Positions 1 through 64,000 of a stretch of 64,000 nucleotides of DNA are shown piece after piece. Location of the stretch: positions 19,103 through 83,102 of the forward strand of contig DAFS01000037.1 in assembly GCA_002495525.1 (NCBI GenBank), in the 5' to 3' direction. Under the pieces are notes generated by a model. The model saw only the letters and a program-made list of their open reading frames with translations, was not told where the DNA came from and did not search any database. The translations under genes were made by a program, and so were the position numbers. The number at the start of each line of letters is the position of its first letter. The stretch's first letter is position 1. This DNA comes from Euryarchaeota archaeon UBA89 (GTDB taxonomy: Archaea; Thermoplasmatota; Poseidoniia; Poseidoniales; Thalassarchaeaceae).

Positions 1-1
1 C

Positions 2-226
2 TACCCACTGCTTTTTTAGATGTCCAGTGGCCGAAAATGCAGGTTTAGATTCGTTTACAAACATATATTTTTTCCCTTCTATTGATGGGTCAAAACCCTC
101 TAAGTTCCCATATGAAATTTCTGACATATCGCTATCTGGAATAGGAGCTGCCATAGCAAGTGGTGATAGACTTGCAAGTAACATTACCATTACAATAAAT
201 AATGGAGTAGTTAGATTGTTTTGCAT
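2..226 (-). CDS. 5' end of a secreted or membrane protein gene that runs off the left edge (partial)
   Basis: A reverse-strand ATG at 226-224 opens MQNNLTTPLFIVMVMLLASLSPLAMAAPIPDSD..., which has the n-h-c shape of a signal peptide. The frame stays open to the window edge. It is absent from the ORF track because there is no stop inside the window. Confidence 0.4.
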   Translation of the reverse strand, partial: MQNNLTTPLFIVMVMLLASLSPLAMAAPIPDSDMSEISYGNLEGFDPSIEGKKYMFVNESKPAFSATGHLKKQWV

Positions 227-299
227 ATTATTTAGTCTCAATAGCCTCACATCCTGTTTATTACTAGTTAATGCCCGTTTGAGACCTATTTTAACATCG

Positions 300-1349
300 A
301 TGGAGCATCGTTCGTACATGACAGAGCATAGGGGAGGTCACAAATCTGTTTGGTTGATATTTTTAATACTATTATTTTCCTCATTTTCAGCCTCTGTTTC
401 TTCTAATTCATCTTTAGATAATGAACCAAAGAATGTAGAAAAAATCTCTCCAGAAGTAATTGAAATTCTACCTCATGATTCCTCAGCATTTACACAAGGA
501 TTATTATTTCTAGATAGTAAATTGTATGAAAGTACTGGATTGTATGGTGAATCAAGTATTCGAATTGTTAACACCACGACAGGAGAAATCGAGTTGATAA
601 CTAATTTATCAGAAATATATTTTGCAGAGGGTATAACAGTATCAAATAATAGCATTATACAGTTAACATGGAGGGAGAATATTGGATTTATTTACAACTC
701 TTCAACATTAGAAAATATTGGAAATTTTTCTATTGATGGTGAAGGGTGGGGGATTTGTACTACTCCAAATGGGGATATATGGCTTTCAGATGGTTCTTAT
801 CAATTATCAAAAATAAATCCAAACAATCTTTCATCAATCACCGACTCACTAACGGTGTTCTACAATAACTCTCCAATTAATAGGTTGAATGAACTTGAAT
901 GTCCTTTTGATTCAGGTTTAATTTTCTCAAATATCTGGCTCGAAGATAAAATATTAGCAATCAACTCTTCAACTGGTGATGTATGTTCAGAATATGATTT
1001 TTCAGAAATTCGCATGCAATATGAAAATAATAATTCACGGGAATTGAATGGTATTGCTTATGATCATGAATCGTCTCTTTTTTGGATTACTGGGAAAAAT
1101 TGGTCGAACTATTATCTTGTTGATTTACAGATAAATTCTGACTTTTGTCAACTCTCTGAAAAATCAGAAATTTGTTGTACTGAAGATAATTTTTCTTTAT
1201 TTGATTTTCTATTACTTATCTCAGTTGCAATATTTCTTATGCCTTTTTCATGGCCTATTTTTGGAATGATATTTTACAAAATATTTAGGCGACAAACTCA
1301 ACATCCCCCCCCTCCTCGCAATATTGAAGAATTACCAGAGGGGCAATGA
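300..1349 (+). CDS. Glutamine cyclotransferase (plant/bacterial-type glutaminyl cyclase), membrane-anchored
   Basis: Motifs HDSSAFTQGL, LYESTGLYGESSIR, AEGITV, QLTWRE..GFIY, GEGWGI and LNELE follow the glutamine cyclotransferase (PF05096) pattern. A hydrophobic N-terminus (WLIFLILLFSSFSASVSS) follows ATG 300 (alternative ATG 318). The C-terminus has a TM helix and an HPPPPR tail. The ORF-track start at 27 is rejected. Confidence 0.8.
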   Translation: MEHRSYMTEHRGGHKSVWLIFLILLFSSFSASVSSNSSLDNEPKNVEKISPEVIEILPHDSSAFTQGLLFLDSKLYESTGLYGESSIRIVNTTTGEIELITNLSEIYFAEGITVSNNSIIQLTWRENIGFIYNSSTLENIGNFSIDGEGWGICTTPNGDIWLSDGSYQLSKINPNNLSSITDSLTVFYNNSPINRLNELECPFDSGLIFSNIWLEDKILAINSSTGDVCSEYDFSEIRMQYENNNSRELNGIAYDHESSLFWITGKNWSNYYLVDLQINSDFCQLSEKSEICCTEDNFSLFDFLLLISVAIFLMPFSWPIFGMIFYKIFRRQTQHPPPPRNIEELPEGQ

Positions 1350-2090
1350 ATGAGTGATGAAGATAATGATTCAGGATTTGAATTATGGCTACATGATCTT
1401 TCTATTGACCCAGCCACTAGAGTAGCTGGAGCAATTTTGATTATTCTTGGGAGTGCTTTAGGTGCGATGCTTGGTGTTTTACTTATGGCCGCTGATCCAG
1501 CAGATATTATGGGTCAGATAGGTGAAGGTCAATCTTCTGATACAGTTAATGGACTAGTAATTTCATCCTTGGATAATAATTCTGGGGGTGATCCAATCGA
1601 AGGAGTATTGATTGAATTATTGAATGAAGATAGAACTACAATTGGAAGCGATATCACTGATTCCGGAGGTCGTTTTTCAATAATTGATGCACCTAGACAG
1701 TCATCTATCCTATATGTTCAACACCCTGATAACAATACAGTAGAAATATTACTAGTGCCTGGTGATCATTCTCAAATTGTAGTCACTCTAGAACCAGGTG
1801 ATGGATTTATTGGCCCTATTGATATGAGAGGAGATAGTAATCTTGCAGACTCTGTTTTTGTAGGATTCTTTATTGCAGCAATTACCTTACTTACTGGTTT
1901 AGCAGGAATTGTTGGCGGATTGGAGGTATATAATGGAAATAAATATAATCGGTCTTGGTGGCTAACTTTCTTTGGTTTATTTAGTCGAGGGATGATTTTC
2001 ATAGGTCCTCTACTTATTCTAATTGGACTTGGATTAATGTACCTGACTAGAGATCAGTTTACTGATTATATTTCTTCAGAGGGACAATGA
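1350..2090 (+). CDS. Multi-pass membrane protein with a carboxypeptidase-regulatory-like beta-sandwich ectodomain
   Basis: It has an N-terminal TM, a segment GVLIELLNEDRTTIGSDITDSGGRFSIIDAP resembling CarboxypepD_reg, and C-terminal TM helices. Its ATG directly follows the upstream stop (TGAATG) and has a GAGGGG Shine-Dalgarno inside the upstream coding end. Confidence 0.55.
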   Translation: MSDEDNDSGFELWLHDLSIDPATRVAGAILIILGSALGAMLGVLLMAADPADIMGQIGEGQSSDTVNGLVISSLDNNSGGDPIEGVLIELLNEDRTTIGSDITDSGGRFSIIDAPRQSSILYVQHPDNNTVEILLVPGDHSQIVVTLEPGDGFIGPIDMRGDSNLADSVFVGFFIAAITLLTGLAGIVGGLEVYNGNKYNRSWWLTFFGLFSRGMIFIGPLLILIGLGLMYLTRDQFTDYISSEGQ

Positions 2091-2095
2091 TTTAG

Positions 2096-3439
2096 ATGTA
2101 TCTAATCAGTGTCGAAGGAGGAGATGGTAGTGGTAAAGGTCTTGCAACTAAAGTCATAGCTGAAGTTCTTGAAAAAGAATTTACATTTACTTCAGTTGAA
2201 GTCACAGGGGAACCCAGAAGAGATCATCCTCTCGGGCGTCTTGCTATAAATTCAGTACGAACAAAAACAATGACTCCTGAGGGAGAAGCAGGTCTATTTG
2301 CTGCAGATAGGGTCGATCATTCACATGGTTGGATATTACCTCGATTGGAGGAGGGAAGAGTAGTGGTAAGTGAAAGAAATGTTCATTCTTCGCTTATTTA
2401 TCAAGGAATTGTAGGTGGTTTAGGATTGGAAAAAGTTTCTCATATGAATTCTGCAGCCTTAGTCCCTGATCTATGTATTTGGGTAGATTGTGACCCCGAT
2501 TTAGCCTTGAATAGAATTAGGACCGGTACTCTCCGTGCTCACTCTGAGAAAGAAGAATATTTTGAGACTAGTTCCTTGCAGAAGGAGATTAGGTCGGGAT
2601 ATCATAGCTTGCTTTCTGGGGAATTAGAAATGCCTACTCCATTTGATATGGGGGCAATTATTGGCCCAGTTTTAAATGAAGGAAGTGAAGAAGAATTCAG
2701 AAATCAGTTGAGAATGAGAGTAAGGAGATTTTTGAACTCTCATCCAAATCCAATTAATGTTAAGGTAGAAATCGTAGAGCAAAATCTAATAAGAAAATTA
2801 TTGATTAAAAGTAAGGGTCAAACTACTCTTGTTGGACTTGGTGTTGAACCGAATAATACTCGTGATGATTGGCTCAATGACAAGAAACCATGGCAGGTTC
2901 TTAAAAGTGCTCAAAAACAACATGATGATGTTCTATCAAATCATGAAGGTAATGTATTACCCTATATTCCAAAAAGCGTCCTCTCTCATTCAATATCATC
3001 TATAGTTGGGACATTATCAATTATGGCTAACGCAGATGTTGGAGAGTTACGATATGCACAAGGTCCAATCAGGGCAGTTTCTGAAAGTCATTGTCATAAA
3101 ATAATCAGATATCTAAACGATGATTTAGATTGGTTACACCAACATCGCTCATTAATTGGAAGAGATACGGCTAGAAACCAGATTAAAGAACAATTCTTGC
3201 CATTCGGTTATCTTTCACTAGCAGTTTGGCCTCTCAGGAAAGTTATAAAAACGTGGATAGGGAAAAATCCGAGTACTCATATTCGATTTTGTATAGGTCA
3301 AATTATTAGTTCAGGAAGACATTCTGTAGCAGTTAATAGCTGTATCCAGAGGATTAGAATTTTGGGTTCTGGTAATTCATCTATCAAAGCACCCATTGAT
3401 GAAAAGGATTTGGTAAGATGGTGGCAAGGAAAAAATTAG
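2096..3439 (+). CDS. tmk: Thymidylate kinase (N-terminal ~200 aa) fused to an uncharacterised ~240-aa C-terminal domain
   Basis: The P-loop VEGGDGSGKG, TGEP, LFAADRVDH, SERNVHSSLIYQG and PDLCIWVDCDPDLALNRI follow the dTMP kinase motif order. Residues from about 205 to 447 match nothing I recognise. Confidence 0.75.
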   Translation: MYLISVEGGDGSGKGLATKVIAEVLEKEFTFTSVEVTGEPRRDHPLGRLAINSVRTKTMTPEGEAGLFAADRVDHSHGWILPRLEEGRVVVSERNVHSSLIYQGIVGGLGLEKVSHMNSAALVPDLCIWVDCDPDLALNRIRTGTLRAHSEKEEYFETSSLQKEIRSGYHSLLSGELEMPTPFDMGAIIGPVLNEGSEEEFRNQLRMRVRRFLNSHPNPINVKVEIVEQNLIRKLLIKSKGQTTLVGLGVEPNNTRDDWLNDKKPWQVLKSAQKQHDDVLSNHEGNVLPYIPKSVLSHSISSIVGTLSIMANADVGELRYAQGPIRAVSESHCHKIIRYLNDDLDWLHQHRSLIGRDTARNQIKEQFLPFGYLSLAVWPLRKVIKTWIGKNPSTHIRFCIGQIISSGRHSVAVNSCIQRIRILGSGNSSIKAPIDEKDLVRWWQGKN

Positions 3440-4185
3440 TCTTTGAATACTAATCTAGCATTTGCAGGAAGTTTGACTTGACTTGAATCTGCAAAATCTT
3501 CTGTTTTCGAACTAATTGCAGCACAGAACCACCATGATAGAACAAATCCTGCTATGGTACCAGTAACCAATCTGATAGGATTAGTTGACTCATAATCAGT
3601 TAAAAGTTGATAAAAACCATCAAAACCTATCGGCAAAGCTCCTATTGAAAGAAACAAAATCATACCAAGCATTCTTCTATCTTTGATGTATAATGAACTA
3701 ATATTTTCATCTCTGAATACAGATAGGAAAGAATCCCTAACAGTCCATCTATTCAAGCCTTTAGATCTCCAAAACAATGCTCCCATGAATAAACCTAGGA
3801 ACAATCCTACATCTCTAACACATACAGCTAATTGGTTACCATTTATTTCCCAAGACCTCTCACTTTTTTGATGACAATTGAGATCTCCAAAAGAGTAGAC
3901 AAATGCTGCTACTGGATTTAGTTCCGTCCAACTGAAGTAACCAAATATTTCTTGGTTTTGTCCTATATCGTCATTCTGGCCATTATTCTGATTCCCCCAA
4001 GAACCCCAACCATCTTCAGTGGCATAATCTATTCTATTTGCTCTTCCCGAAAGTTCAGGTACCGAGTTCGTAACTAAGAAAACTGGTATTATGAATAAAA
4101 GAATCAAGTATAATCCTGTTATTGACGCAATGAGTCTACCAACCTTTTCTTCTCGGGTCCTTTCCTCCCGTCCATTGGGTAACAT
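3436..4185 (-). CDS. DUF2085-family membrane protein
   Basis: NCHQKSERSWEINGNQLAVCVRDVGLFLG matches the DUF2085 signature CHQ..RS....G....C.R..G. Several TM helices are present. Confidence 0.6.
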   Translation of the reverse strand: MLPNGREERTREEKVGRLIASITGLYLILLFIIPVFLVTNSVPELSGRANRIDYATEDGWGSWGNQNNGQNDDIGQNQEIFGYFSWTELNPVAAFVYSFGDLNCHQKSERSWEINGNQLAVCVRDVGLFLGLFMGALFWRSKGLNRWTVRDSFLSVFRDENISSLYIKDRRMLGMILFLSIGALPIGFDGFYQLLTDYESTNPIRLVTGTIAGFVLSWWFCAAISSKTEDFADSSQVKLPANARLVFKD

Positions 4186-4234
4186 CTAAACTAATACAGT
4201 TAATTTTTGGATATAAATGATTTGAATTTATAAT

Positions 4235-4375
4235 TCATGAATAAATCGGAACTCCTTCACAACATGCTTCTACAACTCTTCTACAATTAGGGCATTCCAT
4301 GTGCTGTCTAACTGGTATTGCTGCTCCTAAGAAGCCACAAACACAAGTTATTTCTTTACAATGGTCGTAGTCCAC
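4235..4375 (-). CDS. Candidate small Cys-rich protein (46 aa, GTG start) downstream of sufD
   Basis: The reverse-strand frame reads VDYDHCKEITCVCGFLGAAIPVRQHMECPNCRRVVEACCEGVPIYS*, with 7 Cys in 46 aa. It fills most of an otherwise empty 224-nt gap. The start codon is uncertain: GTG at 4375, and the only in-frame ATG would give about 20 aa. Confidence 0.25.
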   Translation of the reverse strand: MDYDHCKEITCVCGFLGAAIPVRQHMECPNCRRVVEACCEGVPIYS

Positions 4376-4409
4376 AAGATGTCTAAAGCAACTAGGTTCT
4401 AATTTGTTT

Positions 4410-5540
4410 CTATGTTGTCAAAGTCTTTAATTCATCTTGTAAGTTCTCTGCCAACCATTGATGTAAGGTTTCACTTCCCATTTCTGAGAGAGTAGTATTT
4501 AGAAAAGCCGCTATCAGTGCATCTTTTGCATCGTCTGGACTGAAACCTCTAGCTTCTAGATAGAATAATTGCTCTTCATCAACGGGGCCATTAGCAGTTC
4601 CATGTCCACAACCAACCACGTCATGTTCGCTAACTTCTAGTTCAGGGATACTGTCTGCTTCTGCCTTCTTTGAGAGTAATAGGTTACGGAATAACTGACC
4701 CGCATCTGCACCTTTAGATCCATCAGATACTCTTAGCATCCCAGTACCTATTGTTCTACTATTCCCTCCACAAGCAGAATGCCAGTCTAGTCTACTGTAT
4801 GTCTCTGGAGCATCATGGTATATCTCTATGTGATGATCTATATGCATTCTTTCTGCTGACAAGATAGAACCGAGAACTCTAAGGTTACTACCGTTTTCAT
4901 TCATCATGTATCTTAAATCAGCCTTGGTTTTTTCAGATCCTGAACTGATACTTCCCGCTTTAACTTGAGAATCTTTACCAATATTAATTGCGTCAACTCT
5001 TAGTAAAGTTCCACTTTTCATTTGACCAACAACTACATCATTTATTATCGATCCTTCGCCAATATTCGCTTTACGCAATAATCCAAACCATCCTGGTTCT
5101 CCTTCGATTAATGTGATTAGTTCAAACTCACAATGCCTTCCGATTTCAATACTCAGATTAATAGCCGAATTTACCGATTCAGAATCAATTCTCAATAGAA
5201 CGGGTTGTTCTAAAACAGTATTGTTTTTTACTTTGAAAGTAAATTTGGAATCCTGAGATACCGACTCTATGAAACTCATAGAAATTTGGTCACTAAAGCT
5301 ATTTTTCATACTTTTACTATATTCCTTGGTTATACTAACTTCATTTGGTACATCACTACCATCAAGGAAAGATAAATTTATGTTAGGTTGCTTATAGTTA
5401 CTGGGTATTTCTCTAATATTTCCAGTTGGATGAATTCTCTTCCATGGAGAATATCTCCATAGATGATCCGAATTATCTGGTTCATCAAGAGAGAGGTATA
5501 ATTCTTCGGGATTCATTTGGATATACCCCCAATTAACCAA
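4410..5540 (-). CDS. sufD: Fe-S cluster assembly protein SufD
   Basis: The SufB/D-family C-terminus is present ([38 protein letters not shown]). The gene lies directly after sufB and overlaps it by 8 nt. Confidence 0.85.
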
Positions 5541-6954
5541 TGCTTCCTTCCATTTCCAATGCCATTAACTTATTGAGTTCAACAGCATATTCCATTGGAA
5601 GTTCTCTGGTAAAAGGTTCGAAGAATCCATTCACAATCAGTGCTAATGCTTCTTCTTCTGAATGTCCTCTACTCATCAAATAGAACAATTGGTTGTCACT
5701 AACCTTTGAAACACTAGCTTCATGTTCACAACGTGCCGTAGGATTCGCTACTTCCATTGTCGGATATGTGTCACTTCTACTATCCTCGTCCAGAATTAAA
5801 GCATCACAGACTACATTTAATTTACAATTTTCAGCTTTAGGAGAAACCTTTACTAGCCCCCTGTATGAACCTCTACCACCATCTTTACTGATTGATTTAG
5901 ATAATATTTTGCTTGTTGTATTGCTTGCTAAGTGGTGTATTTTTGCACCAGCATCTTGATGTTGACCTGAACCGGAATATGCTACTGAAATAACCTCTGC
6001 ATGAGATCCTTCTCCTTTGAGAATAACAGAAGGATACTTCATTGTTAGTTTACTACCTATATTTCCATCTACCCATTCAATTTTCGCTTTCTCATGAGCA
6101 ATTCCTCTTTTTGTAACAAGGTTGTATACGTTAGCACTCCAATTCTGGACAGTACTGTATCTAATGTGTGCCCCAGGTAAAGCGATTAGTTCAACTACTG
6201 CTGAATGCAATGAATCTGTGGAATAAGTTGGTGCAGTACATCCTTCAACATAATGTATACTACTACCTTCGTCGGCAATAATCAAAGTTCTTTCAAATTG
6301 ACCCATATTTTTAGCATTAATTCTAAAATATGCTTGAACGGGTAACTCTACATGAACTCCTTTGGGTACGTAGATAAATGATCCACCTGACCAAACTGCA
6401 GTGTTTAGTGCACTAAATTTATTGTCAGAGTAAGGAACTACACTACCGAACCATTCTTTTACTAATTCTTCATATTCTCTTAGGCCACTATCCATGTCCA
6501 AGAAAATCACTCCTTGTTTTTCGAGATCTTCCCTGATTGAATGATAAACTGCCTCAGATTCATATTGGGCAGTTACACCACTAAGCCATTTTTGTTCGGC
6601 ATCCGGTATACCCAATTTATCGAATGTATTCCTAATATCTTCAGGGACATCTTCCCAATCATTTTCTGTAGCTTTGGATGACCTTAGATAATAGCAAATT
6701 GATTCGAAATCAATTTGCTTTAGCATAGACATATTTCCCCACGTGGGCATCGGTCTTTCATCAAAATGTTTGAATGCCTTTACTCTCATTTCAGTCATCC
6801 ATTCAGGCTCATTTTTTAACTCTGAAATATCTCTGACAACTTTTTCCGATAGACCCGCATCAAATCGAATTGTTGAATTCTCCGGGTCGTGCCATCCTGC
6901 CTTGTAATCTCCTACTGCTTCCCTTGCATCACTATCTGCCATATTTACCACCAT
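5533..6954 (-). CDS. sufB: Fe-S cluster assembly protein SufB
   Basis: It has typical SufB length and motifs ([54 protein letters not shown]). Its start abuts the sufC stop (TAAATG). Confidence 0.95.
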
Positions 6955-7719
6955 TTAATCCTCAGAACCTTCTTCGAGCCAGTCATAACCTCTTTCTTCA
7001 AGTTCTAATGCCAATTCAGGACCTCCTGTTTTGACAATCTTACCAGAAATTAGAACATGTATCTTATCAGGTTTAACATGTTCAAGAATTCTAGAGTAAT
7101 GGGTAATTATTAAAGCACCAGATTCAGTACCTCTAATGGCAGCATTAATTCCCTTAGCAACAGTTCTGATACCATCAATATCTAATCCCGAATCAGTTTC
7201 ATCCAGAATTGCTAATTTTGGTTTCATTAGCATAAGCTGTAAAATTTCGAATCTCTTTTTTTCTCCTCCACTAAATCCATCATTGACATACCTTCCAAGA
7301 AATGAAGAAGGAATATCTAATTCCTTCATAGATTCTTTTAATTTATTTCTAAATTCTTTACCCTTGGCTGCTTCCTCTCCCAGAATTGCTGCAACAGATT
7401 TTCTTAGGAAGTTTCCAACCTGTAGGCCGGGAACTGATTGCGGATATTGGAATGATAAAAATACTCCTTCTCTTGCTCTTTCCCAAGTCTCCATTTCGAG
7501 TAGATTCTCACCATTTAGCTCAACAATACCACTTTCTACTTCATAGTCAGGATGTCCCATGATAATATTTGCAGTAGTAGTTTTTCCACTCCCATTTCTC
7601 CCCATAATCGCATGAATTTCTCCGGGCTTTATCTCTAAATTAATGCCCTTCAAGATAGATGTATCATCAATACATGCATACAAATCTTGGATATTTAATA
7701 GTTTTAAATCTTTAGACAT
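6955..7719 (-). CDS. sufC: Fe-S cluster assembly ATPase SufC
   Basis: It has Walker A GRNGSGKTT, the ABC signature FSGGEKKR and Walker B LAILDETDSGLD. It is the first gene of the sufCBD operon. Confidence 0.95.
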   Translation of the reverse strand: MSKDLKLLNIQDLYACIDDTSILKGINLEIKPGEIHAIMGRNGSGKTTTANIIMGHPDYEVESGIVELNGENLLEMETWERAREGVFLSFQYPQSVPGLQVGNFLRKSVAAILGEEAAKGKEFRNKLKESMKELDIPSSFLGRYVNDGFSGGEKKRFEILQLMLMKPKLAILDETDSGLDIDGIRTVAKGINAAIRGTESGALIITHYSRILEHVKPDKIHVLISGKIVKTGGPELALELEERGYDWLEEGSED

Positions 7720-7845
7720 GTTAGTTCCTAACCTTTCGTGTATGCCGCCCCTTTTGAATAAATGCTTATTCCCCTAATAAATCATACCTCAGATTATAGT
7801 TTTTTTTGGTCACCCTAAAATGAAATAGCATACTCGGGATGATTA

Positions 7846-8343
7846 ATGAGCGACCACTCGGATAATAAATTACCCGTTGTGGAAGATTTATCTGAATCAT
7901 ATAGAAAACAGATTGAAGGTGTAATTAAAGAAGAAGCTATGCGTCGTATTTCTGAATCACAATCTCCTGAAGAATTAGAAAGATTAACAAGTTTGTCATT
8001 GGTAAATTTATATGAATCGAATGATTCCGATTTAATTCCTGCCCTGATGTCTAGGTTAGGAGTAGTTAGAGCAGCTCTGGACGGTCATGGAGGAGGTCTC
8101 TTGGTTACCTCAGTTGAAATCGAGACGAATAGTATTGGTGACAGAGTATTATCTTTAATCCTAGATTTGGATGGTGCTTGTGTCTCGTGTGGTGCTGCTC
8201 CAGGTACGCTTAAGGGAATTCAGGATGATTTACTGATGGATAAGGAAGTAGTTTCTGTTCGATTTACAGTCTCAATGCTAGAATGGTTCGATGAGATTCA
8301 AAAAGAGTTTGTGTTGAAATTTGGAGGAGTAGTTTTCGTTTAG
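7846..8343 (+). CDS. NifU C-terminal (Nfu-type) Fe-S scaffold/carrier domain protein
   Basis: DGHGGGLLVTSVE...LDLDGACVSCGAAPGTLKGIQDDL matches the Nfu CxxC domain. The gene is divergent from sufCBD. Confidence 0.7.
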   Translation: MSDHSDNKLPVVEDLSESYRKQIEGVIKEEAMRRISESQSPEELERLTSLSLVNLYESNDSDLIPALMSRLGVVRAALDGHGGGLLVTSVEIETNSIGDRVLSLILDLDGACVSCGAAPGTLKGIQDDLLMDKEVVSVRFTVSMLEWFDEIQKEFVLKFGGVVFV

Positions 8344-8975
8344 ATTATCTTTTCAAATTCATCAATAGCTTGTTTCGAAAAACCTAGTACAGTTACTTCT
8401 TCTCCTTCAATGATTTTTGTGTACTGACTAGCCGCTCCAGCGAAATCATAACCTCCAGCCTTCCCAACCCATGAATCACTTTCAACTAAAGAAATCAAAT
8501 CTTCTTCTCTTAAATCATCAAATTCTACTATTGCAAAATCAGTCCAAATTCTATACCTCCATTCGGAATACAGTTTTTGATATTGATTATTATTCCGAGT
8601 CAATATTGCTGTTGAAGACCAAACTCTATGCCTTTTCCCAGAAAGTCTCAGTAACATACTCGTAGCTTTCATTCTATCTCCGGGTTTCCCTAATGCTATT
8701 TTTTCCCCTTCAGGGGCTTCTACTAAAGTGTCAGATACAATTATCATTTCTGGATCATTAAAGGTGTCTGATTCTCTAAAACTCCATTCTAAAGCCGCAG
8801 ATTCCGCCTTTGAAAAACAAATATCTGCCGACTGCTTTTCCACAGTTTCGCTATTTCCAATATTTTTTTCTTTACTTAGTAGAGGCTTACAAATTAGTTC
8901 AATACTCTCATAACGACCATTTAACCAATCCGATCTCCTCTCGGAAGCAGATGCAAGTAGGACTCGCACTATCAC
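8340..8975 (-). CDS. maf: Maf-like nucleoside triphosphate pyrophosphatase
   Basis: LLASASERR, IVSDTLV, GKPGDRMKATSMLLRLSGKRHRV and GKAGGYDFAG follow the Maf family pattern. Confidence 0.8.
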   Translation of the reverse strand: MIVRVLLASASERRSDWLNGRYESIELICKPLLSKEKNIGNSETVEKQSADICFSKAESAALEWSFRESDTFNDPEMIIVSDTLVEAPEGEKIALGKPGDRMKATSMLLRLSGKRHRVWSSTAILTRNNNQYQKLYSEWRYRIWTDFAIVEFDDLREEDLISLVESDSWVGKAGGYDFAGAASQYTKIIEGEEVTVLGFSKQAIDEFEKII

Positions 8976-8977
8976 AC

Positions 8978-11900
8978 CTACAAAGAAATTCTATTATCAC
9001 AAATAGGGCATTTAATCATTTTAAGTCCCATTGATACTTCAAATCTCGATGAACACTCAGGGCATAAAATTTGTCTATTAATTTCTGGTATTTCTGCCAC
9101 TCCTGAAGGTGGCAAAGGTATTGCTTGTAGTGGTACAGATAATTCTTGTTGTTTCTCCTCAAATCCGATTTTCATTCCTCTTACATTAGAATTCTTCCGA
9201 CTTTCCCTTCTTTGTTTCCTAGTATTCGTTTCCTCAATATCCTCATCTATCAATTCAATCTCTGAAGACTTAATTTCGATATCTGTTGAATCTACAATAT
9301 CAACTACATTTTCTTCTAAGACAATGTTTCCGGTTGCAACCCTTCTTCTTTTTCTACCAACCCACTTTAATGCACTTAATGACATTGTAGATAGTACTAA
9401 CAGACATATTAGTAAGACCGTTATTGAGATTCCAGCCATTAGTATTCCAAAATTTTGCTCATCAAGACCTAAGTATATTCTCATCTCATCAAGTAAATTT
9501 AAGTCACCTCTATCGGGGTCATTATCATCTATTAAAGATCTTATTTCCCATCCATCTATTTCATTCCAACTCAGAATAATAGATTGATCACTCAATGGGC
9601 TCCTATCCACGGAAGAAAGATGATTTTTTCCTGTTGTAATCCTATCGGACAGTCCAATCCATTCTTCATCATGAATTGGATTCATCAGCCCATATTGTAT
9701 CTGACTGCCTGTCGGGCCGACAAAGTCATAAAAAATCTGTATACCTAAGTGGGTTTCAGTCATTTGAATATTACCAATTCCTTTAGATGGTATTTCTACA
9801 CTGAGATTTTCTAAAGCCGTCATGGTCGAATCAGTAACTTTTGCAACTAATTTTGATTCTGCATCTGAGCCTTCTTTCCAAACCGAATAGATATAATCGC
9901 TACCATCATACGTAATTACTGACATCTTTTGCATGCCTGCTTCATCTCCAATAGCCTTCCTATAAGTCCAAGAAGTTTGGTCACTGGAACCATGTGCATA
10001 CCACAATCCTATTCTTTCGTCACCAGTGATATCGTCTCTATTTGATTGGTATAGTACGTGAGTATATTCTCCCCCTAGTTCTACAGTTACTGGGTCAGAA
10101 TCATACATACTAAGTTCTATTTCGTCAATAACATTTGGTGTGAGTTCCCAGTCGCTAGCTAATTTAGGGTAATCCGATGTTAATAAGAACACACTGGTTA
10201 GGTCCTTGAAAGTCCCTCCTGTTGAAATATCTCTATGATAACCTCCAATAATTATGTCAGTTCCTCTGACATCCATGTCGATACCAAAATATTTCCCATC
10301 TGATAACGATATAGGTTGCATTAAGTCTTGAACAGGGCTCATTTCACACGTAGCGTCAATTCTCGAGTAACTTATTGTTTGTTTGAAGTAACCCTGATTG
10401 TCAATATATCTCCTAGTCCAAGAAATATGAGCGTATCCATCACTTGTACTCCAAGAAGTCAAATCTCCCGACCATTTCACTTCAAGCATATTAGAACAAG
10501 GTACTAGTGCAAGATTTTCATTTAAGCGATATAGAGCCAAACCTCCTTCTTTGCTAGTAATAACTAAACCTTCTCCATTTAGATCTATGACTCTCACTGG
10601 TTCTTCCCCATAATCGAATATTAAATCACGAGGGGCTTTCAATGATGACTGATCTACAAGAATTGTAGAAGTAATTTCATTGTTACTCATGTCTAAATCA
10701 CTTTCTCCTTGAACTGTAATTTTTATTTCCAGAGGTCCCACTTCTGGATGAATATATGCAAATGCAATTTGACTTGCACCTTGCCCCACCACAAGGGAAA
10801 TAGTGGTTGTAGAAACTTCCATCCAACCAAGATCATTTTTCAGCCAAAGAGTCGCATCTACAGACATTGCATTAGTTGAACCTAAGTTATCAACTCTACC
10901 GGTAATTAGGAATTGTTCCTGAGGTCTTGGTATTGATGGTTCTGTCTTTACCGCTCCATCTCTGAAAGCTAAATCAATACCTTGTGGTCTTTGTAGAACC
11001 GGGAATGAAATTGATATGTCATTATCCGATTCATTATTTTCTTGTATCTCATCATCAGGGTCTAAAGAAACTGTTAATTGTTTATCCCCTACTGTAGATG
11101 GGTTCCATGATAGTGAAATTTCTATTATGTCTCCACTTTCTAAACTTTGTATGATTATCTCATCTTTTCTAAATCCATCCTCCAAAAGATAAATCCTCAA
11201 TTCATCTGCTGAAATGTCACCTATATTTCGTATCTGAACTTTTGCTTCTAAAAATGTATTTACATATGTCTCACTAACTGGTATTCCATATTCTTGAACT
11301 GAGATTCCAGTTCTAAACATCAAGTCGGGAGAAGGAGGATTATTGTCAATTTCAACTGTAATTCTAATTTCTTCAGATGCTACACCTACTCCACTAACAA
11401 ACCTGACAGAGAACCTTTGTATCCCATCATCAGTATTCTCAGTATCCCACGGTATTGACCATTGTATTTCTTCTGCTCCTGAACCTGAATAATAAGTCAT
11501 ATTTTTCCATTCATCAGTCCCTAGCCTCCACTGTAGTTGAGCACCATTAACGGTTTCCAATAACCCACTAATTTCAACGTCCCCACTCACAAGATCTTGG
11601 TTGCTAGGCGAATCTACTTCTAGAGATATTATTCCTAAATTATGAGTATTTTTTGTCGTATTACTCCATTGTTCGAACTCATTTCTAGATTTTACCTCAA
11701 TTTGGAGAGTTTCTGCATCTACATCAACATCTTCTTCAAAATTTGGAATATCAAAATTTGTAGTCCAATTAATTGTTCCAAGTGCCTGATGCCAATCAAC
11801 TAGGACACCTGTTGAGAGAGGCCCTCCTCCAGTTGGTCTGTACTTGTATGTGACTCGAACTTGAATTTCTTCAGTAGTCCCATTCTCTTCTCCAGCTTCA

Positions 11901-13810
11901 TTAATATGTCCTCTGACACTGTAACTTTGACCTTCAATTAACCATAAACCACTTGGTTTTTCTATTACTGCCCAGTTTCCTGTTCCTTCACCAACTGGGG
12001 GGTCACCTCCTCCAGTTCCATTTCCGGGGTCACCTCCTCCATTCCCTCCACCTGTATCATCTCCTAACATAGCCTGAAGAATTAGATTTCCATCGATTAT
12101 TCCAAATCCATAATCTTCATTCCATATATCTGAAACAGACGGCATTGAGGCGGTCCCTCTAACTTCCGAATTATTTCTCAATAAATCCTTAACTTCCTGA
12201 GGTTCTAATTCATCATCTATTTGTAAAATTATTGCAACTAATCCTGCAACTGCCGGTGTTGACATGCTGGTGCCATCCATCGATACATAGCCATCATCCG
12301 CGAGAGATGACGAATCTTGCCCTGGGATAGTTGAACTTGACGTGGCATGTTGTGCTGACGTAATACCTGAACCCGGTGCAACTACATCGGGTTTCAATTC
12401 ATCCCATTTATTTTCATCATTATCGTCTACTCTAGGTCCTGAATTTGAGTAATCTGCAATATCATCATCATTTCTTTGAATTGTATTTTTGTCATCTATT
12501 GCCCCAACAGTAATCGAAGAATCAGCGGCACCTACCGAAGTGACTCTATTGCTTCCATCATTCCCTATTGCAGCAATAGGTACAATTCCTGCTTCGGCGC
12601 AATTATTAACAAGTCTAGCTGCAGAATTATTCCCATCATCTCCTTGATCATTTTCGCCAACTGGTGAGCTTCCGCTCCCAAATGACATGGTCATTACATC
12701 GATACCTTCGCTTGAATCATTATTCCCCCAATCCGTATTTACATTTTGTAAGACCCATTGCAATCCTTTGATTATAGGTCCCTCATCTCCGCCTGCACTT
12801 CCTCCTGAATCAGTCATTACTTTTACGTCAACAAGATAGGAACCCGGCGCATAGCCTTGGTTTACTCTTCTAGAATCTCCAGTACCTAGAGCAATTCCAG
12901 CAACATGAGTTCCATGACCGTTCCCGTCATCTGGATCGAATTCACCATCATTACATTCTTGAGAGTTCCAAGATGTTGCATCGCAACCTGCTAACCATTT
13001 TGGATCTGAGAGGTCATCTGGTTGTTTCTCATTATCATTATTATTATCTGAAAAATCATCTAAAGAAAAATGCTCATTATCTACTCCTGAGTCTAAAACT
13101 GCGATAACCACTCCTGACCCATCATATCCAAAATCTCTCAATGTTTCATCATACACCTCAGATGTCTGGACTTTAGACCCTCTAGTTGCCACGCTCAGAT
13201 AAGAGACAATTTTATCCTGTTCTTCTATCATTACAACTCCATCTTGCTGCCATATTTCTATCAATGAACTAACTGGGACATGATCAATTACTACAGAATC
13301 AATATATTCTACAGGGAAAAACCAAGAACCTTCTTCTTCCCATCCATGATTAACTAAAATTTCTTTCAGTTTTTGTAGATCGGTTTCACCGGGGTGCCAT
13401 GAGTATCCTACAATTATCGCAGTGGTCATTCGTCCATCATTTCCTAGAATCGCAGTTGCAGAATGAGATTCTTTTCCACCTGCAATCATATATTGTAGGC
13501 TATCTTCCATTCCATTACTATCCCTATCAGTATTGAAATTCATCCACCAGTACGGTTCTTCAACTGCGGGACTCGCATCCCAAGGGGGAAATCCAATCCC
13601 AAGAAATTTTTCGGGACATATCTCATTATGACAAATTAATGCAGGGATTCCATCATCTATTACTTGTAACAAACCTTCATTATCCTCGTCAAGGTGCTGA
13701 TTATAGTTCTCTTCCGAAGGTACAATTGCAGAAACTCCTACTGATAAATCTAGTACTAACATCAGTATTACAACTAACATAGGCCCTACTGTTTTCGATG
13801 CTCCTGCCAT
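8978..13810 (-). CDS. Giant (1,610 aa) membrane-anchored subtilisin-family (S8) serine protease with CARDB-like domains and a cytoplasmic zinc-ribbon tail
   Basis: It starts with a signal peptide. The catalytic triad motifs are VIAVLDSGVD, GHGTHVAG and DGTSMSTPAVAG, with the protease domain at about 12130-13140. A Gly-rich linker follows (GGGNGGGDPGNGTGGGDPP). A CARDB-like segment ends ...DPDDEIQENNESDN. A single TM lies at about 9368-9451, followed by a 129-aa acidic tail ending CPECSSRFEVSMGLKMIKCPICDNR. Confidence 0.9.
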   Translation of the reverse strand: MAGASKTVGPMLVVILMLVLDLSVGVSAIVPSEENYNQHLDEDNEGLLQVIDDGIPALICHNEICPEKFLGIGFPPWDASPAVEEPYWWMNFNTDRDSNGMEDSLQYMIAGGKESHSATAILGNDGRMTTAIIVGYSWHPGETDLQKLKEILVNHGWEEEGSWFFPVEYIDSVVIDHVPVSSLIEIWQQDGVVMIEEQDKIVSYLSVATRGSKVQTSEVYDETLRDFGYDGSGVVIAVLDSGVDNEHFSLDDFSDNNNDNEKQPDDLSDPKWLAGCDATSWNSQECNDGEFDPDDGNGHGTHVAGIALGTGDSRRVNQGYAPGSYLVDVKVMTDSGGSAGGDEGPIIKGLQWVLQNVNTDWGNNDSSEGIDVMTMSFGSGSSPVGENDQGDDGNNSAARLVNNCAEAGIVPIAAIGNDGSNRVTSVGAADSSITVGAIDDKNTIQRNDDDIADYSNSGPRVDDNDENKWDELKPDVVAPGSGITSAQHATSSSTIPGQDSSSLADDGYVSMDGTSMSTPAVAGLVAIILQIDDELEPQEVKDLLRNNSEVRGTASMPSVSDIWNEDYGFGIIDGNLILQAMLGDDTGGGNGGGDPGNGTGGGDPPVGEGTGNWAVIEKPSGLWLIEGQSYSVRGHINEAGEENGTTEEIQVRVTYKYRPTGGGPLSTGVLVDWHQALGTINWTTNFDIPNFEEDVDVDAETLQIEVKSRNEFEQWSNTTKNTHNLGIISLEVDSPSNQDLVSGDVEISGLLETVNGAQLQWRLGTDEWKNMTYYSGSGAEEIQWSIPWDTENTDDGIQRFSVRFVSGVGVASEEIRITVEIDNNPPSPDLMFRTGISVQEYGIPVSETYVNTFLEAKVQIRNIGDISADELRIYLLEDGFRKDEIIIQSLESGDIIEISLSWNPSTVGDKQLTVSLDPDDEIQENNESDNDISISFPVLQRPQGIDLAFRDGAVKTEPSIPRPQEQFLITGRVDNLGSTNAMSVDATLWLKNDLGWMEVSTTTISLVVGQGASQIAFAYIHPEVGPLEIKITVQGESDLDMSNNEITSTILVDQSSLKAPRDLIFDYGEEPVRVIDLNGEGLVITSKEGGLALYRLNENLALVPCSNMLEVKWSGDLTSWSTSDGYAHISWTRRYIDNQGYFKQTISYSRIDATCEMSPVQDLMQPISLSDGKYFGIDMDVRGTDIIIGGYHRDISTGGTFKDLTSVFLLTSDYPKLASDWELTPNVIDEIELSMYDSDPVTVELGGEYTHVLYQSNRDDITGDERIGLWYAHGSSDQTSWTYRKAIGDEAGMQKMSVITYDGSDYIYSVWKEGSDAESKLVAKVTDSTMTALENLSVEIPSKGIGNIQMTETHLGIQIFYDFVGPTGSQIQYGLMNPIHDEEWIGLSDRITTGKNHLSSVDRSPLSDQSIILSWNEIDGWEIRSLIDDNDPDRGDLNLLDEMRIYLGLDEQNFGILMAGISITVLLICLLVLSTMSLSALKWVGRKRRRVATGNIVLEENVVDIVDSTDIEIKSSEIELIDEDIEETNTRKQRRESRKNSNVRGMKIGFEEKQQELSVPLQAIPLPPSGVAEIPEINRQILCPECSSRFEVSMGLKMIKCPICDNRISL

Positions 13811-13827
13811 GGCTCTCTTAGAGAGCC
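13811..13827 (-). promoter_or_regulatory. Perfect 7-bp stem / 3-nt loop hairpin abutting the subtilase start codon
   Basis: GGCTCTC-TTA-GAGAGCC lies at 13811-13827, immediately 5' of the ATG (13810-13808) on the mRNA strand. It sits in the 68-nt spacer after the rhomboid gene. Confidence 0.35.
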
Positions 13828-13878
13828 AGCATAGGTAGAGGTATAATTTGAACCGATAATTAATTCATTTTTATTGAA

Positions 13879-14919
13879 TTATGGCCAGAAAAGATGTTCT
13901 TTATTCAAGGAACAAATCAGGCTGTAATTTTCATCTTTCTCGAACAACTTCACTTCTCCATTACAAATTGGGCATATTGTATTCTCCGCAAGCTCTTCAA
14001 GCCATGCCTGTCTTGTTTCTAACTCGTCACCCTGTTCTTTAAGATTCTCCAGAATTCTTTTTGCATTTCCCTCTAGAGGTTTTCCTTCATTATCCCATGG
14101 ATCCTCATCTAATATACCTAGATTTCTTTTTGCAACGATTCTCTTTGCTTCAACGATATTTACGGCTTTGTTTTGAGTACTTTCAGAATTTAATGGGCTG
14201 GGGCCCCCTTTTGCTATAATTCTCGCAAATAAAAATGTCATAAAAAACCCTCCTATATGAGCCATATGAGCGATATTGGTATCCCCTGAAGTCCCTTCTT
14301 GGATTACATAAATTTGATAAATTTCCAACCCCAATCTTACAAAAACAATAATCCATACAGGCCATGCCCTAATTAAGAATAATAGTGGAAATTCTATTTC
14401 ATCATTTGGCCAACATGCCATGTAAGCTCCCAGTAATCCAAACGCTGCGCCACTAGCACCTATTGCAGGATTTATTGAATCCGGATGTGAAGCAACCCAT
14501 GCTAAATTACCTCCTAAGAATCCCAGTATGTAAACAAGCATCCATCTTTTACTACCTAACCTTTGTTCTAAAGGCACCCCCACAAGTCCAATTACCAGAA
14601 TATTAGATAGTACATGTAACCAATCTGCATGTAGCCAGGCAGAAGTGAAAAAACGATGTATCTGTAGGGGTTCATCCGCTAAAAATGGGTATAAGGAGAG
14701 AAAATGTATCTCATTAAAATCTAGTTCCAACATAGAAAAAGTGAATCTAACAAACATTACTAGGAGTAGTGAAAGAACCATGGCTAAAGCTATACTTGTT
14801 TTTTCTCTTATTGAATTGATAAAAGGAATTATTGAAACTATAATATATATTGAAAGAAGTACGAAATCACTATTTTCTAATTGTGACCAGTATAAATCAT
14901 ACTCCGCAGAGGTAATCAC
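13879..14919 (-). CDS. Rhomboid-family intramembrane serine protease with a C-terminal zinc-ribbon-like extension
   Basis: HADWLHVLSNIL, the catalytic GASGAAFGLLGAY and AHMAHIGGF sit in a 6-TM core. A soluble tail of about 120 aa ends CPICNGEVKLFEKDENYSLICSLNKEH. Confidence 0.9.
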   Translation of the reverse strand: MITSAEYDLYWSQLENSDFVLLSIYIIVSIIPFINSIREKTSIALAMVLSLLLVMFVRFTFSMLELDFNEIHFLSLYPFLADEPLQIHRFFTSAWLHADWLHVLSNILVIGLVGVPLEQRLGSKRWMLVYILGFLGGNLAWVASHPDSINPAIGASGAAFGLLGAYMACWPNDEIEFPLLFLIRAWPVWIIVFVRLGLEIYQIYVIQEGTSGDTNIAHMAHIGGFFMTFLFARIIAKGGPSPLNSESTQNKAVNIVEAKRIVAKRNLGILDEDPWDNEGKPLEGNAKRILENLKEQGDELETRQAWLEELAENTICPICNGEVKLFEKDENYSLICSLNKEHLFWP

Positions 14920-15002
14920 AAACTATACCCGGCCGTATTGTAGCAATAGCGCCTTCGATACTTTGTCGAACGACTCAAACGGTGAACCACCCTCGCAAGT
15001 AC

Positions 15003-16415
15003 ATGGAAGTTCAGACCCTAATTCAGATTTCGGGTCTTGAAATTCATAGAGGGAACCGTCTCATAATCTCAGATTTCGATTTTGAATTATCCGAAGGAGA
15101 GGTGGTTACTTTAGTTGGTCCAAATGGTTGTGGTAAAACTACTTTACTCGAATCTAGCGCAGGTATGCATACAATCTCTTCTGGCTCAATTTATTGGAGA
15201 GATGACTTATCGGGGATGAAACTAGTAAGAGATTCAGATGGTAGGAGAAATCCTTTACCTCCAATGGGTTTAACTTTACAAAAAAATGGAATATCTGGCG
15301 AAGAAACAGTCCAAGAAAGGATGAAAACTGTTCTTACAGTTTCTGGATGTGATTTCGATGATATAAAAGTCCAAGAATTACTCGATTGTTGGGGTCTTAA
15401 ACACAGAAGTTCCGATAGAGTTTCTCAATTGTCTGGAGGGCTGGCTAGAAGACTCTCGGTACTTTCAGGACTTGCACCGGCTTTATTATCCAAAAAATCT
15501 CGAGTCGTACTACTCGACGAACCCTCAGAGGGATTAGATAAATCAGCTAAATTACTTTTGATTAATTGGTTGAGAGCTTTAATATCAAGAGGGCATGGAA
15601 TAATTGTAGCAACACATGATTCTGATTTAATTTCGATAGCTGATAGAATACTCAAATTTAGTAATGGAAAAGAAGTAAATCTTAGTTCTCAACCACAGCC
15701 AGAATCTAACTTCATAATTCCTAATTCTACAAATAATGTTCCAATTAAAAAAGTTTCTAGTCTATTTAATTGGGCTTACAGGATGGAAAAAAGAAACCCA
15801 ATCGATACCATTAATCGCCTAATCCCTGCTATTCTTGCACTATTACTATCTCATGCTTTGGTATCCGAAGATGAAATATCTATCGTAGGTACCGATTTTT
15901 TTTCTGCATTGATTCTACTCCCTTCATTTATTTCCGTAGTAATCCCTCCTGCTCTGATTAGTAGATATGCAGAAGAAAATTGTGGACGATGGTGGTCAGC
16001 AGTAATAGGTCCTAAATTCCGTCTTTCATCATCAATTATTGGTTCTTCGATTTTACTTCCAATCCCCTTAATTTATCTTTCATGGTTTATTCTGAGCGAT
16101 AATTTAGCAAGTGTCGATGATTCAGTAGTCTATTGGTTATGGTTACCTTGCTTAGTAATGTACTTTGTTGCAATTGCTGCCTCATCATTACATTTGTTGG
16201 TTTCTGACTTGAGGAGATCTGGAGCATCTGTTGTATCTTTACTACTGTTAGTTCTCGTTTGGCCATTTATTGAATTAGTTGATTCTCTTGAGATGATTAT
16301 TCTCAATGGTATGAGTTGGGGATTTTCATTGGAAGAACCAATTTTTATGATGTTTTTGGCTGGTACAATTAGTTTATTGGTGTGGATTGTTTCTGTATAT
16401 CTTCCGGAAGCATGA
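15003..16415 (+). CDS. ABC ATPase fused to a polytopic membrane domain; probable CcmA-CcmB heme-exporter fusion
   Basis: It has Walker A GPNGCGKTT, signature LSGGLARR and Walker B VLLDEPSEGLD, followed by a multi-TM half of about 230 aa. Its stop overlaps the ccmC start (ATGA at 16412-16415). I take ATG 15003 as the start rather than GTG 14982. Confidence 0.65.
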   Translation: MEVQTLIQISGLEIHRGNRLIISDFDFELSEGEVVTLVGPNGCGKTTLLESSAGMHTISSGSIYWRDDLSGMKLVRDSDGRRNPLPPMGLTLQKNGISGEETVQERMKTVLTVSGCDFDDIKVQELLDCWGLKHRSSDRVSQLSGGLARRLSVLSGLAPALLSKKSRVVLLDEPSEGLDKSAKLLLINWLRALISRGHGIIVATHDSDLISIADRILKFSNGKEVNLSSQPQPESNFIIPNSTNNVPIKKVSSLFNWAYRMEKRNPIDTINRLIPAILALLLSHALVSEDEISIVGTDFFSALILLPSFISVVIPPALISRYAEENCGRWWSAVIGPKFRLSSSIIGSSILLPIPLIYLSWFILSDNLASVDDSVVYWLWLPCLVMYFVAIAASSLHLLVSDLRRSGASVVSLLLLVLVWPFIELVDSLEMIILNGMSWGFSLEEPIFMMFLAGTISLLVWIVSVYLPEA

Positions 16416-17167
16416 AAACGAGCATTCATCATATAGTGACCTCTCCCAAGTTTGTGTCCTCAATGAAATACTATGGTTGGGGATTAACATGCATAGGCGG
16501 AGCAGGTGTTTTACTAACTGCAATAATGGGTTATACATATGCGCCCTTAGTGCAATCTCCGCCATTTAGATCTCCGGAGGCCTATCGAATACTTTTCTGG
16601 CACGTGCCTTTTGCTTGGACATCTTTTCTATCATTTTGTCTATTATTTATTGGAGCAATTTCTTGGTTTTTGAAGAGAAAAGAATGGGGCTGGAATTTGT
16701 TTTGTACAGGCTCTGATCTGGGTCTCCTGTTTGGATTGGGAGTAGTCATTTCTGGCCCAATATGGGGTTCAGCAGAATGGGGGGTGCCATGGGATTGGGG
16801 AGATCTGAGATTGAATACATTCGGTTTACTTACTGCTGTTGCATTATTCATCGTTCTATCTAGAAAAGCACAACCTGACGGAATCGAAACTAGAGACACT
16901 CTTTCCACAGTAGGATTGTTCGGCTTTGCCTTGGTACCTATTACGGCTGTAGCAACTACCGTTTATCAGAAAAGGCATCCTTCTGTCGTAATCGCAGAAT
17001 CCAGTGAAACAGGATTAGACCCAAAAATGCTCGAAGTTCTAATTTTGGGTGTAATATCTTTCTGGATATTAATGGCTGGGCTATCTCTTCTAACTTACAT
17101 CTCATATAAAATGGAATATGAGTTAAGAAAATTATTAGATAAAATAGATGAAGAGGTGGTCCATTGA
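16412..17167 (+). CDS. ccmC: Heme exporter / cytochrome c maturation protein CcmC
   Basis: The Trp-rich WWD motif WGSAEWGVPWDWGDLRLNT and the conserved His context FWHVPFAW are present in a 6-TM protein. Confidence 0.85.
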   Translation: MKTSIHHIVTSPKFVSSMKYYGWGLTCIGGAGVLLTAIMGYTYAPLVQSPPFRSPEAYRILFWHVPFAWTSFLSFCLLFIGAISWFLKRKEWGWNLFCTGSDLGLLFGLGVVISGPIWGSAEWGVPWDWGDLRLNTFGLLTAVALFIVLSRKAQPDGIETRDTLSTVGLFGFALVPITAVATTVYQKRHPSVVIAESSETGLDPKMLEVLILGVISFWILMAGLSLLTYISYKMEYELRKLLDKIDEEVVH

Positions 17168-17316
17168 ACGGTTTTACCTCTTATCTAGTTACTTACTCAA
17201 TCTTAGGATTTTTATTGAGTTATTATATCGTTTACATGGGCAGGAAATTAGATCATCTTAGAATAAGAATTAGAGAGTGTAAATTGTCATTAGAGGATAA
17301 TATCTCTGAAAATTAA
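17164..17316 (+). CDS. CcmD-like small single-TM protein (50 aa, TTG start overlapping the ccmC stop)
   Basis: LNGFTSYLVTYSILGFLLSYYIVYMGRKLDHLRIRIRECKLSLEDNISEN* has one TM followed by a basic segment, the size and shape of CcmD, in the canonical position after ccmC. It is not in the ORF track (under 60 aa). Confidence 0.4.
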   Translation: MNGFTSYLVTYSILGFLLSYYIVYMGRKLDHLRIRIRECKLSLEDNISEN

Positions 17317-17361
17317 TTTTTCTCTCACGAATCATTCTAATGTACTACGCTTTCGCAAGGT

Positions 17362-18429
17362 ATGAGCCATATGTCCAAAGATGTATTTTGCATTGTTTGT
17401 GGAGATTCTTCCAAACTTTCTTCCAATCGTCTTTGTGAATCATGTTTCCGTAAGCGTGTAACATTATCAAAAGTCCCTAATACAATACAACAATTTCGCT
17501 GCCCAAAGTGTGAATCATACGAAATCAGAGGTCGTTGGTCCAAGATGGAACAAGAATCGTTGGCGGATTTGAGGATTCGCGATAATTTAGAATTAGATGA
17601 AAGAGCCGAAGATGTGAATATTGGATTCGCATTACAGATTATTGATGATAGAACTAACCGAATTCATCTTGATGTTTCTGGAATGATAGATAATTTTTCT
17701 TTTGAAGATAGCTTCGAGATTTTGTTACAAACTAGTAATGCAATTTGTACTCCTTGTACTAGAAAAGATGGTGCGTATTTTGAGGCTATTGTTCAACTCC
17801 GTTCAGCAGGAAGGAAACTGTCTGAGAAAGAACTCAAGGAATTAAGGGATACTTTAGATGAAATGTTAGGTGGAATGGAGGCAGATCCAATGTTTTTCAT
17901 TACTAAAGAAGGCATTGTAACTGGAGGTTGGGATTTACAACTTGGATCTAAGTCCATGGCTAGGAATTGGGCTCGTATTTTAACAAAGAAGTTTGGAGGT
18001 ACTGTTAAAGAAACATCTACTGTTGTAGGAATGAGAGATGGTATTGAGATTACAAGACTAACAGTCAGCTATCGAAAACCTGCTTATGATGTTGGAGATG
18101 TGGTGAAATTAAATAACGATTTATGGATGATTGATTCCTGGCAGAAAGATGGCCCTATAATCCGTCGATTGAAATTCTTTCATCGAACTGGGGCATCTTG
18201 GAGAGATATGGAAAAGGCTAGAATAATTTGTTCTCGCTCAGAACAATTTATTGTAGATATTTTTAATCGTGATAGTTCTGCTGCAGAGATAATGACTCCT
18301 CATGATTATACTATGGCAACTGTTGCTTTACCCTATGATGATGATAAAAAATCAACAAAACTACGTATTGGGTTCATAGAAGATATGTGGGTAGCGTTAC
18401 CTGGGTTTGTTGGCGAGGTGGATTTATGA
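17362..18429 (+). CDS. nmd3: Archaeal NMD3-family protein (ribosomal large-subunit biogenesis factor homolog)
   Basis: N-terminal CxxC pairs (CIVCGDSS..LCESCF, CPKCESYE) and a later CTPC are followed by the NMD3-like body. The length is about 350 aa. Confidence 0.75.
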   Translation: MSHMSKDVFCIVCGDSSKLSSNRLCESCFRKRVTLSKVPNTIQQFRCPKCESYEIRGRWSKMEQESLADLRIRDNLELDERAEDVNIGFALQIIDDRTNRIHLDVSGMIDNFSFEDSFEILLQTSNAICTPCTRKDGAYFEAIVQLRSAGRKLSEKELKELRDTLDEMLGGMEADPMFFITKEGIVTGGWDLQLGSKSMARNWARILTKKFGGTVKETSTVVGMRDGIEITRLTVSYRKPAYDVGDVVKLNNDLWMIDSWQKDGPIIRRLKFFHRTGASWRDMEKARIICSRSEQFIVDIFNRDSSAAEIMTPHDYTMATVALPYDDDKKSTKLRIGFIEDMWVALPGFVGEVDL

Positions 18430-19466
18430 AAAAGAAAGATATTGAGGGACTTGCCAGAGAATTAGATTCACAGGATATGGTTGGATATACTAGAAATTTC
18501 ATGGATGATTTTGAATCGGCAATCTCTGAGGTAATTGATATTGATGTAGATAAAGATTGGTCAGGAGTTCTTTGTTTAGGAATGGGTGGCTCTGGTGCAG
18601 GCGGAATGTTTCTTTCAACTTTAGCTGACTATTCGGGAGGGATTCCCTTTGTAGTATGGAGAGATTATGGCCTACCCTCCTGGTGGGGTCCTGATTGGTT
18701 GGTTTTAGCAACATCTTATTCAGGAAATACAGAGGAAACAATTGATGGTGTCCATGAAGCCTTGCAATCTGGAGGAACAGTAATTGGGATTTCATCAGGT
18801 GGTGAACTAGAGAAGTTAATTTCTGAAAGTGATGGATCATTATTCCTTCCTGTTCCAGGAGGTCAAATGCCTAGGTCAGCATTTGGACATTTGTTTGGAA
18901 GACAATTATCAGTATGTTGGTCTTTAGGAATAATCGAGAAACCAGATGATAAAGAGACTTCGGAAATGATTGAACGTCTCCGTTCATCTTCTAATGATTT
19001 CGACATAAGTGGCGGCAACGGGCTGGTCGTTTCTGTAGCAGAATCAATGCTAAATAGACAAATTGGAATTATCGCACCTACTATTTTGATTTCTGTAGCA
19101 AATCGTTTTGCAAATCAGTTAAATGAAAATTCTGAGGTATTTGCACGCCCTTCTGAGTTACCTGAGATGAATCATAATGAGATAGTTGCATGGTCTTCTG
19201 CTAATGAAAATGAACACTCTCTAATTTATTTCTCTTGTGGAAATATTCACCCTAGAATCAATTCAAGGATGGACTGGATGCTAGAAAATATCGATAACGA
19301 TAGTTCTTGGATAATTGACTGTGAGGGGCAGAGTCTTCTCGAAAGTTTACTCTACGCTTCACATATTTCTGATTGGATAAGTATTTGTTTAGCATTGTTG
19401 CAAGGAGTTGATCCTTCTGAGATGAGTTCTATAGTGAATCTTAAATCTCATCTTTCTAAAGTTTAA
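18426..19466 (+). CDS. Bifunctional phosphoglucose/phosphomannose isomerase (SIS domain, archaeal PGI/PMI family)
   Basis: CLGMGGSGAGG and ATSYSGNTEETI are the PGI/PMI SIS motifs. The ATG at 18426 overlaps the nmd3 stop (ATGA). Confidence 0.8.
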   Translation: MKKKDIEGLARELDSQDMVGYTRNFMDDFESAISEVIDIDVDKDWSGVLCLGMGGSGAGGMFLSTLADYSGGIPFVVWRDYGLPSWWGPDWLVLATSYSGNTEETIDGVHEALQSGGTVIGISSGGELEKLISESDGSLFLPVPGGQMPRSAFGHLFGRQLSVCWSLGIIEKPDDKETSEMIERLRSSSNDFDISGGNGLVVSVAESMLNRQIGIIAPTILISVANRFANQLNENSEVFARPSELPEMNHNEIVAWSSANENEHSLIYFSCGNIHPRINSRMDWMLENIDNDSSWIIDCEGQSLLESLLYASHISDWISICLALLQGVDPSEMSSIVNLKSHLSKV

Positions 19467-20044
19467 TAAATTGGCCCAAGAACCAATCTGGGGTCCGGAT
19501 AATTTTCTAATGCCTCATCTCTATACTGTGGGTCGACAACTCCCGGCATATCATGAGTTTCAGGTTCATTAATTGATAGTTGAAAATGCAAATGCGATTC
19601 CCATCCCCCATTCTCATGTTTATCACCCATCCAACAAATCACTTCTCCGCGTGAGATATTTTGGCCAATTTTTTTCCCTTTTATTGATTTAGCACTCAAA
19701 TGCCCATAAAGCGCCCATATTGGTTTATTATCCACCAAGTGCTTTGTTATTATTACATATCCATAATCTCCGTCTGCTGGATTATATCCAAAATGTGAAA
19801 TTACTCCCTGATCAAATGCCATACAAGGTGTACCTACAGGAGCTCCAATATCTATGCCAATATGTAGGAATCTACCATCAGAAAATAGTTCGGTAGAATA
19901 CATCCCTGGCCTTAATTCGTCATATCTCCCAATATCGTATTCAAATCTTGAAGGAGTATATTCACCTCCAGTGAAATCTCTAACTTCATATTCATTTGGT
20001 AGATTAACTACTGGATGATATCGCCCGGTTTGCCACTTAATCAT
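19463..20044 (-). CDS. M23-family metallopeptidase without a signal peptide
   Basis: HxxxD (HIGIDIG) and HxH (SHLHFQL) motifs are present in a 193-aa protein with no hydrophobic N-terminus. Confidence 0.75.
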   Translation of the reverse strand: MIKWQTGRYHPVVNLPNEYEVRDFTGGEYTPSRFEYDIGRYDELRPGMYSTELFSDGRFLHIGIDIGAPVGTPCMAFDQGVISHFGYNPADGDYGYVIITKHLVDNKPIWALYGHLSAKSIKGKKIGQNISRGEVICWMGDKHENGGWESHLHFQLSINEPETHDMPGVVDPQYRDEALENYPDPRLVLGPIY

Positions 20045-20068
20045 ATACCCGGATTAGGGTCTAGGTTT

Positions 20069-21307
20069 TCATCCCTCTTCATCAGTATTTTCCTTCATAA
20101 CAGTAGGTGTTCTAATTGACTCAGAAATGGATTTTTGCTCAACTAGATTTTTAGGTAGGTTTGTAGCAATATCCAGCTTCTCCAGTTTACGACCTTGAGG
20201 TAATACATTAGTTTCCCATGAACCTACTGCTTTATTATAAAATTCAGTTGCTTTACCTAACCTATTACCTACTTCCGCAAAATGTTCACTCCAAGTAGTC
20301 ATTCTTTTGTAAAATAACTGTGCAACTTCAACCACTTCTTTTGCTTCTTCAGCAAATCTAACTTGTTGCCAATACAAAGCAGCAGTTCTTAGTAATGCGA
20401 TTAGGGAAGCAGGCGATGTAATTATCACCCCTCTATTCATTGCATCAGAATGTAATGTTGGATCTACTTCAAAGGCGGCAGAAACTAAAGCTTCGGATGG
20501 TACAAACATTACTACGAAATCAGCCCTTCCTGATACCTTTGTCAAATATCCCTTTTCTGCTAATTTATTCATTGTATCCCGCATTGATTTTGCATGTTGA
20601 ATTAATTTCTCTTGTCTCGCATCTAAATCTTCAATTTCTAAAGCCTCAAGGTAATGTTTACCACTGGTTTTCGCATCAATTGGAATTGATCCATCGCCTG
20701 GAAGACGTACAATGACATCAGGGATAAGTCCCGAAGCACCCTTTTGTTCTAAGAAATCGGTATGTTTTGTCATACCTGCCATTTCAAGTAAATTCCTCAA
20801 TGCGATTTCACCCCAATCTCCCCTAACTGAAGAACTTTTTCGGAGTGCAGTTGAAAGATTTGAGGCTTCTTTTCCTAAACTCTCTGTACGAATTCCTAGA
20901 TCTGTAATCTGCCTCTTAATACCTGAATATGCATCTCTACGTTCCTTTTCAAGATCTTTAGAAAATTTTTCTAAATCATTAAGAGATTTTGTCATTGGAC
21001 CGAATAATGAATCAATTTCTTTCTGCCTAGCAATATGATCTTTTTCTGCTGAAATTTGCACTTTCCCAAGTCTCTCTTCAGCAAGCTTTAGGAAATCTTC
21101 TGAGTTCTTCCTTCCTAAATCTGTTACTAGATTTTCTATTTCTGCCTTCACTCTAATTTCTGAGGTTGCTATTGCCTCCTCTTTTGCTTTAATCCTCTCT
21201 TCTGTTCTAATAACTTCACCACTTAATTTCTGTCTTGCAATCAGCCAACCAATTGTCGCTCCAAGTGTCAAACCAATAGCAACATATACAAGTCCCATTA
21301 AATCCAT
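20069..21307 (-). CDS. rmuC: DNA recombination protein RmuC
   Basis: It has an N-terminal TM, a long coiled-coil and a C-terminal RmuC nuclease-like core (GDWGEIALRNLLE, PDVIVRLP, IDAK, FVVMFVPSEA). Confidence 0.85.
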   Translation of the reverse strand: MDLMGLVYVAIGLTLGATIGWLIARQKLSGEVIRTEERIKAKEEAIATSEIRVKAEIENLVTDLGRKNSEDFLKLAEERLGKVQISAEKDHIARQKEIDSLFGPMTKSLNDLEKFSKDLEKERRDAYSGIKRQITDLGIRTESLGKEASNLSTALRKSSSVRGDWGEIALRNLLEMAGMTKHTDFLEQKGASGLIPDVIVRLPGDGSIPIDAKTSGKHYLEALEIEDLDARQEKLIQHAKSMRDTMNKLAEKGYLTKVSGRADFVVMFVPSEALVSAAFEVDPTLHSDAMNRGVIITSPASLIALLRTAALYWQQVRFAEEAKEVVEVAQLFYKRMTTWSEHFAEVGNRLGKATEFYNKAVGSWETNVLPQGRKLEKLDIATNLPKNLVEQKSISESIRTPTVMKENTDEEG

Positions 21308-21410
21308 AATATCTGTTTGTAATTGACAGTATTTGAACTTGTAGATTTTATCTTTGTTAATAATCTCTAAACAGTTCTTATTAGGTAGATGTTCTTCATC
21401 ATATTACGTG

Positions 21411-22538
21411 ATGTCTATGCGACCTGTAAATTGTGCAATTCTTGGGTCAAGAGGTTTGGTTGCCCAGAGGTATATTCAAAGATTAGTCAATCATGATTGG
21501 TTTAATCCAGTATCTATTGTAGGTTCAAGTTCAACTGTGGGAATGAATATTCGAGATTTACCTTGGTATCTTGATGAAAAAAGGCCTCAGTTACCAGATA
21601 TTAATGTCTTAGGATTAAATGATTTAGATACACTTGTGGATGAATTGATAAAAAAAAAAGTTACTGTAATATTTTCTGCATTACCTGACTCAATTGCCAG
21701 TGAAGTAGAGAAGCCTCTGGCTGAAAGAGGGTTTTGTGTAATTAGTCATGCGTTAATTCATAGATTAAAGGCTGAGGTTCCTCTGGTAATTCCAGATATT
21801 AATTCTGACCATTTAAAGATTTTAGAATCTCAAAGTTTTGGTACGGGATCACTAATTTCTTGTAGTAATTGCATGGTAGTCCCTATTGCTTTGACTTTAT
21901 TCCCCTTAATGTCTGAATATGATTTTTCTACTGTAAAAATTATTACTGAACAATCGTTATCTGGTGGAGGTAGGAAGATGCTAGAAAGAGGTAGAAGCGG
22001 TCTAGAAATTGCTTCTTCGATTCCCGGTGAATCTGAAAGTATTATATCTGAATTAAATAGAATTTTAGGTGAAAAAAATGAAGGCATTTTTCAAGAAGCA
22101 AATTTAGATGTGAAAGTTTGGTGTTCTCGGGCTAGTCATGATTTTGGTCACTTAGCTACAGTTGAGATAATTTTTTCCAACGAAATCAGTGCTCATGAAA
22201 TAATTGAAGCGTGGCAAAATTTTTCATCGAGGGTCTTCGATTCCAGACTCCCATCCTCGTCAAAGATAATCAACTTCGTGGATGGTAAGTTAGATCCAAT
22301 TAAACATAGATGGAGTGGTTCAGTAACTGCATTGCCAGATGAAGATCTTAGCGCTGGCATGCCAGTTTCTGTAGGTGAAATAGAAGTATCTGGTAAGAAA
22401 CTAAAATTCAAGTTATTATCTGATAATACTATTAGAGGGGCTGCAGGATATGGTGTTCTTCTTGCTGAGTTACTACTTGTTGAAGAATTAATTCCAGAAA
22501 AAAATCTAATCAATATGAGTTTTAATAGACGTAATTGA
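21411..22538 (+). CDS. asd: Aspartate-semialdehyde dehydrogenase family protein
   Basis: It has an N-terminal Rossmann segment CAILGSRGLVAQRY, the active-site context SCSNCMVVP and the C-terminal DNTIRGAAG. I take ATG 21411 as the start rather than 21354. Confidence 0.75.
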   Translation: MSMRPVNCAILGSRGLVAQRYIQRLVNHDWFNPVSIVGSSSTVGMNIRDLPWYLDEKRPQLPDINVLGLNDLDTLVDELIKKKVTVIFSALPDSIASEVEKPLAERGFCVISHALIHRLKAEVPLVIPDINSDHLKILESQSFGTGSLISCSNCMVVPIALTLFPLMSEYDFSTVKIITEQSLSGGGRKMLERGRSGLEIASSIPGESESIISELNRILGEKNEGIFQEANLDVKVWCSRASHDFGHLATVEIIFSNEISAHEIIEAWQNFSSRVFDSRLPSSSKIINFVDGKLDPIKHRWSGSVTALPDEDLSAGMPVSVGEIEVSGKKLKFKLLSDNTIRGAAGYGVLLAELLLVEELIPEKNLINMSFNRRN

Positions 22539-22564
22539 TATGTATTATCTTCTCGGATAATTTA

Positions 22565-23176
22565 ATGAGACTTCGCCATCTTGCCATGTCTCTTTCAAAA
22601 TTACAACCACATCCTTGTGAAAATGTTGATTTAGAACAGTACTCTACTGACGGCAATATTGCATCTAAATTCATTTCATCTATAGTCTCATATGGAGATT
22701 TATCTTCTGATTCTATTATCGGTGACTTGGGGGCTGGAAATGGTATTCTTGGGATAGGCGCACTGAAAGTCGGCGCGGGAAAATGTATTTTTCTAGAAGC
22801 AGATAAGAATGCTTGTGAAATATTGCAAGAAAATTTAATTTCAAATAATTTTAAGGATTCAGGAGTAATAATTAATCAGTTCTTGGACATTAATACAAAT
22901 TTTCCTAAAGTTGACTTGATTATTTGTAATCCTCCATGGGGTAGACAAAAAGAAAAAGCAGACCGTCCATTTTTAGATTTAATCATAAAAAATGGCACTG
23001 TTTCCCATTTAATGCATAGCGCTCATGCAAATCATTTACACCCCTTCTTCGAATCAAGAAATTGGTCGGTAGAAAAATATGGTGAATATGATTTCAATTT
23101 ACCTGCTAATTTCTCTCATCATCGGAAAGAAAAAGAATCTACTAAAGTAGGATTCTGGCGTTTTTCACCAAATTGA
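22565..23176 (+). CDS. Small class I SAM-dependent methyltransferase (predicted RNA methylase, METTL5/COG2263-like)
   Basis: It has the SAM motif I DLGAGNGILG and the catalytic ICNPPWG. Its length is about 200 aa and it lies directly upstream of csl4. Confidence 0.7.
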   Translation: MRLRHLAMSLSKLQPHPCENVDLEQYSTDGNIASKFISSIVSYGDLSSDSIIGDLGAGNGILGIGALKVGAGKCIFLEADKNACEILQENLISNNFKDSGVIINQFLDINTNFPKVDLIICNPPWGRQKEKADRPFLDLIIKNGTVSHLMHSAHANHLHPFFESRNWSVEKYGEYDFNLPANFSHHRKEKESTKVGFWRFSPN

Positions 23177-23230
23177 ATTTTTGTTTTTTGACCCGTGTTC
23201 TTCATAGGTGAATCATCAGTCGCGTAACCA

Positions 23231-24502
23231 ATGAGTGCTTCAGCAGGTGACTTTGTTACGCCAGGAACACGTGTTTTAGCAGATGAAAATACGTCTCTAG
23301 GTGATGGGCTTGTTTCTACAGAAAATGGTGCCCTGGCTTTACTTTCAGGGAAATTAATTGAAGAGAATGGAGTCATCTCAGTTGAGATTTCAGGTTCCAC
23401 TGCTAATTTACCAAAAATTGGCGATATAGTAATTGGGCAAGTAAATCGTCTTAATGCGAAAACAGCTGAGATTAGGATATTACATATTGAAGGAAAAGAT
23501 GGTGGAGAAAGAGATATTCCTGCTTTGAAATTATTTGCCGATATATACGTGACTGATTTTGTTGATCGATACATTCCATCAGCCGGAGATGCAATGCGTT
23601 CTAGAGATATTATAAGGGCTAAGATAACTCAATTTGAGCCCATGCTAAAAGCTTCAACTAGAGATGGTCCTAGTTTGGGTGTCGTCCACGCTATTTGCCC
23701 TACATGTGGTGCAGAATTACAAAAAAATGATTCTATTCCAGATTTTAATGTGAAATGTAATATGTGTGATTACAAAGGCTATCGTGTTCTTTCTAGTGGT
23801 TTTGGCACTGGTTATTCAGTACCTGAAAATTCAGATATTGATAAATTCAATAGACCTGGTGAGAGATGGTCTGAGCAGGCAGAGAAAGTTCTTGGGCATG
23901 ATGGAGCCCGTCCATATCTTTCCCCCTTAGCAGACTTTAGGAGGGGAATAAAACATGAAATTCCACCCTCAGCCGCCAGGCAAATTGGCCGTAATAATTC
24001 TAATAATCGTTCAAGAGGTCAACGTAGGGAGATGCATAAAACAACTTGCACAATGTGCTTAAAACCTACTGAAGTGCCATTTAAGCCAACTCCTGGGAAG
24101 CCAATTAGATGCCGTGAATGTATGGATAAGGTGAATAATGGTACTGCTACAAAGGAAGAACTCTCTGCTGAACGTCAGGTTTTGAAAGCAGCTAGATCTA
24201 AAATGTTAGAATCATCTGGAATTAAGTTATTCGTGGGAAGTATTTCTTGGGATGCAAACGAAGAGGACTTAAGGAAATTATTTTCAACTTTCGGGGAACT
24301 TAAAGAAGTACATATTGCAAAAGATCGTGAGACAGGTAAATCTAGAGGTTTTGCCTTCATTAAATTTTCAAGTCACAAAGATGGACAAAAGGCGGTCAAA
24401 GAATTAGATGGTACAGAATTTCATGGTCGTAAAATAAGTGTTCAAGAGTCTAATGAATCTCGTGGTGGGTCTGGTAATAGGCGTAGACATGGTAGAAAAT
24501 AA
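23231..24502 (+). CDS. csl4: Exosome cap subunit Csl4 fused to a CxxC-x17-CxxC module and a C-terminal RRM with an RG-rich tail
   Basis: The Csl4 layout is present: an N-terminal domain, an S1-like segment (PKIGDIVIGQVNRLNAKTAEIRI) and a Zn ribbon (CPTCGAEL...CNMCDY). Then comes CTMC-x17-CREC at about 24046-24130. The RRM has RNP2 KLFVGSI and RNP1 RGFAFIKF at about 24224-24454. The tail is SRGGSGNRRRHGRK. Confidence 0.8.
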   Translation: MSASAGDFVTPGTRVLADENTSLGDGLVSTENGALALLSGKLIEENGVISVEISGSTANLPKIGDIVIGQVNRLNAKTAEIRILHIEGKDGGERDIPALKLFADIYVTDFVDRYIPSAGDAMRSRDIIRAKITQFEPMLKASTRDGPSLGVVHAICPTCGAELQKNDSIPDFNVKCNMCDYKGYRVLSSGFGTGYSVPENSDIDKFNRPGERWSEQAEKVLGHDGARPYLSPLADFRRGIKHEIPPSAARQIGRNNSNNRSRGQRREMHKTTCTMCLKPTEVPFKPTPGKPIRCRECMDKVNNGTATKEELSAERQVLKAARSKMLESSGIKLFVGSISWDANEEDLRKLFSTFGELKEVHIAKDRETGKSRGFAFIKFSSHKDGQKAVKELDGTEFHGRKISVQESNESRGGSGNRRRHGRK

Positions 24503-24540
24503 CCGTTTGATTCATTGCTGATGGGCTCCCCCTCTGATGT

Positions 24541-26319
24541 ATGGGAGGCTGGCTTGTAATAGATGGCTATGAGGATGAGCCAGCGGCTTTTGGCGTTCCA
24601 AACTATCTTGGTTTCCATATTCGTTATATTTGCGGAGTTCTAGAATCTAGAGGTGTCGAATATACATATCTAACTATAGATCAATGGAGGATTAAATATA
24701 AACAATTTCTGAATGATAAATCAAGTAGAGATAAGATTAGAAGTGAATTAAGTAATCTTGCAGGAACTGTAGTGCTTGCCGGTTCTATAGTTCCAGGAAA
24801 ATATATCCGTGGCACACCAGTTAGTCAGAGAGAATTAGATCAAATCCTTTCTATTATCCCTAGCGAAGTTCCAATATTATGCGGAGGCTGGGCGATAAAA
24901 AATTGGAGATACTCGGGGTGGACTCCTTTGCGTACAAATCTTTTCTGTGCTGTTAATGATGTTGATTCTTCTTTGGCTTTATTTCTTTCTACCGGGGAAT
25001 GGAAACATAGTAGGAGGACAAAAGATGAATGGACTCTTTGGGCGCATTATGGATCTATCTCTAAGGCAGTTACAAACCATCCTGATCTATTAACCGTAGA
25101 TGGAAGATCTGGGCCACTAACCTATGAAATAGAATTATATCAGGGTTGTGTTAGGTTCAAAAGAGGATGTAAATTTTGTATAGAGCCGAAAAAAGGCGTT
25201 CCATTATGGAGAAGCGAAGATGATATCCTAAAAGAAATATCTGGTGCCTTAGATTCTGGTGTGAAAAATATACGTATTGGTGGTGCAACGGATATCTACA
25301 CATATCGTGCAGAAGGCGTTAGAGAATTAGAATATCCAATTCCTAATCCCGAACCAATAAGTCAAATTCTTCATGGGGCAAGAGAAGATGAGAGATTAGA
25401 TATCTTACATGTCGATAATGGAAATCCTTCGATAATTGCTGAGAATATCGAACCATCTACTGAAATAACAAAATGTTTAGTTGAGAATCTGAGTGATGGT
25501 GCAGTTTTATCATTCGGTTTAGAATCAGCAGATCCGCATGTTCATCAGATGAATTGGCTTAACTGTGACCCTAAACAACTCAAGATTGCAATCAAACATA
25601 TCAATGATTTTGGTAGAGTTAAGGGAAAGAGAGGATTACCTAAACTTTTACCCGGTCTTAATTTCATTGCAGGATTAAATGGAGAAACTAAAAACAGTTA
25701 TGATATGAATTTCAATTTATTAGAAGATTTAAGATCAGAGGGGCTGTGGTTACGAAGAATAAATATTAGACAAGTTGAAGGTCAAGGTTTTCAAGAAATA
25801 TCTGGAAATGATTTTAGAAATTTTAAGAAAAAAGTGCGTGAAGAGATTGACAAACCTCTTCTTGAAGAAATATTCCCTATTGGTACAGAATTGTCGCACA
25901 TTTGGTGGGAGTCTCAAGGAGATAGAATTAGAAGACCTGAACAGGTCGATAATCCTGTCCTCAGTTCGCCTTCAATTCATGGAAAATCGGGAATTACTTT
26001 TGGGAGACAGATTGGTGCTTATCCAATATTAGTCGGAGTTCCATACCTAATTCCTCTTGAAACTAGCTCAAATATTGTAGTCACAGGTCATGGAATGAGA
26101 AGTATTTCAGGTGTTGAAATCGGCTTGAATATTAATTCAGTTTCTCAACAACAACTGGAATCTATACCTGGAATTGGAAAGAAAGCAGCATGGAGAATAA
26201 TTAGTTCCAGAGCTAAAGCCAGTCGGAGCTCAAAAATTCCCTTTGATTCCGTTGAAATGGCTTTTGAAATGGCGCAAGTTGAAATATCTCCGATAGTAGA
26301 AAAAGTATTATCAATCTGA
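24541..26319 (+). CDS. Radical SAM enzyme with a C-terminal helix-hairpin-helix (COG1031-like architecture)
   Basis: The cluster region is YQGCVRFKRGCKFCIEP. TIM-barrel-like motifs follow (IRIGGATD, SFGLESAD). The C-terminal HhH is LESIPGIGKKAAWRI. Confidence 0.7.
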   Translation: MGGWLVIDGYEDEPAAFGVPNYLGFHIRYICGVLESRGVEYTYLTIDQWRIKYKQFLNDKSSRDKIRSELSNLAGTVVLAGSIVPGKYIRGTPVSQRELDQILSIIPSEVPILCGGWAIKNWRYSGWTPLRTNLFCAVNDVDSSLALFLSTGEWKHSRRTKDEWTLWAHYGSISKAVTNHPDLLTVDGRSGPLTYEIELYQGCVRFKRGCKFCIEPKKGVPLWRSEDDILKEISGALDSGVKNIRIGGATDIYTYRAEGVRELEYPIPNPEPISQILHGAREDERLDILHVDNGNPSIIAENIEPSTEITKCLVENLSDGAVLSFGLESADPHVHQMNWLNCDPKQLKIAIKHINDFGRVKGKRGLPKLLPGLNFIAGLNGETKNSYDMNFNLLEDLRSEGLWLRRINIRQVEGQGFQEISGNDFRNFKKKVREEIDKPLLEEIFPIGTELSHIWWESQGDRIRRPEQVDNPVLSSPSIHGKSGITFGRQIGAYPILVGVPYLIPLETSSNIVVTGHGMRSISGVEIGLNINSVSQQQLESIPGIGKKAAWRIISSRAKASRSSKIPFDSVEMAFEMAQVEISPIVEKVLSI

Positions 26320-26378
26320 TACATTAGTATATCAGTATAGAGGAATAGTCATATTCTCAAGATGTACGCTGGCTTTGT

Positions 26379-29300
26379 ATGTCGAACAATCAGTCTTCTC
26401 AAAAGAATCTCGCGGTTAGTATTTGTATACTCTTTCTATTGGTTCCTTTGTTAGGAATTATCGAATTTCCGGAAGATATAGAAATTAGTGAAGATACAGA
26501 GTTTTCATCAGTAGTTAGAACCTCTAGTGCCATGAATTCTCCGGGTTCTGAAAGAGGAAGTGTATTCACTAATTCAGTATTAGAACTTAATGCGGGCTCT
26601 CCTACTTTAGTTCTTAATAATGGGTCTTTAGTTTCCTTTGATAATGGTTCTCCAATTTTCTCAGAAGGCAATGTCATTTCTATTTCGGGCCAATGTTCAC
26701 TTTTGTCAAATTTCAGTCTTTTCTGTTCAGGAATTAATAACTACGGGCAACTCGGATTAGGTGATCAGCAATTATTGAGTGGATACGTTGATTTTGGTAA
26801 TAAAATCCCTGCGGCTTTATCAGAAGGAAATAATCACTATTGCGCTATCTTGGATGACGGTTCTGTTTCTTGCTGGGGGAGAAATAACAATGGCCAACTT
26901 GGAGATGGTACAAATGCAAATAGAAATTCTCCGGTTTCAGTTAATCTTGGTACCAATAAAACAGCAGTTTCTATTTCTAGCAGTAATGACTTCTCTTGTG
27001 TATTACTGAATACAGGAGAGATTTCTTGCTGGGGTGACAATTCATACGGAATTCTTGCCGATGGCACAACATCGAATAGTAATTCTCCAGTAATTGTTAA
27101 TCATTCAGTAGGTGAAAGGGCAGTTTCAATCGCCACTCCAGGATATAGTGTATGTGCAATATTTTCTTCGGGCAATATTAGTTGCTGGGGAGAATCGTAT
27201 ACGATTTCTTCCTCTAATAGTAATTTGATAAGTGGTTCAATTTCAATAACTCTTCCATCAAATAGAACTGCTATTTCACTTGATGGAACTGGTTCTCATG
27301 TTTGTACAATCCTAGATAATAATTCAATTAATTGTTGGGGATTAAACACCTATGGACAATTAGGGAATGGGGAGTGTTCATCTGTTATTCCAAGTAGTGG
27401 ATGTACCGGAACTAATGCTAATTCTCCTCAATACGTGAATCTTTCAAATGTTATCGCGATATCATCAGGTTCCGATTCTACCTGTTCGATTAATACTAAT
27501 TATCAATTATATTGCTGGGGTAAACAAGAACAGATATTTGATAATACTTCTAATTCTAAATTATCACCATATCTGATGAACTTTAGTGCCTCTGATGTTT
27601 CTTATTCTGATCAAGATATGGATGGAGATGGTATCGTCAACGATTTGGATGTTCACATGTCTGGCGATGATGATGGTGATGGAGTGCCTTCACCTACCGA
27701 TCCTTATCCTAGTAATCCTGCTAGATGGATGGATTGTGAACTTGGATCTTGGGGTAGAATTGATTGTACAGAATCATCTTTGGGGCACTTCTCATTATTT
27801 TCAGCATTATATCAATCTGAATGCGATTTAGGCGAGTATCAACATCAAACCGGAAAATCATATTGTAACCAAGCTTCAGCCGGACATTATGTCGATTCTA
27901 TCGCATCTGCAAATCAGTCAATTTGTCCCGAGGGTTACTATCAAAATCAAATCCATTCATCATCATGTGTTATTTCTAATCCCGGTAGTTTTGTATCTTT
28001 GACCACAGGCGATGCTGGAAATACCAATACCTCCTCATATAACCTTAGCTCAACTAGCGCAAGTTATACTGGTCGTATCGGTAATCAATATGATAATTAT
28101 GATTATTACAACATTAATATTGCGAAGTTTCACCATATTTCAGTAAGTATTGAATCATCAAATGCTGAAGTGAATATCTCACTTTATGATCAATCAATGG
28201 TTCTTCTAGACATTAACAACTCTTTATCTGCTGAACCTATTGTATCTACTAATCTAACTTCAAGTTCTTCCACACGTAATATTTTTATTGTGATTGAGAA
28301 AGTTAACTCGACTGGAGATTATCATATGAATCTAACATACTATACTTCAGATGGTTCTAATGTGATTGGAGATATTTTTAATCTTATAGATTCAGAAATT
28401 GGTGTAGATGAGTCACTATGTTCTGCTGGAACATTTGAGTCAGGATTTGGAAGTTCTTCATGTACAGCAGCAGCACAAGGATATTTTGTACCTAATGCTG
28501 GTTCAATATCTCAAACACCATGTTCACCGGGTACATATCAGGGATTGTCAGGGCAAACGAGTTGCTTGAACACCTCTCCTGGATATTATACTGCTGCTTA
28601 TGGTTCTTTTATTCCGACACCTGCTTCTTTAGGTTATTATGTTAATACAACAGGCGCTACTAACCAAATTGCTTGTTTACCTGGGACGTATCAAAATCAA
28701 ACCGCTCAGACTAGTTGTATCGATACAGATGCAGGATATTTTACTTCTTCATCTGGTTCTCCAGCACAGATACCTTGCTCTAATGGAACATATCAACCCA
28801 ATACTAATCAAGAATCTTGTATTCTTTCTTCTCCAGGCTATCATGTTCCTAACAATGCATCTTCTACTCAGATACCTTGTAATCCTGGAACATATCAGCC
28901 ATTTTCGGGACGTTCAGACTGTATTGATGCGAGCCCGGGATATTATGCTTCTTTAGCAGCATCAACAAACCAATCTCCTTGTGAAATAGGTAGTTTTCAA
29001 CCAAATTCTGGTCAGATTAGGTGTCTTGCAGCTGACCCAGGTCATTTTGTAGATACTAATGCCTCAGTTACTCAAACTGCGTGCGACTTAGGAACATACC
29101 AGCCTTATTCTTCTAGCTCGAGTTGTTTCGATGCGGGTCCCGGGCATTATGTAGATTCAACAGGCTCATCATCACAAATTGCTTGTTTAATTGGGACTTA
29201 TAATCCTAATATTGCTTCTAATAGTTCAACATCTTGTTTAGAGTCTGAACAAGGTTATTACGTTCCAAATAATGGTTCATCAGTACAATTAGTTTGTTTG

Positions 29301-31157
29301 CCAGGGACTTATCAGCCTAATTTTGCCCAATCTTCTTGTATAGATGCAGATTCAGGATATTACGTTGATTCATATCAAGCAATTAGTCAAGAACCGTGTT
29401 CATTAGGTACTTACCAGCCACAAGCCGCACAAATCGGTTGTTATGGAGCAGATCCTGGTCATTATGTCGATTTACCTGCTGCTGCGATTCAAACTCCTTG
29501 TCCAGCCGGTTTTTACAACCCCTCTTCTTTATCGACAAACTCTGAATCATGTATTAGTGCGGATCTAGGATATTTTGTCCCATCAGAGGGGTCATCTTCA
29601 CAATTTATCTGTTTGGAAGGTACTTACCAGTCATCTGAAGGTCAATCATCATGTATAGATTCTCCAGAAGGAGCATATGTAATGAATCCGGGACAATCAG
29701 AATTTATTGAATGTCTGGAAGGAACATTTCAACCTAATGCAAAGTCGGTAAATTGTTTAGACGCAGAAATTGGGCATTTCTCATCAGGAAAGATGTCAAT
29801 CAGTCAGATACCTTGTCCAGCGGGAACTTATCAGCCTAATTCTGGTCAATCTTCATGTCTAGATGCAGATATCGGTTACTATGTTTCCTCAGAAGGTCAA
29901 TCTTCTCAAGAGATTAATCCATTTGATTTCTATACCGATTCTCCCGGTAGTTCTTTTCTCACCCAATGTCCAAGCAACTATATTACAATAATTGAGGGTG
30001 CAACATCGATTAATAATTGCCTATTAGATTCTGATTCAGATAGGATTATTGATGAAGATGATATTGATGATGATGGTGATGGTAGGTTAGATTCTGTAGA
30101 TTCTTGTAGCCCTGGAGTAATTGGTTGGATTAGTAATTCAACGACAGATATTGATGGTGATGGATGTAAAGATGATATTGAGGATTCCGATGATGATAAT
30201 GATTCAATTTTAGATCAATACGATGCTTTCCCTCTCGATTCAAGTGAATCTATTGATACAGATTCCGATGGGATTGGTGATAACCAAGATACAGACGATG
30301 ATGGAGATGGTTGGTCTGATTTGCAAGAATCTACTTGTGAAACGGATTCATTAATATCTCAGTCCGTACCTATTGACACAGATTCTGATGGAGAATGTGA
30401 CATTGCAGACTCAGATGATGATGGAGATGGTGAATTGGATGTAAGTGATTGGGCTCCATTAGATGCTAATGAGTGGCTTGATACTGATGGAGATGGCATT
30501 GGTAACAATGCCGATAGTGATGACGATAACGATGGCTGGTCAGATATTAAAGAAATTGAAGAAGGTACTAATCCCCTTCTTCCAGACACAGATACAGATT
30601 CTTATATCGATTCTAATGATGAATTCCCTAATGATATTTCAGAATGGATTGATTCAGACGATGATGGAGTAGGAGATAACTCAGATTCTCATCCTGGTAT
30701 CAAATATTTCCAAACCAACCTACAATTTATATTAGCAATTTCTGGAGGAGTTATATTACTAGCTGTATTTGGCTATCTAGCTGTCATTACCCTGCGTAGG
30801 AAGCCTGAAAATATCAGTGAATCAAAACCTGAAGAAAATGAATTAATTGAAGTTGATTATCCTCATGAAGGAATGTCAGAGCCTAATGCTGAATTAGAAA
30901 ATAATAATTTAGTAGAGGATTCTTCTGAAGAAGAAACAGAAGTTGTCAGAGATACTTCTCACATTGATGCTTTGCTTAATGAGTTGCCAACTCCTCCAAA
31001 ACCTCAGGTTATATCGCCACCTGAAGGAACACCTGTGAACGAATACGGGCAAAGAGTATGGGCGGATGAGACGGGTCAAGTTTGGTGCTTAAATTCTGAT
31101 GGTTCAATATTAAGGCATGATGCCGCAACTGGCGGATGGGTTCAATATCATAACTAA
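26379..31157 (+). CDS. Giant (1,592 aa) type-I surface protein: RCC1-like repeats, ephrin-receptor-like Cys repeats, a PPC-like domain, thrombospondin type-3-like Ca-binding repeats, a TM and a cytoplasmic tail
   Basis: It starts with a signal anchor. RCC1-type blades (SCWGRNNNGQLGDGT, SCWGDNSYGILADGT, NCWGLNTYGQLGNG) span about 26700-27540. C-x-x-G-T-Y-Q repeats lie at 27730-27990 and 28419-30020. A PPC-like beta-sandwich spans about 28070-28345. DxDxDGxxDxxD repeats lie at 30021-30696. The TM is at 30724-30793 and the tail is 121 aa. Confidence 0.85.
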   Translation: MSNNQSSQKNLAVSICILFLLVPLLGIIEFPEDIEISEDTEFSSVVRTSSAMNSPGSERGSVFTNSVLELNAGSPTLVLNNGSLVSFDNGSPIFSEGNVISISGQCSLLSNFSLFCSGINNYGQLGLGDQQLLSGYVDFGNKIPAALSEGNNHYCAILDDGSVSCWGRNNNGQLGDGTNANRNSPVSVNLGTNKTAVSISSSNDFSCVLLNTGEISCWGDNSYGILADGTTSNSNSPVIVNHSVGERAVSIATPGYSVCAIFSSGNISCWGESYTISSSNSNLISGSISITLPSNRTAISLDGTGSHVCTILDNNSINCWGLNTYGQLGNGECSSVIPSSGCTGTNANSPQYVNLSNVIAISSGSDSTCSINTNYQLYCWGKQEQIFDNTSNSKLSPYLMNFSASDVSYSDQDMDGDGIVNDLDVHMSGDDDGDGVPSPTDPYPSNPARWMDCELGSWGRIDCTESSLGHFSLFSALYQSECDLGEYQHQTGKSYCNQASAGHYVDSIASANQSICPEGYYQNQIHSSSCVISNPGSFVSLTTGDAGNTNTSSYNLSSTSASYTGRIGNQYDNYDYYNINIAKFHHISVSIESSNAEVNISLYDQSMVLLDINNSLSAEPIVSTNLTSSSSTRNIFIVIEKVNSTGDYHMNLTYYTSDGSNVIGDIFNLIDSEIGVDESLCSAGTFESGFGSSSCTAAAQGYFVPNAGSISQTPCSPGTYQGLSGQTSCLNTSPGYYTAAYGSFIPTPASLGYYVNTTGATNQIACLPGTYQNQTAQTSCIDTDAGYFTSSSGSPAQIPCSNGTYQPNTNQESCILSSPGYHVPNNASSTQIPCNPGTYQPFSGRSDCIDASPGYYASLAASTNQSPCEIGSFQPNSGQIRCLAADPGHFVDTNASVTQTACDLGTYQPYSSSSSCFDAGPGHYVDSTGSSSQIACLIGTYNPNIASNSSTSCLESEQGYYVPNNGSSVQLVCLPGTYQPNFAQSSCIDADSGYYVDSYQAISQEPCSLGTYQPQAAQIGCYGADPGHYVDLPAAAIQTPCPAGFYNPSSLSTNSESCISADLGYFVPSEGSSSQFICLEGTYQSSEGQSSCIDSPEGAYVMNPGQSEFIECLEGTFQPNAKSVNCLDAEIGHFSSGKMSISQIPCPAGTYQPNSGQSSCLDADIGYYVSSEGQSSQEINPFDFYTDSPGSSFLTQCPSNYITIIEGATSINNCLLDSDSDRIIDEDDIDDDGDGRLDSVDSCSPGVIGWISNSTTDIDGDGCKDDIEDSDDDNDSILDQYDAFPLDSSESIDTDSDGIGDNQDTDDDGDGWSDLQESTCETDSLISQSVPIDTDSDGECDIADSDDDGDGELDVSDWAPLDANEWLDTDGDGIGNNADSDDDNDGWSDIKEIEEGTNPLLPDTDTDSYIDSNDEFPNDISEWIDSDDDGVGDNSDSHPGIKYFQTNLQFILAISGGVILLAVFGYLAVITLRRKPENISESKPEENELIEVDYPHEGMSEPNAELENNNLVEDSSEEETEVVRDTSHIDALLNELPTPPKPQVISPPEGTPVNEYGQRVWADETGQVWCLNSDGSILRHDAATGGWVQYHN
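28419..30020 (+). repeat. Degenerate in-frame tandem repeat with a 34-codon period made of two alternating 17-codon half-units
   Basis: Half-unit A is C-x-(P/x)-G-T-Y-Q-x3-(G/A)-Q-(S/T)-S. Half-unit B is C-x4-G-Y-(Y/F)-V-x3-G-S-x-(S/T)-Q. I counted about 14 GT(Y/F)(Q/N) cores by eye. Confidence 0.75.
30021..30696 (+). repeat. Array of Asp-rich calcium-binding repeats (thrombospondin type-3-like)
   Basis: DTDSDGIGDNQD, DTDDDGDGWSD, DTDSDGECDIADSDDDGDGELD, DTDGDGIGNNADSDDDNDGWSD and DSDDDGVGDNSD recur. The DNA shows a recurring GAYGAYGATGGAGATGG core. Confidence 0.75.
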
Positions 31158-31159
31158 TA

Positions 31160-32140
31160 TTAGAATTGTATAACGTTAGCACCCCATGCTAAACCGCCAC
31201 CGAAAGCTGCTGTAACTATCAAATCACCATTATTAATTAGTCCCTTTTCCATTGCTTCTTTCATTGCAATGGGTACACTCGCACCTGCTGTATTACCATA
31301 TTTATGTAAATTAGTGTAGGTTTTTTCCATTCCAAGGCCTAATTTCTCCATTCCTGTTTTGATAATGTTAATATTTGCTTGATGAGGGATCACTAAATCA
31401 ACATCCTCAATACTTTTCCCTGCTCTACGTAATGATTCATTCACTGCTTGAGGAAAAGCATCTATGGCGAAATTCCATACTGCTCTCCCATCCATATGGA
31501 AATATTGTGCACCTTCTACAAATTCATCTGAATCAAATGGTGTTCTCACTCCTCCAGCTGGTATTTCTATTACAGATGAACCAGATCCATCAGACATTAG
31601 CCATGAACTAATGATTCCCTTTCCTTCCTTAACCTCAGACAATACGGCTGCCCCTGCTCCATCTCCAAACAATACACAGGTCGCTCTATCTTTCCAGTTC
31701 AATATTCGTGAGTAAATTTCTGAACCAACAACGAGGACATTTCGATAATCATTTGTGCCTACATATCTACTCCCTATATCTAACGCATGAATCCATCCAG
31801 CACATACTGCATTGATATCAAAAGCCGCACAATCAGTACATCCTAATTTATCTTGAATTATTCCAGCAGTAGATGATAATGGCACATCAGGAGATGAGGT
31901 TGCCAGAATGATTAAATCAATATCTCTAGGTTTTAATTTAGCATCATCTAAAGCCTGTCTACACGCTTCTACTGCCAGATCTGAAGTACATACATCGGAA
32001 CTGGCAATCCTTCTTTTTTTCATTCCTGTTTTTGTAGTAATCCATTCGTCACTTGTGTCTACATATTCCATCCAGTCTTCATTACTCATTTCATTTGGTG
32101 GTACATATGCTCCCAATCCAATAATGCCAACCGATACCAT
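31160..32140 (-). CDS. fabH: 3-oxoacyl-ACP synthase III (FabH)-like condensing enzyme
   Basis: The Cys-His-Asn triad contexts are AVCAGWIHAL, IPHQANINII and YGNTAGASVP. The length (326 aa) is typical. Confidence 0.85.
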   Translation of the reverse strand: MVSVGIIGLGAYVPPNEMSNEDWMEYVDTSDEWITTKTGMKKRRIASSDVCTSDLAVEACRQALDDAKLKPRDIDLIILATSSPDVPLSSTAGIIQDKLGCTDCAAFDINAVCAGWIHALDIGSRYVGTNDYRNVLVVGSEIYSRILNWKDRATCVLFGDGAGAAVLSEVKEGKGIISSWLMSDGSGSSVIEIPAGGVRTPFDSDEFVEGAQYFHMDGRAVWNFAIDAFPQAVNESLRRAGKSIEDVDLVIPHQANINIIKTGMEKLGLGMEKTYTNLHKYGNTAGASVPIAMKEAMEKGLINNGDLIVTAAFGGGLAWGANVIQF

Positions 32141-32272
32141 ATTCTACTCTATGCCGGATAACTATACTTTCAGTCTTACCCTATATTTTTGGAGAAAAGT
32201 AGTATTAGTTTATACGAGCATTAGTACCATATGTAAGCCAAACATGAAATCTAAGGAGCGTTTCATAGATGC

Positions 32273-33634
32273 ATGGCGTCGTTTGGAGACCATCCTTTAC
32301 TACCGGATTCATTAGAATCTATTTTGGTAGACGAATCAGTGTCAACAATCTTTCTTAAAGCAGAATGTAAACCTCGAGTAAAGAGTGGGCATATATCTTC
32401 TTTGAGCCTAAATGAATTAGATCTAGAAGTTTGGGATAAACCAAATTTATTGACTCTTTCAGAAGATCTTTCGTTAATTATTGATCAGAATTCTACCCGC
32501 TCTGATTGTTTCATAGAGATAGAACGTGAAGGTTGTAAAGTCATGCAAATAGGCGATCTTCGTGTGAGTTGTGCTTGGCCACCTTTCTCAGATGCTTGGG
32601 AAATAACTGTTGTCAGACCTGTAGCAAATCTACAATTATCAGACTACAAATTAGATGATGAACTTGTGAATAGATTATCTAACCATCATCGTGGCGTATT
32701 CGTAGTGGGTAAACCAGGTTCTGGTAAGACCACTTTCGCACAAGCTATTGCCTCATATTTAGATTCAGAGATGGGAGCAATGGTGAAGACTATGGAATCT
32801 CCTAGAGACTTACAAGTACCACAAAGAGTCACTCAATACGCGCCTTTAGAAGGTGACTTAGAAAAAACAGCAGAGATTATTTTCTTACTAAGGCCAGATT
32901 TTGTAATATTTGACGAAGTTCGTCGTGCTAGGGATTTCGAGATATTTGGTGATGTACGTTTAGCAGGAGTAGGACTTCTGGGGGTAACTCATGCTAATAG
33001 TGGATTACAAGCAATTCAAAGATTAGTCGGAAAAGTTGAGTTAGGCTTAATTTCTCAAGTTCTTGACACAGTAATCCATATTGAAAAAGGAAAAATAAAT
33101 CAAGTATTAGAATTAAAGATGGTTGTCAGAGCTCCGTCAGGGATGGAATCAGATTTGAGTCGTCCAGTTATTGAAATCAGAGAGTTCCCTTCTAATCGTT
33201 TGACTCATGAAATGTTTGCTTTTGGTTCTGAAATTGCAGTAGTTCCCGTTAATGCTTCTAATGAAGAAGGAGGAAGCCCTGCTTGGAAATTGGCTGCAGA
33301 AGAACTCAAGAGAGAGGCTACAAGACTTACAGGTATAACTGTCAAACATGCAAAATTTGTTACTGATTCTGCTGCTGTAATTTACATTGATGATTCTGCT
33401 ATAGGTTCTATGATTGGACCAGGAGGAGAAGGAATTCGTAGACTCGAACAAGATTTAGGTCTGAAATTAGATGTTAATTCAGTACAAGAGCTTCCTAGAG
33501 GTCTAAGGAAGAAATTACAAAAAAATAGTGATTCTAATTTTGATGCTAGCGCATGGTCGAATAAACCTGGAAGAAATTGGGAATATAATTCAGGGAAATC
33601 AAAACGAGGTAAAGGCAGAAAGGGCCGCCGATGA
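32273..33634 (+). CDS. PilT-like P-loop ATPase with a C-terminal KH domain and basic tail (COG1855-like, apparently lacking the PIN domain)
   Basis: It has Walker A GKPGSGKTTFAQ, Walker B VIFDEVR, KH GxxG (IGSMIGPGGEGIRRLEQDLGLKLDV) and the tail SGKSKRGKGRKGRR. Confidence 0.7.
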   Translation: MASFGDHPLLPDSLESILVDESVSTIFLKAECKPRVKSGHISSLSLNELDLEVWDKPNLLTLSEDLSLIIDQNSTRSDCFIEIEREGCKVMQIGDLRVSCAWPPFSDAWEITVVRPVANLQLSDYKLDDELVNRLSNHHRGVFVVGKPGSGKTTFAQAIASYLDSEMGAMVKTMESPRDLQVPQRVTQYAPLEGDLEKTAEIIFLLRPDFVIFDEVRRARDFEIFGDVRLAGVGLLGVTHANSGLQAIQRLVGKVELGLISQVLDTVIHIEKGKINQVLELKMVVRAPSGMESDLSRPVIEIREFPSNRLTHEMFAFGSEIAVVPVNASNEEGGSPAWKLAAEELKREATRLTGITVKHAKFVTDSAAVIYIDDSAIGSMIGPGGEGIRRLEQDLGLKLDVNSVQELPRGLRKKLQKNSDSNFDASAWSNKPGRNWEYNSGKSKRGKGRKGRR

Positions 33635-35089
33635 TTATTTGTGTTTTGTACAAATATTCATAGCTTCAGAGAAGAAACTTAAACTCCATCTTCCTCCTTC
33701 TCTACCAACTCCCGAATCTTTTACTCCTCCAAATGGGACTCTTAAATCTCTATGTAGCCACGTATTAATCCAAATCATTCCTGTATGTATTGATTCTGCA
33801 ACTCTATTACCCTTTTCAAGATCATTAGTCCAAATGCTTCCTGCTAAGCCATATCTGGTATTATTAGCAATTTCAATGGCCTCCTTTTCATTAGTAAATT
33901 TATGAATAGTAACTACTGGTCCAAATATCTCTTCCGTTGAACAACGAGAATTAACATCCAAATCAGCAATTACTGTTGGAGAAATCCAATTTCCATTTTC
34001 ATATTCTTTCGAAAGATTAGGATAACCTCCGGTAAGTATCGTTCCTCCTTCTTCTTTGGCTATTTCGATATATTCTTCAATTTTTGAAAGGTGTTGGGGT
34101 GAAATCAATGCACCTAACTTTGTATTTTCGTCAGAGGGGTCCCCAATTTTCATACTTTCAACCTCTGAAATAAATTTTTCTACAAATTCTTCATATATTT
34201 TTTCTTGAACTAGGATTCTACTACCGCAAAGGCAAACCTGACCCTGATTAAGGAAACCAGATCTCACTACTCCTTTGACTGTGTTTTCAAGATCGCAATC
34301 ATCAAAAATTATACTCGCATTTTTACCCCCTAACTCTAAGCTTAATTTTTTGAAAGAACTTGCAGCCGACTTAGCAACTATGGAACCCGTTGAAGTTCCT
34401 CCAGTGAATGAAACTAAGGATACATTTTCATGCGAAACTAGTGGTGAACCGGCACCCATTCCATCTCCATGAACCAGATTAACTACTCCTTTCGGTAACC
34501 CGATTTCATCTACAGTTTTCATAAGTAAATCTGCAGTTAGGGGTGTCATTTCACTCGGCTTACAAACTACTGTATTCCCCATTCCTATTGCGGGAGCAAC
34601 TTTCCATGAAAGTAAGTAAAGTGGTAAGTTCCATGGAGTAATTAGAGCCCCTACTCCAACCGGTTTGTATATCACTCTATTAGTGGCATCTTCCATATCA
34701 AATATTTCAATATCTAGATTTCTAATCATTTCTGCAAAAAATCTAAAGTTTTTAACTGAACGATAAGCATCTACTTCTCTAGCCAAACTGATTGGTTTTC
34801 CAGTATCTTTACTCTCCAATCTCGCAATTTCTTCGTATTTGGTTTCTAATTTGTCTGCTATTTTATCTAGCCAATTTGCCCTATCTATATTTGTTAGTGA
34901 AGACCAAGATGGTAAAGCTTTCTTTGCAGCATCAACTGCCATATTTATGTCATTTTGACCTGATTTCGGTACTAATGCAATAACTTCTCCGGTAGCAGGG
35001 GAGAAATCTTCTAACCATTCCCCTGTATCTGGTTCAATAAATTTCCCAGATATATAATTCAGGAGATTCAATTCATCATCTCCTGTCAT
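33635..35089 (-). CDS. NAD(P)-dependent aldehyde dehydrogenase
   Basis: It has LELGGKNASIIF (catalytic Glu), FLNQGQVCLCGSRILV (catalytic Cys) and EEIFGPV. Confidence 0.9.
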   Translation of the reverse strand: MTGDDELNLLNYISGKFIEPDTGEWLEDFSPATGEVIALVPKSGQNDINMAVDAAKKALPSWSSLTNIDRANWLDKIADKLETKYEEIARLESKDTGKPISLAREVDAYRSVKNFRFFAEMIRNLDIEIFDMEDATNRVIYKPVGVGALITPWNLPLYLLSWKVAPAIGMGNTVVCKPSEMTPLTADLLMKTVDEIGLPKGVVNLVHGDGMGAGSPLVSHENVSLVSFTGGTSTGSIVAKSAASSFKKLSLELGGKNASIIFDDCDLENTVKGVVRSGFLNQGQVCLCGSRILVQEKIYEEFVEKFISEVESMKIGDPSDENTKLGALISPQHLSKIEEYIEIAKEEGGTILTGGYPNLSKEYENGNWISPTVIADLDVNSRCSTEEIFGPVVTIHKFTNEKEAIEIANNTRYGLAGSIWTNDLEKGNRVAESIHTGMIWINTWLHRDLRVPFGGVKDSGVGREGGRWSLSFFSEAMNICTKHK

Positions 35090-36258
35090 ATCCCTTCATT
35101 AGAAAATGGGTCTTTTCGTGTCATTGCAGCAGAGTATTCATTCCAGTCTAGGTTAAATCTATCTTGATCAGGGTCCCACTCATCCCAAGTAACTACTTTT
35201 TCTAATTTTTCCTGATAACTTTCTGGAACAATTCCTGGTACGATAAATGCTTTTTGTCTATGTAATGGGTAAGGATTTCTAAGTTCAATACCTAATACTC
35301 CCATTACAGCTCTTGCCACATACCATGTTGCCTGAGAATTCCATCCATGAGCGATTTTAATTACAATTCCTAAACCCTTTGGCCAATCTGGATGTTCGAT
35401 TGCCAGGCCTAATAATCCATCTGCTCCTTCCTTAGCAATCAATTTTCCATTTCCTGCTTTCAGGCATGTTGAATCGAGGCGATTGAATCCACCTATTAAA
35501 TCAGGATTCTTATTCATCGCTTCCCAAATCCAGTCATCATCTTTCTTTGCAACTAGTCCTGCGAACATTACTGCAAGCTCATCAACTGTGTTTGATACAG
35601 TAGGCAATCCACAACCATCTTTAGCAACTCTTTTAGGTTCCCAGTCAGGTTTATTCATGTATTCTTTTAGAACATCTAGAAATAATGGGAACCAAGGTGT
35701 ACTAGGTAGTGTATAACCTGCTCTACTCATCCCCATCTTCCGCATTCCTTTCAATAAAGCAGCATGTTCTCCTGAGCATGTATGAAACCACCTCCTTGGT
35801 CTTCTTACCTGTCTTCCAAACTGTATCAGTGGCACGTCTAAGGGGCATTGCATTAATCCCCATTCAGATTCTGTGAGTATAGATTGTGCAGCAGCGACAT
35901 GTTCAGTGTCTCCATTATGGGATGAGCAAGAAATTGCTTTCTGTTCCCATGTTAATTCGTCTTCTAGGACCTTTGCGAAGGGTTTCATCATCAATGGTTT
36001 CATCATAGATCTCCCATAAATAAGTACATTACCGCCAAAAGAGTGTATAATTTCATTTCCATGAGCCCATGCAACAGCACCATGGATTGTATTTTCAGAT
36101 ACATCCATTCTCCTAAAGTCCACTAATGGTTCCCATTCTACGTCTCTACCTGTTGCTATACCTTCATGCATCTCACCAAGAGGGTTTGTTGGAAATAATG
36201 TAGATCCGGGTCTACCAGGGGATACTGATGAAGGTCTTGAATTTTTTTCTTCTGCCAT
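35086..36258 (-). CDS. Asparaginase-II family (PF06089-like) protein
   Basis: The ordered motifs RSMMKPLM, SSHNGDTEHV, CSGEHAALL and DGCGLPT resemble the Rhizobium-type asparaginase II family. I prefer ATG 36258, which follows the upstream stop as TAAAATG, over 36294. Confidence 0.55.
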   Translation of the reverse strand: MAEEKNSRPSSVSPGRPGSTLFPTNPLGEMHEGIATGRDVEWEPLVDFRRMDVSENTIHGAVAWAHGNEIIHSFGGNVLIYGRSMMKPLMMKPFAKVLEDELTWEQKAISCSSHNGDTEHVAAAQSILTESEWGLMQCPLDVPLIQFGRQVRRPRRWFHTCSGEHAALLKGMRKMGMSRAGYTLPSTPWFPLFLDVLKEYMNKPDWEPKRVAKDGCGLPTVSNTVDELAVMFAGLVAKKDDDWIWEAMNKNPDLIGGFNRLDSTCLKAGNGKLIAKEGADGLLGLAIEHPDWPKGLGIVIKIAHGWNSQATWYVARAVMGVLGIELRNPYPLHRQKAFIVPGIVPESYQEKLEKVVTWDEWDPDQDRFNLDWNEYSAAMTRKDPFSNEGI

Positions 36259-36259
36259 T

Positions 36260-37501
36260 TTATTTCTCTCCGTTAACAATAGGTGCGACTTCATCCATAA
36301 AAGCCTTCATATTTCTTTGAACTCTTTCACTATTATGATTAAAGAAATCGAACCAACACATTAATTTATCATTTTTGTCGAATCTTTGAATTATTTGTTG
36401 GGCTACTTCTTCTACATTTCCGATTACAGCATTGTCAGACGCTCTTTCGACTTTCGATGGATCTATTGTTCCTTCCAACGCACTCCAGTATGTATTCAAT
36501 GCGGCTTTTGCTTCTTCTTTAGCAGCAATACTTTGCTCTTCAGATGAAAGTCCATCTTCATTATTGACAAATACCATTATTGTTCTAGGCATCATACTTC
36601 TATTCCATTTCCCGCCATCTACATGGTAATTTTCATCCATTCTTTCATGAGTTTCTTCAATTATATGTGGAGGGGTGATACTTAGATTAAACACTTGAAC
36701 AGGTCTCCACTTATTGACCTCAATCTGTAATTTTGGATCATGACTTCCTAGAACAAGATTTAGTAAATCTCTTCTCCAATTCTGAGGAATTGTCTTTATT
36801 TCTTCAAAATCATACCTATGTGGTATTTCGATTTTTTCAGTTACTTCGTTCTGATTACTGAACTCTTTTGCAGCAATTTGAACTTTTTCCCAATCTTCAT
36901 CTGAACGAAAATTTTCTCTTGTAAGAATAGTATCTCTAATCATATTTGAAGAAATAACTTCACCATTTAATAGTCTTAGAAAAATTTCTGACGCTTCTCC
37001 AAATATTTGTCCTCTTAGAGCAGGCCAAGCAGCTTCTTCAACTATATTTCTCGGAATTATTCCGTATGGCCTCGCCATAAATTCAAATCTTCCTGCTGAA
37101 AATCCGATATGCAATCTTCTTTCTTCTGTATCATCCATTCCATGTAATGCTAGAAATGCTCCAACACGTTCGGCAATTGCGATAGGTCCTCCAGAAGCTA
37201 GAATTGATAAAACTGCACTACCTACTTCCATCTTCTTAGTTCTGGAAAACATTTTTTGAGCAATTTGAAAGAAGTCTGTACAGAGTCCAACTTCTCCTGG
37301 GTAATGTGGCACTACTGGAGTATTATTTCTTTTTTGAATTTCAGTTGATAGATGTGCTTGTGCTACCCATCCAACCCCAAATCCTAATTCATCGGCTAAT
37401 TCAACTTGTTCAAAGAAATTAGAGAACATTTCATTTTCAGAAGGAATATATCCTGATGTATCTGGCGTCTGAGAAATTGAAAAGAATATATCGAATAACA
37501 T
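36260..37501 (-). CDS. Luciferase-like monooxygenase (LLM-class flavin-dependent oxidoreductase)
   Basis: MLFDIFFSISQ...ADELGFGVGWVAQAHLS has the LuxA-like N-terminal layout. The C-terminal GNVEEVAQQIIQRF...MCWFDF parallels the LuxA C-terminus. I take ATG 37501 as the start rather than 37537. Confidence 0.75.
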   Translation of the reverse strand: MLFDIFFSISQTPDTSGYIPSENEMFSNFFEQVELADELGFGVGWVAQAHLSTEIQKRNNTPVVPHYPGEVGLCTDFFQIAQKMFSRTKKMEVGSAVLSILASGGPIAIAERVGAFLALHGMDDTEERRLHIGFSAGRFEFMARPYGIIPRNIVEEAAWPALRGQIFGEASEIFLRLLNGEVISSNMIRDTILTRENFRSDEDWEKVQIAAKEFSNQNEVTEKIEIPHRYDFEEIKTIPQNWRRDLLNLVLGSHDPKLQIEVNKWRPVQVFNLSITPPHIIEETHERMDENYHVDGGKWNRSMMPRTIMVFVNNEDGLSSEEQSIAAKEEAKAALNTYWSALEGTIDPSKVERASDNAVIGNVEEVAQQIIQRFDKNDKLMCWFDFFNHNSERVQRNMKAFMDEVAPIVNGEK

Positions 37502-37511
37502 TATTACACAC

Positions 37512-38318
37512 TCAAATTGAACGCATTCTTCCGCCATCTACTGCTAAGCTAATTCCTCTGACAGAGCCGCTACTTGGTAAACAAAGCCATGTAACTGCTG
37601 CTCCAGTTTCTAATGGGTCGATTAGTCTCTGAATTGGTACTGAATCCATCCATTTATCTTGAACTGATTGTATTGAGCCTCCAGTCCTATCTGAAATTGA
37701 TTTGGCAAGTGATCCAAGCCTATCTGTATCTGTAAATCCTGGAAGAATATTATTTATCGTGATGCAAGGGCTCAACTCTCTTGAAAGAGATTTAGCCCAT
37801 GAACCCATGGCCCCTCTCAGTGTATTTGAGAGTCCAATGTTATCTATTGGCTCTCTTACGGATGTAGAAATAATATTTACAATTCTACCATATCCTTCAC
37901 TTTCCATAATTGGAGTCAGAATCTGAGTGATAGTATGTGCTGCATGCAGATGTCTTTTGAACGGGGCATCAAAATCATGTATTGTATTCGATAATAATGG
38001 TCCACCTGGTGGCCCTCCTGCATTGTTAACTAAAATATGTATATTTTTATTTTCAATTAATTTATTTATTTTCGATTCTAAAGTAGAAGTATCTTCTAAA
38101 TCAAGTATTAATTTTGAATGTCCACTACCATACATTTCTTCAAGTAAATCATCTAATTTATCCGAAGACCTAGCGCATACAACAACCTTTGCTCCTGCTC
38201 TCGCAAGCATTAATGAAGTAGCTCTACCTATACCTTTCGATGCACCACATACAAGTGCATTTTTACCGTTTAGTATTCCGTCTGCATAAGGAAATTCTGA
38301 GTCTAATATTTTATCCAT
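37512..38318 (-). CDS. Classical short-chain dehydrogenase/reductase (FabG-like)
   Basis: ALVCGASKGIGRA (TGxxxGxG) and NNAGG are present, and the length is 268 aa. An AGGTGA Shine-Dalgarno precedes the ATG. Confidence 0.85.
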   Translation of the reverse strand: MDKILDSEFPYADGILNGKNALVCGASKGIGRATSLMLARAGAKVVVCARSSDKLDDLLEEMYGSGHSKLILDLEDTSTLESKINKLIENKNIHILVNNAGGPPGGPLLSNTIHDFDAPFKRHLHAAHTITQILTPIMESEGYGRIVNIISTSVREPIDNIGLSNTLRGAMGSWAKSLSRELSPCITINNILPGFTDTDRLGSLAKSISDRTGGSIQSVQDKWMDSVPIQRLIDPLETGAAVTWLCLPSSGSVRGISLAVDGGRMRSI

Positions 38319-38326
38319 TTTTTCAC

Positions 38327-39073
38327 CTAATCAACGTAATGAGCATATGTTTCTTCCTCTAATTTTTGGTATACAACTTGTAATATCTCTTCCGGAGCGT
38401 TTCTAAAAGTGGGATGGGAACTATCTCCTTGAGGGCGTTTCATTTCGTCCCACCTCCCCTGTTCATATGAAATCAATGCTTCCTTCATCAAAATTCCTGC
38501 TAAAACAAGAGTTTCATAACATAAATCTTCATATTTCATTCCTCTTTTTACAGGAACTTCTCTTCGTAATAGCAATTGCCCAGTATCTACTCCGTTATCA
38601 CAGAAATGAGTAGATGAACCTATAGGTATGTCATGATATACACTCCAAGCAGGAGACGCAGAGCCTCTACATTCAGGTAATAGTCCTGGATGGCTATTTA
38701 CTACTCCATATTTTGGATAATCTAATATTTCTCCGCGAATTATTCTTGTACCACCAAAGACTATGATATCTAGATCTAATTCTCTTATATGTGGCATTAC
38801 TTCTTCTGAATTATGAATAGGCACTTCCACATGTTCAACGTCGATACCTTTCTGTGATAACTTTTCAAGTTGAATTTCAATTCTTTCTGCAATTCGATTT
38901 CCCTCTATTCTTTTCAGAAATTTTTCTCTTTCTTCATCTGCAATTGCAGAATCTTCTGTAATGATAATTTTCGGTATAAAATCTTCTGATATTAACTGTT
39001 CTAGCATTTCTCTGCCATATGGATGTTCTTTTAGAAGTAGATATGCAAAGTTCGGCTTGGGCATATTTCTCAT
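38327..39073 (-). CDS. Formyltransferase-domain protein (Fmt/PurN-like N-terminal domain)
   Basis: VVNSHPGLLPECRGSASPAWSV...GVDTGQLLL retains the Asn-His-Asp catalytic pattern of formyl_trans_N. Confidence 0.7.
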   Translation of the reverse strand: MRNMPKPNFAYLLLKEHPYGREMLEQLISEDFIPKIIITEDSAIADEEREKFLKRIEGNRIAERIEIQLEKLSQKGIDVEHVEVPIHNSEEVMPHIRELDLDIIVFGGTRIIRGEILDYPKYGVVNSHPGLLPECRGSASPAWSVYHDIPIGSSTHFCDNGVDTGQLLLRREVPVKRGMKYEDLCYETLVLAGILMKEALISYEQGRWDEMKRPQGDSSHPTFRNAPEEILQVVYQKLEEETYAHYVD

Positions 39074-39129
39074 TCATCGCAGAGGTTTCTGATACCCGTT
39101 CTTTTCGGTGTGGATATTTCTAATTTATA

Positions 39130-39300
39130 TCATATAACTTCAAAAATTAGGTAACCAATTCCGACTCCAACTGATATAGAAATTATTACTCCTAATAGTA
39201 TTACCTTCTTTAGTTTAGAAATTATACCCTTTATAGGAAGTCCGAAACCATCGTCGGATGCATTAATTATATCATAAATCATCTTTAGTTGTGGAAGCAT
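39130..39300 (-). CDS. Candidate 56-aa tail-anchored membrane protein
   Basis: The ATG at 39300 lies 17 nt after the aspS stop. The product is MLPQLKMIYDIINASDDGFGLPIKGIISKLKKVILLGVIISISVGVGIGYLIFEVI*. It is not in the ORF track (under 60 aa). Confidence 0.3.
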   Translation of the reverse strand: MLPQLKMIYDIINASDDGFGLPIKGIISKLKKVILLGVIISISVGVGIGYLIFEVI

Positions 39301-39316
39301 ATTAATCTCTTCTTAG

Positions 39317-40726
39317 TTAGGGTGTTACTCTCGTTCTATCTCTTGGGAATAATACTACTTCACGGACATTTCCTGCTCCGGTAAGAACCATCAATAATCT
39401 TGCAACTCCTAATCCCCAACCTGCGTGTGGAGGAGCTCCATAACGAAAACCATCAGTATAGAATGTAAAATCTTCAGGATTGAGATCCATATCTCTGAGG
39501 TTCTGTTCAAGTACATCCACTCTGTGCTCTCTTTGTCCTCCGCTAGTCATTTCATCACGTCCATAATTTAAGTCAAAACCTCGACTTAGTTGCCCTCCAG
39601 AATCACTTTTCTCTGTTTTATTATGATAAATGTAGAATGGTTTCATCGCCATCGGCCATCTAGGGAGAAAATGAAATCCAGGATATATTGCTGCTATTAA
39701 GTCGCAATGATGACTCTCAATATCGTCCCCCCATTCAATATCGCCTCCTCCATTCTTGACAATTTCAATCGCTTCAGAATATGGAATTCTTGGAAACGGT
39801 AGTTCAGGAACCTCGACAGTGATTTCTTCTTCACCTTGACTAACTTTGTAGTCATTAATAGCCTGAATTAAATTTTGATCATTTTCAGAAACAGACGACC
39901 AGATATGATGAATCATCCTTTCCTGAACTCCCATTACATCATCATCGTTCATCCATGCGCCTTCAATATCAAAAGAAATAAACTCATTCAAATGTCTGTA
40001 AGTATCATGTTTTTCAGCTCTAAATGCCGGTCCAATTTCAAAAACTCTTTCCAATCCTCCAAGGACTGCTAATTGTTTGTAAAGTTGTGGTGACTGGCTG
40101 AGGAAAGCAGGTGTATCAAAGTACATCATAGGAAATAGATTAGTCCCTCCTTCAGATGCGCTAGCAATAATTTTAGGGCTATTCATTTCCATAAATCCTT
40201 CCTTGATTAAGTGCTCTCTACCATACTGTAGAACTTTACTTCTTAATTGGAACATTGCATTTACGTGAGTTCTTCTCAAATCCAAATGCCTATTGTCTAA
40301 TCTAATATCTAATCCAATTTTGACATCATCAATAATTCCAACTGGTAATGGTGTTGCCGCTTCTGCTAATACCTGCCCTGATGTCACATTAACTTCATAT
40401 TCCGGTGGGGGTAAAGGTTCTCCTTCTGCTACCTTCGGAGGTCTTTTTTGTGCCACAAGGCCAGTGACTTGAACTGTTGATTCTCTAGTAGAAGATTGAA
40501 TCAAATCGAAAGTTTCCGAATTCATATTATCCTTTTTCAAAAATGCTTGAATATGTCCTGTTCCATCTCTCAGCATCAGGAAGCAGATAGCACCTCTACC
40601 ACGTATTGTTTCTGCATATCCTGCTATACTAACCTCTTCACCTACTAATGATTCTCCTTCACTTACAATTTGACCTATCGTATGTGTTCGGTAAGATGTA
40701 GGTTCCCATTGGCTACTGTCTCTCAT
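39317..40726 (-). CDS. aspS: Aspartyl-tRNA synthetase, archaeal/eukaryotic type
   Basis: Class II motifs are present, including [15 protein letters not shown] and [15 protein letters not shown], with an N-terminal OB anticodon-binding domain. An alternative TTG start lies at 40759. Confidence 0.9.
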
Positions 40727-40761
40727 GGTTTGGCGGAGGAATACTTGGTTATGAATCAAAT

Positions 40762-41574
40762 CTATTCTTCTTCCTCAGATGCTAATTTAGTAGCAATCAA
40801 CAAAAATGCTGTATGGCCCATTGGTTGGTTCCCAGGTCTGACTCCCCCTTTACTCGCTTTACTCCATTTTCTTTCGATAATTTCTCCGGCCCATTCGATA
40901 TTCATATTTTCATCTTCACAAGCATTCCAAGACTTTTCTAACTGAGATGAGGTAGGGCAATAGCATGCAATTCTTCCACCTACTCGAAGGCAAGGAACCA
41001 CTGCATTCAATACATTCCAAGGCTCTGCCACATCTATGATGGCGGAATCTATTTCAAAACAAATTTCTCTCACTCGATCAGTTATATTAGATAAATCATC
41101 AATAACTAAATGCCAATTAGGAAACTCGGGTAAGAATTCTTGTAACCTATCCATATTTTGTTTTCCGACCAATGCATGTTCCTCTCGAACTTCTACCGAA
41201 ATCAGTGTTCCGCTATTCCCTAACACATTAGCTATATTCATAGCTAGACCTGCTGAACCATGCCCTCCTTCTAGAACTCGGCTACCTACTCCAATTCCTA
41301 GCCAAGAAATTAAGAAACCAGAGTCTTTGATACCAATAGTTTGGGCTCTTCTAACCATATTTCGACGCGCTTCAGGAAGAGATGCTTTGACTATAGTAAG
41401 AGATTTTTGCCCTACTTGTATCCTTTCACCTATTGAGTATCCATCTAGTAGTTGTCCTGAATCAAATCTGCCTAGACCTTTTATCTTGACTTCACCCGGT
41501 TTTTTTTGTAACAAATATGCTCTGCCATCATCTTCTCTTAGAGCCACCCAATCTAGGTCATTGATTTCAGTCAT
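40762..41574 (-). CDS. trmI: tRNA (adenine-N1)-methyltransferase TrmI (Trm61/GCD14 family)
   Basis: It has the SAM motif RVLEGGHGSAGLAM and IIDVAEPWNVL, the family's D..(D/E)PW motif. I prefer ATG 41574 over 41652. Confidence 0.75.
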   Translation of the reverse strand: MTEINDLDWVALREDDGRAYLLQKKPGEVKIKGLGRFDSGQLLDGYSIGERIQVGQKSLTIVKASLPEARRNMVRRAQTIGIKDSGFLISWLGIGVGSRVLEGGHGSAGLAMNIANVLGNSGTLISVEVREEHALVGKQNMDRLQEFLPEFPNWHLVIDDLSNITDRVREICFEIDSAIIDVAEPWNVLNAVVPCLRVGGRIACYCPTSSQLEKSWNACEDENMNIEWAGEIIERKWSKASKGGVRPGNQPMGHTAFLLIATKLASEEEE

Positions 41575-41694
41575 TGATTCTACGAAAAGGTTCCATGATA
41601 TCAAGTCATTTGATTGAGAAGTTAGTTTATTTTGATTTATTCTTATAAACAAATCTTAGATAAGATTATACGAAGTTGTACAAGCGTTCATTTA

Positions 41695-44600
41695 GTGTTG
41701 AGGAACGAATTGTACAGTTCTATCTTGGCCCTCGCCATGGTGTCATTAATGGTTATTATGACTTTAGGGGGGCTTTTTGACTCAGATGAGCAAGATTTCT
41801 ATGAGCTCAACGAACTTGAAAAAGAGGAATTACCACTCTTTGCATCCAGCCCAGGTCATACTGTGTTCGGTGAATATGTAGGCGCCCATTGGTGTGGTCC
41901 TTGTATGAGTAGTGCATCCCCTTCTCTCCATAATTTGAAAACATCTAATCCTGAAGATTTCACATATATTTCGTTTTTCGAAGGTTCCGGAACTGGATGG
42001 CCTTCTGATTCAATTGGTAGTTCTGGGACAAGAAGAGACCACGTAATGGGTGCATCTAGTGGTTACCCTACATTCTCTTTTGCAGATGAGCAAGCAGGTT
42101 CTTGTTACAAAGTAGGCGCTGGTGGAACAAATTACTATGATGCAGATTTCACATCTGGTGGATGTATGGCACCATCTTCTACAGATTTTTCTATGGAACT
42201 TTCCACTTCCCTAAATCCTTCAGGAGATACTGTCACCACTGATTTGTCAATTTCATACTTAGGGACCATACCATCAGTTTCAGTGTATGTATATGCAGCC
42301 ATTACCGAACAATCAGGGGCTGAAAACTATGACGATGGATACAAGCCCCATCATGTTTGGAGATCTTGGTTGTTAGACAGTAGCCAGAGTGGATTTGAAC
42401 AAGTAGTCCTTTCACCTAGTTCAACTGCTGAACTTTCTTGGGATAAACCTTTGAGCACTGTTAGAGCTGCAGGTGGCAATACTCAATTTGAGAATTTTTG
42501 GCCTGTAGTTGCACTAATGGACGGCCCTCACACAACCTACAATAATTTCTATTCTGCTGTTGATTTGGACATGGCTCCCTTAGTTGATATGGGGATATCT
42601 GATTTCACTATTCAAGGCGATTCTGGTTTCGTTCAAGGTGATGAAATAGTTTTACAGACTATTATTAGAAATAATGGTGTTGAAACATACTCTGAGGGTG
42701 GACAAATCAGTATATACTATCTTGATGGTTCCGAGGAACAGCTAATCTCTAGCACCTCATTGAATAATAATATTGCATCCGGTTCTACTCAAATGTTGAC
42801 AACTGATTTTGACACTTCCTCGATTGAAATGTCGCCCTCAGGTACCTCAGTATTTAGGGCGAGACTTTCAAATCTGGAAGGCGATAGAATACCGAGTAAT
42901 AATTATCAAGATGTAGCTGGGCTACATGATTTGCCTCCAGTGCCAATTACCCCTACTTCCGTCTCTTCTCCTAATGTAAATAGAGGCAGTTCCATTCAAT
43001 TTGAAGTAACTGCAATATCAAATGACTTAGTTGATACGATTGAATCTATGTATCCTACATTGCATTATTCAGAGGCAGGTTCTGGTTCTTGGGATGATAC
43101 ATGGATTGAAGGGCCTGAAATTATTGGAAATGGTGGGAATGCAAGGTACTTATATTCAATAAATACTGAATTAACTTCACAAGTAGGTGACTATGATCTT
43201 AGAGTGATGTGGACAGATGCAGGTGGACAAGATAGTGAATGGTTAATTTCAGAGGATGCATTTGTACTTCAAAACGCACTGCCTTCAATTTATTCAAGTA
43301 GTGATGATCAATATTCTGGAATGCCTACAGTGAAAGTAGATACTGAAGAAAAGGTTTCCATAATAGGCTTAATCAGTGATGCGGAGACTCCTTTGCAACT
43401 TCTAGATATATCAAGTGATGACGGTGAATTCTTGTCATGGGATTCAGTAAACTTAGAATTAACAGTCAAATTTACACAAGTAGTTAGAGATAGTCACGGA
43501 AATGCATTGCCACAAGGAATTTACATTAGTGTCAATGACGGAGACGATATTAATTCAGGACTAATTTTATTCAATGTTATAGAAAATGGTGCTCCCCGTT
43601 GGTCTCCTATTAATACACAATCATTCAATGAAGGAGGTTATGGGAGTATCACATTTACAAATTATCTTTCAGATACCGATGATGCTGGGAACCCTGTGCC
43701 GGTAGCTGAACTTACATTATCAATAATTGATGTATCTGATGAAAATCTAGTTGAAGTGGATTTAAACGGCCATTCCTTATCAGTAGTCTCTTTGAATGAA
43801 GATGACTTTGGAATTGTTGATATTGTAATTAGGGCTAGTGATGGTATAAAATTCTCAGATACAGTTGTTACTTTCCATGTCCTCAATGTTAATGATGCAC
43901 CTAGGATTAATTTAACCGATATAGAACAAATTAATCTTCAAACTGGAGATATTTATTCAATAAATCTACTGGAAAGAATTTCAGATATCGATAATTCGGA
44001 TGAAGAAATTTGGGTAGTTGTAGAAAATCAAGTTCCAGGAGGAACTCAGTGGAATCCTATAACTGGTGATTTATTCATGTCTTGGCAAGATTCTGGGACT
44101 CAGATGGTTATTATCACTGCTGAAGATAGACATGGTTTTTCCTCCTCTTTTGTAATCACTGTTAATGTAGTAGATGATTTACCTTTAATCTGGAAATATG
44201 GTTCAATTGGTGACTTTACAATTTCTATCGATACAACTGATTATTACACTAATCCTTCGGTCTCAATTACCAATGTAGGAGTTCTTCAATTATCAGAGAT
44301 TTCAGTATTTTGGGGTATTTGTAATTCTGTAACTGGGATCTGCCATACTTCTGGAATATCTCACAATCTAGGTCCATTTATCGTGAATCACATTAGCGGT
44401 GATGGGTTGGGTGTCGGAGATTACATGACATTCACTGTAAGAGCCGTCGATCAGAATGGGATGGATAGAGTGACAGAAGAAACTTACAAGATTCATGCAA
44501 CATTGCCTGAGTTAGTTTTCGAAGATGAAAATCCTACTTCAAACGATGCATCATCTAGTTCTACATTGTCTCCATTAATGGTGATAGGAATTTTGAGTTT

Positions 44601-44859
44601 AGTAGTTCTATCTGTATTGGTAGCATCTCTTTCAACAGTTGCAATTATGAGGAGGAAAAAGAATGATGTCGAAGAATCTCGATATATTTCACAAGCACCA
44701 TTCGAATTGATGGATGATGTAACTTCTCCAAAGAGTTCGTCAAAGCTACCTCCGCCACCTCCAATGATGCCTAAATTACCTGCCACTGGTCTTCCAGATG
44801 GCTGGTCAATGGAACAGTGGTATCACTATGGAGAAGAATATCTCCGACGCCAAAAATGA
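41695..44859 (+). CDS. Giant type-I surface protein: N-terminal thioredoxin-fold (WCGPC) domain, CARDB-like and cadherin-like repeats, a TM and a Pro-rich cytoplasmic tail
   Basis: The signal anchor is SSILALAMVSLMVIMTL. GEYVGAHWCGPCM is encoded with WCGPC at 41890-41904. A CARDB-like segment (IIRNNGVETYSEGG...) and a cadherin-like VLNVNDAPR motif follow. The TM is at about 44560-44650 and the tail reads KLPPPPPMMPKLPATGLPDGWSMEQWYHYGEEYL. The start is uncertain (GTG 41695, ORF-track 41632 or ATG 41737). Confidence 0.8.
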   Translation: MLRNELYSSILALAMVSLMVIMTLGGLFDSDEQDFYELNELEKEELPLFASSPGHTVFGEYVGAHWCGPCMSSASPSLHNLKTSNPEDFTYISFFEGSGTGWPSDSIGSSGTRRDHVMGASSGYPTFSFADEQAGSCYKVGAGGTNYYDADFTSGGCMAPSSTDFSMELSTSLNPSGDTVTTDLSISYLGTIPSVSVYVYAAITEQSGAENYDDGYKPHHVWRSWLLDSSQSGFEQVVLSPSSTAELSWDKPLSTVRAAGGNTQFENFWPVVALMDGPHTTYNNFYSAVDLDMAPLVDMGISDFTIQGDSGFVQGDEIVLQTIIRNNGVETYSEGGQISIYYLDGSEEQLISSTSLNNNIASGSTQMLTTDFDTSSIEMSPSGTSVFRARLSNLEGDRIPSNNYQDVAGLHDLPPVPITPTSVSSPNVNRGSSIQFEVTAISNDLVDTIESMYPTLHYSEAGSGSWDDTWIEGPEIIGNGGNARYLYSINTELTSQVGDYDLRVMWTDAGGQDSEWLISEDAFVLQNALPSIYSSSDDQYSGMPTVKVDTEEKVSIIGLISDAETPLQLLDISSDDGEFLSWDSVNLELTVKFTQVVRDSHGNALPQGIYISVNDGDDINSGLILFNVIENGAPRWSPINTQSFNEGGYGSITFTNYLSDTDDAGNPVPVAELTLSIIDVSDENLVEVDLNGHSLSVVSLNEDDFGIVDIVIRASDGIKFSDTVVTFHVLNVNDAPRINLTDIEQINLQTGDIYSINLLERISDIDNSDEEIWVVVENQVPGGTQWNPITGDLFMSWQDSGTQMVIITAEDRHGFSSSFVITVNVVDDLPLIWKYGSIGDFTISIDTTDYYTNPSVSITNVGVLQLSEISVFWGICNSVTGICHTSGISHNLGPFIVNHISGDGLGVGDYMTFTVRAVDQNGMDRVTEETYKIHATLPELVFEDENPTSNDASSSSTLSPLMVIGILSLVVLSVLVASLSTVAIMRRKKNDVEESRYISQAPFELMDDVTSPKSSSKLPPPPPMMPKLPATGLPDGWSMEQWYHYGEEYLRRQK

Positions 44860-44867
44860 TTTTTTTT
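44860..44867 (+). terminator. Oligo-T tract (T8) immediately after the stop codon
   Basis: TGATTTTTTTTGC: archaeal RNA polymerase terminates at oligo-T stretches. This is one of the few real intergenic spacers in the window. Confidence 0.4.
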
Positions 44868-44932
44868 GCTAATGCTTCTATGACGCACCTTCAAGAAGGT
44901 CAGACTTACAGGACTAATCCCGAGGGAGTCAC

Positions 44933-46975
44933 TTGTCAGACGAAACAGATGAATCATTAGCGAAGGAAAACCCTCTTGAAAGTTGGGAAGATGGCGCTGC
45001 CTTCGGCGTCGCACAAGAAAAAGATCCCGTATGTAAAGTACCCGTTGAAGAATGGATTAAGAAAGTCGAAATTACTTCTACTGCAGATGTCCCCATACCT
45101 GAAAAATTAGTTGATCAGGTTATTGGACAGGAAGCCGCATCAATAGTTGTCAGAAAGGCTGCAGAGCAGAGAAGACACGTAATCATGGTCGGTGAACCAG
45201 GTACTGGAAAGTCAATGTTAGCACGTTCAATGACAGAATTCCTCCCTAAAGAACAACTAGAAGACATTCTAGTCTATCGAAATCAAGATGATGAGAATGA
45301 ACCTAAGGTTAGAACAGTTCCTGCTGGCAGAGGTTCAAGGATAATTTCTGAGCGCAAAGCTTTGATTAGACAGCAGAGAGAAAGAACGAATCGAACACTC
45401 TTATTTATTGTCTTAATAGTTGGTGCTGCTTTAGTTCTAGCAACACTATCTAGTGGAGAAATATTAACGCTAATTTTTGGTTCGTTCTTATTGATATTTG
45501 GTTATTTTTTCCTTAGAGGGAGACTTACTGCAGGTGATGAAGGAAATATCCCTAAACTCCTTGTGAAACATGAACGGAATGAAGAACCTCCTTTCATTGA
45601 TGCTACAGGAACTCTTGCAGGGGCTTTACTGGGTGATGTTAGACATGATCCGTTCCAGTCAGGTGCAGACTTAGCTACACCTGCTCACGAGAGAGTTGAG
45701 CCTGGTGCAGTTCACAGAGCAAACAAGGGCGTACTTTACATCGATGAGATTAGAATGCTTAGGATGGAAGAACAGCAAGCATTACTAGTAGCCATGCAAG
45801 AAAAGGCGCTTTCAATTTCAGGTCGTTCCGAGCGTTCATCTGGAGCCTTAACTAAATCCGAGCCAGTACCTACTGATTTTATTTTAATTGCTGCAGGAAA
45901 TCTTGATAGCATACAGAACATGCATCCTGCTCTTAGAAGTAGAATTAGAGGATATGGATATGAAGTGTATGTCAATACTGATATGCCAGATACTGAAAAA
46001 AATCGCCGTAGATTAATCCGTTTCGTATCTCAGGAAGTTGTCAATGAAAGAAAGAAAACATCAGGAAAACCGATTCCCCATTTCGATATTGAATCTATTG
46101 GACTTATCCTGAAAGAAGCCCAGAGGCGTAGTGGCCGCAGAGGTAGGCTTTCACTAAGATTACGTGAACTCGGGGGTTTAATACGGATTGCAGGTGATTT
46201 AGCGGTTGAAGAAAATGCAGAAATTACCAATGCATCGCATATTATTAGAGCCAGAGCAATTGCGAAACCGCTTGAGCAACAAGTTGCAGATAGGTATTTA
46301 GAAAGACAAGCAGATTACTCTATGATTGTAAATAAGGGTGAGAGAATAGGAAGAGTAAATGGATTAGCAGTGCTTGGTGCTGATTCAGGACTTTCTGATT
46401 ATTCAGGAGTAGTACTGCCAGTAGAAGCTATGGTGACAGCAGCACATGGTAGATCCGGTCAAGTGATAGCCACTGGTGGCCTTTCAGACTTGGCTAAAGA
46501 ATCAGTAACAAATATTAGTGCTGTAGTCAAAAAATTAACTGGAAATGATATCAAAGATTTCGATGTTCATGTTCAATTCCCTGGGACACATAATGTTGAT
46601 GGAGATAGCGCATCGATAACCATGGCCACTGCTATAATAAGTGCATTTGAAGGGTTACCCATTGAACAGAACCTTGCTATGACAGGTTCTCTATCAATTA
46701 GAGGTGAAGTACTCCCTATTGGAGGGGTTTCTGCTAAGATTGAAGCGGCTGCTAAATCAGGTATTGAAACTATTATAATTCCTCGCTCTAATATGCAAGA
46801 TGTATTAATTGATGAACAATATGAATCTATGGTTACAGTAATTCCGGTCGATTCCCTAGATGAGGTTCTAAAACATGCACTTGTTGGTTCAGAAGATAAA
46901 GTTTCATTGGTTGAAAGATTAGCATTGGTTATTGATACTATTTCTAATACTGCCGATACTCAACCGTCAGCCTGA
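44933..46975 (+). CDS. lonB: Archaeal membrane-bound Lon protease (LonB)
   Basis: It has Walker A GEPGTGKSM, two TM helices inserted in the AAA+ module (LLFIVLIVGAALVLATL...LLIFGYFFL), the catalytic Ser context DGDSASITMATA and a Lys context (VSAKIEAA). It apparently uses a TTG start, and there is no in-frame ATG nearby. Confidence 0.9.
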   Translation: MSDETDESLAKENPLESWEDGAAFGVAQEKDPVCKVPVEEWIKKVEITSTADVPIPEKLVDQVIGQEAASIVVRKAAEQRRHVIMVGEPGTGKSMLARSMTEFLPKEQLEDILVYRNQDDENEPKVRTVPAGRGSRIISERKALIRQQRERTNRTLLFIVLIVGAALVLATLSSGEILTLIFGSFLLIFGYFFLRGRLTAGDEGNIPKLLVKHERNEEPPFIDATGTLAGALLGDVRHDPFQSGADLATPAHERVEPGAVHRANKGVLYIDEIRMLRMEEQQALLVAMQEKALSISGRSERSSGALTKSEPVPTDFILIAAGNLDSIQNMHPALRSRIRGYGYEVYVNTDMPDTEKNRRRLIRFVSQEVVNERKKTSGKPIPHFDIESIGLILKEAQRRSGRRGRLSLRLRELGGLIRIAGDLAVEENAEITNASHIIRARAIAKPLEQQVADRYLERQADYSMIVNKGERIGRVNGLAVLGADSGLSDYSGVVLPVEAMVTAAHGRSGQVIATGGLSDLAKESVTNISAVVKKLTGNDIKDFDVHVQFPGTHNVDGDSASITMATAIISAFEGLPIEQNLAMTGSLSIRGEVLPIGGVSAKIEAAAKSGIETIIIPRSNMQDVLIDEQYESMVTVIPVDSLDEVLKHALVGSEDKVSLVERLALVIDTISNTADTQPSA

Positions 46976-47016
46976 AGTCCCCTCAAAACTAAGTGTTCAA
47001 CCCGCACGGTGGATTT

Positions 47017-48348
47017 ATGGAAGATAACGGGAGTAAGAGTTCTCCAATGGGAATTTTATTTCTTGTAGTCCTAATTGATATGTTAGGATTCACAATAGTT
47101 ATCCCATTTCTAACATATTTTGTTCAAGACTTGGCTTCTGCTGAAGGAATTATGGATATTGGAAAGAGAGACTTGTGGGTCGGTGTTGTGATATCTTGTT
47201 ATTCTCTAGCACAATTTATTTTCACTCCGATTCTTGGTTCACTTAGTGATAATTATGGTAGGCGTCCGATTATTATTCTTGGTTTGATTTCTAATTCAAT
47301 ATTTTTCATTGTGTTTGGTCTTTCACAGAGCCTTACAATGGCACTTGTCGCTCGTTTCTTGGCGGGTGCAGGTAATGGAAATATCGCAGTTGCAAGAGCC
47401 TATATCGGGGATATAAGTCAACCTAATGAAATATCTAGGAGAATGGGTCTGATAGGTGCTGCTTTTGGTTTAGGATTCATGATAGGCCCTTTTATTGGAG
47501 GTTTGTTGTCCGATCCTGCAACAAGTATCGGAGGTATTTTTGATACATCATTTTGGTCAAAATATCCTTATTTATTGCCATGTATATTTTCAAGTATTCT
47601 TTCATTGATTTCTTTATTATTAGCAATAATTTGGCTTCCTGAGAGTCTACCTAAAAAATCTAGAAAAAATCAGTTAGAGTCTCCTTTGAAAGAACTCAGA
47701 AGTATTTCCGATAATCTAATCAATGTTTTGAAATTCCCTCAAATCTCTACTTTAATTTTTGCTAATTTCCTGTTTATGTTCGGATTTAGTATGATGCATG
47801 GTACTTTCATACTCTTTACGGCTATGGAAATTGAAAATGGCGGACTCGGATTTACAGAAATGCAAAATGGATGGGTTTTTGCTTTTATAGGTGTTATTGG
47901 AGTAATTATTCAAGGTGGCCTTATTGGTAAATTAACTGATAGATTTAGTATGAAAAGTTTAATGATATTTGGAACTCTACTTTGTGGTTTAGGAATTGCA
48001 AGTTTACCCTATGTTCCTCCAAATACTAGTTGGCTAATTTTCCTTGGAGCGGCAGCATTAGCTATTGGTAATGCACTGTTTTCTCCTACACAATCATCAA
48101 TGCTCACTTTCGCAACTACCGACTCAGGATATGAGCTGGGTGCAGTGATGGGCGCCCAAGAAGGATATAGTGCATTAGCTAGAATAATTGGACCCCTATT
48201 AGCGGCTTATATTTGGTCTGAGACAGTTGAAGGAATTGGTTTATGGACTTACCATACCTGTTTTAGAGTGGCAGGATTGATTTTTATCCTTGCTTTAATT
48301 CTGCAAATGAAGATTAAAGTCGATTCACAATTTAAAGGAAGTATGTAA
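47017..48348 (+). CDS. MFS transporter (drug/H+ antiporter-like)
   Basis: It has 12 predicted TM helices and the MFS motif A GSLSDNYGRRPIII. Confidence 0.85.
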   Translation: MEDNGSKSSPMGILFLVVLIDMLGFTIVIPFLTYFVQDLASAEGIMDIGKRDLWVGVVISCYSLAQFIFTPILGSLSDNYGRRPIIILGLISNSIFFIVFGLSQSLTMALVARFLAGAGNGNIAVARAYIGDISQPNEISRRMGLIGAAFGLGFMIGPFIGGLLSDPATSIGGIFDTSFWSKYPYLLPCIFSSILSLISLLLAIIWLPESLPKKSRKNQLESPLKELRSISDNLINVLKFPQISTLIFANFLFMFGFSMMHGTFILFTAMEIENGGLGFTEMQNGWVFAFIGVIGVIIQGGLIGKLTDRFSMKSLMIFGTLLCGLGIASLPYVPPNTSWLIFLGAAALAIGNALFSPTQSSMLTFATTDSGYELGAVMGAQEGYSALARIIGPLLAAYIWSETVEGIGLWTYHTCFRVAGLIFILALILQMKIKVDSQFKGSM

Positions 48349-48350
48349 AT

Positions 48351-49172
48351 ATGGTAATTCCAGCAGTAATAGCCCATGGAGGAGCTGGCCCGGGTCCCGC
48401 TCGTCAAGATAATCTTCAGGTTGCAATAAAGAAAGCTGCTGAAATTCTTATCGCAGGGGGAAGTGCATTAGATGCGGCAGTTCAGGCATGTGTAATGTTA
48501 GAAAATGATCCAGTTTTCAATGCTGGAACCGGTAGTGTAATGCGAACAGATGGATCAGTATTGACAGATGCTTCAATACAGACAGGTGATGGTAAAATAG
48601 GCTTTGTTATTGCTATGGAGAAAACTCCTAACCCGATTTTAGTTGCTGCAGATTTATTAGATGAAGAAATAAATGGCTTGACATCTGAAGGTGCTAGAAT
48701 CTGGGCGGATAATAGAGGTCATACTAAGAAAAAAGTTATCGGAGTTTCTCCAAAGGGTCAAATTGGTGATTCAGAAAAGGAAATAACCGGAGATACAGTT
48801 GGTGTGATTGCAAGAGATAGAACAGGCATGATTGTCGTCGCTACAAGTACAGGGGGTTGTAGTTTTAGACCGCCAGGGAGAGTTGGAGATGTACCATTAC
48901 CAGGGTCAGGATTTTGGGCAGAAGAAGGACTAGCAGTTGCAGCCACAGGAATAGGAGAGGCTATTACTAGAGCACTTCTAAGTAACAAGGTGTATGAAAA
49001 AATAAAGGATAAAACCTATTCTTTGGAAGAATCTATGAATTGGGGAATTAATACGCTGATATCACCTGAACATTCTGTTGGGCTAATTGCATTAGGTCCT
49101 TCTGGGCCGGGTTTAGGTGTTTCTAATACTGATATGCCATGGGCAACATGGGAACAAGAATCAACTGAATAA
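48351..49172 (+). CDS. Isoaspartyl peptidase / L-asparaginase (Ntn-hydrolase, plant-type asparaginase family)
   Basis: It has IAHGGAG, the autoprocessing/nucleophile context GDTVGVIARD, and ATGIGE. Confidence 0.85.
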   Translation: MVIPAVIAHGGAGPGPARQDNLQVAIKKAAEILIAGGSALDAAVQACVMLENDPVFNAGTGSVMRTDGSVLTDASIQTGDGKIGFVIAMEKTPNPILVAADLLDEEINGLTSEGARIWADNRGHTKKKVIGVSPKGQIGDSEKEITGDTVGVIARDRTGMIVVATSTGGCSFRPPGRVGDVPLPGSGFWAEEGLAVAATGIGEAITRALLSNKVYEKIKDKTYSLEESMNWGINTLISPEHSVGLIALGPSGPGLGVSNTDMPWATWEQESTE

Positions 49173-49231
49173 TCATACTAATCTAGGGATGCGCTTAAGG
49201 ACATGTCATTTGTCGGCGGCTTGGTGGTAAT

Positions 49232-49507
49232 GTGTCAGACATCGAATCCCGCATCCAACAGATTGCATCTGTACTAAGTCAACTTGATGATTCACAAGTC
49301 CCTAGGAATATTCGCACAACTACAAAAGAATCAGTTGATAAGTGGCTTTTAAATAAAAATAAAGAAATGGACTTGAGACTTGGAATGACTGCATCAATGC
49401 TTGATGACATCTTTAATGATCCAAATCTACCCCTTCACTTTGGTCCACTATGTCTTCAAATTCAGACAGCATTAGAAACTCTTCTTGCAGAAGCTCGTCG
49501 CAAATAA
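49232..49507 (+). CDS. UPF0147-family small archaeal protein
   Basis: DDSQVPRNIR and LDDIFNDPNLP...ALETL match the UPF0147 pattern (D.svPrNiR ... LddisnDpNmP). It uses a GTG start. Confidence 0.65.
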   Translation: MSDIESRIQQIASVLSQLDDSQVPRNIRTTTKESVDKWLLNKNKEMDLRLGMTASMLDDIFNDPNLPLHFGPLCLQIQTALETLLAEARRK

Positions 49508-49522
49508 TTTCTGATTCAATTC

Positions 49523-49552
49523 AATCTAATATTCGTGATTAGATTTATTTTT
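49523..49552. terminator. Hairpin plus T-tract between convergent genes
   Basis: AATCTAAT-attcgtg-ATTAGATT has an 8-bp stem (49523-49545) and is followed by TATTTTT. It lies in the 56-nt gap between the UPF0147 gene and rpl40e. Confidence 0.35.
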
Positions 49553-49563
49553 AAGATAATCAA

Positions 49564-49719
49564 TCAGGTACTTCGACGTTCTGCGGCTTTAGGCCTTAGA
49601 TTGGTGTAACCACACTTTCGACAAGCTCTAGGTTTACTTCCGCGATGAGTTGCAGAGCATTTCATGCATATCCATTTTTGGAGAAGACGTGCTTCTGCTA
49701 CACTGTGACGTTGAGCCAT
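49564..49719 (-). CDS. rpl40e: 50S ribosomal protein L40e
   Basis: The reverse-strand [54 protein letters not shown] shows the L40e signature (L..K.ICMKC.A......[12 protein letters not shown]). It is absent from the ORF track (51 aa). Confidence 0.85.
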
Positions 49720-49842
49720 ACAGAGTCTCCGAAATGCCTACCCTTCATAATCGCTTTGCTAGGTATTCTAAGTTTTTTCAATCATTTTTTTCAAGATTCT
49801 TGGACCGAACTATTCATTCGCCTTCGGCTAAGCCGAGACCTT

Positions 49843-51189
49843 GTGCCAGCGAATATTGTGTTAGGGGCCCAGTGGGGAGATGAAGGAAAAGGTAAGGCGA
49901 TTGATCAACTAGCGCCCAACTCTACTTGGGCTGTTAGATTTCAAGGAGGAAACAATGCGGGGCATACAATAGTTTTAGGAGATACAACCTTGAAACTGCA
50001 TCAAATTCCTTCTGGTGTAACATCAATGGAATGTAACTTAGTGCTTGGAGATGGAATGGTCATAGATCCTTGGGTTCTCGAAGAAGAACTTGATAGATGG
50101 TTTTCTCTGACAAAGGAAAGGCCAGAAGGTAAGCGTTTATTCATTAGTGAGAGAGCATCTGTTATCCTACCATTCCATAGGTTATATGATTCAGCTGACA
50201 AAGTAGTTGGAACCACAGGTAGAGGAATCGGACCCGCTTATCGCGATAGAATAGAAAGAGTAGGTATTCGTTTTTGTGACATTAATAATGTAATTGCAGA
50301 TGGTAATAAAATATCTGAAATAGTTACTAGAATGAATAAGCAATTAGATTCAGTCAATGTCTCAGAAAGAATTACTTCTGAATCTTTAATGTCAGACTTG
50401 AAATGGATACTAGAAAGATATTCGGATGCAATCAGGCCAACAGGATTAATGATTGATTCTGCACTACAAAATGGTGAAAGGATTCTCCTTGAAGGCGCTC
50501 AAGGAGCTATGTTAGACATAGATCAAGGCACGTATCCCTTCGTTACATCTTCAGTAACAAGTCGTGCTAATGCAACTCATGGCGCAGGAATTCATCCGGG
50601 CCATATTGAGCAATGTTTCGGTATAACAAAGGCATATACAACAAGAGTTGGAAATGGACCTTTCCCATCCGAATTATCTCTTGATAAAGGGCCTGGTCAC
50701 CATATGGCGCAAGTAGGTCATGAATTTGGTACTACTACCGGCCGTCCAAGAAGGACTGGATGGTTAGATATGGTGGCTTTGAAAGATGCTCATAGGTTCA
50801 ATGGATACACTGGATTAGTAGTCACGAAATTGGATGTATTGGGCGGGCTTGATGAAATTAAAATTTGTATCGGTTATGATTTTGACGGTAAGGTGATAAA
50901 ATATTTCCCAACAACTTCCGAAGAAGTAGCAAGATGCAGGCCGATTTATGAGACTCATGAAGGATTCCCTGCATTATCAGATGATGAATGGATTTCTATG
51001 GCAGATAGGTCACGTTCGGAAGGAATTGGTTACAATGCAATGCCAGAAAAGGTCAGACATATTGTAGAAAGAATAGAAGAATTGTCCGGAATTCCAGTTG
51101 TTAGTGTGGGGGTTGGTCCTGATAGAAAGGCATCAATTGCAAAGTTAGGAGGTCCATTCGATGTACCTGCTGAAGAGGCAACGTTCTAA
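49843..51189 (+). CDS. purA: Adenylosuccinate synthetase
   Basis: It has GAQWGDEGKGK, GGNNAGHT, TTGRGIGPAY and GTTTGRPRR. The ORF-track start (49645) overlaps rpl40e on the other strand. The in-frame GTG at 49843 gives the usual short N-terminus, (M)PANIVLGAQWGDEGKG. Confidence 0.9.
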   Translation: MPANIVLGAQWGDEGKGKAIDQLAPNSTWAVRFQGGNNAGHTIVLGDTTLKLHQIPSGVTSMECNLVLGDGMVIDPWVLEEELDRWFSLTKERPEGKRLFISERASVILPFHRLYDSADKVVGTTGRGIGPAYRDRIERVGIRFCDINNVIADGNKISEIVTRMNKQLDSVNVSERITSESLMSDLKWILERYSDAIRPTGLMIDSALQNGERILLEGAQGAMLDIDQGTYPFVTSSVTSRANATHGAGIHPGHIEQCFGITKAYTTRVGNGPFPSELSLDKGPGHHMAQVGHEFGTTTGRPRRTGWLDMVALKDAHRFNGYTGLVVTKLDVLGGLDEIKICIGYDFDGKVIKYFPTTSEEVARCRPIYETHEGFPALSDDEWISMADRSRSEGIGYNAMPEKVRHIVERIEELSGIPVVSVGVGPDRKASIAKLGGPFDVPAEEATF

Positions 51190-51212
51190 TTCAGGTGTCT
51201 TTTCGAAGTGTC

Positions 51213-51500
51213 ATGGGATTCAAATCCAGGGCTAAGAAGAAACAAGAATTAGCTTCAGCGGCCAAAGGTCCATCCAAAAAAGAGAAAGAAGAATATTCCG
51301 GCGAAATTCGTTGTGATGTCGCAGGATGTGGAAAATGGGCAGATAAGAAAATAGGTGGTCGTAAATTAGCATTCGACAGAGCCGCTGATGTTTGGGGCGA
51401 AGAAGGCCTTCTAGGAAATTCTAGGAGAGTCACTCTTTGTAAGTCATGTTATCGAGAGTGGAAGAAGGCGAAGAAAGACGACCCTAATGAATGGGGTTAA
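51213..51500 (+). CDS. Small basic protein with a C-x4-C ... CxxC zinc-ribbon-like arrangement
   Basis: It has Lys-rich ends (SRAKKKQE..., REWKKAKKDD). The Cys pairs are CDVAGC and CKSC. ATG 51213 is the likely start, with an alternative GTG at 51195. Confidence 0.5.
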   Translation: MGFKSRAKKKQELASAAKGPSKKEKEEYSGEIRCDVAGCGKWADKKIGGRKLAFDRAADVWGEEGLLGNSRRVTLCKSCYREWKKAKKDDPNEWG

Positions 51501-51555
51501 ACTTCTAGTGTTTCTTTTAGTAATGATAAAATGCATTATCTAGTAGCGCCGTAAT

Positions 51556-53172
51556 ATGAACCATCCTGTTAACGAACCTATCCTTGGTTATTCTCCGGGT
51601 AGCAAAGAGAGAATTGAAATTAAAGCAGAACTTGATAGGCAAATGAGTGAAGTAATAGAAATTCCTTGCATCATAAATGGTAAAGAAGTATTTACAGGAA
51701 ATATTGCAACTCAGGTAATCCCTCACAACCATAGTCACATTATTGCAAGAGTCCACATGGCTGGTAAAGATGAGATGGAAAATGCTTGCAAGGCAGCAGT
51801 TAATGCACAGCAGAATTGGATAGATATCGGTTTAGAATCTAGGTGTGAAATTTTTGAAAAGTGCGCTGATTTGCTAGCGGGAGAATGGAGGATGAGAGTA
51901 AATGCCTCTACTATGCTTAATCAATCAAAAACAGTTTTCCAGGCAGAAATAGATTCTGCTTGTGAATTAATTGATTTTTGGCGTTTCAATTGCTTCTATG
52001 CAAGAAATTTCCACGATGATTTCCAACCATTAGTATCTCCACCTGGAGTAAAAAATTCTACTGAGATTCGTCCCTTGGAAGGTTTCGTTCTTTCAATAAC
52101 TCCATTCAATTTCACAAGTATTGCTGCCAATCTCCCTAGTGCACCTGCAATTGTTGGTTGTACATCTGTTTGGAAACCAAGTAGAAATTCGTACTTGTCT
52201 AACTATGTTCTTATGCAGTTAATGATGGAAGCCGGATTGCCAGATGGCGTAATAAATTTCTTGCCAGGTTCTGGTGCAGAAATAACAGAGGTTGCTCTTG
52301 CAAATCCTGACTTTGCTGGTTTACATTTCACTGGCTCAACTGCAACTTTCCAAGGTCTATGGCAGGAAATTGGTATAGCTTTACCCAATCTCCGTTCATA
52401 TCCTCGAATTGTTGGTGAAACAGGCGGTAAAGACTTTGTTGTGGCTCATCCTAATTGTAATGAGCGTGGTTTGTTAGTTGCATTATTAAGAGGTTCATTT
52501 GAGTTCCAAGGACAGAAGTGTTCTGCAGCTAGTAGAGCATATGTACCTCAATCAGTTTGGTCATCAATTAGTGATGAATTATGTGATGAGATTAGGAAAA
52601 TAAAGATGGGAGATGCTAAAGATTTCACTAATTTTATGACTGCTGTAATTGATCAAAGATCTTTCGACAAGATTACTGGTTATATTGATAGGGCTAAGGA
52701 AGACAAATCATGTGAGGTAATTGTTGGGGGTAATTATGATGATTCAATAGGATGGTTCATTGAACCAACAATTATCGTTACATCAAATCCTAAGTCAGAG
52801 ACAATGATAGATGAGATATTTGGCCCTGTACTAACCGTCTATGTATATGATGACGATAAGTTCGATGAAGTACTAACTCTATGTGATGAATCTTCTCCAT
52901 ATGCTCTTACTGGGTCAATCTTCGCCAATGATGAATCTGATGTACAGAAAGCATTCAATGCTCTTAGATTTACAGCAGGAAATTTCTACATCAATGATAA
53001 ACCAACAGGTGCTGTAGTCGCTCAACAACCATTCGGTGGCGCTAGAGCTAGTGGTACCAATGATAAAGCAGGTGGACCATTGAACTTGTTAAGATGGATA
53101 AGTCCTCGTTCAGTTAAAAGAACATTCGAACCCCCCCAAGATTGGGATTATCAATTCATGCAATCTGAATAA
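51556..53172 (+). CDS. pruA: 1-pyrroline-5-carboxylate (L-glutamate gamma-semialdehyde) dehydrogenase, ALDH4-type
   Basis: The N-terminus NEPILGYSPGSKER...EIPCIINGKEV is typical of the long P5CDH form. The catalytic contexts GETGGKDF and FEFQGQKCSAASRAYV are present. Confidence 0.85.
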   Translation: MNHPVNEPILGYSPGSKERIEIKAELDRQMSEVIEIPCIINGKEVFTGNIATQVIPHNHSHIIARVHMAGKDEMENACKAAVNAQQNWIDIGLESRCEIFEKCADLLAGEWRMRVNASTMLNQSKTVFQAEIDSACELIDFWRFNCFYARNFHDDFQPLVSPPGVKNSTEIRPLEGFVLSITPFNFTSIAANLPSAPAIVGCTSVWKPSRNSYLSNYVLMQLMMEAGLPDGVINFLPGSGAEITEVALANPDFAGLHFTGSTATFQGLWQEIGIALPNLRSYPRIVGETGGKDFVVAHPNCNERGLLVALLRGSFEFQGQKCSAASRAYVPQSVWSSISDELCDEIRKIKMGDAKDFTNFMTAVIDQRSFDKITGYIDRAKEDKSCEVIVGGNYDDSIGWFIEPTIIVTSNPKSETMIDEIFGPVLTVYVYDDDKFDEVLTLCDESSPYALTGSIFANDESDVQKAFNALRFTAGNFYINDKPTGAVVAQQPFGGARASGTNDKAGGPLNLLRWISPRSVKRTFEPPQDWDYQFMQSE

Positions 53173-53277
53173 GTCGGCAATATATTCAATAGCCTAATCT
53201 CAGTCCTCTACTTGGGGAGCATCTGCTGAGAGGTTACGTAAGTAACGACCCTTGGACCTGATCTGGGTAATGCCAGC

Positions 53278-53282
53278 GGAGG
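53278..53282 (+). promoter_or_regulatory. Shine-Dalgarno (GGAGG) 8 nt upstream of ATG 53291
   Basis: The sequence reads GCGGAGGAAAAAAATATG. This supports the downstream start, which yields a lipobox-type signal peptide. Confidence 0.45.
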
Positions 53283-53290
53283 AAAAAAAT

Positions 53291-54376
53291 ATGTACAATA
53301 AAAAAGCAATAACAATATGCCTAATAATGATATGTTCTTTACTAACTGGATGTATAGAAGATAGAGACTCATCTGAGGATGATAAGAACTTAAGCATCGT
53401 ATCTTATGATGCATTTGGAGTTTCACAAGAACTCCTTGATCAATTTACGAACGAAACCGGAATTAGTGTCGAGATTACTAGAGCCGGAGATGCCGGTGGT
53501 GTACTATCTACAGCTATTCAAACCAAAGACTCAGGTCTTTTCGATTTAGCAATAGGAGTTGACAATTCTTATCTCGGTACTGCTTTAGCCGCAGAAATTT
53601 TTCAACCTTTAGAGACCGATCGAACGATTTTTTCCTCACGTGCTTTAAGCTCTTATGACGGTAATCTGGCTATCCCATTCGATATCGGTAGTGTGTGTAT
53701 AAATTATGACTCAAATTATGTTGATGGTGAGAATATTACTATTCCGACATCTTTATGGAATTTCACAGAGCCAGCATGGGAAGGGAAATTTGCAGTTCAA
53801 AATCCACGGACAAGTAGTCCCGGTCGTGCCTTTTTCATAGCAACTGTTGATTATTTTTCTAAGGACGAATATAATCAAACAAACTATGAAGATTGGTGGG
53901 AGTCTATGAATTCAAATGATGTGATAGTAACTGATGGATGGACAACATCCTATGAAACTCATTATTCTGGGGGGTATGGTCAATGGAGTGACGGTTTCAT
54001 TGGCGATGCACACGCAGTAGTTTCTTACTGCCATTCTCCGGGAGTAGAAGCTTACTATGGGGGGAATTGGACCACTTCCGTAGCATTGAATATTGAGGGT
54101 GCATCTTTTTCACAAATAGAATATGTATCCTTTTTATCTGGTTCTGAAAAGTCCTCATCTGCAAATATCTTTGTTAACTGGTTAGTCTCTGAAGAAATTA
54201 ATTCTCAGATGTCAACTATTAACTGGATGTATCCTGCAATTGAAGGTGGAGACATCATAGAAGATTCAGGCTATCGTTGGCATTCTGTAGTTCCTACAGA
54301 TTGTGATATAGAAATTTCTGAGATAGACTCGAATATTTCTCTATGGCTTGATGAATGGGATACCGCAATGGCTTGA
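53291..54376 (+). CDS. ABC transporter substrate-binding lipoprotein, thiamine/Fe(III) (ThiB/TbpA-AfuA) family
   Basis: The signal peptide has a lipobox (ICSLLTGC). LSIVSYDAFGVSQELLDQFTNETGISVEI resembles the TbpA N-terminus. It is the first gene of an SBP-permease-ATPase operon. Confidence 0.75.
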   Translation: MYNKKAITICLIMICSLLTGCIEDRDSSEDDKNLSIVSYDAFGVSQELLDQFTNETGISVEITRAGDAGGVLSTAIQTKDSGLFDLAIGVDNSYLGTALAAEIFQPLETDRTIFSSRALSSYDGNLAIPFDIGSVCINYDSNYVDGENITIPTSLWNFTEPAWEGKFAVQNPRTSSPGRAFFIATVDYFSKDEYNQTNYEDWWESMNSNDVIVTDGWTTSYETHYSGGYGQWSDGFIGDAHAVVSYCHSPGVEAYYGGNWTTSVALNIEGASFSQIEYVSFLSGSEKSSSANIFVNWLVSEEINSQMSTINWMYPAIEGGDIIEDSGYRWHSVVPTDCDIEISEIDSNISLWLDEWDTAMA

Positions 54377-54385
54377 GACGTTTTT

Positions 54386-56044
54386 ATGAAAATCCGTTAT
54401 CTAATAATAACTTCATGGGTTGTTTTAGTAATTTTACCCTTATTACTCGCCTGGAATCAACTTGACTCTGTTGCTGAAAGAAATATTTTCGAGACTATCC
54501 TAGATTTTAATAATAAATTTCAGACAAAAGACTCTATTTCTTTTACATTCCTAGTTGCCTTTCTATCTACAATATTGACGATAATTATTGGTTTACCCTT
54601 GGCTTGGAATCTTGGTAGATATAACTGGCCATATCATAATCTTCTAAGAAGTATTTTCACGGTCCCTTTTGTAATGCCATCGATTCTGGTTGCAATGGGT
54701 TTCTTAGCACTGTTAGATTGGATTAGTATTCTAATTGGGCATAACCATTCTAATGAAACACGTTTTTACACCCTTCTCCTAGCTCATGCTTGGTTTAATT
54801 TGGCCCTTTTGATAAGGTTCTGTGAACCTCTTCTTTCAACAATTGATTCGTCTTATGAAGAGGCATGTAGGTTGTTACCTTCTGGTAAGACGAAAATTAG
54901 TAGGCTTAGAAATTTCTGGATCCCTTTGATGTGGCCCAATATTGCTGCCTCTTCAGCCCTAGTATTCGTTTTTTCTTTTACGTCATTTGCTCTAGTTAAA
55001 TTCATTACTCCCTCAGAAAGAAATTTAGAAGTTGTAATGGCAAATCAGTCCGAGTGGGCAGGTCTGCCAATACCTTCACTGAGTCGTGCACCATCTGAGA
55101 TAGTTCTCGCATCATCTACAATTCAATTGATAACGATAATTCTGGCATTATTAGTCTCGTCATGGTTACAATCCCGGTCGTTAGGACATCATCTTTCTTC
55201 TCTTAAAGATGGAAGAATTTCTGTTTCATTCAAATCAGCACGTGGAATATATCTTATTTTAATGATAATTTTCATTATATCTCCAATGCTTTCTCTTATC
55301 TCTTCCTCATTTATGGTTAGAGAAAATGATTCGATGATTTTTTCTTTACAAGGTTGGGAATCAGCCTTTGGAGGTAGTCATTCTCCCACAAATGCCTACC
55401 AATCTCTCAAATCTTCAGTCGGGTATGCTATTATGACTATTATGCTATCACTTCCTATAGGTTTCCTACTTGCAGATACTATATTCAACCTAGAAAAAAC
55501 AAATCCTAAATCTGCGACAATTTTAGATGTTCTTGTAATGCTACCTTTAGCATTATCTGCCGTCATGGTCGGTCTTGGTGTTTTACTCGGATTAATGCGT
55601 ACAGAGCCTGAAATTGCTCGAAGTTGGTGGATTCCTCTTTATGGACATTTGATGTTAACAACTCCTTTCGTAGTCAGAGTACTTTTACCGGCTATGAGAA
55701 ATCTCAACCCCCATCTAGAAGAAGCGGCAGCATTGCTTGGCGCAAATTATCTAAAACGATTATTTTTCATACGCTTATCCCTGTTAAAACCTTCAATTAT
55801 AGTTGCCTCTAGTCTAGTATTTGCAATTTCATTGGGTGAATTTGGTGCATCTTGGGTGGTTTTGAGATTTACTGAATACACTACACTTCCTGTGATGATT
55901 GGTGATTTACTCAGTCGTCCCGGATACGACCCTATATTGAGACCCGCTGCGAATGCTGCGGGAACAATTTTGTTATTGATTACATTAGTTTTATTCATTA
56001 GTGTAGAGCGATTCAGACCAATTGGAAGTGGAGGTGAGTTTTGA
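54386..56044 (+). CDS. ABC transporter permease, duplicated 2 x 6-TM type (ThiP-like)
   Basis: The 552-aa protein has two MetI-like halves, the size and organisation of ThiP/FbpB permeases. Confidence 0.8.
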   Translation: MKIRYLIITSWVVLVILPLLLAWNQLDSVAERNIFETILDFNNKFQTKDSISFTFLVAFLSTILTIIIGLPLAWNLGRYNWPYHNLLRSIFTVPFVMPSILVAMGFLALLDWISILIGHNHSNETRFYTLLLAHAWFNLALLIRFCEPLLSTIDSSYEEACRLLPSGKTKISRLRNFWIPLMWPNIAASSALVFVFSFTSFALVKFITPSERNLEVVMANQSEWAGLPIPSLSRAPSEIVLASSTIQLITIILALLVSSWLQSRSLGHHLSSLKDGRISVSFKSARGIYLILMIIFIISPMLSLISSSFMVRENDSMIFSLQGWESAFGGSHSPTNAYQSLKSSVGYAIMTIMLSLPIGFLLADTIFNLEKTNPKSATILDVLVMLPLALSAVMVGLGVLLGLMRTEPEIARSWWIPLYGHLMLTTPFVVRVLLPAMRNLNPHLEEAAALLGANYLKRLFFIRLSLLKPSIIVASSLVFAISLGEFGASWVVLRFTEYTTLPVMIGDLLSRPGYDPILRPAANAAGTILLLITLVLFISVERFRPIGSGGEF

Positions 56045-56664
56045 TGCTATCTTGTGAAAATATTACTAAGTCGTATGATAGTTTGGTGTTATCTAACTTC
56101 AACTTAATAGTTGATAGTAATGAAATTGTAGCATTACTTGGTCCATCTGGTTCAGGTAAATCTACTCTTTTGAGAATTATCTGTGGTTTAGAGAAGAGTG
56201 ATTCAGGAAAGATATTATTCAACGGAGTAGACTTAGAAGAAATGCCTCCTGAAAAAAGAGGTATTGGAATGGTATTCCAAAACCTTGCATTATTCCCTCA
56301 CCTAAATGTACATGAAAACATTAAATTTGGCTTACCAGTAAATAATTCTATAAATAAAATTTCAGAGATACTTGAGTTAGTAGGCTTGAAAGATTTTGGT
56401 TCTAGAAAGATTCAGACTCTTTCAGGTGGCGAATCACAACGTGTGGCTCTAGCACGTTCTTTGATCGCAGAACCTAAAATGATACTTTTGGACGAACCCC
56501 TATCCAGTCTTGATTCAAGCATTAAAGAATCATTATCTTTAGAGGTCCGAAAAATGATTAAATCATTATCTATACCTGCTATATATGTGACGCATGATCC
56601 TCAAATTGCAGAAAGAATGGCTGATCGAATAGTCTACTTAGATGAAGATAACTCTAATAATTAA
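56044..56664 (+). CDS. ABC transporter ATP-binding protein, short form without a C-terminal regulatory domain (ThiQ-like)
   Basis: It has Walker A GPSGSGKST, signature LSGGESQR and Walker B ILLDEPLSSLD. The ATG overlaps the permease TGA by 1 nt. Confidence 0.9.
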   Translation: MLSCENITKSYDSLVLSNFNLIVDSNEIVALLGPSGSGKSTLLRIICGLEKSDSGKILFNGVDLEEMPPEKRGIGMVFQNLALFPHLNVHENIKFGLPVNNSINKISEILELVGLKDFGSRKIQTLSGGESQRVALARSLIAEPKMILLDEPLSSLDSSIKESLSLEVRKMIKSLSIPAIYVTHDPQIAERMADRIVYLDEDNSNN

Positions 56665-56703
56665 TCAATTAAACTAAATATAGTTAATATTCCGAAATGT
56701 CTC

Positions 56704-57492
56704 ATGGAAGGATTGTCTAAGTTACAAAAACTAACATTTCCTTGGAAAGGATTCTGGAGGAAAACATGGACTCGTAGAGAGATGATAAATGGTAGTTGGT
56801 TCCCATTAGAAGTTTTTTTGCTAGGCATTATATTTATTGCAGTGCCATATTTCGGCTCGAATAATATAGCACATTTTTATCTCGAAGATGCATTTTCTGT
56901 ATTCCCTGAGATTTCTTACGACCGCTCAGTCCCAGTAATTAATTGGATGATTATTCCTTATGCTGCTTTGTACCTATTTTATCCAGCTACTTTGATATTA
57001 ACCCCTAAAAATGACAAAGGTCGTTTAGAGTTAATTTCAGCAATGCAAATGCTAATTCTAGCCACCCTATTTTGTGTAATGATATTCTTATTATTTCCAG
57101 CAGAAGTTGATATGAGAAATCAAATCGATTGGGATTCTATGAATGGAATCGAGACAATTCTCTTTGAGTTTATACATACCTCTGACAAGCCTTGGAATGC
57201 GTGGCCAAGTCTCCATATTGTTCATTCATATTGCCTCGCAAGAATGATTACTCATTGGTTAAATCACAACTATTCAGAAACTAAATGGGCGAAACCATTC
57301 ATGGTACTACTGTGGGTTGAATGGATACTACTATGCATTAGTATACTAACAACCAAACAGCACTATATGTTCGATTTGTTTTCTGGTATGTTTGTAGGAT
57401 ATTTCGCTTGGAGATTTTTCCAACCAACACTCGATAAGATACAATCTAGTGACGTCGATTCCATATTGGAAGAAATCGGTTGGTCTAACTAA
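56704..57492 (+). CDS. PAP2-superfamily membrane protein of the AUR1 / inositol-phosphorylceramide-synthase-like (PAP2_3) type
   Basis: A polytopic membrane protein with WPSLHIVHS and TKQHYMFDLFSG, which are the PSLH and HYxxD motifs of the PAP2_3-type head-group transferase/phosphatase family. Confidence 0.55.
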   Translation: MEGLSKLQKLTFPWKGFWRKTWTRREMINGSWFPLEVFLLGIIFIAVPYFGSNNIAHFYLEDAFSVFPEISYDRSVPVINWMIIPYAALYLFYPATLILTPKNDKGRLELISAMQMLILATLFCVMIFLLFPAEVDMRNQIDWDSMNGIETILFEFIHTSDKPWNAWPSLHIVHSYCLARMITHWLNHNYSETKWAKPFMVLLWVEWILLCISILTTKQHYMFDLFSGMFVGYFAWRFFQPTLDKIQSSDVDSILEEIGWSN

Positions 57493-59618
57493 TTGTAAAC
57501 AATTGGTAAGAATGCATTAGCTGCATCTTCACAAGAGTTAGCAACATCATCAAGTCTCTGCAATACTCTGTACATATGTACTGCTGCAAGAGGGTCATCA
57601 ACACCTTCTCTAAATACAAACCCTGCTGCACGACTTTCAACTAAGTCTGCCTCATGTTCTGCAAGGTTTACCTGATGAATCAGTTCTCTTAACTCAATTC
57701 TTCCCTTCTTAGTATTTCCAGAAAGTGTTAGATCTCTTAGATGTAAAACTGTATCTTCGTAAAGTGCTGCAGTCTTTTGTACAGCCTCTGCCATCTCGAT
57801 TACCATTTTTCTTGCCTCTTCATTATTGTAAAGTTCTCTGAAAGATAGTTGTTCTGCAACATTTTGTGCATAATCTGCTATCCTATCTTGCCTTCCAAGC
57901 ATGTAAAGGAACTCATCGCTGTCTATCAACAGCTTCCAGCCCTTGCTGCTTACTTTCTCTCTCAGTGCATTTTTGATATCATCTGCTTTCAATTCAGCCT
58001 CAATTGTAGCATTGATTTCTTCAGATGCATCTTCTCCTGATGCGCTCTTTTTTACAGCGGTCAACATGTGCTCAACAGTTTCCTCTACTGCCTCAGCATG
58101 AGTGTGGAATAATTCGAAAACTGTAGGGTCATATTTTCCACCGTCTGCACCAGCATCTGCTAATGCATCTTCTACAAATATTTCATCGCCACTAGTTTTC
58201 CAAATGACATATCCTACTAATAAGAATGAGATAGGAAGTACTACAATCAATTTCAATGGATCTGAGCCCATGGCAACATAGAGTGTTACTGCACCAAAAC
58301 CTGCTGCTGGGAGGCTTGCTACCCATGATGCTGCAATCTTACCAAACACTTTGAAATCCACATTCTTTGCTCCTCCAGCCAAACCGACTCCTACTACCGA
58401 CCCAACCAGTGTGTGAGTAGTTGATACAGGCACTGCCAGGAATGGCATTGAGAAAATTAGGATTGTAGTTGCTGCCCCAAACTCGGCAGCGAATCCTCTT
58501 GTTGGTGTAATATCGGTAATCTTAGTACCTATTGTTTCCATTACTCTCCATCCCCATGTTACTACACCGACAGCAATACCTACGGAACCAAGTAGCACCA
58601 ACCAAAGTGGAACATCTACCTTAGCTGCTAAATCTCCACCACTAGATAGGATATCGTAAACTGCAGCCATTGGTCCGATTGCATTAGATCTGTCATTAGC
58701 TCCATGAGCGAATGCAACATATGCAGCAGTGATTATCTGTAACCAAACGAAAATTTTCTCTACACCTTGGAAGCCTTCTCCTTGCTTCTTGAAATCATAG
58801 TCTCTCAGAACATACCAAAGTATCATAGATGCAATACATCCAATGATAAATGCTACAATTAGAGAGTTTATAGGGAACCAAGCATTTTCTGCGAATGGGT
58901 CGAAAACTCCATTCTCTTTCACTGGCAACCAGTCGTTCTTATCGTCAATCCATCCTTCTGAAGCTGCTCTTGAGATGAATCCTTTTAGTGCCTTAAATTG
59001 TAATGCTAGACCTAATGTGAAGAATGTAGGCAAGGCAAGAATCGGCGCTAACCATCTAGATCTCGCAATCGGATCATCTGCTTCAAGAATACTCGCACGG
59101 ACAATGAAGAATGTGATGAATGCAAGAATACCACCCATTAGTGGGCTTGCTACCCATGACATGACTACTTTTCTCACAACTTCCCAATCTATTAGTGAAG
59201 CATTATGTTGTACTTCCAGAACTAACCCTACACCAACTATTCCACCAATTATTGAATGCGTTGTTGAAACTGGCAGTCCGAAGCGAGTCGCAATTGTCAA
59301 CCAAACTGCTGCAGCCATCATTGCAGCAATGAATCCGAACATCAAATCATTTGCAAATGCATCTGTGACTAGAGCTTCATCTGCGAGATCGATATTTAGA
59401 ATGCCCTTTCTGACAGTATCTGTAACTGCATCACCTGCAAAGAAAGCTCCGCAGAATTCGAACACAGCAGCAATAATAACTGCCTGCCTTAATGTTAGCG
59501 CACGGGAACCAACTGAAGTCCCCATTGCATTAGCAACATCATTTGCACCTATGTTCCATGCCATGTAGGCACAAACAACAATTGCTAGTATAAGGACGAC
59601 GGTCATAATCGGTTCCAT
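57489..59618 (-). CDS. PiT-family inorganic phosphate transporter fused to a C-terminal DUF47/PhoU-like cytoplasmic domain
   Basis: Duplicated PiT signatures are present (NIGANDVANAMGTSVGS and HGANDRSNAIGP). A helical soluble domain of about 220 aa follows the last TM. Confidence 0.85.
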   Translation of the reverse strand: MEPIMTVVLILAIVVCAYMAWNIGANDVANAMGTSVGSRALTLRQAVIIAAVFEFCGAFFAGDAVTDTVRKGILNIDLADEALVTDAFANDLMFGFIAAMMAAAVWLTIATRFGLPVSTTHSIIGGIVGVGLVLEVQHNASLIDWEVVRKVVMSWVASPLMGGILAFITFFIVRASILEADDPIARSRWLAPILALPTFFTLGLALQFKALKGFISRAASEGWIDDKNDWLPVKENGVFDPFAENAWFPINSLIVAFIIGCIASMILWYVLRDYDFKKQGEGFQGVEKIFVWLQIITAAYVAFAHGANDRSNAIGPMAAVYDILSSGGDLAAKVDVPLWLVLLGSVGIAVGVVTWGWRVMETIGTKITDITPTRGFAAEFGAATTILIFSMPFLAVPVSTTHTLVGSVVGVGLAGGAKNVDFKVFGKIAASWVASLPAAGFGAVTLYVAMGSDPLKLIVVLPISFLLVGYVIWKTSGDEIFVEDALADAGADGGKYDPTVFELFHTHAEAVEETVEHMLTAVKKSASGEDASEEINATIEAELKADDIKNALREKVSSKGWKLLIDSDEFLYMLGRQDRIADYAQNVAEQLSFRELYNNEEARKMVIEMAEAVQKTAALYEDTVLHLRDLTLSGNTKKGRIELRELIHQVNLAEHEADLVESRAAGFVFREGVDDPLAAVHMYRVLQRLDDVANSCEDAANAFLPIVYN

Positions 59619-59652
59619 GTCATTTCCGACTAATACTTGGTTTATGACTTTT

Positions 59653-59666
59653 AGATTATATAATCT
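59653..59666. promoter_or_regulatory. Perfect 14-bp palindrome in the divergent PiT / AbrB-PhoU promoter region
   Basis: AGATTATATAATCT lies at 59653-59666 within the 121-nt AT-rich spacer. It could be a TATA-overlapping operator. Confidence 0.35.
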
Positions 59667-59739
59667 ATATAGTTAGTAATAAAAAAGCATTACTGCGCTT
59701 CATCTATAATTATATATACTACTATTGGGTCATCATATT

Positions 59740-60786
59740 ATGTATTCAAAGACAGGCACGAGTTCTGAAGTTAGGAAAATTCAACTAACTGGAGGTTCAA
59801 CATATACAGTTAGTCTTCCTAAAAAATGGATTATAGAGCATGGTTTAGAAGCTAGAGATCAGATTAGGATTGAATGGAGACCCTCAGGAGCCCTTAGAGT
59901 AATTGCCGACACATCAAACTTACTTAGAAAAAGGGAAGTAAAGATTGATTGTGAGATTATACCTGATCATATGATTTTTGATCATCTCATTGCTGCATAT
60001 TTATCTGGTGCTGATAAAATCAAAATATTCTCAAATAATGAATTTTCCCGTATTCAAAGCAAAGTTTTTCGTGATTTTGTTCGTTCTACTCGTGGCCTTG
60101 AGATTGCTAATGATCAAGGCAACATGCTCGAAATGATTAGTTTACTAAATCCTTCAGAAATGCCATTAAATTCTAGTATTAACCGGATGTATTTACTTAT
60201 ATCGAAACAAGTAAGAGACTTTTCAGAGGTACTTACCGGTGATAATCTAGAAATTCTTGATGACTCTAGCGAAAGAGAGAATGAAGTAGATGCATTAAGG
60301 CTGTTACTTGAGAGGCAAGTAGGTCAAATTCTCGAATCGGCTAGCATAGAAGATTCTCTCGGAACTTCAAGATGGGAGGCGTCCGAATTATGTAAGTTGG
60401 TTAGGACATTGGAAAGAATGGGTGATCATAGTTATGCATTATGCGACCTAGCTAAAAATCATGCAATCCCCGAGTCTTTGAGTTTGTCATCAATGCCTGT
60501 TTCCTTAATTCCAATTTGGCAACAATCAATGAAATTATTAGTTTCTAATATCAAAAAGAGAGATATTTCTGAAGTACATATTGCAAAATCAAATCTAATC
60601 TTAGCTCAAAAAGAACTTATTCAATACGAAGAAGAACTAAGAGCTAGCGATATTGCTATTAAAGATGCTTTATTCTTAGATCGAATATCCGAATCTCTCA
60701 GAAGAATATGTGCTTATTCGATTAATATGGCTGAAATTTTAATGAATATACAAACTCATAGAGATTCCGTAGAAGTTCAACTGTAA
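59740..60786 (+). CDS. Phosphate uptake regulator: N-terminal AbrB/SpoVT DNA-binding domain plus PhoU repeats
   Basis: RKIQLTGGSTYTVSLPKKWIIEHGLEARDQIRIE is an AbrB/SpoVT swapped hairpin. It is followed by two PhoU-like helical repeats (E..VD.LR ... RMGDHSYA). I take ATG 59740 as the start. Confidence 0.8.
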   Translation: MYSKTGTSSEVRKIQLTGGSTYTVSLPKKWIIEHGLEARDQIRIEWRPSGALRVIADTSNLLRKREVKIDCEIIPDHMIFDHLIAAYLSGADKIKIFSNNEFSRIQSKVFRDFVRSTRGLEIANDQGNMLEMISLLNPSEMPLNSSINRMYLLISKQVRDFSEVLTGDNLEILDDSSERENEVDALRLLLERQVGQILESASIEDSLGTSRWEASELCKLVRTLERMGDHSYALCDLAKNHAIPESLSLSSMPVSLIPIWQQSMKLLVSNIKKRDISEVHIAKSNLILAQKELIQYEEELRASDIAIKDALFLDRISESLRRICAYSINMAEILMNIQTHRDSVEVQL

Positions 60787-60835
60787 ATCTATCATCTACA
60801 GGATAACTTACAAGTAAAGTCTTGAAACAAGTATC

Positions 60836-61333
60836 ATGAAGAAGGGAGCAATCCTAACGATTGCAGTTTCTACTTTCTTGATTATTCTCTCATTTACCAT
60901 CTTTATAGCTGGAAGTTTGATTTTAGATAGGGACCTATCTGATGAATCAATATTCAGAGGAGATAGTGGCGAGGTATTCGTTCGATATCATGACACATAT
61001 TCGGTTTATGTCGACGATAATTACAGTTGTTCTGAAACTACAGTGAGTATTCATGATGATGAATGGGAATATTTCTTTGAGGATTGTGATTTTAGTTATG
61101 TAGATGGGGATTGGAGATACATTGGTTATCTTAATCCAGATGTATCAAAAAATTTACAGGTAGAATCAAATAATGAAATAATTATTGTAAATGATCTTGC
61201 AGATGCAAGTATTATTTTCACCACTTTTTGCTCACTACCAGTTTGTTGTTCAGGTATTATTGGTATTTTTATTGGTATTCTATTACTAACACGCAGAGAT
61301 AAAAAAAGAAAACAAAAAATTATCTTCCAGTAA
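60836..61333 (+). CDS. Hypothetical two-TM membrane protein with an acidic ectodomain
   Basis: It has N- and C-terminal TM helices, an Asp/Tyr/Cys-rich middle and a basic C-terminus (RRDKKRKQK). I recognise no family. Confidence 0.45.
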   Translation: MKKGAILTIAVSTFLIILSFTIFIAGSLILDRDLSDESIFRGDSGEVFVRYHDTYSVYVDDNYSCSETTVSIHDDEWEYFFEDCDFSYVDGDWRYIGYLNPDVSKNLQVESNNEIIIVNDLADASIIFTTFCSLPVCCSGIIGIFIGILLLTRRDKKRKQKIIFQ

Positions 61334-61336
61334 TTT

Positions 61337-62788
61337 CTAGAAAACTATTGTTGAAACCATTTCTGGTTCTGTTAGGTAGATAAATAATCCAATTCCTGCA
61401 AACATCATCATCCATGAACCAATTGCTTTAATCAATCCTGTAGAGCTTCTTAGATATCCAATCATCGCTTGACGTCCGAAACTGACTAGAGCAGTAACTG
61501 CAATCATCAGGAAACTTACAGAGATCATTAAGCCAACAAGTCCGAAGATGAACTCAGTCCTTCCTACTACTGCTAACCATCCAATGAATGGGAAAACTGC
61601 AGCCGCTGTACAATCCACAGATGCTGCAGAGTAACCTATCCCCCAGAGGTACATATTTCTTCTAGGCGTGAATACTTCATCGCTGTCTTCATTTGTTTGA
61701 TACTTATCAATAATGTTCTGTACTTTTGAAAGTAAATGTGATGTCCAACCAAGAAGCATTAGTGCGCCTAAAATAATTAATAGGACGGCGATAGCAATAG
61801 CAATTTTATGTAGATAACCAGATAAATTAAAGATTTCAGATAGACCAAAAATGATTATTCCAACTATTGCAAAGAATGTCAATTGCCCTAAGGCAGCATA
61901 CCCACCAATTGCTAATGGTCCAGGCATATTACCTACAATTTTACCATTATTTCTGAGTTCCTCTTCTCTCATCCCTAAACTTAGAGTGTAAGTAATGTAT
62001 GAAGGTAAAACCGGGAAAGCACATGGACTAAAGTAGACTAAGAATCCTAGGAATAAACCTATTATGAATACTCCATAAGTTGACCTATCTGTTTTCTCGA
62101 TTCCAAATCTTAAATCTGATGCGTCTCCATTATTTGCTTTCTCAATAGCATTATCGAAAGATTTCCATCGATCTAAAGGCGTCCCAGTATTTTCTTTTGC
62201 AACTACATATCCTTCATGGTCAATTACCAGAGCCAATGGTATTAGTTGAGCAGAGTAATATTCTACAAGGTCACCTCTTGTTCCATTTTCTAGAATGATT
62301 GTTTCTGAACCACCATTTGTCACAATCCAATTCATGAATTTATCAGACTCTGAATCACCAAATGTTGAGTTGATCTGTTCGAATGTTTCCAAACTATACC
62401 AAGTTGCTACTGAAACAACAATTACGGGATATTCGCCCTCAAGTCCTCTCCAATCATCGATATTTTGTTCTATATGTTCCTGAACATAGTGACAATTAGC
62501 ACAATCAACTGCCATGAAATCTAAGATTACTACATTCCCTCTTAGTTCGGATAGTTGTAGAGTGCCATTTTCAATATTATGAGAATCATCTATCCCAGTC
62601 CTGTTCATAGTTGGTGCTACAAAATCAGGGACAGTTTCAATATCGTCTGAAACACCATATATCGATGATGATAAACCAAAAAGTGACAAAGATGCAAAGC
62701 CAATGATACAAAATAGTACTATACCAATTAAGAAAGCTTTCCAAGTCTCTTGCTTTTTGAGAACGCTAAAGTCCAGACTTGCGCTCAT
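61337..62788 (-). CDS. Thioredoxin-like (TlpA/ResA-type) ectodomain fused to a CcdA/DsbD-type thiol-disulfide transporter
   Basis: It has an N-terminal TM and a thioredoxin-fold segment with VVILDFMAVDCANCHYV (CxxC). The 6-TM CcdA core has one Cys in each half (YFSPCAFPVLP and SVDCTAAAVFPF). Confidence 0.8.
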   Translation of the reverse strand: MSASLDFSVLKKQETWKAFLIGIVLFCIIGFASLSLFGLSSSIYGVSDDIETVPDFVAPTMNRTGIDDSHNIENGTLQLSELRGNVVILDFMAVDCANCHYVQEHIEQNIDDWRGLEGEYPVIVVSVATWYSLETFEQINSTFGDSESDKFMNWIVTNGGSETIILENGTRGDLVEYYSAQLIPLALVIDHEGYVVAKENTGTPLDRWKSFDNAIEKANNGDASDLRFGIEKTDRSTYGVFIIGLFLGFLVYFSPCAFPVLPSYITYTLSLGMREEELRNNGKIVGNMPGPLAIGGYAALGQLTFFAIVGIIIFGLSEIFNLSGYLHKIAIAIAVLLIILGALMLLGWTSHLLSKVQNIIDKYQTNEDSDEVFTPRRNMYLWGIGYSAASVDCTAAAVFPFIGWLAVVGRTEFIFGLVGLMISVSFLMIAVTALVSFGRQAMIGYLRSSTGLIKAIGSWMMMFAGIGLFIYLTEPEMVSTIVF

Positions 62789-62914
62789 AACCTTCCTAGA
62801 GCACGTTAGTTTTTCATACCGGCGTATTATAGATTCTAATAATTACAATTTTCAAGCGAAATTCGTAATTGCCTATACTGATAATTCAAGTCCTTTACTA
62901 CACTCAAGTGAATT

Positions 62915-63700
62915 ATGGCTAAACCGTGGGCACCCAGTCATGTATCAGAAGTTGCTAAAGGCCTGGGGATTGATCACCGGATTAGTGGTGAAGTAAAGGA
63001 GAAGTTAGTTGAGATGTTACATCTAAGGCTTAAGCAAATCACTCGAGAAATGGAGGAAGAAACTTTGCTAAATGAGCCGGGTAAGAAAACCCTATCCGAT
63101 CCAAATAGGACGAGACTCGGATTTAGCCGAACCAGAGGCCTAATGATAGAAGAGATTGAAAATGTAGAATCAGTTAGTTCCGCAGCAGTGGTTAATGCAA
63201 ATGAGATACTTGAAAACTATCTCAAAAACTCTCTTCTTTCGGCTGCTGAAGAAGCTGATAATGAGAAAGTAGGTACAATAAAAATTAGGCATATGTCCAC
63301 AAAAACGACTTCTTCGGATAATATTCAACAAACTGAAACATCATTAAATGAAAGTTCTGAAGAAGTTAGTGTCTCTAATGGTCAAAAAATTGAATCATTA
63401 TCTCCAGTTAACATCAAGAATATCATGAAACAATTATCTGGTAAGAAATTAGATAATGATGCGGTAGAAGAATTACTACTTCTCTACTACGATTATGCTT
63501 CTGATTTAGAATATAATCTTCAAAAGAATATTCAACAAGGTGACTTATCTTCGATTAAAAATTTATTAGAGAAATATGAGAAATTGATGATGCTTGGATG
63601 GATGAGGAGAATCTTGAAATCAGCATCTGAAAAAGCAGATTATGAGAACTCTAACTCAATCAAGATTGAACATATCGTAGCGATAGATCCTTGGTCTTGA
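62915..63700 (+). CDS. Hypothetical protein with two internally repeated, possibly histone-fold-like modules
   Basis: The N-terminal unit (VSEVAKGLGIDHRISGEVKEKLVEML ... KVGTIKIRHM) and the C-terminal unit (IKNIMKQLSGKKLDNDAVEELLLLYY ... SNSIKIEHIVAI) share the same layout. They are separated by a Ser/Glu-rich linker. Confidence 0.45.
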   Translation: MAKPWAPSHVSEVAKGLGIDHRISGEVKEKLVEMLHLRLKQITREMEEETLLNEPGKKTLSDPNRTRLGFSRTRGLMIEEIENVESVSSAAVVNANEILENYLKNSLLSAAEEADNEKVGTIKIRHMSTKTTSSDNIQQTETSLNESSEEVSVSNGQKIESLSPVNIKNIMKQLSGKKLDNDAVEELLLLYYDYASDLEYNLQKNIQQGDLSSIKNLLEKYEKLMMLGWMRRILKSASEKADYENSNSIKIEHIVAIDPWS

Positions 63701-63702
63701 AA

Positions 63703-63915
63703 TCAATTCATGAAATCGTTTTCAAAATGATTATCTAGAAGTTCTAGAACTCCAGATACATTTTCATGGACCTCAAATAATGTATTATCTGCGGTGTAAA
63801 TTAAGAGTACTTCTCTTTCTCCATCCTCTTCTTTGATAAATTGATATGCACAGATTGATTGTACACGAATTCTTGTAGGTCCTAAGTCAGTCATTGCTTT
63901 AATCCACATGCTCAT
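63703..63915 (-). CDS. Hypothetical 70-aa protein
   Basis: An intact ORF with an ATG, convergent with the preceding gene across a 2-nt gap. I recognise no family. Confidence 0.4.
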   Translation of the reverse strand: MSMWIKAMTDLGPTRIRVQSICAYQFIKEEDGEREVLLIYTADNTLFEVHENVSGVLELLDNHFENDFMN

Positions 63916-64000
63916 GATTCCAGCGGCGGATTAGTAAAGGTTTTAATCATTTTCATGTAATGAGTTTCTGTTTTACGGTAAAATAATTATTTATTTATCA

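What the first reader, a model, noticed from the sequence alone, without database searches (positions are those of the whole stretch)
22565..24502. Csl4 exosome cap subunit extended by a CxxC-x17-CxxC module and a canonical RRM
The first ~190 aa have the normal archaeal Csl4 layout: N-terminal domain, S1 and a CPTC...CNMC zinc ribbon. The ORF then continues for more than 200 aa. It runs through a basic linker and a CTMC-(17 residues)-CREC module (LKPTEVPFKPTPGKPIR spacer, matching the CxxC-x17-CxxC domain type). It ends in a textbook RRM (RNP2 KLFVGSI, RNP1 RGFAFIKF) and an RGG-like tail. RRM domains are abundant in eukaryotes and present in bacteria, but to my knowledge uncommon in archaea. 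Hard-wiring one onto the exosome cap would add a new substrate-recruitment surface. The upstream predicted RNA methylase is a partner I recall being noted with csl4 in comparative analyses of the archaeal exosome operons. That pairing supports a genuine csl4 locus.
Basis: partly seen in the sequence, partly recalled or inferred. Interest (0 to 1): 0.65.

Follow-up and report, generated by a model that had tools for sequence, protein, structure and literature searches.

The report
Exosome cap protein with built-in RNA-binding tail
Marine Group II archaea encode their exosome cap subunit Csl4 as one conserved, expressed protein that also carries a zinc knuckle and a classical RRM, so an RNA-recruiting module that other organisms supply as separate cofactors is here probably hard-wired onto the RNA-degrading machine.

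Summary
ORF 23231..24502 (+), 423 aa, is a complete Csl4 (N-terminal domain, S1, four-Cys Zn-ribbon). It continues through a conserved 55-aa extension and a basic spacer into one CxxC-x17-CxxC zinc knuckle, a long helix, a canonical RRM and an Arg-rich tail. All three domain models score above their curated cut-offs.

It is not an artefact. The same full-length architecture occurs in at least 80 species-level Poseidoniales genomes (53-90% identity). No run shows an indel, RNA-derived contigs cross the junctions, and every segment is under purifying selection.

The upstream gene is a METTL5-type rRNA m6A methyltransferase. It is csl4's conserved neighbour here, and in one unrelated archaeon with a short Csl4.

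- Orthologues in the same syntenic slot in other marine Thermoplasmatota carry different tails (2xRRM, 1xRRM, or 2xCxxC plus a Gly/Arg-rich stretch).
- These lineages have the full Rrp4-Rrp41-Rrp42 operon. For two variants it lies on the same 2-3 Mb contig as the extended csl4.

Most likely this is an exosome cap subunit with a tethered substrate-recruitment module. No paper found describes it. I rate it a new variant of a known kind; its function is inferred, not tested.

The parts
22535..23176 (+). METTL5-type (COG2263-like) RNA N6-adenine methyltransferase with an NPPW motif. The likely true start is the ATG at 22565. It is a conserved upstream partner of csl4.
   Evidence: PDB: PH1948 1wy7 E 1e-29; human METTL5 6h2u E 7e-19, end to end from query residue 11; Ta1320. 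Pfam MTS/PrmA/Cons_hypoth95. Directly upstream in 73/80 loci. A homologous MTase (E 7e-21) lies upstream of an ordinary short csl4 in L087.
23231..24502 (+). csl4 gene with a C-terminal CxxC-RRM extension (423 aa plus stop).
   Evidence: ORF; domain scans; full-length homologues; no indels in DNA or RNA contigs.
23231..23395 (+). Csl4 N-terminal (ring-contacting) domain, aa 1-55, with an invariant V.PG motif.
   Evidence: Alignment to 2ba1; invariant P11 and G12; pLDDT 82-88; ECR1_N Pfam hits in orthologues.
23396..23680 (+). S1 / OB-fold RNA-binding domain, aa 56-150.
   Evidence: Pfam EXOSC1 21.3 bits (cut-off 21.2); pLDDT mostly 84-93, with dips to 68-71 at aa 51-60 and 91-100; dN/dS 0.037; Csl4 chains are the top structural matches.
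23681..23815 (+). Csl4 zinc-ribbon, aa 151-195, with C156, C159, C176 and C179.
   Evidence: Four Cys invariant in 38 homologues; aligned with the 2ba1 Zn-ribbon; pLDDT ~90.
23816..23980 (+). Conserved lineage-specific extension, aa 196-250 (..LNRPGERWS.EAE..LGHDGARPYLSP.AD.RRG..HE.P). No domain model covers it. Its first half is shared by all marine tail variants.
   Evidence: 72% mean identity and dN/dS 0.049. Shared LN..G.RW...E...R...AD.R motif in the 2xRRM and 2xCxxC variants, absent from short Csl4s. pLDDT 75-83 for aa ~196-225, lower after that. No PDB relative by sequence.
23981..24025 (+). Variable basic, low-complexity spacer, aa 251-265.
   Evidence: 36% mean identity, dN/dS 0.13, length-variable; pLDDT below 50 for aa 253-265.
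24026..24130 (+). CxxC-x17-CxxC zinc knuckle (TIGR04272 / PF23477), aa 266-300, with C273, C276, C294 and C297.
   Evidence: 43.8 and 44.4 bits, both above cut-offs. Four Cys and most of the VPFKPTPGKP.RC spacer invariant in 38 homologues, the remaining positions at least 90% conserved. 80% identity, dN/dS 0.042. pLDDT ~86-87 for aa 271-280 and 291-300, 78 for aa 281-290. Family members bind Zn (PMC12704099).
24131..24214 (+). Connecting alpha-helix (predicted 308-329), within aa 301-328.
   Evidence: Helix with pLDDT ~84-85 for aa 301-320, 71 for aa 321-330; helix+RRM arrangement retrieves U1-70K chains.
24215..24454 (+). Canonical RRM, aa 329-408: RNP2 KLFVGSI, RNP1 RGFAFIKF, with aromatic residues F334, F374 and F376 invariant.
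   Evidence: RRM_1 78.6 bits. 348 PDB chains hit the full-length protein at E<=0.01, and all 60 listed match the RRM region. TM 0.90-0.94 and rmsd ~0.7-2 A to HuR, RBM39 and CIRBP RRMs. dN/dS 0.043.
24455..24499 (+). Arg-rich / RGG-like C-terminal tail, aa 409-423.
   Evidence: Sequence read directly; R-rich end conserved in composition; predicted disordered.
24541..26319 (+). Radical SAM protein with a C-terminal helix-hairpin-helix motif (592 aa). It is a conserved downstream partner, probably co-transcribed.
   Evidence: Pfam Radical_SAM 27.3 bits (below cut-off 29.5) and HHH_3 24.4 bits (below cut-off 27). Downstream in 62/80 loci. Follows the 2xRRM variants with a 4-nt overlap. RNA contig 23272-25754 spans csl4 into this gene. 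No PDB relative.

Best explanation
The gene encodes the Csl4 cap subunit of the archaeal RNA exosome of a Marine Group II archaeon (order Poseidoniales, probably family Thalassarchaeaceae).

Shown:
- The first ~195 residues are a complete Csl4.
- The lineage encodes Rrp4, Rrp41 (with catalytic motifs intact) and Rrp42.
- The tail is conserved, selected and expressed.

Inferred:
- The Csl4 part sits on the Rrp41-Rrp42 ring as in A. fulgidus. A lineage-specific ~30-55-aa extension packs on or near the Csl4 body.
- A flexible basic spacer then tethers a zinc knuckle, a helix, an RRM and an Arg-rich tail at the periphery of the cap.
- Each Csl4 in the trimeric cap would contribute one such arm. 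The arm captures single-stranded RNA and feeds it to the S1 pore. This would raise affinity and bias substrate choice for 3'-5' phosphorolysis or the reverse A-rich tailing reaction.
- This is the role played in Sulfolobus by the separate Csl4-bound subunit DnaG, and in eukaryotes by RRM/zinc-knuckle adaptor complexes.
- Co-transcription with a METTL5-type rRNA methyltransferase and an HhH radical SAM enzyme suggests that rRNA or other stable-RNA maturation is among the targets.
- In sister lineages the same gene carries other RNA-binding tails, so the tail behaves as an exchangeable module.
For: - Architecture: Csl4 94.2 bits (cut-off 90), CxxC 43.8 (cut-off 36), RRM_1 78.6 (cut-off 20.7). 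End-to-end alignment with 2ba1 Csl4.
- Fold: model of aa 1-265 has pLDDT 80, and its top 19 structural matches are all Csl4 chains (2ba1_A E 1.5e-16, TM 0.71). The RRM fold matches at TM 0.90-0.94.
- Conservation: 311 homologous clusters, and nearly all of the top 120 are full-length. 222 species-representative genomes carry a relative, and the best 80 are essentially all full-length, at 53-90% identity.
- Invariant residues: eight Cys, RNP aromatics, V.PG.
- Selection: dN/dS 0.04-0.16 in every segment.
- Continuity and expression: no indels; RNA-derived contigs span 23272-25754 and 23123-23761.
- Ring present: Rrp41 proteins named Poseidoniaceae and Thalassarchaeaceae. psmA-SBDS-Rrp4-Rrp41-Rrp42-L37ae operons.
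- Same record carries ring operon and extended csl4: ERZ26167216:ctg495766 and ERZ28548080:kelso_4__contig_13935.
- Orthologues in the same MTase-csl4-rSAM slot carry 2xRRM, 1xRRM or 2xCxxC tails.
- The CxxC-x17-CxxC domain binds zinc in M. mazei (PMC12704099).
- Csl4 recruits the RNA-binding subunit DnaG in Sulfolobus (PMC3672285).
Against: - No biochemical data exist for any member.
- Co-occurrence with the ring on a single contig was shown for the 2xRRM and 2xCxxC variants. For the window's CxxC+RRM type it rests only on source names at family level.
- The position of the tail relative to the ring is not modelled; the full-length model has pTM 0.31.
- RRMs and zinc knuckles can mediate protein-protein contacts rather than RNA binding.
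- Whether these archaea have DnaG, or a second short Csl4, was not tested.
- The metatranscriptome evidence comes from assembled contigs without strand information and may contain DNA.
- A T-run directly after the methylase stop codon could be a terminator.
- dS is near saturation, so the dN/dS values are rough.
Confidence: 0.65

Rival explanations
1. Exosome-independent RNA-binding protein. The fused protein acts mainly as a free RNA chaperone or regulator, like the cold-inducible glycine-rich RRM proteins after which some pipelines name it. The Csl4 S1 and Zn-ribbon would simply be further RNA-binding domains, and the protein would not reside on the ring.
For: The RRM is most similar to single-RRM glycine-rich/cold-inducible proteins (CIRBP 5tbx, 42% identity; NCBIfam Rbp_regulator 85.5 bits). 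JGI names include 'cold-inducible RNA-binding protein' and 'nucleolin'. csl4 is not in the ring operon.
Against: csl4 also lies outside the ring operon in the one unrelated archaeon examined, L087, where it sits in an MTase-csl4-rpoL arrangement. The ring-contacting N-terminal domain is retained with an invariant V.PG. Ring and Rrp4 are present in the same genomes. No other csl4 was seen that could serve as the cap subunit, although this was not searched exhaustively.
Confidence: 0.12
2. The tail is a protein-protein docking or regulatory module, not an RNA recruiter. It would tether the exosome to another machine (ribosome, the METTL5/radical SAM partners, SmAP, a helicase), or fold back to gate the S1 pore.
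For: The conserved linker scores only pLDDT ~51-63 between aa 226 and 250 despite dN/dS 0.049, which is typical of a segment that folds on a partner. Other tail variants share a conserved C-terminal peptide RE..A..EEG that looks like a docking motif. The gene neighbourhood is conserved with two RNA-modification-type enzymes.
Against: RNP1 and RNP2 are canonical with all aromatic RNA-stacking positions invariant. Every alternative tail is built from nucleic-acid-binding modules (RRM, Zn knuckle, RGG). The window's type lacks the RE..A..EEG peptide.
Confidence: 0.15
3. Assembly or annotation artefact: two adjacent genes (csl4 and a CxxC-RRM gene) merged by a missed stop, frameshift or chimeric contig.
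For: Chimeric and split versions do exist in public data. P0129 is an RmuC::Csl4-linker chimera, and the 115-aa 'RNA-binding proteins' are fragments of the 2xRRM type.
Against: The ORF is continuous in at least 80 independent species-level assemblies, including single-cell genomes. Four independent runs show no indels, and the variants seen keep the frame open. There are no conservation breaks at the junctions. The linker is under purifying selection.
Confidence: 0.01

Closest known systems
Archaeal Csl4 exosome cap subunit (A. fulgidus AF0206, PDB 2BA1/3M7N; S. solfataricus Csl4)
   Same: Same three-domain body (N-terminal domain, S1, four-Cys Zn-ribbon), aligned end to end. Same kind of gene neighbourhood, with a METTL5-like methylase upstream. 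Coexists with Rrp4, Rrp41 and Rrp42.
   Different: Canonical proteins end at ~180-197 aa. This one adds ~228 aa: a conserved extension, a spacer, a Zn knuckle, a helix, an RRM and an Arg-rich tail. rpoL, which follows csl4 in L087, is replaced here by a radical SAM/HhH gene.
Archaeal DnaG as the Csl4-dependent RNA-binding accessory subunit of the Sulfolobus exosome (PMC3672285, PMC4227792)
   Same: An extra RNA-binding surface attached to the exosome through Csl4 that changes substrate preference. This is the closest functional analogy within archaea.
   Different: DnaG is a separate Toprim-domain protein bound non-covalently. Here the extra module is covalently fused and built from an RRM and a Zn knuckle. 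Whether DnaG is also present in Poseidoniales was not tested.
Eukaryotic exosome adaptor complexes: NEXT (RBM7 RRM + ZCCHC8 zinc knuckle), TRAMP (Air1/2 zinc knuckles), Nrd1-Nab3 (RRMs) (own knowledge, not tested here)
   Same: The combination of an RRM with a zinc knuckle is used to deliver RNA to the exosome.
   Different: Those are separate, helicase-containing cofactor complexes with CCHC knuckles. No homology beyond the generic RRM is implied, and no helicase is involved here.
Single-RRM glycine-rich / cold-inducible RNA-binding proteins (human CIRBP/hnRNP A18 5TBX; plant GR-RBP1 4C7Q; cyanobacterial Rbp, NCBIfam NF058537)
   Same: Closest sequence and structure class for the RRM (42% identity, TM 0.90). 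The RRM is followed by an Arg/Gly-rich tail.
   Different: Those are ~90-170-aa free proteins. Here the RRM is the C-terminal domain of an exosome subunit. The NF058537 score (85.5) is below its cut-off of 100.
CxxC-x17-CxxC small zinc proteins of Methanosarcina (TIGR04272; PMC12704099)
   Same: Same CxxC-x17-CxxC module, scoring above the curated cut-offs. The family has been shown experimentally to bind zinc.
   Different: Those are small proteins, and the related hits found here are multi-copy CxxC-repeat proteins; all are of unknown function. Here a single copy is embedded between Csl4 and an RRM.

Membership tests
Csl4 (archaeal exosome cap subunit; NCBIfam NF034126, arCOG00676) | Whole-protein score at or above the curated equivalog cut-off | tested here: met
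   94.2 bits against a cut-off of 90, aa 7-192 on profile positions 1-179 of 180.
Csl4 (archaeal exosome cap subunit; NCBIfam NF034126, arCOG00676) | Three-domain layout: N-terminal domain, S1 fold, C-terminal Zn-ribbon with four Cys | tested here: met
   End-to-end alignment to 2ba1. C156, C159, C176 and C179 invariant. Model pLDDT 80, with the top 19 fold matches all Csl4 chains.
Csl4 (archaeal exosome cap subunit; NCBIfam NF034126, arCOG00676) | Genome also encodes the Rrp41-Rrp42 ring (and Rrp4) | tested here: met
   Rrp4-Rrp41-Rrp42 operons occur in Thalassarchaeaceae- and Poseidoniaceae-named sequences. The operon is on the same contig as extended csl4 for two tail variants. For the window's exact tail type the evidence is at family level only.
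Csl4 (archaeal exosome cap subunit; NCBIfam NF034126, arCOG00676) | Physically assembles on the ring as part of the trimeric cap | not testable with these tools
   Needs reconstitution, pull-down, or complex modelling with the cognate ring sequences.
RRM_1 (PF00076) | Score above the gathering threshold, with RNP1 and RNP2 consensus motifs | tested here: met
   78.6 bits against 20.7. RNP2 KLFVGSI and RNP1 RGFAFIKF. F334, F374 and F376 invariant.
RRM_1 (PF00076) | beta-alpha-beta-beta-alpha-beta fold | tested here: met
   DSSP shows E331-336, H344-352, E357-364, E371-379, H382-392, E403-406 at pLDDT 76-85. TM 0.90-0.94 to solved RRMs.
RRM_1 (PF00076) | Binds single-stranded RNA | not testable with these tools
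   Needs EMSA, fluorescence anisotropy or CLIP.
CxxC-x17-CxxC domain (TIGR04272 / PF23477 zf_Tbcl_2) | CxxC, 17 residues, CxxC, with a score above the cut-offs | tested here: met
   43.8 bits against 36 and 44.4 bits against 27. The spacing is exactly 17 residues, and the four Cys are invariant.
CxxC-x17-CxxC domain (TIGR04272 / PF23477 zf_Tbcl_2) | Coordinates one zinc ion | not testable with these tools
   Shown by ICP-MS for M. mazei family members (PMC12704099), not for this protein.
METTL5 / COG2263 rRNA m6A methyltransferase (upstream gene 22535..23176) | Full-length homology to METTL5 and its archaeal orthologues, with the (N/D)PP(F/W/Y) motif | tested here: met
   1wy7 E 1e-29 and 6h2u E 7e-19, covering query 11-211 against chain 4-208. 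NPPW at aa 132-135 (alignment).
METTL5 / COG2263 rRNA m6A methyltransferase (upstream gene 22535..23176) | Methylates a specific small-subunit rRNA adenine; Trm112-type partner | not tested
   No activity data, and no search for Trm112 was made.

The most novel reading that the evidence does not exclude
Marine Thermoplasmatota have turned the exosome cap into a modular, lineage-variable adaptor. One orthologous csl4 gene swaps RNA-binding tails (CxxC+RRM, 2xRRM, 2xCxxC+RGG). These tails replace separate cofactors such as DnaG and set substrate specificity. The conserved METTL5-csl4-radical SAM/HhH operon physically couples rRNA modification to exosome-mediated 3' processing. This would be a prokaryotic, covalently fused counterpart of eukaryotic NEXT/TRAMP-type targeting.
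Probability: 0.25. Interest if true: 0.75.

Novelty: new variant of a known kind. Interest (0 to 1): 0.6.

Why it matters
How the archaeal exosome chooses its substrates is poorly understood. It has been studied almost only in Sulfolobus and a few thermophiles, where specificity comes from Rrp4 and from DnaG bound through Csl4. Poseidoniales are among the most abundant archaea in the surface ocean and remain uncultured.

A cap subunit with a fused RRM and zinc knuckle gives a directly testable, self-contained model for substrate recruitment, because the proteins can be made recombinantly. The alternative tails form a natural domain-swap series. It is also a clear case of classical RRMs used in a core archaeal RNA-decay machine, which bears on how eukaryote-like RNA-targeting logic can arise.

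The link to a METTL5-type methyltransferase and an uncharacterised HhH radical SAM enzyme points to an unexplored RNA maturation module.

Tried and rejected
1. Looked for Rrp41, Rrp42, Rrp4 and DnaG in the window. Pfam scans of 46 of 49 ORFs found none; the ring operon is elsewhere in the genome.
2. Nine literature searches. No paper describes a Csl4-RRM fusion or the exosome of Poseidoniales.
3. Supplement search of the Undinarchaeota paper for the Poseidoniales exosome content was uninformative.
4. A direct protein search for Rrp41 would only have listed thermophile relatives because of the top-120 limit. This was circumvented with an A/T-biased DNA pattern for ADAG[IV]PM on metagenome contigs, then a protein search from a marine hit.
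Same-organism proof for the window's own strain was therefore not obtained.
6. Looked for a free-standing CxxC-RRM donor protein. The CxxC hits of the representative search are 2-5-copy CxxC proteins without RRMs, so no donor was identified.
7. The first full-length AlphaFold model, built from close homologues only, was poor for the S1 and Zn-ribbon. It was replaced by a model of aa 1-265 with a diverse alignment.
8. P0129, which seemed to carry the linker on a different N-terminus, is a chimeric contig.
9. The linker+CxxC region and the radical SAM protein have no solved relatives by sequence.
Full report
**Observation.** The window holds a single uninterrupted ORF at 23231..24502 on the + strand, 423 aa. 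The finding's start coordinate (22565) is the probable ATG of the preceding methyltransferase ORF (22535..23176), so the stated span covers two genes.
- CPTC/CNMC at C156, C159, C176 and C179.
- CTMC, 17 residues (LKPTEVPFKPTPGKPIR), then CREC, at C273, C276, C294 and C297.
- RNP2 KLFVGSI and RNP1 RGFAFIKF.
- An Arg-rich end, SRGGSGNRRRHGRK.

Profile searches place three families above their curated cut-offs:
- NCBIfam Csl4 equivalog: 94.2 bits (cut-off 90), aa 7-192.
- TIGR04272 CxxC-x17-CxxC: 43.8 bits (cut-off 36). Pfam zf_Tbcl_2: 44.4 bits (cut-off 27), aa 266-300.
- Pfam RRM_1: 78.6 bits (cut-off 20.7), aa 333-402.

Residues 8-194 align end to end with the 179-residue A. fulgidus Csl4 of PDB 2ba1 (E 2e-12). 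The RRM matches hundreds of solved RRMs. The linker and CxxC region has no solved relative by sequence.

**Not an artefact.**
- A protein search returned 311 homologous clusters. Nearly all of the best 120 are full-length (about 403-479 aa, mostly 417-446), with the same domain combination, down to 55% identity; a few are shorter fragments.
- A scan of species-representative genomes found relatives in 222 genomes. The best 80 are essentially all full-length (a few are cut by contig ends), at 53-90% identity. All are Poseidoniales or generically labelled marine Euryarchaeota/Thermoplasmatota, and they include single-cell genomes.
- Alignments show no loss of conservation at the domain junctions, and all eight Cys plus the RNP aromatics are invariant.
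- Nineteen public marine runs hold the locus, two of them metatranscriptomes.
- Laid on 22300-26500, four runs show no insertion or deletion. One RNA-derived contig runs continuously from 23272 to 25754, and another from 23123 to 23761. A DNA contig covers 22300-25907.
- The substitutions seen keep the frame open and change one residue.
- Pairwise dN/dS over 314 sequence pairs is 0.04-0.16 in every segment. dS is close to saturation, so these values are rough.

**Anatomy.** The first full-length AlphaFold model (38 close homologues) was confident for the N-terminal domain and for the knuckle-helix-RRM unit (block-mean pLDDT mostly ~78-87), but poor elsewhere. A second model of aa 1-265, built from 45 diverse sequences, reached mean pLDDT 80, with the S1 and Zn-ribbon near 90. 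Its 19 best structural matches are all Csl4 chains: 2ba1_A (E 1.5e-16, TM 0.71), then human and yeast Csl4. Rrp4/Rrp40 chains follow. The C-terminal domain superposes on HuR, RBM39 and CIRBP RRMs at TM 0.90-0.94.

Between the Zn-ribbon and the knuckle lies a 55-residue segment (aa 196-250) that no domain model covers. It is as constrained as the S1 domain (72% mean identity, dN/dS 0.049). Its first ~30 residues are modelled at pLDDT 75-83 and the rest at lower confidence. A short basic spacer that varies in length follows (aa 251-265).

**Organism and neighbourhood.** The window is about 37% G+C. Its closest relatives are labelled Thalassarchaeum/Thalassarchaeaceae, one of the two families of Poseidoniales.

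The upstream gene aligns over its full length with P. horikoshii PH1948 (E 1e-29), human METTL5 (E 7e-19) and T. acidophilum Ta1320. It carries an NPPW motif. It is therefore a METTL5-type RNA N6-adenine methyltransferase. It lies directly upstream of csl4 in 73 of 80 loci, and the radical SAM/HhH gene lies downstream in 62 of 80. In a relative the methylase stop and the csl4 start are 8 nt apart.

The pairing also occurs outside this lineage. An unrelated archaeon with an ordinary 181-aa Csl4 has a homologous methylase (E 7e-21) overlapping csl4 by 4 nt, followed by rpoL.

**A family of tails.** An exhaustive search of 1.84 billion cluster representatives with aa 1-330 found more distant long relatives. 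Pfam and local HMM mapping show:
- Csl4 + 2xRRM without a knuckle (453-487 aa; P0124, P0125, P0128, P0130, P0131, P0134, P0143).
- Csl4 + 1xRRM (P0136).
- Csl4 + 2xCxxC followed by a Gly/Arg-rich stretch and no RRM (P0121).

Source names are Thermoplasmatota, Poseidoniales and Poseidoniaceae. The three variants examined (P0143, P0134, P0121) sit in the same slot: methylase upstream, and in P0143 radical SAM downstream. They are therefore orthologues with different tails, not paralogues.

All marine forms share the first part of the extension after the Zn-ribbon (LN..G.RW...E...R...AD.R), which short Csl4 proteins lack. The non-window forms share a C-terminal peptide, RE..A..EEG.

By source names, the CxxC+RRM type tracks Thalassarchaeaceae, and at least one 2xRRM cluster tracks Poseidoniaceae. 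This assignment is tentative.

**Is there an exosome to cap?** The window has no ring subunit, and the literature is silent on this. I recalled the S. solfataricus Rrp41 sequence, and it matched PDB 2br2_B exactly. From the alignments I took the conserved motif ADAG[IV]PM, wrote it with the A/T-biased codons of this genome, and scanned the metagenome contigs. Of 120 loci returned, 113 encode Rrp41 homologues. One cluster of 11 comes only from marine assemblies.

Using one of these as a protein query gave 6217 hits. Close relatives are named Rrp41 of Candidatus Poseidoniaceae, Thalassarchaeaceae and Thermoplasmatota. Their loci show the classical superoperon: proteasome alpha, SBDS, Rrp4, Rrp41, Rrp42, L37ae, prefoldin beta. 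The Rrp41 sequences keep the phosphate-binding GTR and the acidic catalytic pair.

Two long contigs carry both the ring operon and an extended csl4:
- ERZ26167216:ctg495766 (3.0 Mb): the Csl4+2xCxxC gene lies within 595,532-616,914 and the ring operon within 2,305,718-2,318,446.
- ERZ28548080:kelso_4__contig_13935 (2.07 Mb): the Csl4+2xRRM gene lies within 616,616-620,025 and the ring operon within 933,232-939,960.

For the window's own tail type, co-occurrence rests on family-level names.

**Mechanism.**
- Shown: a complete Csl4 body; a conserved, selected and expressed tail made of a zinc-knuckle family member and a canonical RRM with intact RNP motifs; a complete exosome in the lineage.
- Inferred: the Csl4 part caps the ring as in 2BA1. 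The ~30-55-residue extension packs on or near the cap. The spacer lets the knuckle-helix-RRM-Arg tail swing at the periphery. Each arm captures single-stranded RNA and hands it to the S1 pore, raising affinity and biasing substrate choice.

This is the job done by DnaG, which needs Csl4 to bind the Sulfolobus exosome and changes its RNA preference (PMC3672285, PMC4227792). From general knowledge, RRM/zinc-knuckle adaptors such as NEXT and TRAMP do this job in eukaryotes. The CxxC-x17-CxxC domain binds zinc in M. mazei small proteins (PMC12704099). The operon partners (a METTL5-type methylase and an HhH radical SAM protein) hint at rRNA or stable-RNA maturation as a target. That last step is the most speculative.

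**Rivals.**
- An exosome-independent RNA chaperone role is possible, but the retained ring-contacting domain and the presence of the ring make it less likely.
- A protein-docking or gating role for the tail cannot be excluded. The lower-confidence but conserved part of the linker and the RE..A..EEG peptide of sister variants point that way. However, every tail variant is built from nucleic-acid-binding modules.
- The artefact explanation is excluded.

**Novelty and verdict.** The proteins are in public databases under automatic names: 'CxxC-x17-CxxC domain-containing protein', 'cold-inducible RNA-binding protein', 'nucleolin', 'exosome complex RNA-binding protein Csl4'. Nine full-text searches found no description of the fusion or of the exosome in this order.

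It is a new variant of a known kind: a genuine Csl4 with a covalently attached, lineage-variable RNA-binding module. It is order-wide in one of the ocean's most abundant archaeal groups. The functional model is plausible (about 0.65) but untested.

Noticed in passing
window 24541..26319 (+): A 592-aa radical SAM protein with a C-terminal helix-hairpin-helix motif. It follows csl4 in 62/80 loci, and follows the 2xRRM variants with a 4-nt overlap. Both Pfam hits are just below their cut-offs, and there is no solved relative. It is an uncharacterised, probably nucleic-acid-directed radical SAM enzyme linked to the exosome cap gene.
   Followed up: partly
window 23816..23980 (aa 196-250 of the Csl4 protein): A conserved segment with no domain model (NRPGERWS.EAE..LGHDGARPYLSP.AD.RRG..HE.P), dN/dS 0.049. 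Its first half is shared by all marine tail variants and is modelled at pLDDT 75-83; its second half scores only ~51-63.
   Followed up: partly
P0121, P0124, P0125, P0128, P0130, P0131, P0134, P0136, P0143 (alignment A3); loci L083, L084, L085, L213: Orthologous csl4 genes with other tails (2xRRM, 1xRRM, 2xCxxC plus a Gly/Arg-rich stretch) share a conserved C-terminal peptide, RE..A..EEG. The window's type lacks it. It may be a docking motif.
   Followed up: partly
window 23177..23190: The T-run ATTTTTGTTTTTTG lies immediately after the methylase stop codon and could be an archaeal oligo-T terminator. An RNA-derived contig (23123-23761) nevertheless reads through it.
   Followed up: no
window 26379..31157 (+): A 1592-aa protein with RCC1-like repeats, many ephrin-receptor-like Cys repeats, an Asp-rich region and a C-terminal hydrophobic segment. 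It is conserved downstream in 40/80 loci and is probably a giant surface protein.
   Followed up: no
window 8978..13810 (-): A 1610-aa subtilase (Peptidase_S8) with a CARDB domain, probably a large extracellular protease. This fits the proteolytic lifestyle proposed for Marine Group II.
   Followed up: no
window 17362..18429 (+), 19463..20044 (-), 20069..21307 (-): An NMD3 homologue (ribosome biogenesis) lies next to bacterial-type genes, an M23 peptidase and RmuC. All three are largely syntenic with csl4 across Poseidoniales.
   Followed up: partly
window 62915..63700 (+): A 261-aa ORF in which only aa 78-128 match the histone fold (CBFD_NFYB_HMF). It is either an extended histone-fold protein or a mis-called start.
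   Followed up: no
window 41632..44859 (+), 61337..62788 (-), 60836..61333 (+), 7846..8343 (+): Four ORFs (1075, 483, 165 and 165 aa) have no Pfam match at E<=1e-4.
   Followed up: no
P0129; P0291, P0293, P0292 (public protein clusters): Public data contain artefactual versions. P0129 is an RmuC::Csl4-linker chimera. The 115-aa 'RNA-binding protein' entries are the second RRM of the 2xRRM type called from an internal Met, and a 193-aa partial Csl4 is the other piece of the same gene type, which is probably broken at its Gly-rich repeat.
   Followed up: yes
L094, L100, L104, L122, L123, L131, L139, L156, L158, L163, L181; L209-L212, L215-L217: Rrp41 of marine Thermoplasmatota has [AS]AEAGTR where the S. 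solfataricus and P. abyssi Rrp41 (and the Rrp41 of PDB entry 8xfx) have QADAG[ST]R. The ring operon order is psmA-SBDS-Rrp4-Rrp41-Rrp42-L37ae-(76-79 aa ORF)-prefoldin beta-DHH.
   Followed up: partly
window 32273..33634 (+): A 453-aa protein combining a PilT/T2SSE-like ATPase domain with a KH domain, so it may be an RNA-associated NTPase.
   Followed up: no

Follow-up and report, generated by a model that had tools for sequence, protein, structure and literature searches.

The gene under study occupies positions 26379..31157 on the forward (+) strand of the window, by which we mean the whole stretch of 64,000 nucleotides that was analysed. It begins with an ATG start codon, and its product is 1,592 aa long, as the first-pass annotation had given. 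The host is archaeal, as had also been held, and belongs to the Poseidoniales (Marine Group II, MGII), with Thalassarchaeaceae among its syntenic relatives. The features of the gene are listed below, each with the evidence behind it.

26379..31157, + strand: whole gene, with its stop codon, for a type-I membrane surface protein of 1,592 aa (ORF listing)
26403..26480, + strand: N-terminal hydrophobic segment (aa 9-34), putative signal peptide or signal anchor (Kyte-Doolittle windows >1.8)
26481..26693, + strand: segment ahead of the propeller (aa 35-105), perhaps a seventh blade in degenerate form (identity 64% in close and 44% in distant orthologues)
26694..27593, + strand: RCC1-type beta-propeller (aa 106-405) in which six blades can be recognised, all with a conserved Cys pair (Pfam, PDB, blade listing)
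27594..27728, + strand: short acidic linker (aa 406-450) that carries the calcium-loop motifs DQDMDGDG and DDDGDG, both of the DxDxDG type
27735..27983, + strand: ephrin-receptor-like Cys-pair repeats, block 1, three units (aa 453-535; Pfam Ephrin_rec_like 1.9e-6 for the segment alone)
27984..28418, + strand: PPC / collagen-binding-domain-like beta-sandwich (aa 536-680; AF2 model, Foldseek)
28419..30020, + strand: ephrin-receptor-like Cys-pair repeats, block 2, 15 units, predicted stalk (aa 681-1214; Pfam, PDB, unit listing)
30021..30713, + strand: thrombospondin-type-3-like calcium-loop array (aa 1215-1445), 35.7% Asp+Glu (10 DxDxDG-type motifs)
30714..30797, + strand: transmembrane helix (aa 1446-1473), then RRK (hydropathy)
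30798..30944, + strand: poorly conserved acidic linker on the cytoplasmic side (aa 1474-1522; identity 43% in close and 16% in distant orthologues; low pLDDT at the start of the tail model)
30945..31034, + strand: conserved short helix and proline-rich stretch (aa 1523-1552; DTSHIDALLNELPTPPKP...PPEG) (alignment, AF2 helix)
31035..31154, + strand: C-terminal beta-meander of four strands (aa 1553-1592), similar to a single tectonin-type blade (AF2, profile comparisons)

An ORF that is this long, rich in repeats and derived from a metagenome could in principle be an assembly chimera, or a mis-called frame that fuses unrelated repeat-rich fragments. This reading is effectively refuted by the identical full-length protein on 7 contigs of the public assembly index, among which are a scaffold from TARA and a contig from a separate Logan run assembly, and by 19 orthologues that are collinear from end to end and keep every Cys pair. 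GC content is even along the whole gene, and no long DNA tandem repeats were found within it, so that collapse of the array during assembly is unlikely. Missing HMM matches or a chimeric ORF had been named beforehand as the ways in which the first-pass annotation could fail; HMM matches exist, and the ORF is no chimera. The 1,592-residue product is a real, conserved, membrane-anchored surface protein of Marine Group II archaea.

In 15 Poseidoniales genomes that are GTDB representatives, collinear orthologues (38-90% identity) have the same housekeeping genes around them. Gene order is unchanged around orthologues at 67%, 42% and 40% identity. Conservation was read from an alignment of 19 collinear full-length orthologues, over which the architecture is maintained, with the type-I topology and the module order that had been proposed. 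The combination of RCC1 and Ephrin_rec_like is common to hundreds of database proteins. A 1,610-aa ORF at 8978..13810 in the window was considered as a paralogue and rejected, being a subtilase+CARDB protein. The name 'Choice-of-anchor V', given to one relative, denotes an N-terminal domain that is missing from the protein described here. A scan for promoters and terminators was uninformative, as its consensus is bacterial.

The propeller matches Pfam RCC1 (PF00415) at 5.8e-24 (84.8 bits against a cut-off of 21.7) and RCC1_2 (PF13540) at 1.9e-25 (88.4 bits against 22), while a match to WD40_RLD at 1.8e-37 is yet under that family's own Pfam cut-off. The motif C-x9-C[WS]G recurs in six blades, at residues 116, 165, 217, 269, 319 and 379, where at least five had been counted before; a blade profile from which the sixth had been left out still picks it up (E 1.4e-9). 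A seventh RCC1 blade was not detected, aa 35-104 giving no match to the blade profile (E>=0.08). The Cys, Trp and Gly columns of the propeller are invariant among orthologues, and its identity among distant orthologues is 53%. UVR8 is the best PDB sequence match (2e-26), with HERC2 and RCC1 also matched, and the signature xCWGxNxxGQLG and the period of ~50 aa are shared with all three and with bacterial RCC1-repeat proteins. In contrast to RCC1, UVR8 and HERC2, the propeller is predicted to be extracellular, conserves a Cys pair in every blade and has only six recognisable blades. A Ran-GEF or UV-B function is not plausible for it.

In the linker behind the propeller (aa 406-450), residues D413-G418 and D430-G435 are invariant, with a weak match to TSP_3 (0.073). 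The two blocks of ephrin-receptor-like Cys repeats described in the first-pass annotation are borne out by Pfam (Ephrin_rec_like, PF07699: 4.7e-41, 138.8 bits against a cut-off of 23.1, 13 stretches), each unit covering only part of the 48-position profile. The units number 18 in total (3 + 15), and thirteen are exactly 34 aa long, including 11 in block 2. Block 1 carries the invariant Cys pairs 453/463, 482/496 and 516/530; block 2 follows the consensus C-x-P-G-T-Y-Q-P-x3-Q-S-S-C-x-D-A-x-P-G-x-Y-V. A PDB sequence match to the mastigoneme protein Mst1 (1.4e-6 over aa 668-860) offers a structural precedent: in Chlamydomonas Mst1 (PDB 8tx1; PMC10602792), ephrin-receptor-like Cys-rich repeats line up in tandem as an extracellular rod with a disulfide ladder. 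The ladder has a spacing of ~11 A, and its authors suggest a role in filament robustness (PMC10602792). By analogy, the Cys-pair repeats described here may build a stalk. Mst1, however, is eukaryotic and filament-forming, with Ig domains and a polyproline helix, whereas the archaeal units would have one disulfide each and belong to a membrane-anchored protein that may not polymerise.

The beta-sandwich that had been placed between the two blocks stands as a fold, although it does not match the Pfam family. The AF2 model of aa 531-682 is of medium confidence (pLDDT 72.6, pTM 0.73), and Foldseek relates it to the collagen-binding domains (CBDs) of ColG/ColH (2e-5) and to a B. anthracis PPC domain (5sv5, 9.6e-5); over the set 1nqj, 1nqd, 3jqw and 5sv5, E values run from 2e-5 to 1e-4 and target-normalised TM scores from 0.60 to 0.77. 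A profile of the domain also ranks a collagenase CBD first in the PDB (E 0.15), and the motifs D-x-x-D-x-Y and Y-x-L align. Pfam PPC (PF04151) gives no match at E<=1 for the whole protein or at E<=10 for the isolated segment. On the model, then, the central domain has a collagenase CBD/PPC-type fold, which differs from its clostridial counterparts in being inserted in the middle of a stalk rather than C-terminal on a protease. It contains zero Cys and is the most variable folded domain, with 28% identity among distant orthologues, as would be expected of a putatively exposed ligand-binding or antigenic surface.

DxDxDG-type motifs number 10 in aa 1215-1445, with 2 more at 412-441, and their Asp columns are invariant. 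The thrombospondin-3 calcium repeats that had been called here are thus present and conserved as an array, but the Pfam models remain below threshold: TSP3_bac (PF18884) gives 0.00098-0.008 (16.5-19.4 bits) and TSP_3 (PF02412) 0.0072 (16.4 bits), each under a cut-off of 25. Some orthologues carry precomputed PF18884 matches. Against NCBIfam the whole protein yields weak, sub-threshold matches only, among them MtsC on the array (4.4e-5, under its cut-off). The segment is best described as an array of predicted calcium loops, thrombospondin-type-3-like.

Hydrophobic segments lie at aa 9-34 and 1446-1473, the latter being the single C-terminal transmembrane helix that had been proposed; by hydropathy the tail behind it is 119 aa long, not 121. 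The RRK that follows the helix would fit the positive-inside rule. A search for an exosortase/archaeosortase C-terminal sorting signal gave PVV_CTERM at 16.8 bits against a cut-off of 27, and 119 aa follow the helix. The ectodomain holds 54 Cys. Its RCC1 blades and repeat units together have 25 Cys pairs, all of them fully or almost fully conserved; outside the ectodomain there are only one Cys in the signal and a non-conserved one in the tail. Sequons number 32 in total, 30 of them in the ectodomain and four kept in at least 19/20 sequences. The claim that the ectodomain is dense in N-x-S/T sequons did not hold up as an enrichment, since composition shuffles give 23.5 +/- 4.1 (p about 0.07); the density follows from a composition rich in N, S and T. 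Taken as sequence features, the distribution of Cys, the conserved sequons and the RRK argue for an extracellular ectodomain.

With a net charge of -158 and the sequons just described, the ectodomain also invites a structural reading, in which the protein would be the main envelope protein of this MGII clade, of an S-layer or glycocalyx canopy: a lattice subunit with a C-terminal transmembrane anchor and not primarily an adhesin. Haloarchaeal S-layer glycoproteins are acidic, sequon-bearing and calcium-binding and have a C-terminal transmembrane anchor, and the anchor and the predicted calcium-binding repeats found here would agree with that pattern. So would the single conserved position among housekeeping genes, held down to orthologues of about 40% identity, and the faster divergence of the protein (38-48% identity) than of its neighbours (65-79%). 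Adhesins usually lie in variable genomic islands, and the fixed site is no less in keeping with a structural envelope protein than with an adhesin. Against a lattice subunit speak the elongated modular architecture with heads of a binding type, the lack of any known S-layer domain in Pfam or NCBIfam, and the many paralogous RCC1+Ephrin-like classes within MGII, which are more typical of adhesin families. Overall, we regard the S-layer reading as possible but unlikely. The earlier preference for a receptor or adhesin rather than an S-layer component was nevertheless too strong, as conserved core synteny, an acidic ectodomain and a C-terminal anchor fit an envelope protein equally well.

The description of the modules as eukaryote-style proved to be largely an effect of naming. 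Bacterial RCC1 proteins are plentiful, with matches in phyla such as Myxococcota, Actinomycetota and Chloroflexota; the families TSP3_bac and PPC are themselves prokaryotic, and only the Ephrin_rec_like label is chiefly eukaryotic. Even this domain is carried by thousands of MGII proteins (2,804 matches). Nor is the protein a rarity, as such proteins are common in MGII and Rinke et al. 2019 already cited 'thrombospondin genes' as evidence for adhesion in these archaea (PMC6461757). The present protein shares with those genes the organisms, the TSP3-like repeats and the reading as cell adhesion; in the papers searchable, its orthologue group, fixed synteny, PPC-like insert and tail module are undescribed. 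Among those papers, none on surface proteins of MGII, or on RCC1 or ephrin-like proteins in these archaea, describes the family.

The one unusual feature of this protein is the single propeller-blade-like module with which its cytoplasmic tail ends. Behind the acidic linker, the AF2 model places a helix at model residues 7-13, in a helix and proline-rich stretch that is 83% identical among close orthologues, and then strands at 39-42, 48-51, 57-61 and 66-70 (pLDDT about 86). Among close orthologues no segment is better conserved than the blade, at 89% identity; among distant orthologues the figure is 51%. Over the final 30-40 aa of the tail the sequence can be aligned with the tectonin repeat G-x-V-W-x-x-N-x-x-G-x-I-x-x-x-x-x-x-x-x-x-W, the tail profile matches multi-blade proteins that Pfam calls Tectonin in 5-16 stretches each, and hhalign of the blade against tectonin repeat units gives a probability of 97.1%. 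From the alignment and the model, the end of the tail is a predicted, conserved four-stranded beta-meander resembling a tectonin-like single blade; the assignment of the last 40 aa to such a meander is new. A WW domain, first considered for the W...G...W spacing, was dropped, as the model is four-stranded and the sequence aligns to tectonin repeats.

Searches with the tail alone gave little else. Pfam, including Tectonin (PF19193), returned nothing at E<=10; Foldseek matches of the model in the PDB all fell short of significance (best E 0.17); single propeller blades are frequent at the head of the list, which is suggestive only. A PDB profile search gave summed matches to designed PQQ-type propellers, each stretch being non-significant, and a homology search with the tail alignment recovered only short C-terminal fragments of the same family (internal Met starts) and no new architectures. 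Laccaria tectonin 2 (PDB 5fsb) is among the top Foldseek matches, with 30% identity. Tectonin lectins such as 5fsb are closed six-bladed propellers. The tail, in contrast, has one blade, is predicted to be cytoplasmic, ends a membrane protein and is not matched by the Pfam model of the lectins (PF19193). The blade is present in a single copy at the extreme C-terminus, with no further tectonin-like blades in the chain to close a propeller and no other copy in the window. It also stands behind other ectodomains, for example in P0145 (CARDB+TSP3) and P0138/P0160, and so acts as a cytoplasmic module that can be moved between proteins. Paralogues, and other surface proteins encoded in the window, have tails with small modules of different kinds.

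A conserved C-terminal module, a proline-rich stretch and type-I topology might point at a transmembrane signalling receptor, in which a ligand bound at the propeller/PPC head would act through the transmembrane helix and the structured tail on a cytoplasmic effector, and the reuse of the same tail module on other ectodomains could be taken in the same sense. At E<=10, however, Pfam finds no output domain in the tail, whether kinase, cyclase, HAMP, DNA-binding or of another kind, and ~50 aa of poorly conserved acidic linker separate the helix from the module. At the loci compared, no signalling gene is a conserved neighbour, and a single-pass helix behind a long stalk would be a poor allosteric conduit unless the molecules cluster. 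We therefore consider a receptor very improbable. The receptor proposed in the first-pass annotation is thus not borne out, since neither a Pfam family nor any module with a recognisable catalytic or output role is present in the tail, ~50 aa of which is linker.

With a little more confidence than doubt, we propose that the product of the gene is a core cell-surface spike of this Poseidoniales (Marine Group II) archaeon. It would serve as an adhesin or an envelope protein, and probably lets the cell bind to particles or to other cells. From tip to membrane, the ectodomain runs through the RCC1 propeller, three Cys-pair repeats, the PPC-like sandwich, 15 Cys-pair repeats and the ~230-aa calcium-loop array. 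The disulfide-laddered repeats and the calcium-loaded array would form a stiff stalk of some tens of nanometres, keeping the propeller and the PPC-like domain off the membrane, while seawater calcium would keep the membrane-proximal array folded. The two heads may bind polymers on particles, phytoplankton or other cell surfaces. In the cytoplasm, the blade behind the proline-rich stretch would cluster the molecules or dock a cytoplasmic partner and is unlikely to be an enzyme.

One way in which such clustering might come about is assembly in trans, with five to seven tails (six if the blade is tectonin-like) closing one beta-propeller beneath the membrane, so that the spikes would cluster at a fixed stoichiometry. 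We regard this as a long shot. If true, it would be a natural single-blade propeller made from separate membrane proteins, and the family of small Trp-rich cytoplasmic tail modules would be a general system of envelope organisation in MGII. More generally, the tail blade suggests an unexplored cytoplasmic-side layer of envelope organisation.

Marine Group II are among the most abundant archaea of the surface ocean. To our knowledge, they are uncultured, their cell envelope is uncharacterised, and their attachment to particles or phytoplankton is known only by genome inference. A conserved surface protein at a fixed position in one MGII clade is therefore a concrete candidate for an envelope spike or main adhesin, and its domains could be expressed and assayed one by one. 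Should it be merely one of many modular adhesins, the result would be a useful annotation and no surprise. In the databases, its relatives are labelled 'alpha-tubulin suppressor-like RCC1 family protein' or 'hypothetical protein'.

Seven indexed contigs carry the exact surface protein; among them are a TARA scaffold of 183 kb and one from run SRR5036683, assembled separately in Logan. The protein's recurrence in separate assemblies effectively rules out an assembly chimera, a possibility raised in the first-pass annotation. No long DNA tandem repeats were found in the gene, indicating that the repeat units diverged anciently and that collapse during assembly is unlikely. The GC content (0.37-0.385) is the same as in the rest of the window. 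The ORF listing and the translation display the following layout.

26379..31157, + strand: ORF with ATG start, encoding the 1,592-aa surface protein
aa 9-34: first hydrophobic segment
aa 681 to 1146: 14 copies of the motif C-x-x-G-[TSF]-[YF]-[QNE]
aa 1215 to 1445: Asp-rich DxDxDG loops
aa 1446-1473: second hydrophobic segment, the TM helix

This hydrophobic layout is of type I, and the hydrophobic segments, Cys repeats, Asp loops and sequons described earlier are all visible in the sequence. The ectodomain harbors 54 of the 56 cysteines. Cysteine pairing, the presence of sequons and an RRK that follows the TM helix indicate that this part is probably extracellular. Of 32 N-x-S/T sequons, 30 lie in the ectodomain; the described density is evident in this count, but the excess over composition-preserving shuffles (23.5 ± 4.1 expected) reaches only p of about 0.07. 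Four sequons are kept in at least 19 of 20 aligned sequences.

A database search returned 2,804 relatives. Those in GTDB representative genomes belong to the Poseidoniales (MGII), and matches from bacteria in this genome set span the RCC1 part only. The closest orthologues (P0001-P0013; 53-90% identity, 100% coverage, 1,601-1,633 aa) are followed by a second set of 38-48% identity and 1,650-1,790 aa, with RCC1 and Ephrin_rec_like in all members of both. In a collinear alignment of 20 full-length sequences no Cys pair varies, which confirms that the architecture is conserved across marine archaeal relatives. The family is large and already in databases without annotation, its orthologues being named, where at all, 'hypothetical protein' or 'alpha-tubulin suppressor-like RCC1 family protein'; the literature searched contains no description of it. 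Modular archaeal surface proteins are a kind already known, and the label 'eukaryote-style' for the modules is best dropped.

The RCC1 blades (at least five had been proposed) and the two blocks of ephrin-receptor-like repeats are both borne out, with Pfam scores on the whole protein well above curated cut-offs (RCC1 5.8e-24, RCC1_2 1.9e-25; Ephrin_rec_like 4.7e-41, 13 stretches). Dividing the sequence at Cys pairs yields six blades that all carry the signature C-x9-C[WS]G, and 3 + 15 Cys-pair units, 13 of them exactly 34 aa long, with the consensus C-x-P-G-T-Y-Q-P-x3-Q-S-S-C-x-D-A-x-P-G-x-Y-V. A profile trained on blades 1-5 of 20 orthologues recovered the held-out blade 6 (E 1.4e-9 for the window protein). 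The same profile did not match the N-terminal segment 35-104 (E ≥ 0.08), leaving a seventh blade unproven. A comparison with PDB sequences pairs the propeller with UVR8 (2e-26), HERC2 and RCC1; for the repeat block at aa 668-860 it finds Mst1, a mastigoneme protein of Chlamydomonas (1.4e-6). The ephrin-receptor-like domains of the mastigoneme form a disulfide-laddered rod with a disulfide spacing of about 11 Å (PMC10602792). By analogy, the Cys-pair repeats of the surface protein, which share this domain type, would form a similar rod.

The proposed PPC-like domain holds at the level of predicted fold but not of HMM matches: Pfam finds nothing in the segment 536-680, which lacks Cys, even at E ≤ 10, and gives no PPC match on the whole protein either. 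AF2, given 18 orthologous segments, predicts a sandwich made entirely of beta-strands (pLDDT 72.6, pTM 0.73). The model's best PDB matches are the collagen-binding domains (CBD) of ColG/ColH (2e-5 to 1e-4, TM on target 0.60-0.77), and it also matches the 'pre-peptidase C-terminal domain' of B. anthracis collagenase (9.6e-5). In a search with the segment's sequence profile, a collagenase CBD comes top, though not significantly (E 0.15), with the D-x-x-D-x-Y and Y-x-L motifs aligned. For the calcium-loop array, the motifs stand (10 TSP3-like copies plus 2 upstream at 412-441, with invariant Asp columns), but all HMM scores fall below cut-off: Pfam TSP3_bac reaches 0.0077, and MtsC thrombospondin-3 is a sub-threshold NCBIfam match at 4.4e-5. 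Calcium would be expected to stiffen this array, and two parts are candidates for binding heads, the propeller and the PPC/CBD-like sandwich with its variable sequence. Elsewhere in the protein NCBIfam likewise has nothing above threshold; the TM helix gives PVV_CTERM, with 0.004.

The neighborhood is the same at 67%, 42% and 40% identity of the surface protein and in 15 GTDB loci, of which L013 and L015 are labelled Thalassarchaeaceae. The gene order is PGI, M23 peptidase, RmuC, ASD, methyltransferase, S1-Zn-RRM protein, radical-SAM protein, surface protein, FabH-like KAS III and aldehyde dehydrogenase. Two neighbors deserve mention.

23231..24502, + strand: 423-aa S1-Zn-RRM protein with a weak Csl4/EXOSC1-like N-terminal match, a treble-clef zinc finger (PF23477, 1.4e-11) and a C-terminal RRM_1 (3.2e-22); position kept in all syntenic MGII loci
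31160..32140, − strand: FabH-like 3-oxoacyl-ACP synthase III (ACP_syn_III 5.6e-29, ACP_syn_III_C 1.9e-31), convergent with the surface-protein gene, stop codons 2 bp apart

RRM domains are uncommon in archaea. The FabH-like gene, a fatty-acid gene of bacterial type in an archaeal host, keeps 72-85% identity in the syntenic loci retaining it.

Across loci L003-L015, L021, L086 and L087, compared with positions 24541..32140 of the window, identity of the surface protein falls to 38-48%, whereas its radical-SAM and FabH-like neighbors keep 65-79%. Among the folded domains of the surface protein, conservation is lowest in the PPC-like domain (28% identity among distant orthologues), the fastest-evolving folded part. 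The surface-protein gene is a vertically inherited, fast-evolving core gene rather than an accessory gene carried on an island. The divergence pattern fits exposure to selection by viruses, grazers or changing ligands. A structural envelope (S-layer-like) role fits well: the gene holds a fixed core position, and the protein is strongly negative in charge and has a C-terminal anchor. Our interpretation also agrees with the reading of MGII 'thrombospondin genes' as serving cell adhesion (PMC6461757), and the observed domain content, conservation pattern and synteny are compatible with both adhesin and envelope protein, without distinguishing the two.

The predicted cytoplasmic tail begins with a poorly conserved 49-aa acidic stretch (16% among distant orthologues). 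Its last 40 aa reach 89% among close orthologues, the best-conserved segment there, and 51% among distant ones. An AF2 model from 25 aligned tails places a short helix and a proline-rich stretch ahead of a beta-meander of four strands (pLDDT about 86). Against PDB, Foldseek found nothing significant for this model (best E 0.17); single propeller blades make up many of the top-ranked matches, among them tectonin 2 (30% identity), the BT4663 and BT4673 sensor propellers, PknD NHL, and the designed Pizza and Cake. The Pfam Tectonin model does not match the tail, yet profile-profile comparison with tectonin units, excised without use of the tail profile, gave 97.1% probability. The blade occurs once within the 64-kb window.

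The tail profile, used in an exhaustive HMM search, retrieved 111 proteins. Multi-stretch matches, among those checked, include the Pfam Tectonin proteins P0143, P0148 and P0158 (up to 2e-129). In the alignments the repeat reads G-x-V-W-x-x-N-x-x-G-x-I-x-(Y/F)-x-x-x-x-x-x-W. Single-stretch matches are full-length orthologues, their C-terminal fragments and a few other surface proteins. In P0145 (1,535 aa; locus L088 189-4796), the blade sits behind a CARDB + TSP3 ectodomain in a different genomic context, and P0138 and P0160 are fragments with Cys-containing TSP_3 repeats bearing the same blade. Its presence behind different ectodomains points at a module shuffled between surface proteins, which may mediate clustering or docking. 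With no output domain in the protein, the signalling receptor proposed earlier is unlikely. Three features are new: a single tectonin-like blade on a tail predicted to be cytoplasmic, the occurrence of this blade behind other ectodomains, and the gene's fixed synteny.

Further paralogue classes with RCC1+Ephrin-like architecture have other endings, some of them short, Trp-rich modules of a different kind and others short basic tails. Trp-rich tails of other types occur in the MGII RCC1(+Ephrin-like) paralogues P0015, P0043, P0044, P0056, P0061, P0062, P0069, P0074, P0076, P0092, P0098, P0105 and P0120; example modules are DGYEWLxxxDGxxWYRxxxxxxEWxxW, QQWTDENGNTWRSMDNGITLWWDGTDWQQ and WLDNGEDGTNWYLDDDGNHWH. 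These sequences suggest that MGII surface proteins carry a family of small tail modules built as beta-hairpins. The window encodes two further large surface proteins, which end in a zinc ribbon and a GWSxEQW motif, respectively.

8978..13810, − strand: 1,610-aa type-I subtilase (Peptidase_S8 1.4e-44) with a CARDB domain and about 130 aa after the TM helix, ending in a CPEC...CPIC zinc-ribbon motif
41632..44859, + strand: 1,075-aa protein without a Pfam match, with an N-terminal hydrophobic segment, a WCGPC thioredoxin-like motif, a C-terminal TM helix and a proline-rich tail ending LPDGWSMEQWYHYGEEYL, bringing to three the large surface proteins that each have a small tail module of their own

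Follow-up and report, generated by a model that had tools for sequence, protein, structure and literature searches.

The five packed genes on the minus strand of the window (the whole 64,000-nucleotide stretch that was analyzed) probably represent the form that a conserved gene set for tryptophan catabolism without kynureninase takes in Marine Group II (family f1, Thalassarchaeaceae-like), a reading to which we give a probability of approximately 55%. The cluster (Table 1) is not self-contained. The preliminary description of this DNA had proposed a module for a marine organic compound; instead the genes form the centre of a larger, widespread and conserved set, most likely for tryptophan/kynurenine catabolism, with genes for tryptophan 2,3-dioxygenase (TDO), AmnBA and a Rid deaminase adjoining in relatives. 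Its claim that no described pathway unites the five activities was correct, and we did not find the gene set described in the searchable literature.

Table 1. Genes of the five-gene operon, in order of transcription.
Gene	Description	Coordinates	Strand	Length (aa)
FT	formyltransferase-like, PF00551	38327-39073	minus	248
SDR	atypical, Tyr-less	37512-38318	minus	268
LLM	divergent luciferase-like monooxygenase	36260-37501	minus	413
ANS2	PF06089 asparaginase-like hydrolase	35086-36258	minus	390
ALDH	aldehyde dehydrogenase (ALDH) family	33635-35089	minus	484

Successive genes lie +8, +10, +1 and -4 nt apart. The TAG stop of FT is followed by 8 nt (GTGAAAAA) and the ATG of SDR, and the AGGTGA ahead of SDR shares 2 nt with the FT stop codon. 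The SDR to LLM junction reads TGA, 10 nt, ATG, where the true start of LLM is the ATG of MLFDIFF (the longest ORF would begin at 37537); the LLM to ANS2 junction is TAA-A-ATG and ANS2 and ALDH overlap in ATGA at 35086-35089. Every earlier statement on the sequence itself (five same-strand genes, spacings, Shine-Dalgarno, motifs) held on re-check. This packing is not due to chance, since order and adjacency are repeated across an archaeal order and dozens of bacterial loci. SDR-LLM-ANS2-ALDH was found again in 38/41 Poseidoniales genomes (LLM likewise in 38/41; of the three genomes lacking it, one is 52% complete and in two the locus abuts a contig end). About 49 bacterial MAG loci carry it as well, so the gene order is shared across the two domains, several bacterial phyla included, at 50-72% identity. 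The genes are the single operon that had been claimed and do co-occur in relatives. Orthology of each gene to a separate, already assigned pathway, which had been put forward as the opposing outcome, was not observed, LLM and ANS2 having no assigned pathway.

In relatives AmnB-AmnA-RidA lies directly downstream of the ALDH gene, and the longer operon TDO-SDR-LLM-ANS2-ALDH-AmnB-AmnA-RidA-KynB, in which RidA is a deaminase and KynB a formamidase, is seen for example in loci L096, L083 and L069, with TDO/FT-SDR-LLM-ANS2-ALDH-AmnB-AmnA-RidA in archaeal loci L024 and L034. Among bacterial loci the additional genes were recorded as TDO 18/41, AmnB 29/39, RidA 23/35 and KynB 25/35. In the genome studied here TDO (212 bits) is on another contig (C37), while AmnB, AmnA and RidA form an overlapping trio on a further contig (C58); within the same genus LLM and AmnB are about 116-119 kb apart. 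Against 2-aminophenol 1,6-dioxygenases of solved structure, AmnB matched 3vsg_B with 356 bits (E 1e-105) and AmnA matched 3vsg_A with E 1e-40. At the genome level TDO is present in 40/41 and AmnB in 41/41 genomes of the order. Kynureninase was above cut-off in none of the 41 genomes (best 29 bits vs 246), and a search of this genome found neither a cyclase-type KynB nor 3-HAO. No decarboxylase, hydratase or aldolase of the downstream meta-pathway was present at the locus. Amino-acid permease genes, not obviously Trp-specific, were noted near many archaeal loci.

ALDH scored 564 bits against PF00171 and 560 bits against TIGR03216 (cut-off 693), and its top PDB matches were all 2-aminomuconate-semialdehyde dehydrogenase (AMSDH; 450-455 bits). 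Its catalytic residues E252/C286 align with AMSDH Glu268/Cys302, and R110/R447 with the AMSDH substrate arginines Arg120/Arg464. ALDH is of the 2-aminomuconate/2-hydroxymuconate 6-semialdehyde dehydrogenase type, acting after ring cleavage rather than on an alkyl-derived aldehyde as previously suggested. SDR matched PF13561/PF00106 (E 1e-31) and retains GASKGIG, NNAGG and S153, but its YxxxK is replaced by S164-N165-x-x-R168, a substitution conserved in 64 orthologs. Without the catalytic Tyr the ordinary dehydrogenase (alcohol dehydrogenase) role first proposed for it is unlikely. In archaea 29/29 loci have SDR next to LLM, as do 37/46 of the bacterial ones. SDR is a candidate ene-reductase for 2-aminomuconate/4-oxalocrotonate or NAD(P)H:flavin reductase partner of LLM; it need not be the flavin reductase because canonical families of such enzymes occur elsewhere in these genomes.

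LLM scored 27.1-27.3 bits against PF00296, slightly under the 27.9 cut-off; all 11 members of its family matched PF00296 (best E 2.5e-15), and a PDB sequence search gave no match at E<=1. LLM belongs to a small family, with 321 representatives among 1.84 billion sequences and 57-69% identity from archaea to bacteria. The AF2 model (pLDDT 86) is a TIM barrel with Foldseek matches that include LuxA (TM up to 0.76), RslO1 and 3,6-diketocamphane monooxygenase. On this model LLM has the fold common to luciferase and type II (FMN, two-component) Baeyer-Villiger monooxygenases, from which it differs in its 11-16% identity, its own small family and its 413 aa length with insertions, and it is too divergent for fold matches to inform on substrate. 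WVAQAHLS takes the place of luciferase EHHF; the His of this region is retained as H50, which does not vary in alignment A1. The reactions known for group C (LLM) flavin monooxygenases are Baeyer-Villiger oxidation, desulfonation and alkane or C-N chemistry, not the hydroxylation of arenes. LLM is a candidate group C flavin Baeyer-Villiger oxygenase acting on (N-formyl)kynurenine, although we know of no demonstrated case of aryl-ketone Baeyer-Villiger chemistry by such an enzyme on an amino acid.

ANS2 is more strongly conserved than any of the other genes (74-86% identity inside the order and 65-72% to bacteria). It scored 152 bits against PF06089, and none of the NCBIfam models searched matched it. 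It shares this family with the class 3 L-asparaginases ReAV/ReAIV of Rhizobium etli, to which it is distant over the aligned core (E 2.5e-13 to ReAV). S84, K87, S113 and K276 correspond to ReAV Ser48, Lys51, Ser80 and Lys263, so that both Ser-Lys tandems of an asparaginase which forms a beta-aspartyl acyl-enzyme are kept, and C161, H165 and C216 correspond to Cys135, His139 and Cys189. In contrast, the zinc ligand Lys138 is replaced by Glu (E164), there are N- and C-terminal extensions, and ANS2, unlike the Rhizobium enzymes, sits in an aromatic catabolic operon. ANS2 is a candidate Ser-Lys hydrolase which would free L-aspartate and 2-aminophenol. An Ntn-type asparaginase is also encoded within the window.

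Family assignments, active-site residues, gene linkage and co-occurrence, and the lack of kynureninase are direct results; what LLM, ANS2, FT and SDR act on, by which chemistry, and whether deformylation precedes oxygenation are inferred. In the proposed pathway, TDO would convert tryptophan to N-formylkynurenine and FT would take off the formyl group, possibly onto tetrahydrofolate. The step from kynurenine to 2-aminophenol was assigned to LLM and ANS2 because only these two can bridge it. LLM would place an oxygen atom between the side-chain ketone of (N-formyl)kynurenine and its aryl ring to give a beta-aspartyl 2-aminophenyl ester, able to rearrange to the anilide, and ANS2 would convert ester or anilide to L-aspartate and 2-aminophenol. 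An AmnBA-type dioxygenase may then cleave the 2-aminophenol ring to 2-aminomuconate 6-semialdehyde, which ALDH would oxidize to 2-aminomuconate. The Rid-family deaminase would free ammonia, and the Tyr-less SDR may reduce the resulting enoate towards 2-oxoadipate or supply reduced flavin to LLM. The N-formyl or amide-containing substrate and the stepwise oxidation finishing at ALDH that were suggested at the outset pointed in the right direction.

The same gene set could be read with hydroxylation first, LLM acting like kynurenine 3-monooxygenase to give 3-hydroxykynurenine (an o-aminophenol), AmnBA cleaving its ring and ANS2 hydrolyzing the acyl C-C bond to give aspartate and 2-aminomuconate semialdehyde for ALDH. 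This order, which we consider unlikely, would equally account for an aspartate-releasing hydrolase, an AMSDH-type ALDH and the missing kynureninase, and gene order does not distinguish it from the Baeyer-Villiger variant. However, judged from enzyme classes, arene hydroxylation is not known for group C enzymes, AmnB is close to enzymes for small 2-aminophenols (the 3vsg_B match), and the fold of the class 3 asparaginases, with its Ser-Lys site, is not known to hydrolyze C-C bonds.

In profile searches FT scored 47.9 bits against PF00551 (cut-off 26.1) and fell far under the Fmt and PurN equivalog cut-offs. It carries N126, H128 and D163 (NSHPG...DTG) together with HPGLLPECRG, and its closest PDB match is the hydrolase domain of 10-formyl-THF dehydrogenase. 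A distinct PurN-like gene sits on contig C39 of the same genome; FT is an extra paralogue. Orthologs were found in 25/25 assessable MGIIb-type loci, in 0/40 bacterial loci and in none of the five family f3 genomes searched. The formamidase slot is occupied by FT in families f1 and f2, by KynB in bacteria and, in the sister family f3 (5/5 loci), by an alpha/beta-hydrolase with weak resemblance to kynurenine formamidase (E 0.003). That formamidase-type genes of three unrelated families accompany the module would make sense only with an N-formyl aryl amine, the TDO product, as intermediate, and FT is a candidate deformylase/transformylase for this group. It is improbable, then, that the substrate is instead an o-aminophenyl/N-acyl-aminophenol compound of seawater (exogenous kynurenine-like metabolites, N-acyl-2-aminophenols, other aryl amides) with a secondary TDO linkage, even though TDO adjoins in only 18/41 assessable bacterial and 2/21 archaeal loci, is unlinked in this genome, and the permeases near archaeal loci are not obviously Trp-specific; nearly all genomes of the order possess TDO (40/41). 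That the genes are accidental neighbours with separate housekeeping roles (ANS2 a general asparaginase, FT a purine/tRNA formyltransferase, LLM and SDR unrelated oxidoreductases) is very improbable, for although each comes from a large, functionally diverse superfamily, this is contradicted by the archaeal-bacterial synteny, the translational coupling, the separate PurN-like gene and the Ntn-type asparaginase.

The tryptophan catabolic reading has parallels in known systems. The 4-hydroxyacetophenone (hap) pathway of Pseudomonas fluorescens ACB comprises a Baeyer-Villiger monooxygenase, an aryl esterase, a two-subunit ring dioxygenase, a semialdehyde dehydrogenase and a reductase, and, purely by analogy, shows the same logic for stripping the acyl side chain off an aryl ketone: an oxygen is inserted, the ester is hydrolyzed to a phenol, and ring cleavage, ALDH and reductase steps follow. 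However, its HAPMO is a type I FAD/NADPH Baeyer-Villiger monooxygenase and not an LLM, the compound degraded is no amino acid and its esterase is unrelated to PF06089. The 2-aminophenol modified meta-cleavage pathway (amn of Pseudomonas sp. AP-3 and Burkholderia xenovorans LB400; cnb/nbz of nitroarene degraders) shares the two-subunit LigB-type 2-aminophenol 1,6-dioxygenase, the AMSDH-type ALDH with both substrate arginines and the Rid/YjgF-family deaminase. Here, in contrast, the locus is without genes for 4-oxalocrotonate decarboxylase, hydratase, aldolase and acetaldehyde dehydrogenase, ALDH is apart from AmnBA in this genome, the module comes together with TDO, LLM, the PF06089 hydrolase, the Tyr-less SDR and a gene of formamidase type, and the carriers are marine heterotrophs and not pollutant degraders. 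With the canonical kynurenine pathway (TDO, KynB, KMO, kynureninase, 3-HAO, ACMSD, AMSDH) the set has in common the TDO first step, the ALDH step and the start and end metabolites, but kynureninase above cut-off (41 genomes) and cyclase-type KynB and 3-HAO (this genome) were not found, as described above. Ring cleavage would fall to LigB-type AmnBA instead of the cupin 3-HAO, and the side-chain product is predicted to be aspartate rather than alanine.

The preliminary description had reported five closely packed genes on one strand, and this layout was found as stated, together with each junction string (TAAAATG, the ATGA overlap at 35086-35089 and the AGGTGA ahead of the SDR gene) and every one of the motifs claimed. 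The genes encode a formyltransferase-like protein (FT), an SDR, a luciferase-like monooxygenase (LLM), a PF06089 asparaginase-like hydrolase (ANS2) and an ALDH, and are separated in that order by gaps of +8, +10, +1 and -4 nt. The start of LLM is the ATG giving MLFDIFF, 10 nt past the SDR stop; the longest ORF opens earlier, at 37537. The genome itself is a Marine Group II (MGII, Poseidoniales) MAG of 1.39 Mb which is 80% complete.

Coordinates of the five clustered genes in the window
Gene	Position	Strand
FT	38327-39073	minus
SDR	37512-38318	minus
LLM	36260-37501	minus
ANS2	35086-36258	minus
ALDH	33635-35089	minus

Of 41 related genomes, 38 carried LLM, with identities of 63-94%. The three genomes where it was missed, and where ANS2 was likewise missing, were one of 52% completeness and two with a contig ending inside or beside the flanking genes; each apparent absence coincides with either a contig end or genome incompleteness. 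At loci from other genera or families LLM, ANS2 and ALDH were adjacent in nine cases out of ten, and at the tenth (L022) the two genes downstream of LLM were not found despite a contig of approximately 9 kb after LLM. The SDR gene of these loci was either adjacent or separated from LLM by a TPR gene. In a scan of species-representative genomes, 80 loci with LLM identities of 56-69% were then recovered, about 49 of them from bacterial MAGs (Planctomycetota, Myxococcota, 'Deltaproteobacteria' and others, taxon labels as deposited).

After clustering of the neighboring ORFs, tryptophan 2,3-dioxygenase (TDO; PF03301, 202 bits) emerged as the gene preceding SDR in many of the bacterial loci. When proteins were searched against the loci the full order was TDO-SDR-LLM-ANS2-ALDH-AmnB-AmnA-RidA, where AmnB and AmnA are the subunits of 2-aminophenol 1,6-dioxygenase and RidA is a Rid deaminase, with a cyclase-type formamidase KynB (PF04199) next in bacteria. 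Among assessable bacterial loci we found TDO in 18/41, SDR in 37/46, ANS2 in 42/47, ALDH in 39/42, RidA in 23/35, KynB in 25/35 and FT in 0/40, and among assessable archaeal loci FT in 25/25, RidA in 17/20 and KynB in 0/18. AmnB was found in 29/39 bacterial and 20/26 archaeal loci, and at these the amn-type set (AmnB and AmnA, the AmnC ALDH and a Rid-family deaminase) adjoins the module. At two archaeal loci (L024, L034) TDO lies divergently beside FT with the remaining genes in a row.

Some loci carried additional genes. One MGIIb lineage encodes a TPR protein of about 279 aa between SDR and LLM (L053:364-1203, with equivalents at L041, L043, L045-L050, L056, L059 and L075), and a distant TPR gene (28%-29% identity) occupies the same position in one family of the order (f3), where some loci also have an endonuclease/exonuclease/phosphatase-family gene between SDR and LLM. 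The window has no TPR-type insertion at this position. A locus labeled archaeal (L072, in a record titled Thermoplasmata archaeon nzgw66) has the bacterial-type order SDR-LLM-ANS2-ALDH-AmnB-AmnA-RidA-KynB; in the LLM tree it adjoins the archaeal group while lying inside neither MGII clade, suggesting an error of binning or else a separate transfer event.

The partner genes of the window genome lie on other contigs. TDO was found on contig C37 (212 bits), with a thiolase gene (PF00108/PF02803, L103:2621-3781) after it; this neighbor could be relevant should the pathway lead via 2-oxoadipate and glutaryl-CoA to acetyl-CoA units. LigB-type dioxygenases were also sought, and an overlapping trio of two LigB proteins and a Rid-family protein was identified on contig C58, the first LigB protein matching the beta subunit of 2-amino-5-chlorophenol/2-aminophenol 1,6-dioxygenase (E 1e-105) and the second the alpha subunit of the same enzyme (E 1e-40). 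Rid/YjgF is also the family of the known 2-aminomuconate deaminase. The Rid-family ORF on C58 (L106:3863-4564, 233 aa) overlaps the AmnA stop by 4 nt and has its Rid domain at residues 106-232 only, and the extra 100 residues may stem from a misassigned start or form a genuine N-terminal extension. A few kb from this trio (L106:5653-7332) is a gene for an amino-acid permease bearing EF-hand pairs at its C-terminus. The gene recurs in many MGII loci, where it lies 3' of the operon, and at L027:13059-14732. EF-hands are unusual on a prokaryotic permease, and this protein is a candidate importer for the pathway substrate.

In the genus to which the window belongs LLM and AmnB are 116-119 kb apart on single contigs (genomes G007 and G010), so the split is real and not an assembly artefact. 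Across the related genomes TDO was present in 40/41 and AmnB in 41/41; two AmnB matches contain in-frame stops (G024:C5:39075-40013, one TGA and one TAG; G017:C42:4200-4970, one TAA), being either sequencing errors or decaying copies. Kynureninase (TIGR01814) was over its cut-off in none of the 41 genomes, the best score being 29.3 vs 246.4 bits. A match to 3-HAO was not found in the window genome, a weak negative as the control matched nowhere.

In a PDB search the best solved relatives of the ALDH were all 2-aminomuconate 6-semialdehyde dehydrogenases (AMSDH; 450-455 bits), these making up the seven best matches overall, each at E<=1e-130. Alignment to 4i1w placed AMSDH Cys302 and Glu268 at C286 and E252 of the ALDH, and Arg120 and Arg464, which in AMSDH bind the carboxylate and the 2-amino group of the substrate, at R110 and R447. 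TIGR03216 was the best of 44 NCBIfam matches of the protein, which scored below the equivalog cut-off (560 vs 693 bits). A second, longer ALDH (538 aa, PF00171 320 bits) is encoded at window 51556-53172 (+), ahead of a group of ABC transporter genes (SBP, permease, ATPase; 53252-56664).

The gene set holds an enzyme which makes N-formylkynurenine together with enzymes which consume 2-aminophenol and its ring-cleavage products, and LLM and ANS2, plus SDR, are the only catalysts without an assigned function that always accompany them. Inserting oxygen into an aryl ketone and then hydrolyzing the product is an established way to a phenol, as in the 4-hydroxyacetophenone pathway, and the LLM superfamily includes FMN-dependent type II Baeyer-Villiger enzymes. 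LLM would insert oxygen on the aryl side of the kynurenine ketone to give a beta-aspartyl ester of 2-aminophenol, which may undergo an O-to-N acyl shift to N4-(2-hydroxyphenyl)asparagine; ester or anilide would be a beta-aspartyl derivative whose hydrolysis by ANS2 would release aspartate and 2-aminophenol. The LLM and ANS2 steps of this route are those we infer. The Baeyer-Villiger idea predated the discovery of AmnBA genes here, and the finding of bona fide AmnBA was a successful prediction. Overall we assign a probability of about 0.5 to the reading that this is the route of tryptophan degradation in MGII archaea and in many marine bacteria, with a new LLM clade oxidizing (N-formyl)kynurenine, a class 3 'asparaginase' freeing aspartate and 2-aminophenol, the amn enzymes acting in their natural role and FT replacing the formamidase in MGIIb. 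A description of such a pathway was not found in the literature, the coverage of which was incomplete, so that it is to be regarded as not found rather than non-existent.

The same genes could be used in a route where hydroxylation comes first, LLM being an analogue of kynurenine 3-monooxygenase, AmnBA cleaving 3-hydroxykynurenine and ANS2 freeing aspartate by acyl cleavage; on enzyme-class grounds we rated this lower. It is possible that the substrate is an o-aminophenyl compound not derived from tryptophan, but this would leave unexplained both the formamidase slot which travels with the module and the near-universal TDO. Chance adjacency of the five genes is contradicted by their synteny across domains. 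A Rut-like pathway, in which LLM would open a pyrimidine or amide ring, an amidohydrolase would follow, and SDR and ALDH would act on malonic semialdehyde, was dropped once TDO and AmnBA were linked to the module.

LLM scored 27.1-27.3 bits against PF00296 (Pfam HMM), just below the gathering threshold of 27.9 for this family, which is matched by 11/11 representatives of the LLM family with a best E of 2.5e-15, and a sequence search of the PDB gave no match at E<=1. The family is small, with 321 representatives among 1.84 billion proteins. An AF2 model (pLDDT 86.3) has the luciferase-type (beta/alpha)8 TIM barrel, and Foldseek matched it with probability 1.00 to 2i7g, 7bip, 1luc, 8cbb, SsuD, Mer and 3,6-DKCMO, the matches including LuxA, RslO1 and SsuD as well as 3,6-diketocamphane monooxygenase, a Baeyer-Villiger enzyme of type II. 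The resemblance to type II Baeyer-Villiger enzymes is at the level of the fold only (5aec at rank 26, 4uwm at rank 34), and it is pathway logic which suggests that LLM catalyzes FMN-dependent oxygen insertion beside a ketone. In a FastTree phylogeny, with uncertain root and support values, the archaeal sequences fell within bacterial diversity. A C1/methylene-pterin reading was also dropped, as the Mer-like matches of LLM are generic to the fold and the THF_DHG_CYH_C match of SDR (25.6 bits, below cut-off) reflects the Rossmann fold only.

ANS2 is a PF06089 protein (Pfam, 152 bits) which could be aligned with ReAV, a class 3 L-asparaginase of Rhizobium etli. Both Ser-Lys tandems of ReAV (Ser48-Lys51 and Ser80-Lys263) are kept as S84, K87, S113 and K276, and Cys135, His139 and Cys189 correspond to C161, H165 and C216. 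The zinc site Cys135-Lys138-Cys189 is incomplete in the alignment, Lys138 being replaced by E164; zinc is not required for catalysis by ReAV. Class 3 asparaginase attacks a beta-aspartyl-type bond through a Ser nucleophile, and the setting in the operon favors a beta-aspartyl aryl compound over free L-asparagine as the ANS2 substrate. The window also carries an Ntn-type asparaginase/isoaspartyl peptidase gene (PF01112, 178 bits; 48351-49172, plus strand) directly 3' of an MFS transporter gene, so the genome has an ordinary asparaginase candidate besides ANS2. Given this gene and the cross-domain synteny of ANS2, a housekeeping asparaginase role is unlikely.

The SDR carries the GASKGIG NAD(P) motif and catalytic S153. 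The classical YxxxK is absent, with S164-N165-x-x-R168 in its place, a substitution kept in 64 orthologs; lacking the catalytic Tyr, the protein is unlikely to be an ordinary alcohol/ketone oxidoreductase. A database look-up (Atlas) returned generic SDR clusters only. Two roles seem about equally likely, an ene-reductase acting on 2-aminomuconate/4-oxalocrotonate towards 2-oxoadipate or an NAD(P)H:flavin reductase serving LLM. As to the former, no gene of the branch comprising 4-oxalocrotonate decarboxylase, hydratase and aldolase, nor one for acetaldehyde dehydrogenase, was seen among the conserved neighbors of the module, and a search of the whole 80%-complete window genome for PF01557 gave a single gene, at an unrelated place. 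As to the latter, SDR is translationally coupled to LLM; since canonical flavin reductase families are encoded elsewhere in these genomes, it is not a required role.

FT matched Formyl_trans_N (PF00551) at 47.9 bits against a cut-off of 26.1 and keeps the Asn-His-Asp triad (N126, H128, D163) as well as the folate loop HPGLLPECRG, its closest solved relative being the hydrolase domain of 10-formyl-THF dehydrogenase. It was far under the equivalog cut-offs for Fmt (45.9 vs 201.5), PurN (38.2 vs 150.1) and ArnA (29 vs 777). We rejected FT as the PurN of the cell, as a separate PurN-like Formyl_trans_N gene (181.6 bits) is present on contig C39 of the window genome. FT occurs in families f1 and f2 of the order and an ortholog was not found in five genomes of f3 that were at least 93% complete; f1 probably corresponds to Thalassarchaeaceae/MGIIb and f3 to Poseidoniaceae/MGIIa. 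In f3 an alpha/beta-hydrolase is directly upstream of SDR at 5/5 loci, with a weak match (E 0.003, PDB search) to kynurenine formamidase. The operon contains one of three unrelated candidate deformylases depending on lineage, KynB in bacteria, the alpha/beta-hydrolase in f3 and FT in f1 and f2, and neither a match to KynB or another cyclase-type formamidase nor one to the f3-type hydrolase was found in the window genome. The simplest reading is that the formamidase was displaced non-orthologously by a folate-type enzyme. Deformylation may precede or follow the oxygenation and hydrolysis steps. With the folate loop and triad intact and N10 of tetrahydrofolate itself being an aryl amine, formyl transfer to tetrahydrofolate is chemically reasonable. 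That FT passes the formyl group of N-formylkynurenine to tetrahydrofolate, sparing its loss as formate, is a speculative suggestion which we regard as rather unlikely.

Marine Group II archaea belong to the most abundant heterotrophs in surface ocean waters, with proteins as their main food source. If the proposed pathway is true, a central amino-acid catabolism in these organisms would proceed via non-textbook chemistry, from kynurenine to aspartate and 2-aminophenol, and two unassigned enzyme families would gain their first physiological functions. The amn ring-cleavage enzymes would have a natural, non-xenobiotic role, which would account for 2-aminophenol-cleavage 'pollutant' genes being widespread in pristine oceans. 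There would also be candidates for kynureninase-independent side-chain cleavage and possibly for a 2-aminomuconate/4-oxalocrotonate reductase, both activities long missing, and the exchange of a formamidase for a formyltransferase would be a new means of conserving a one-carbon unit.
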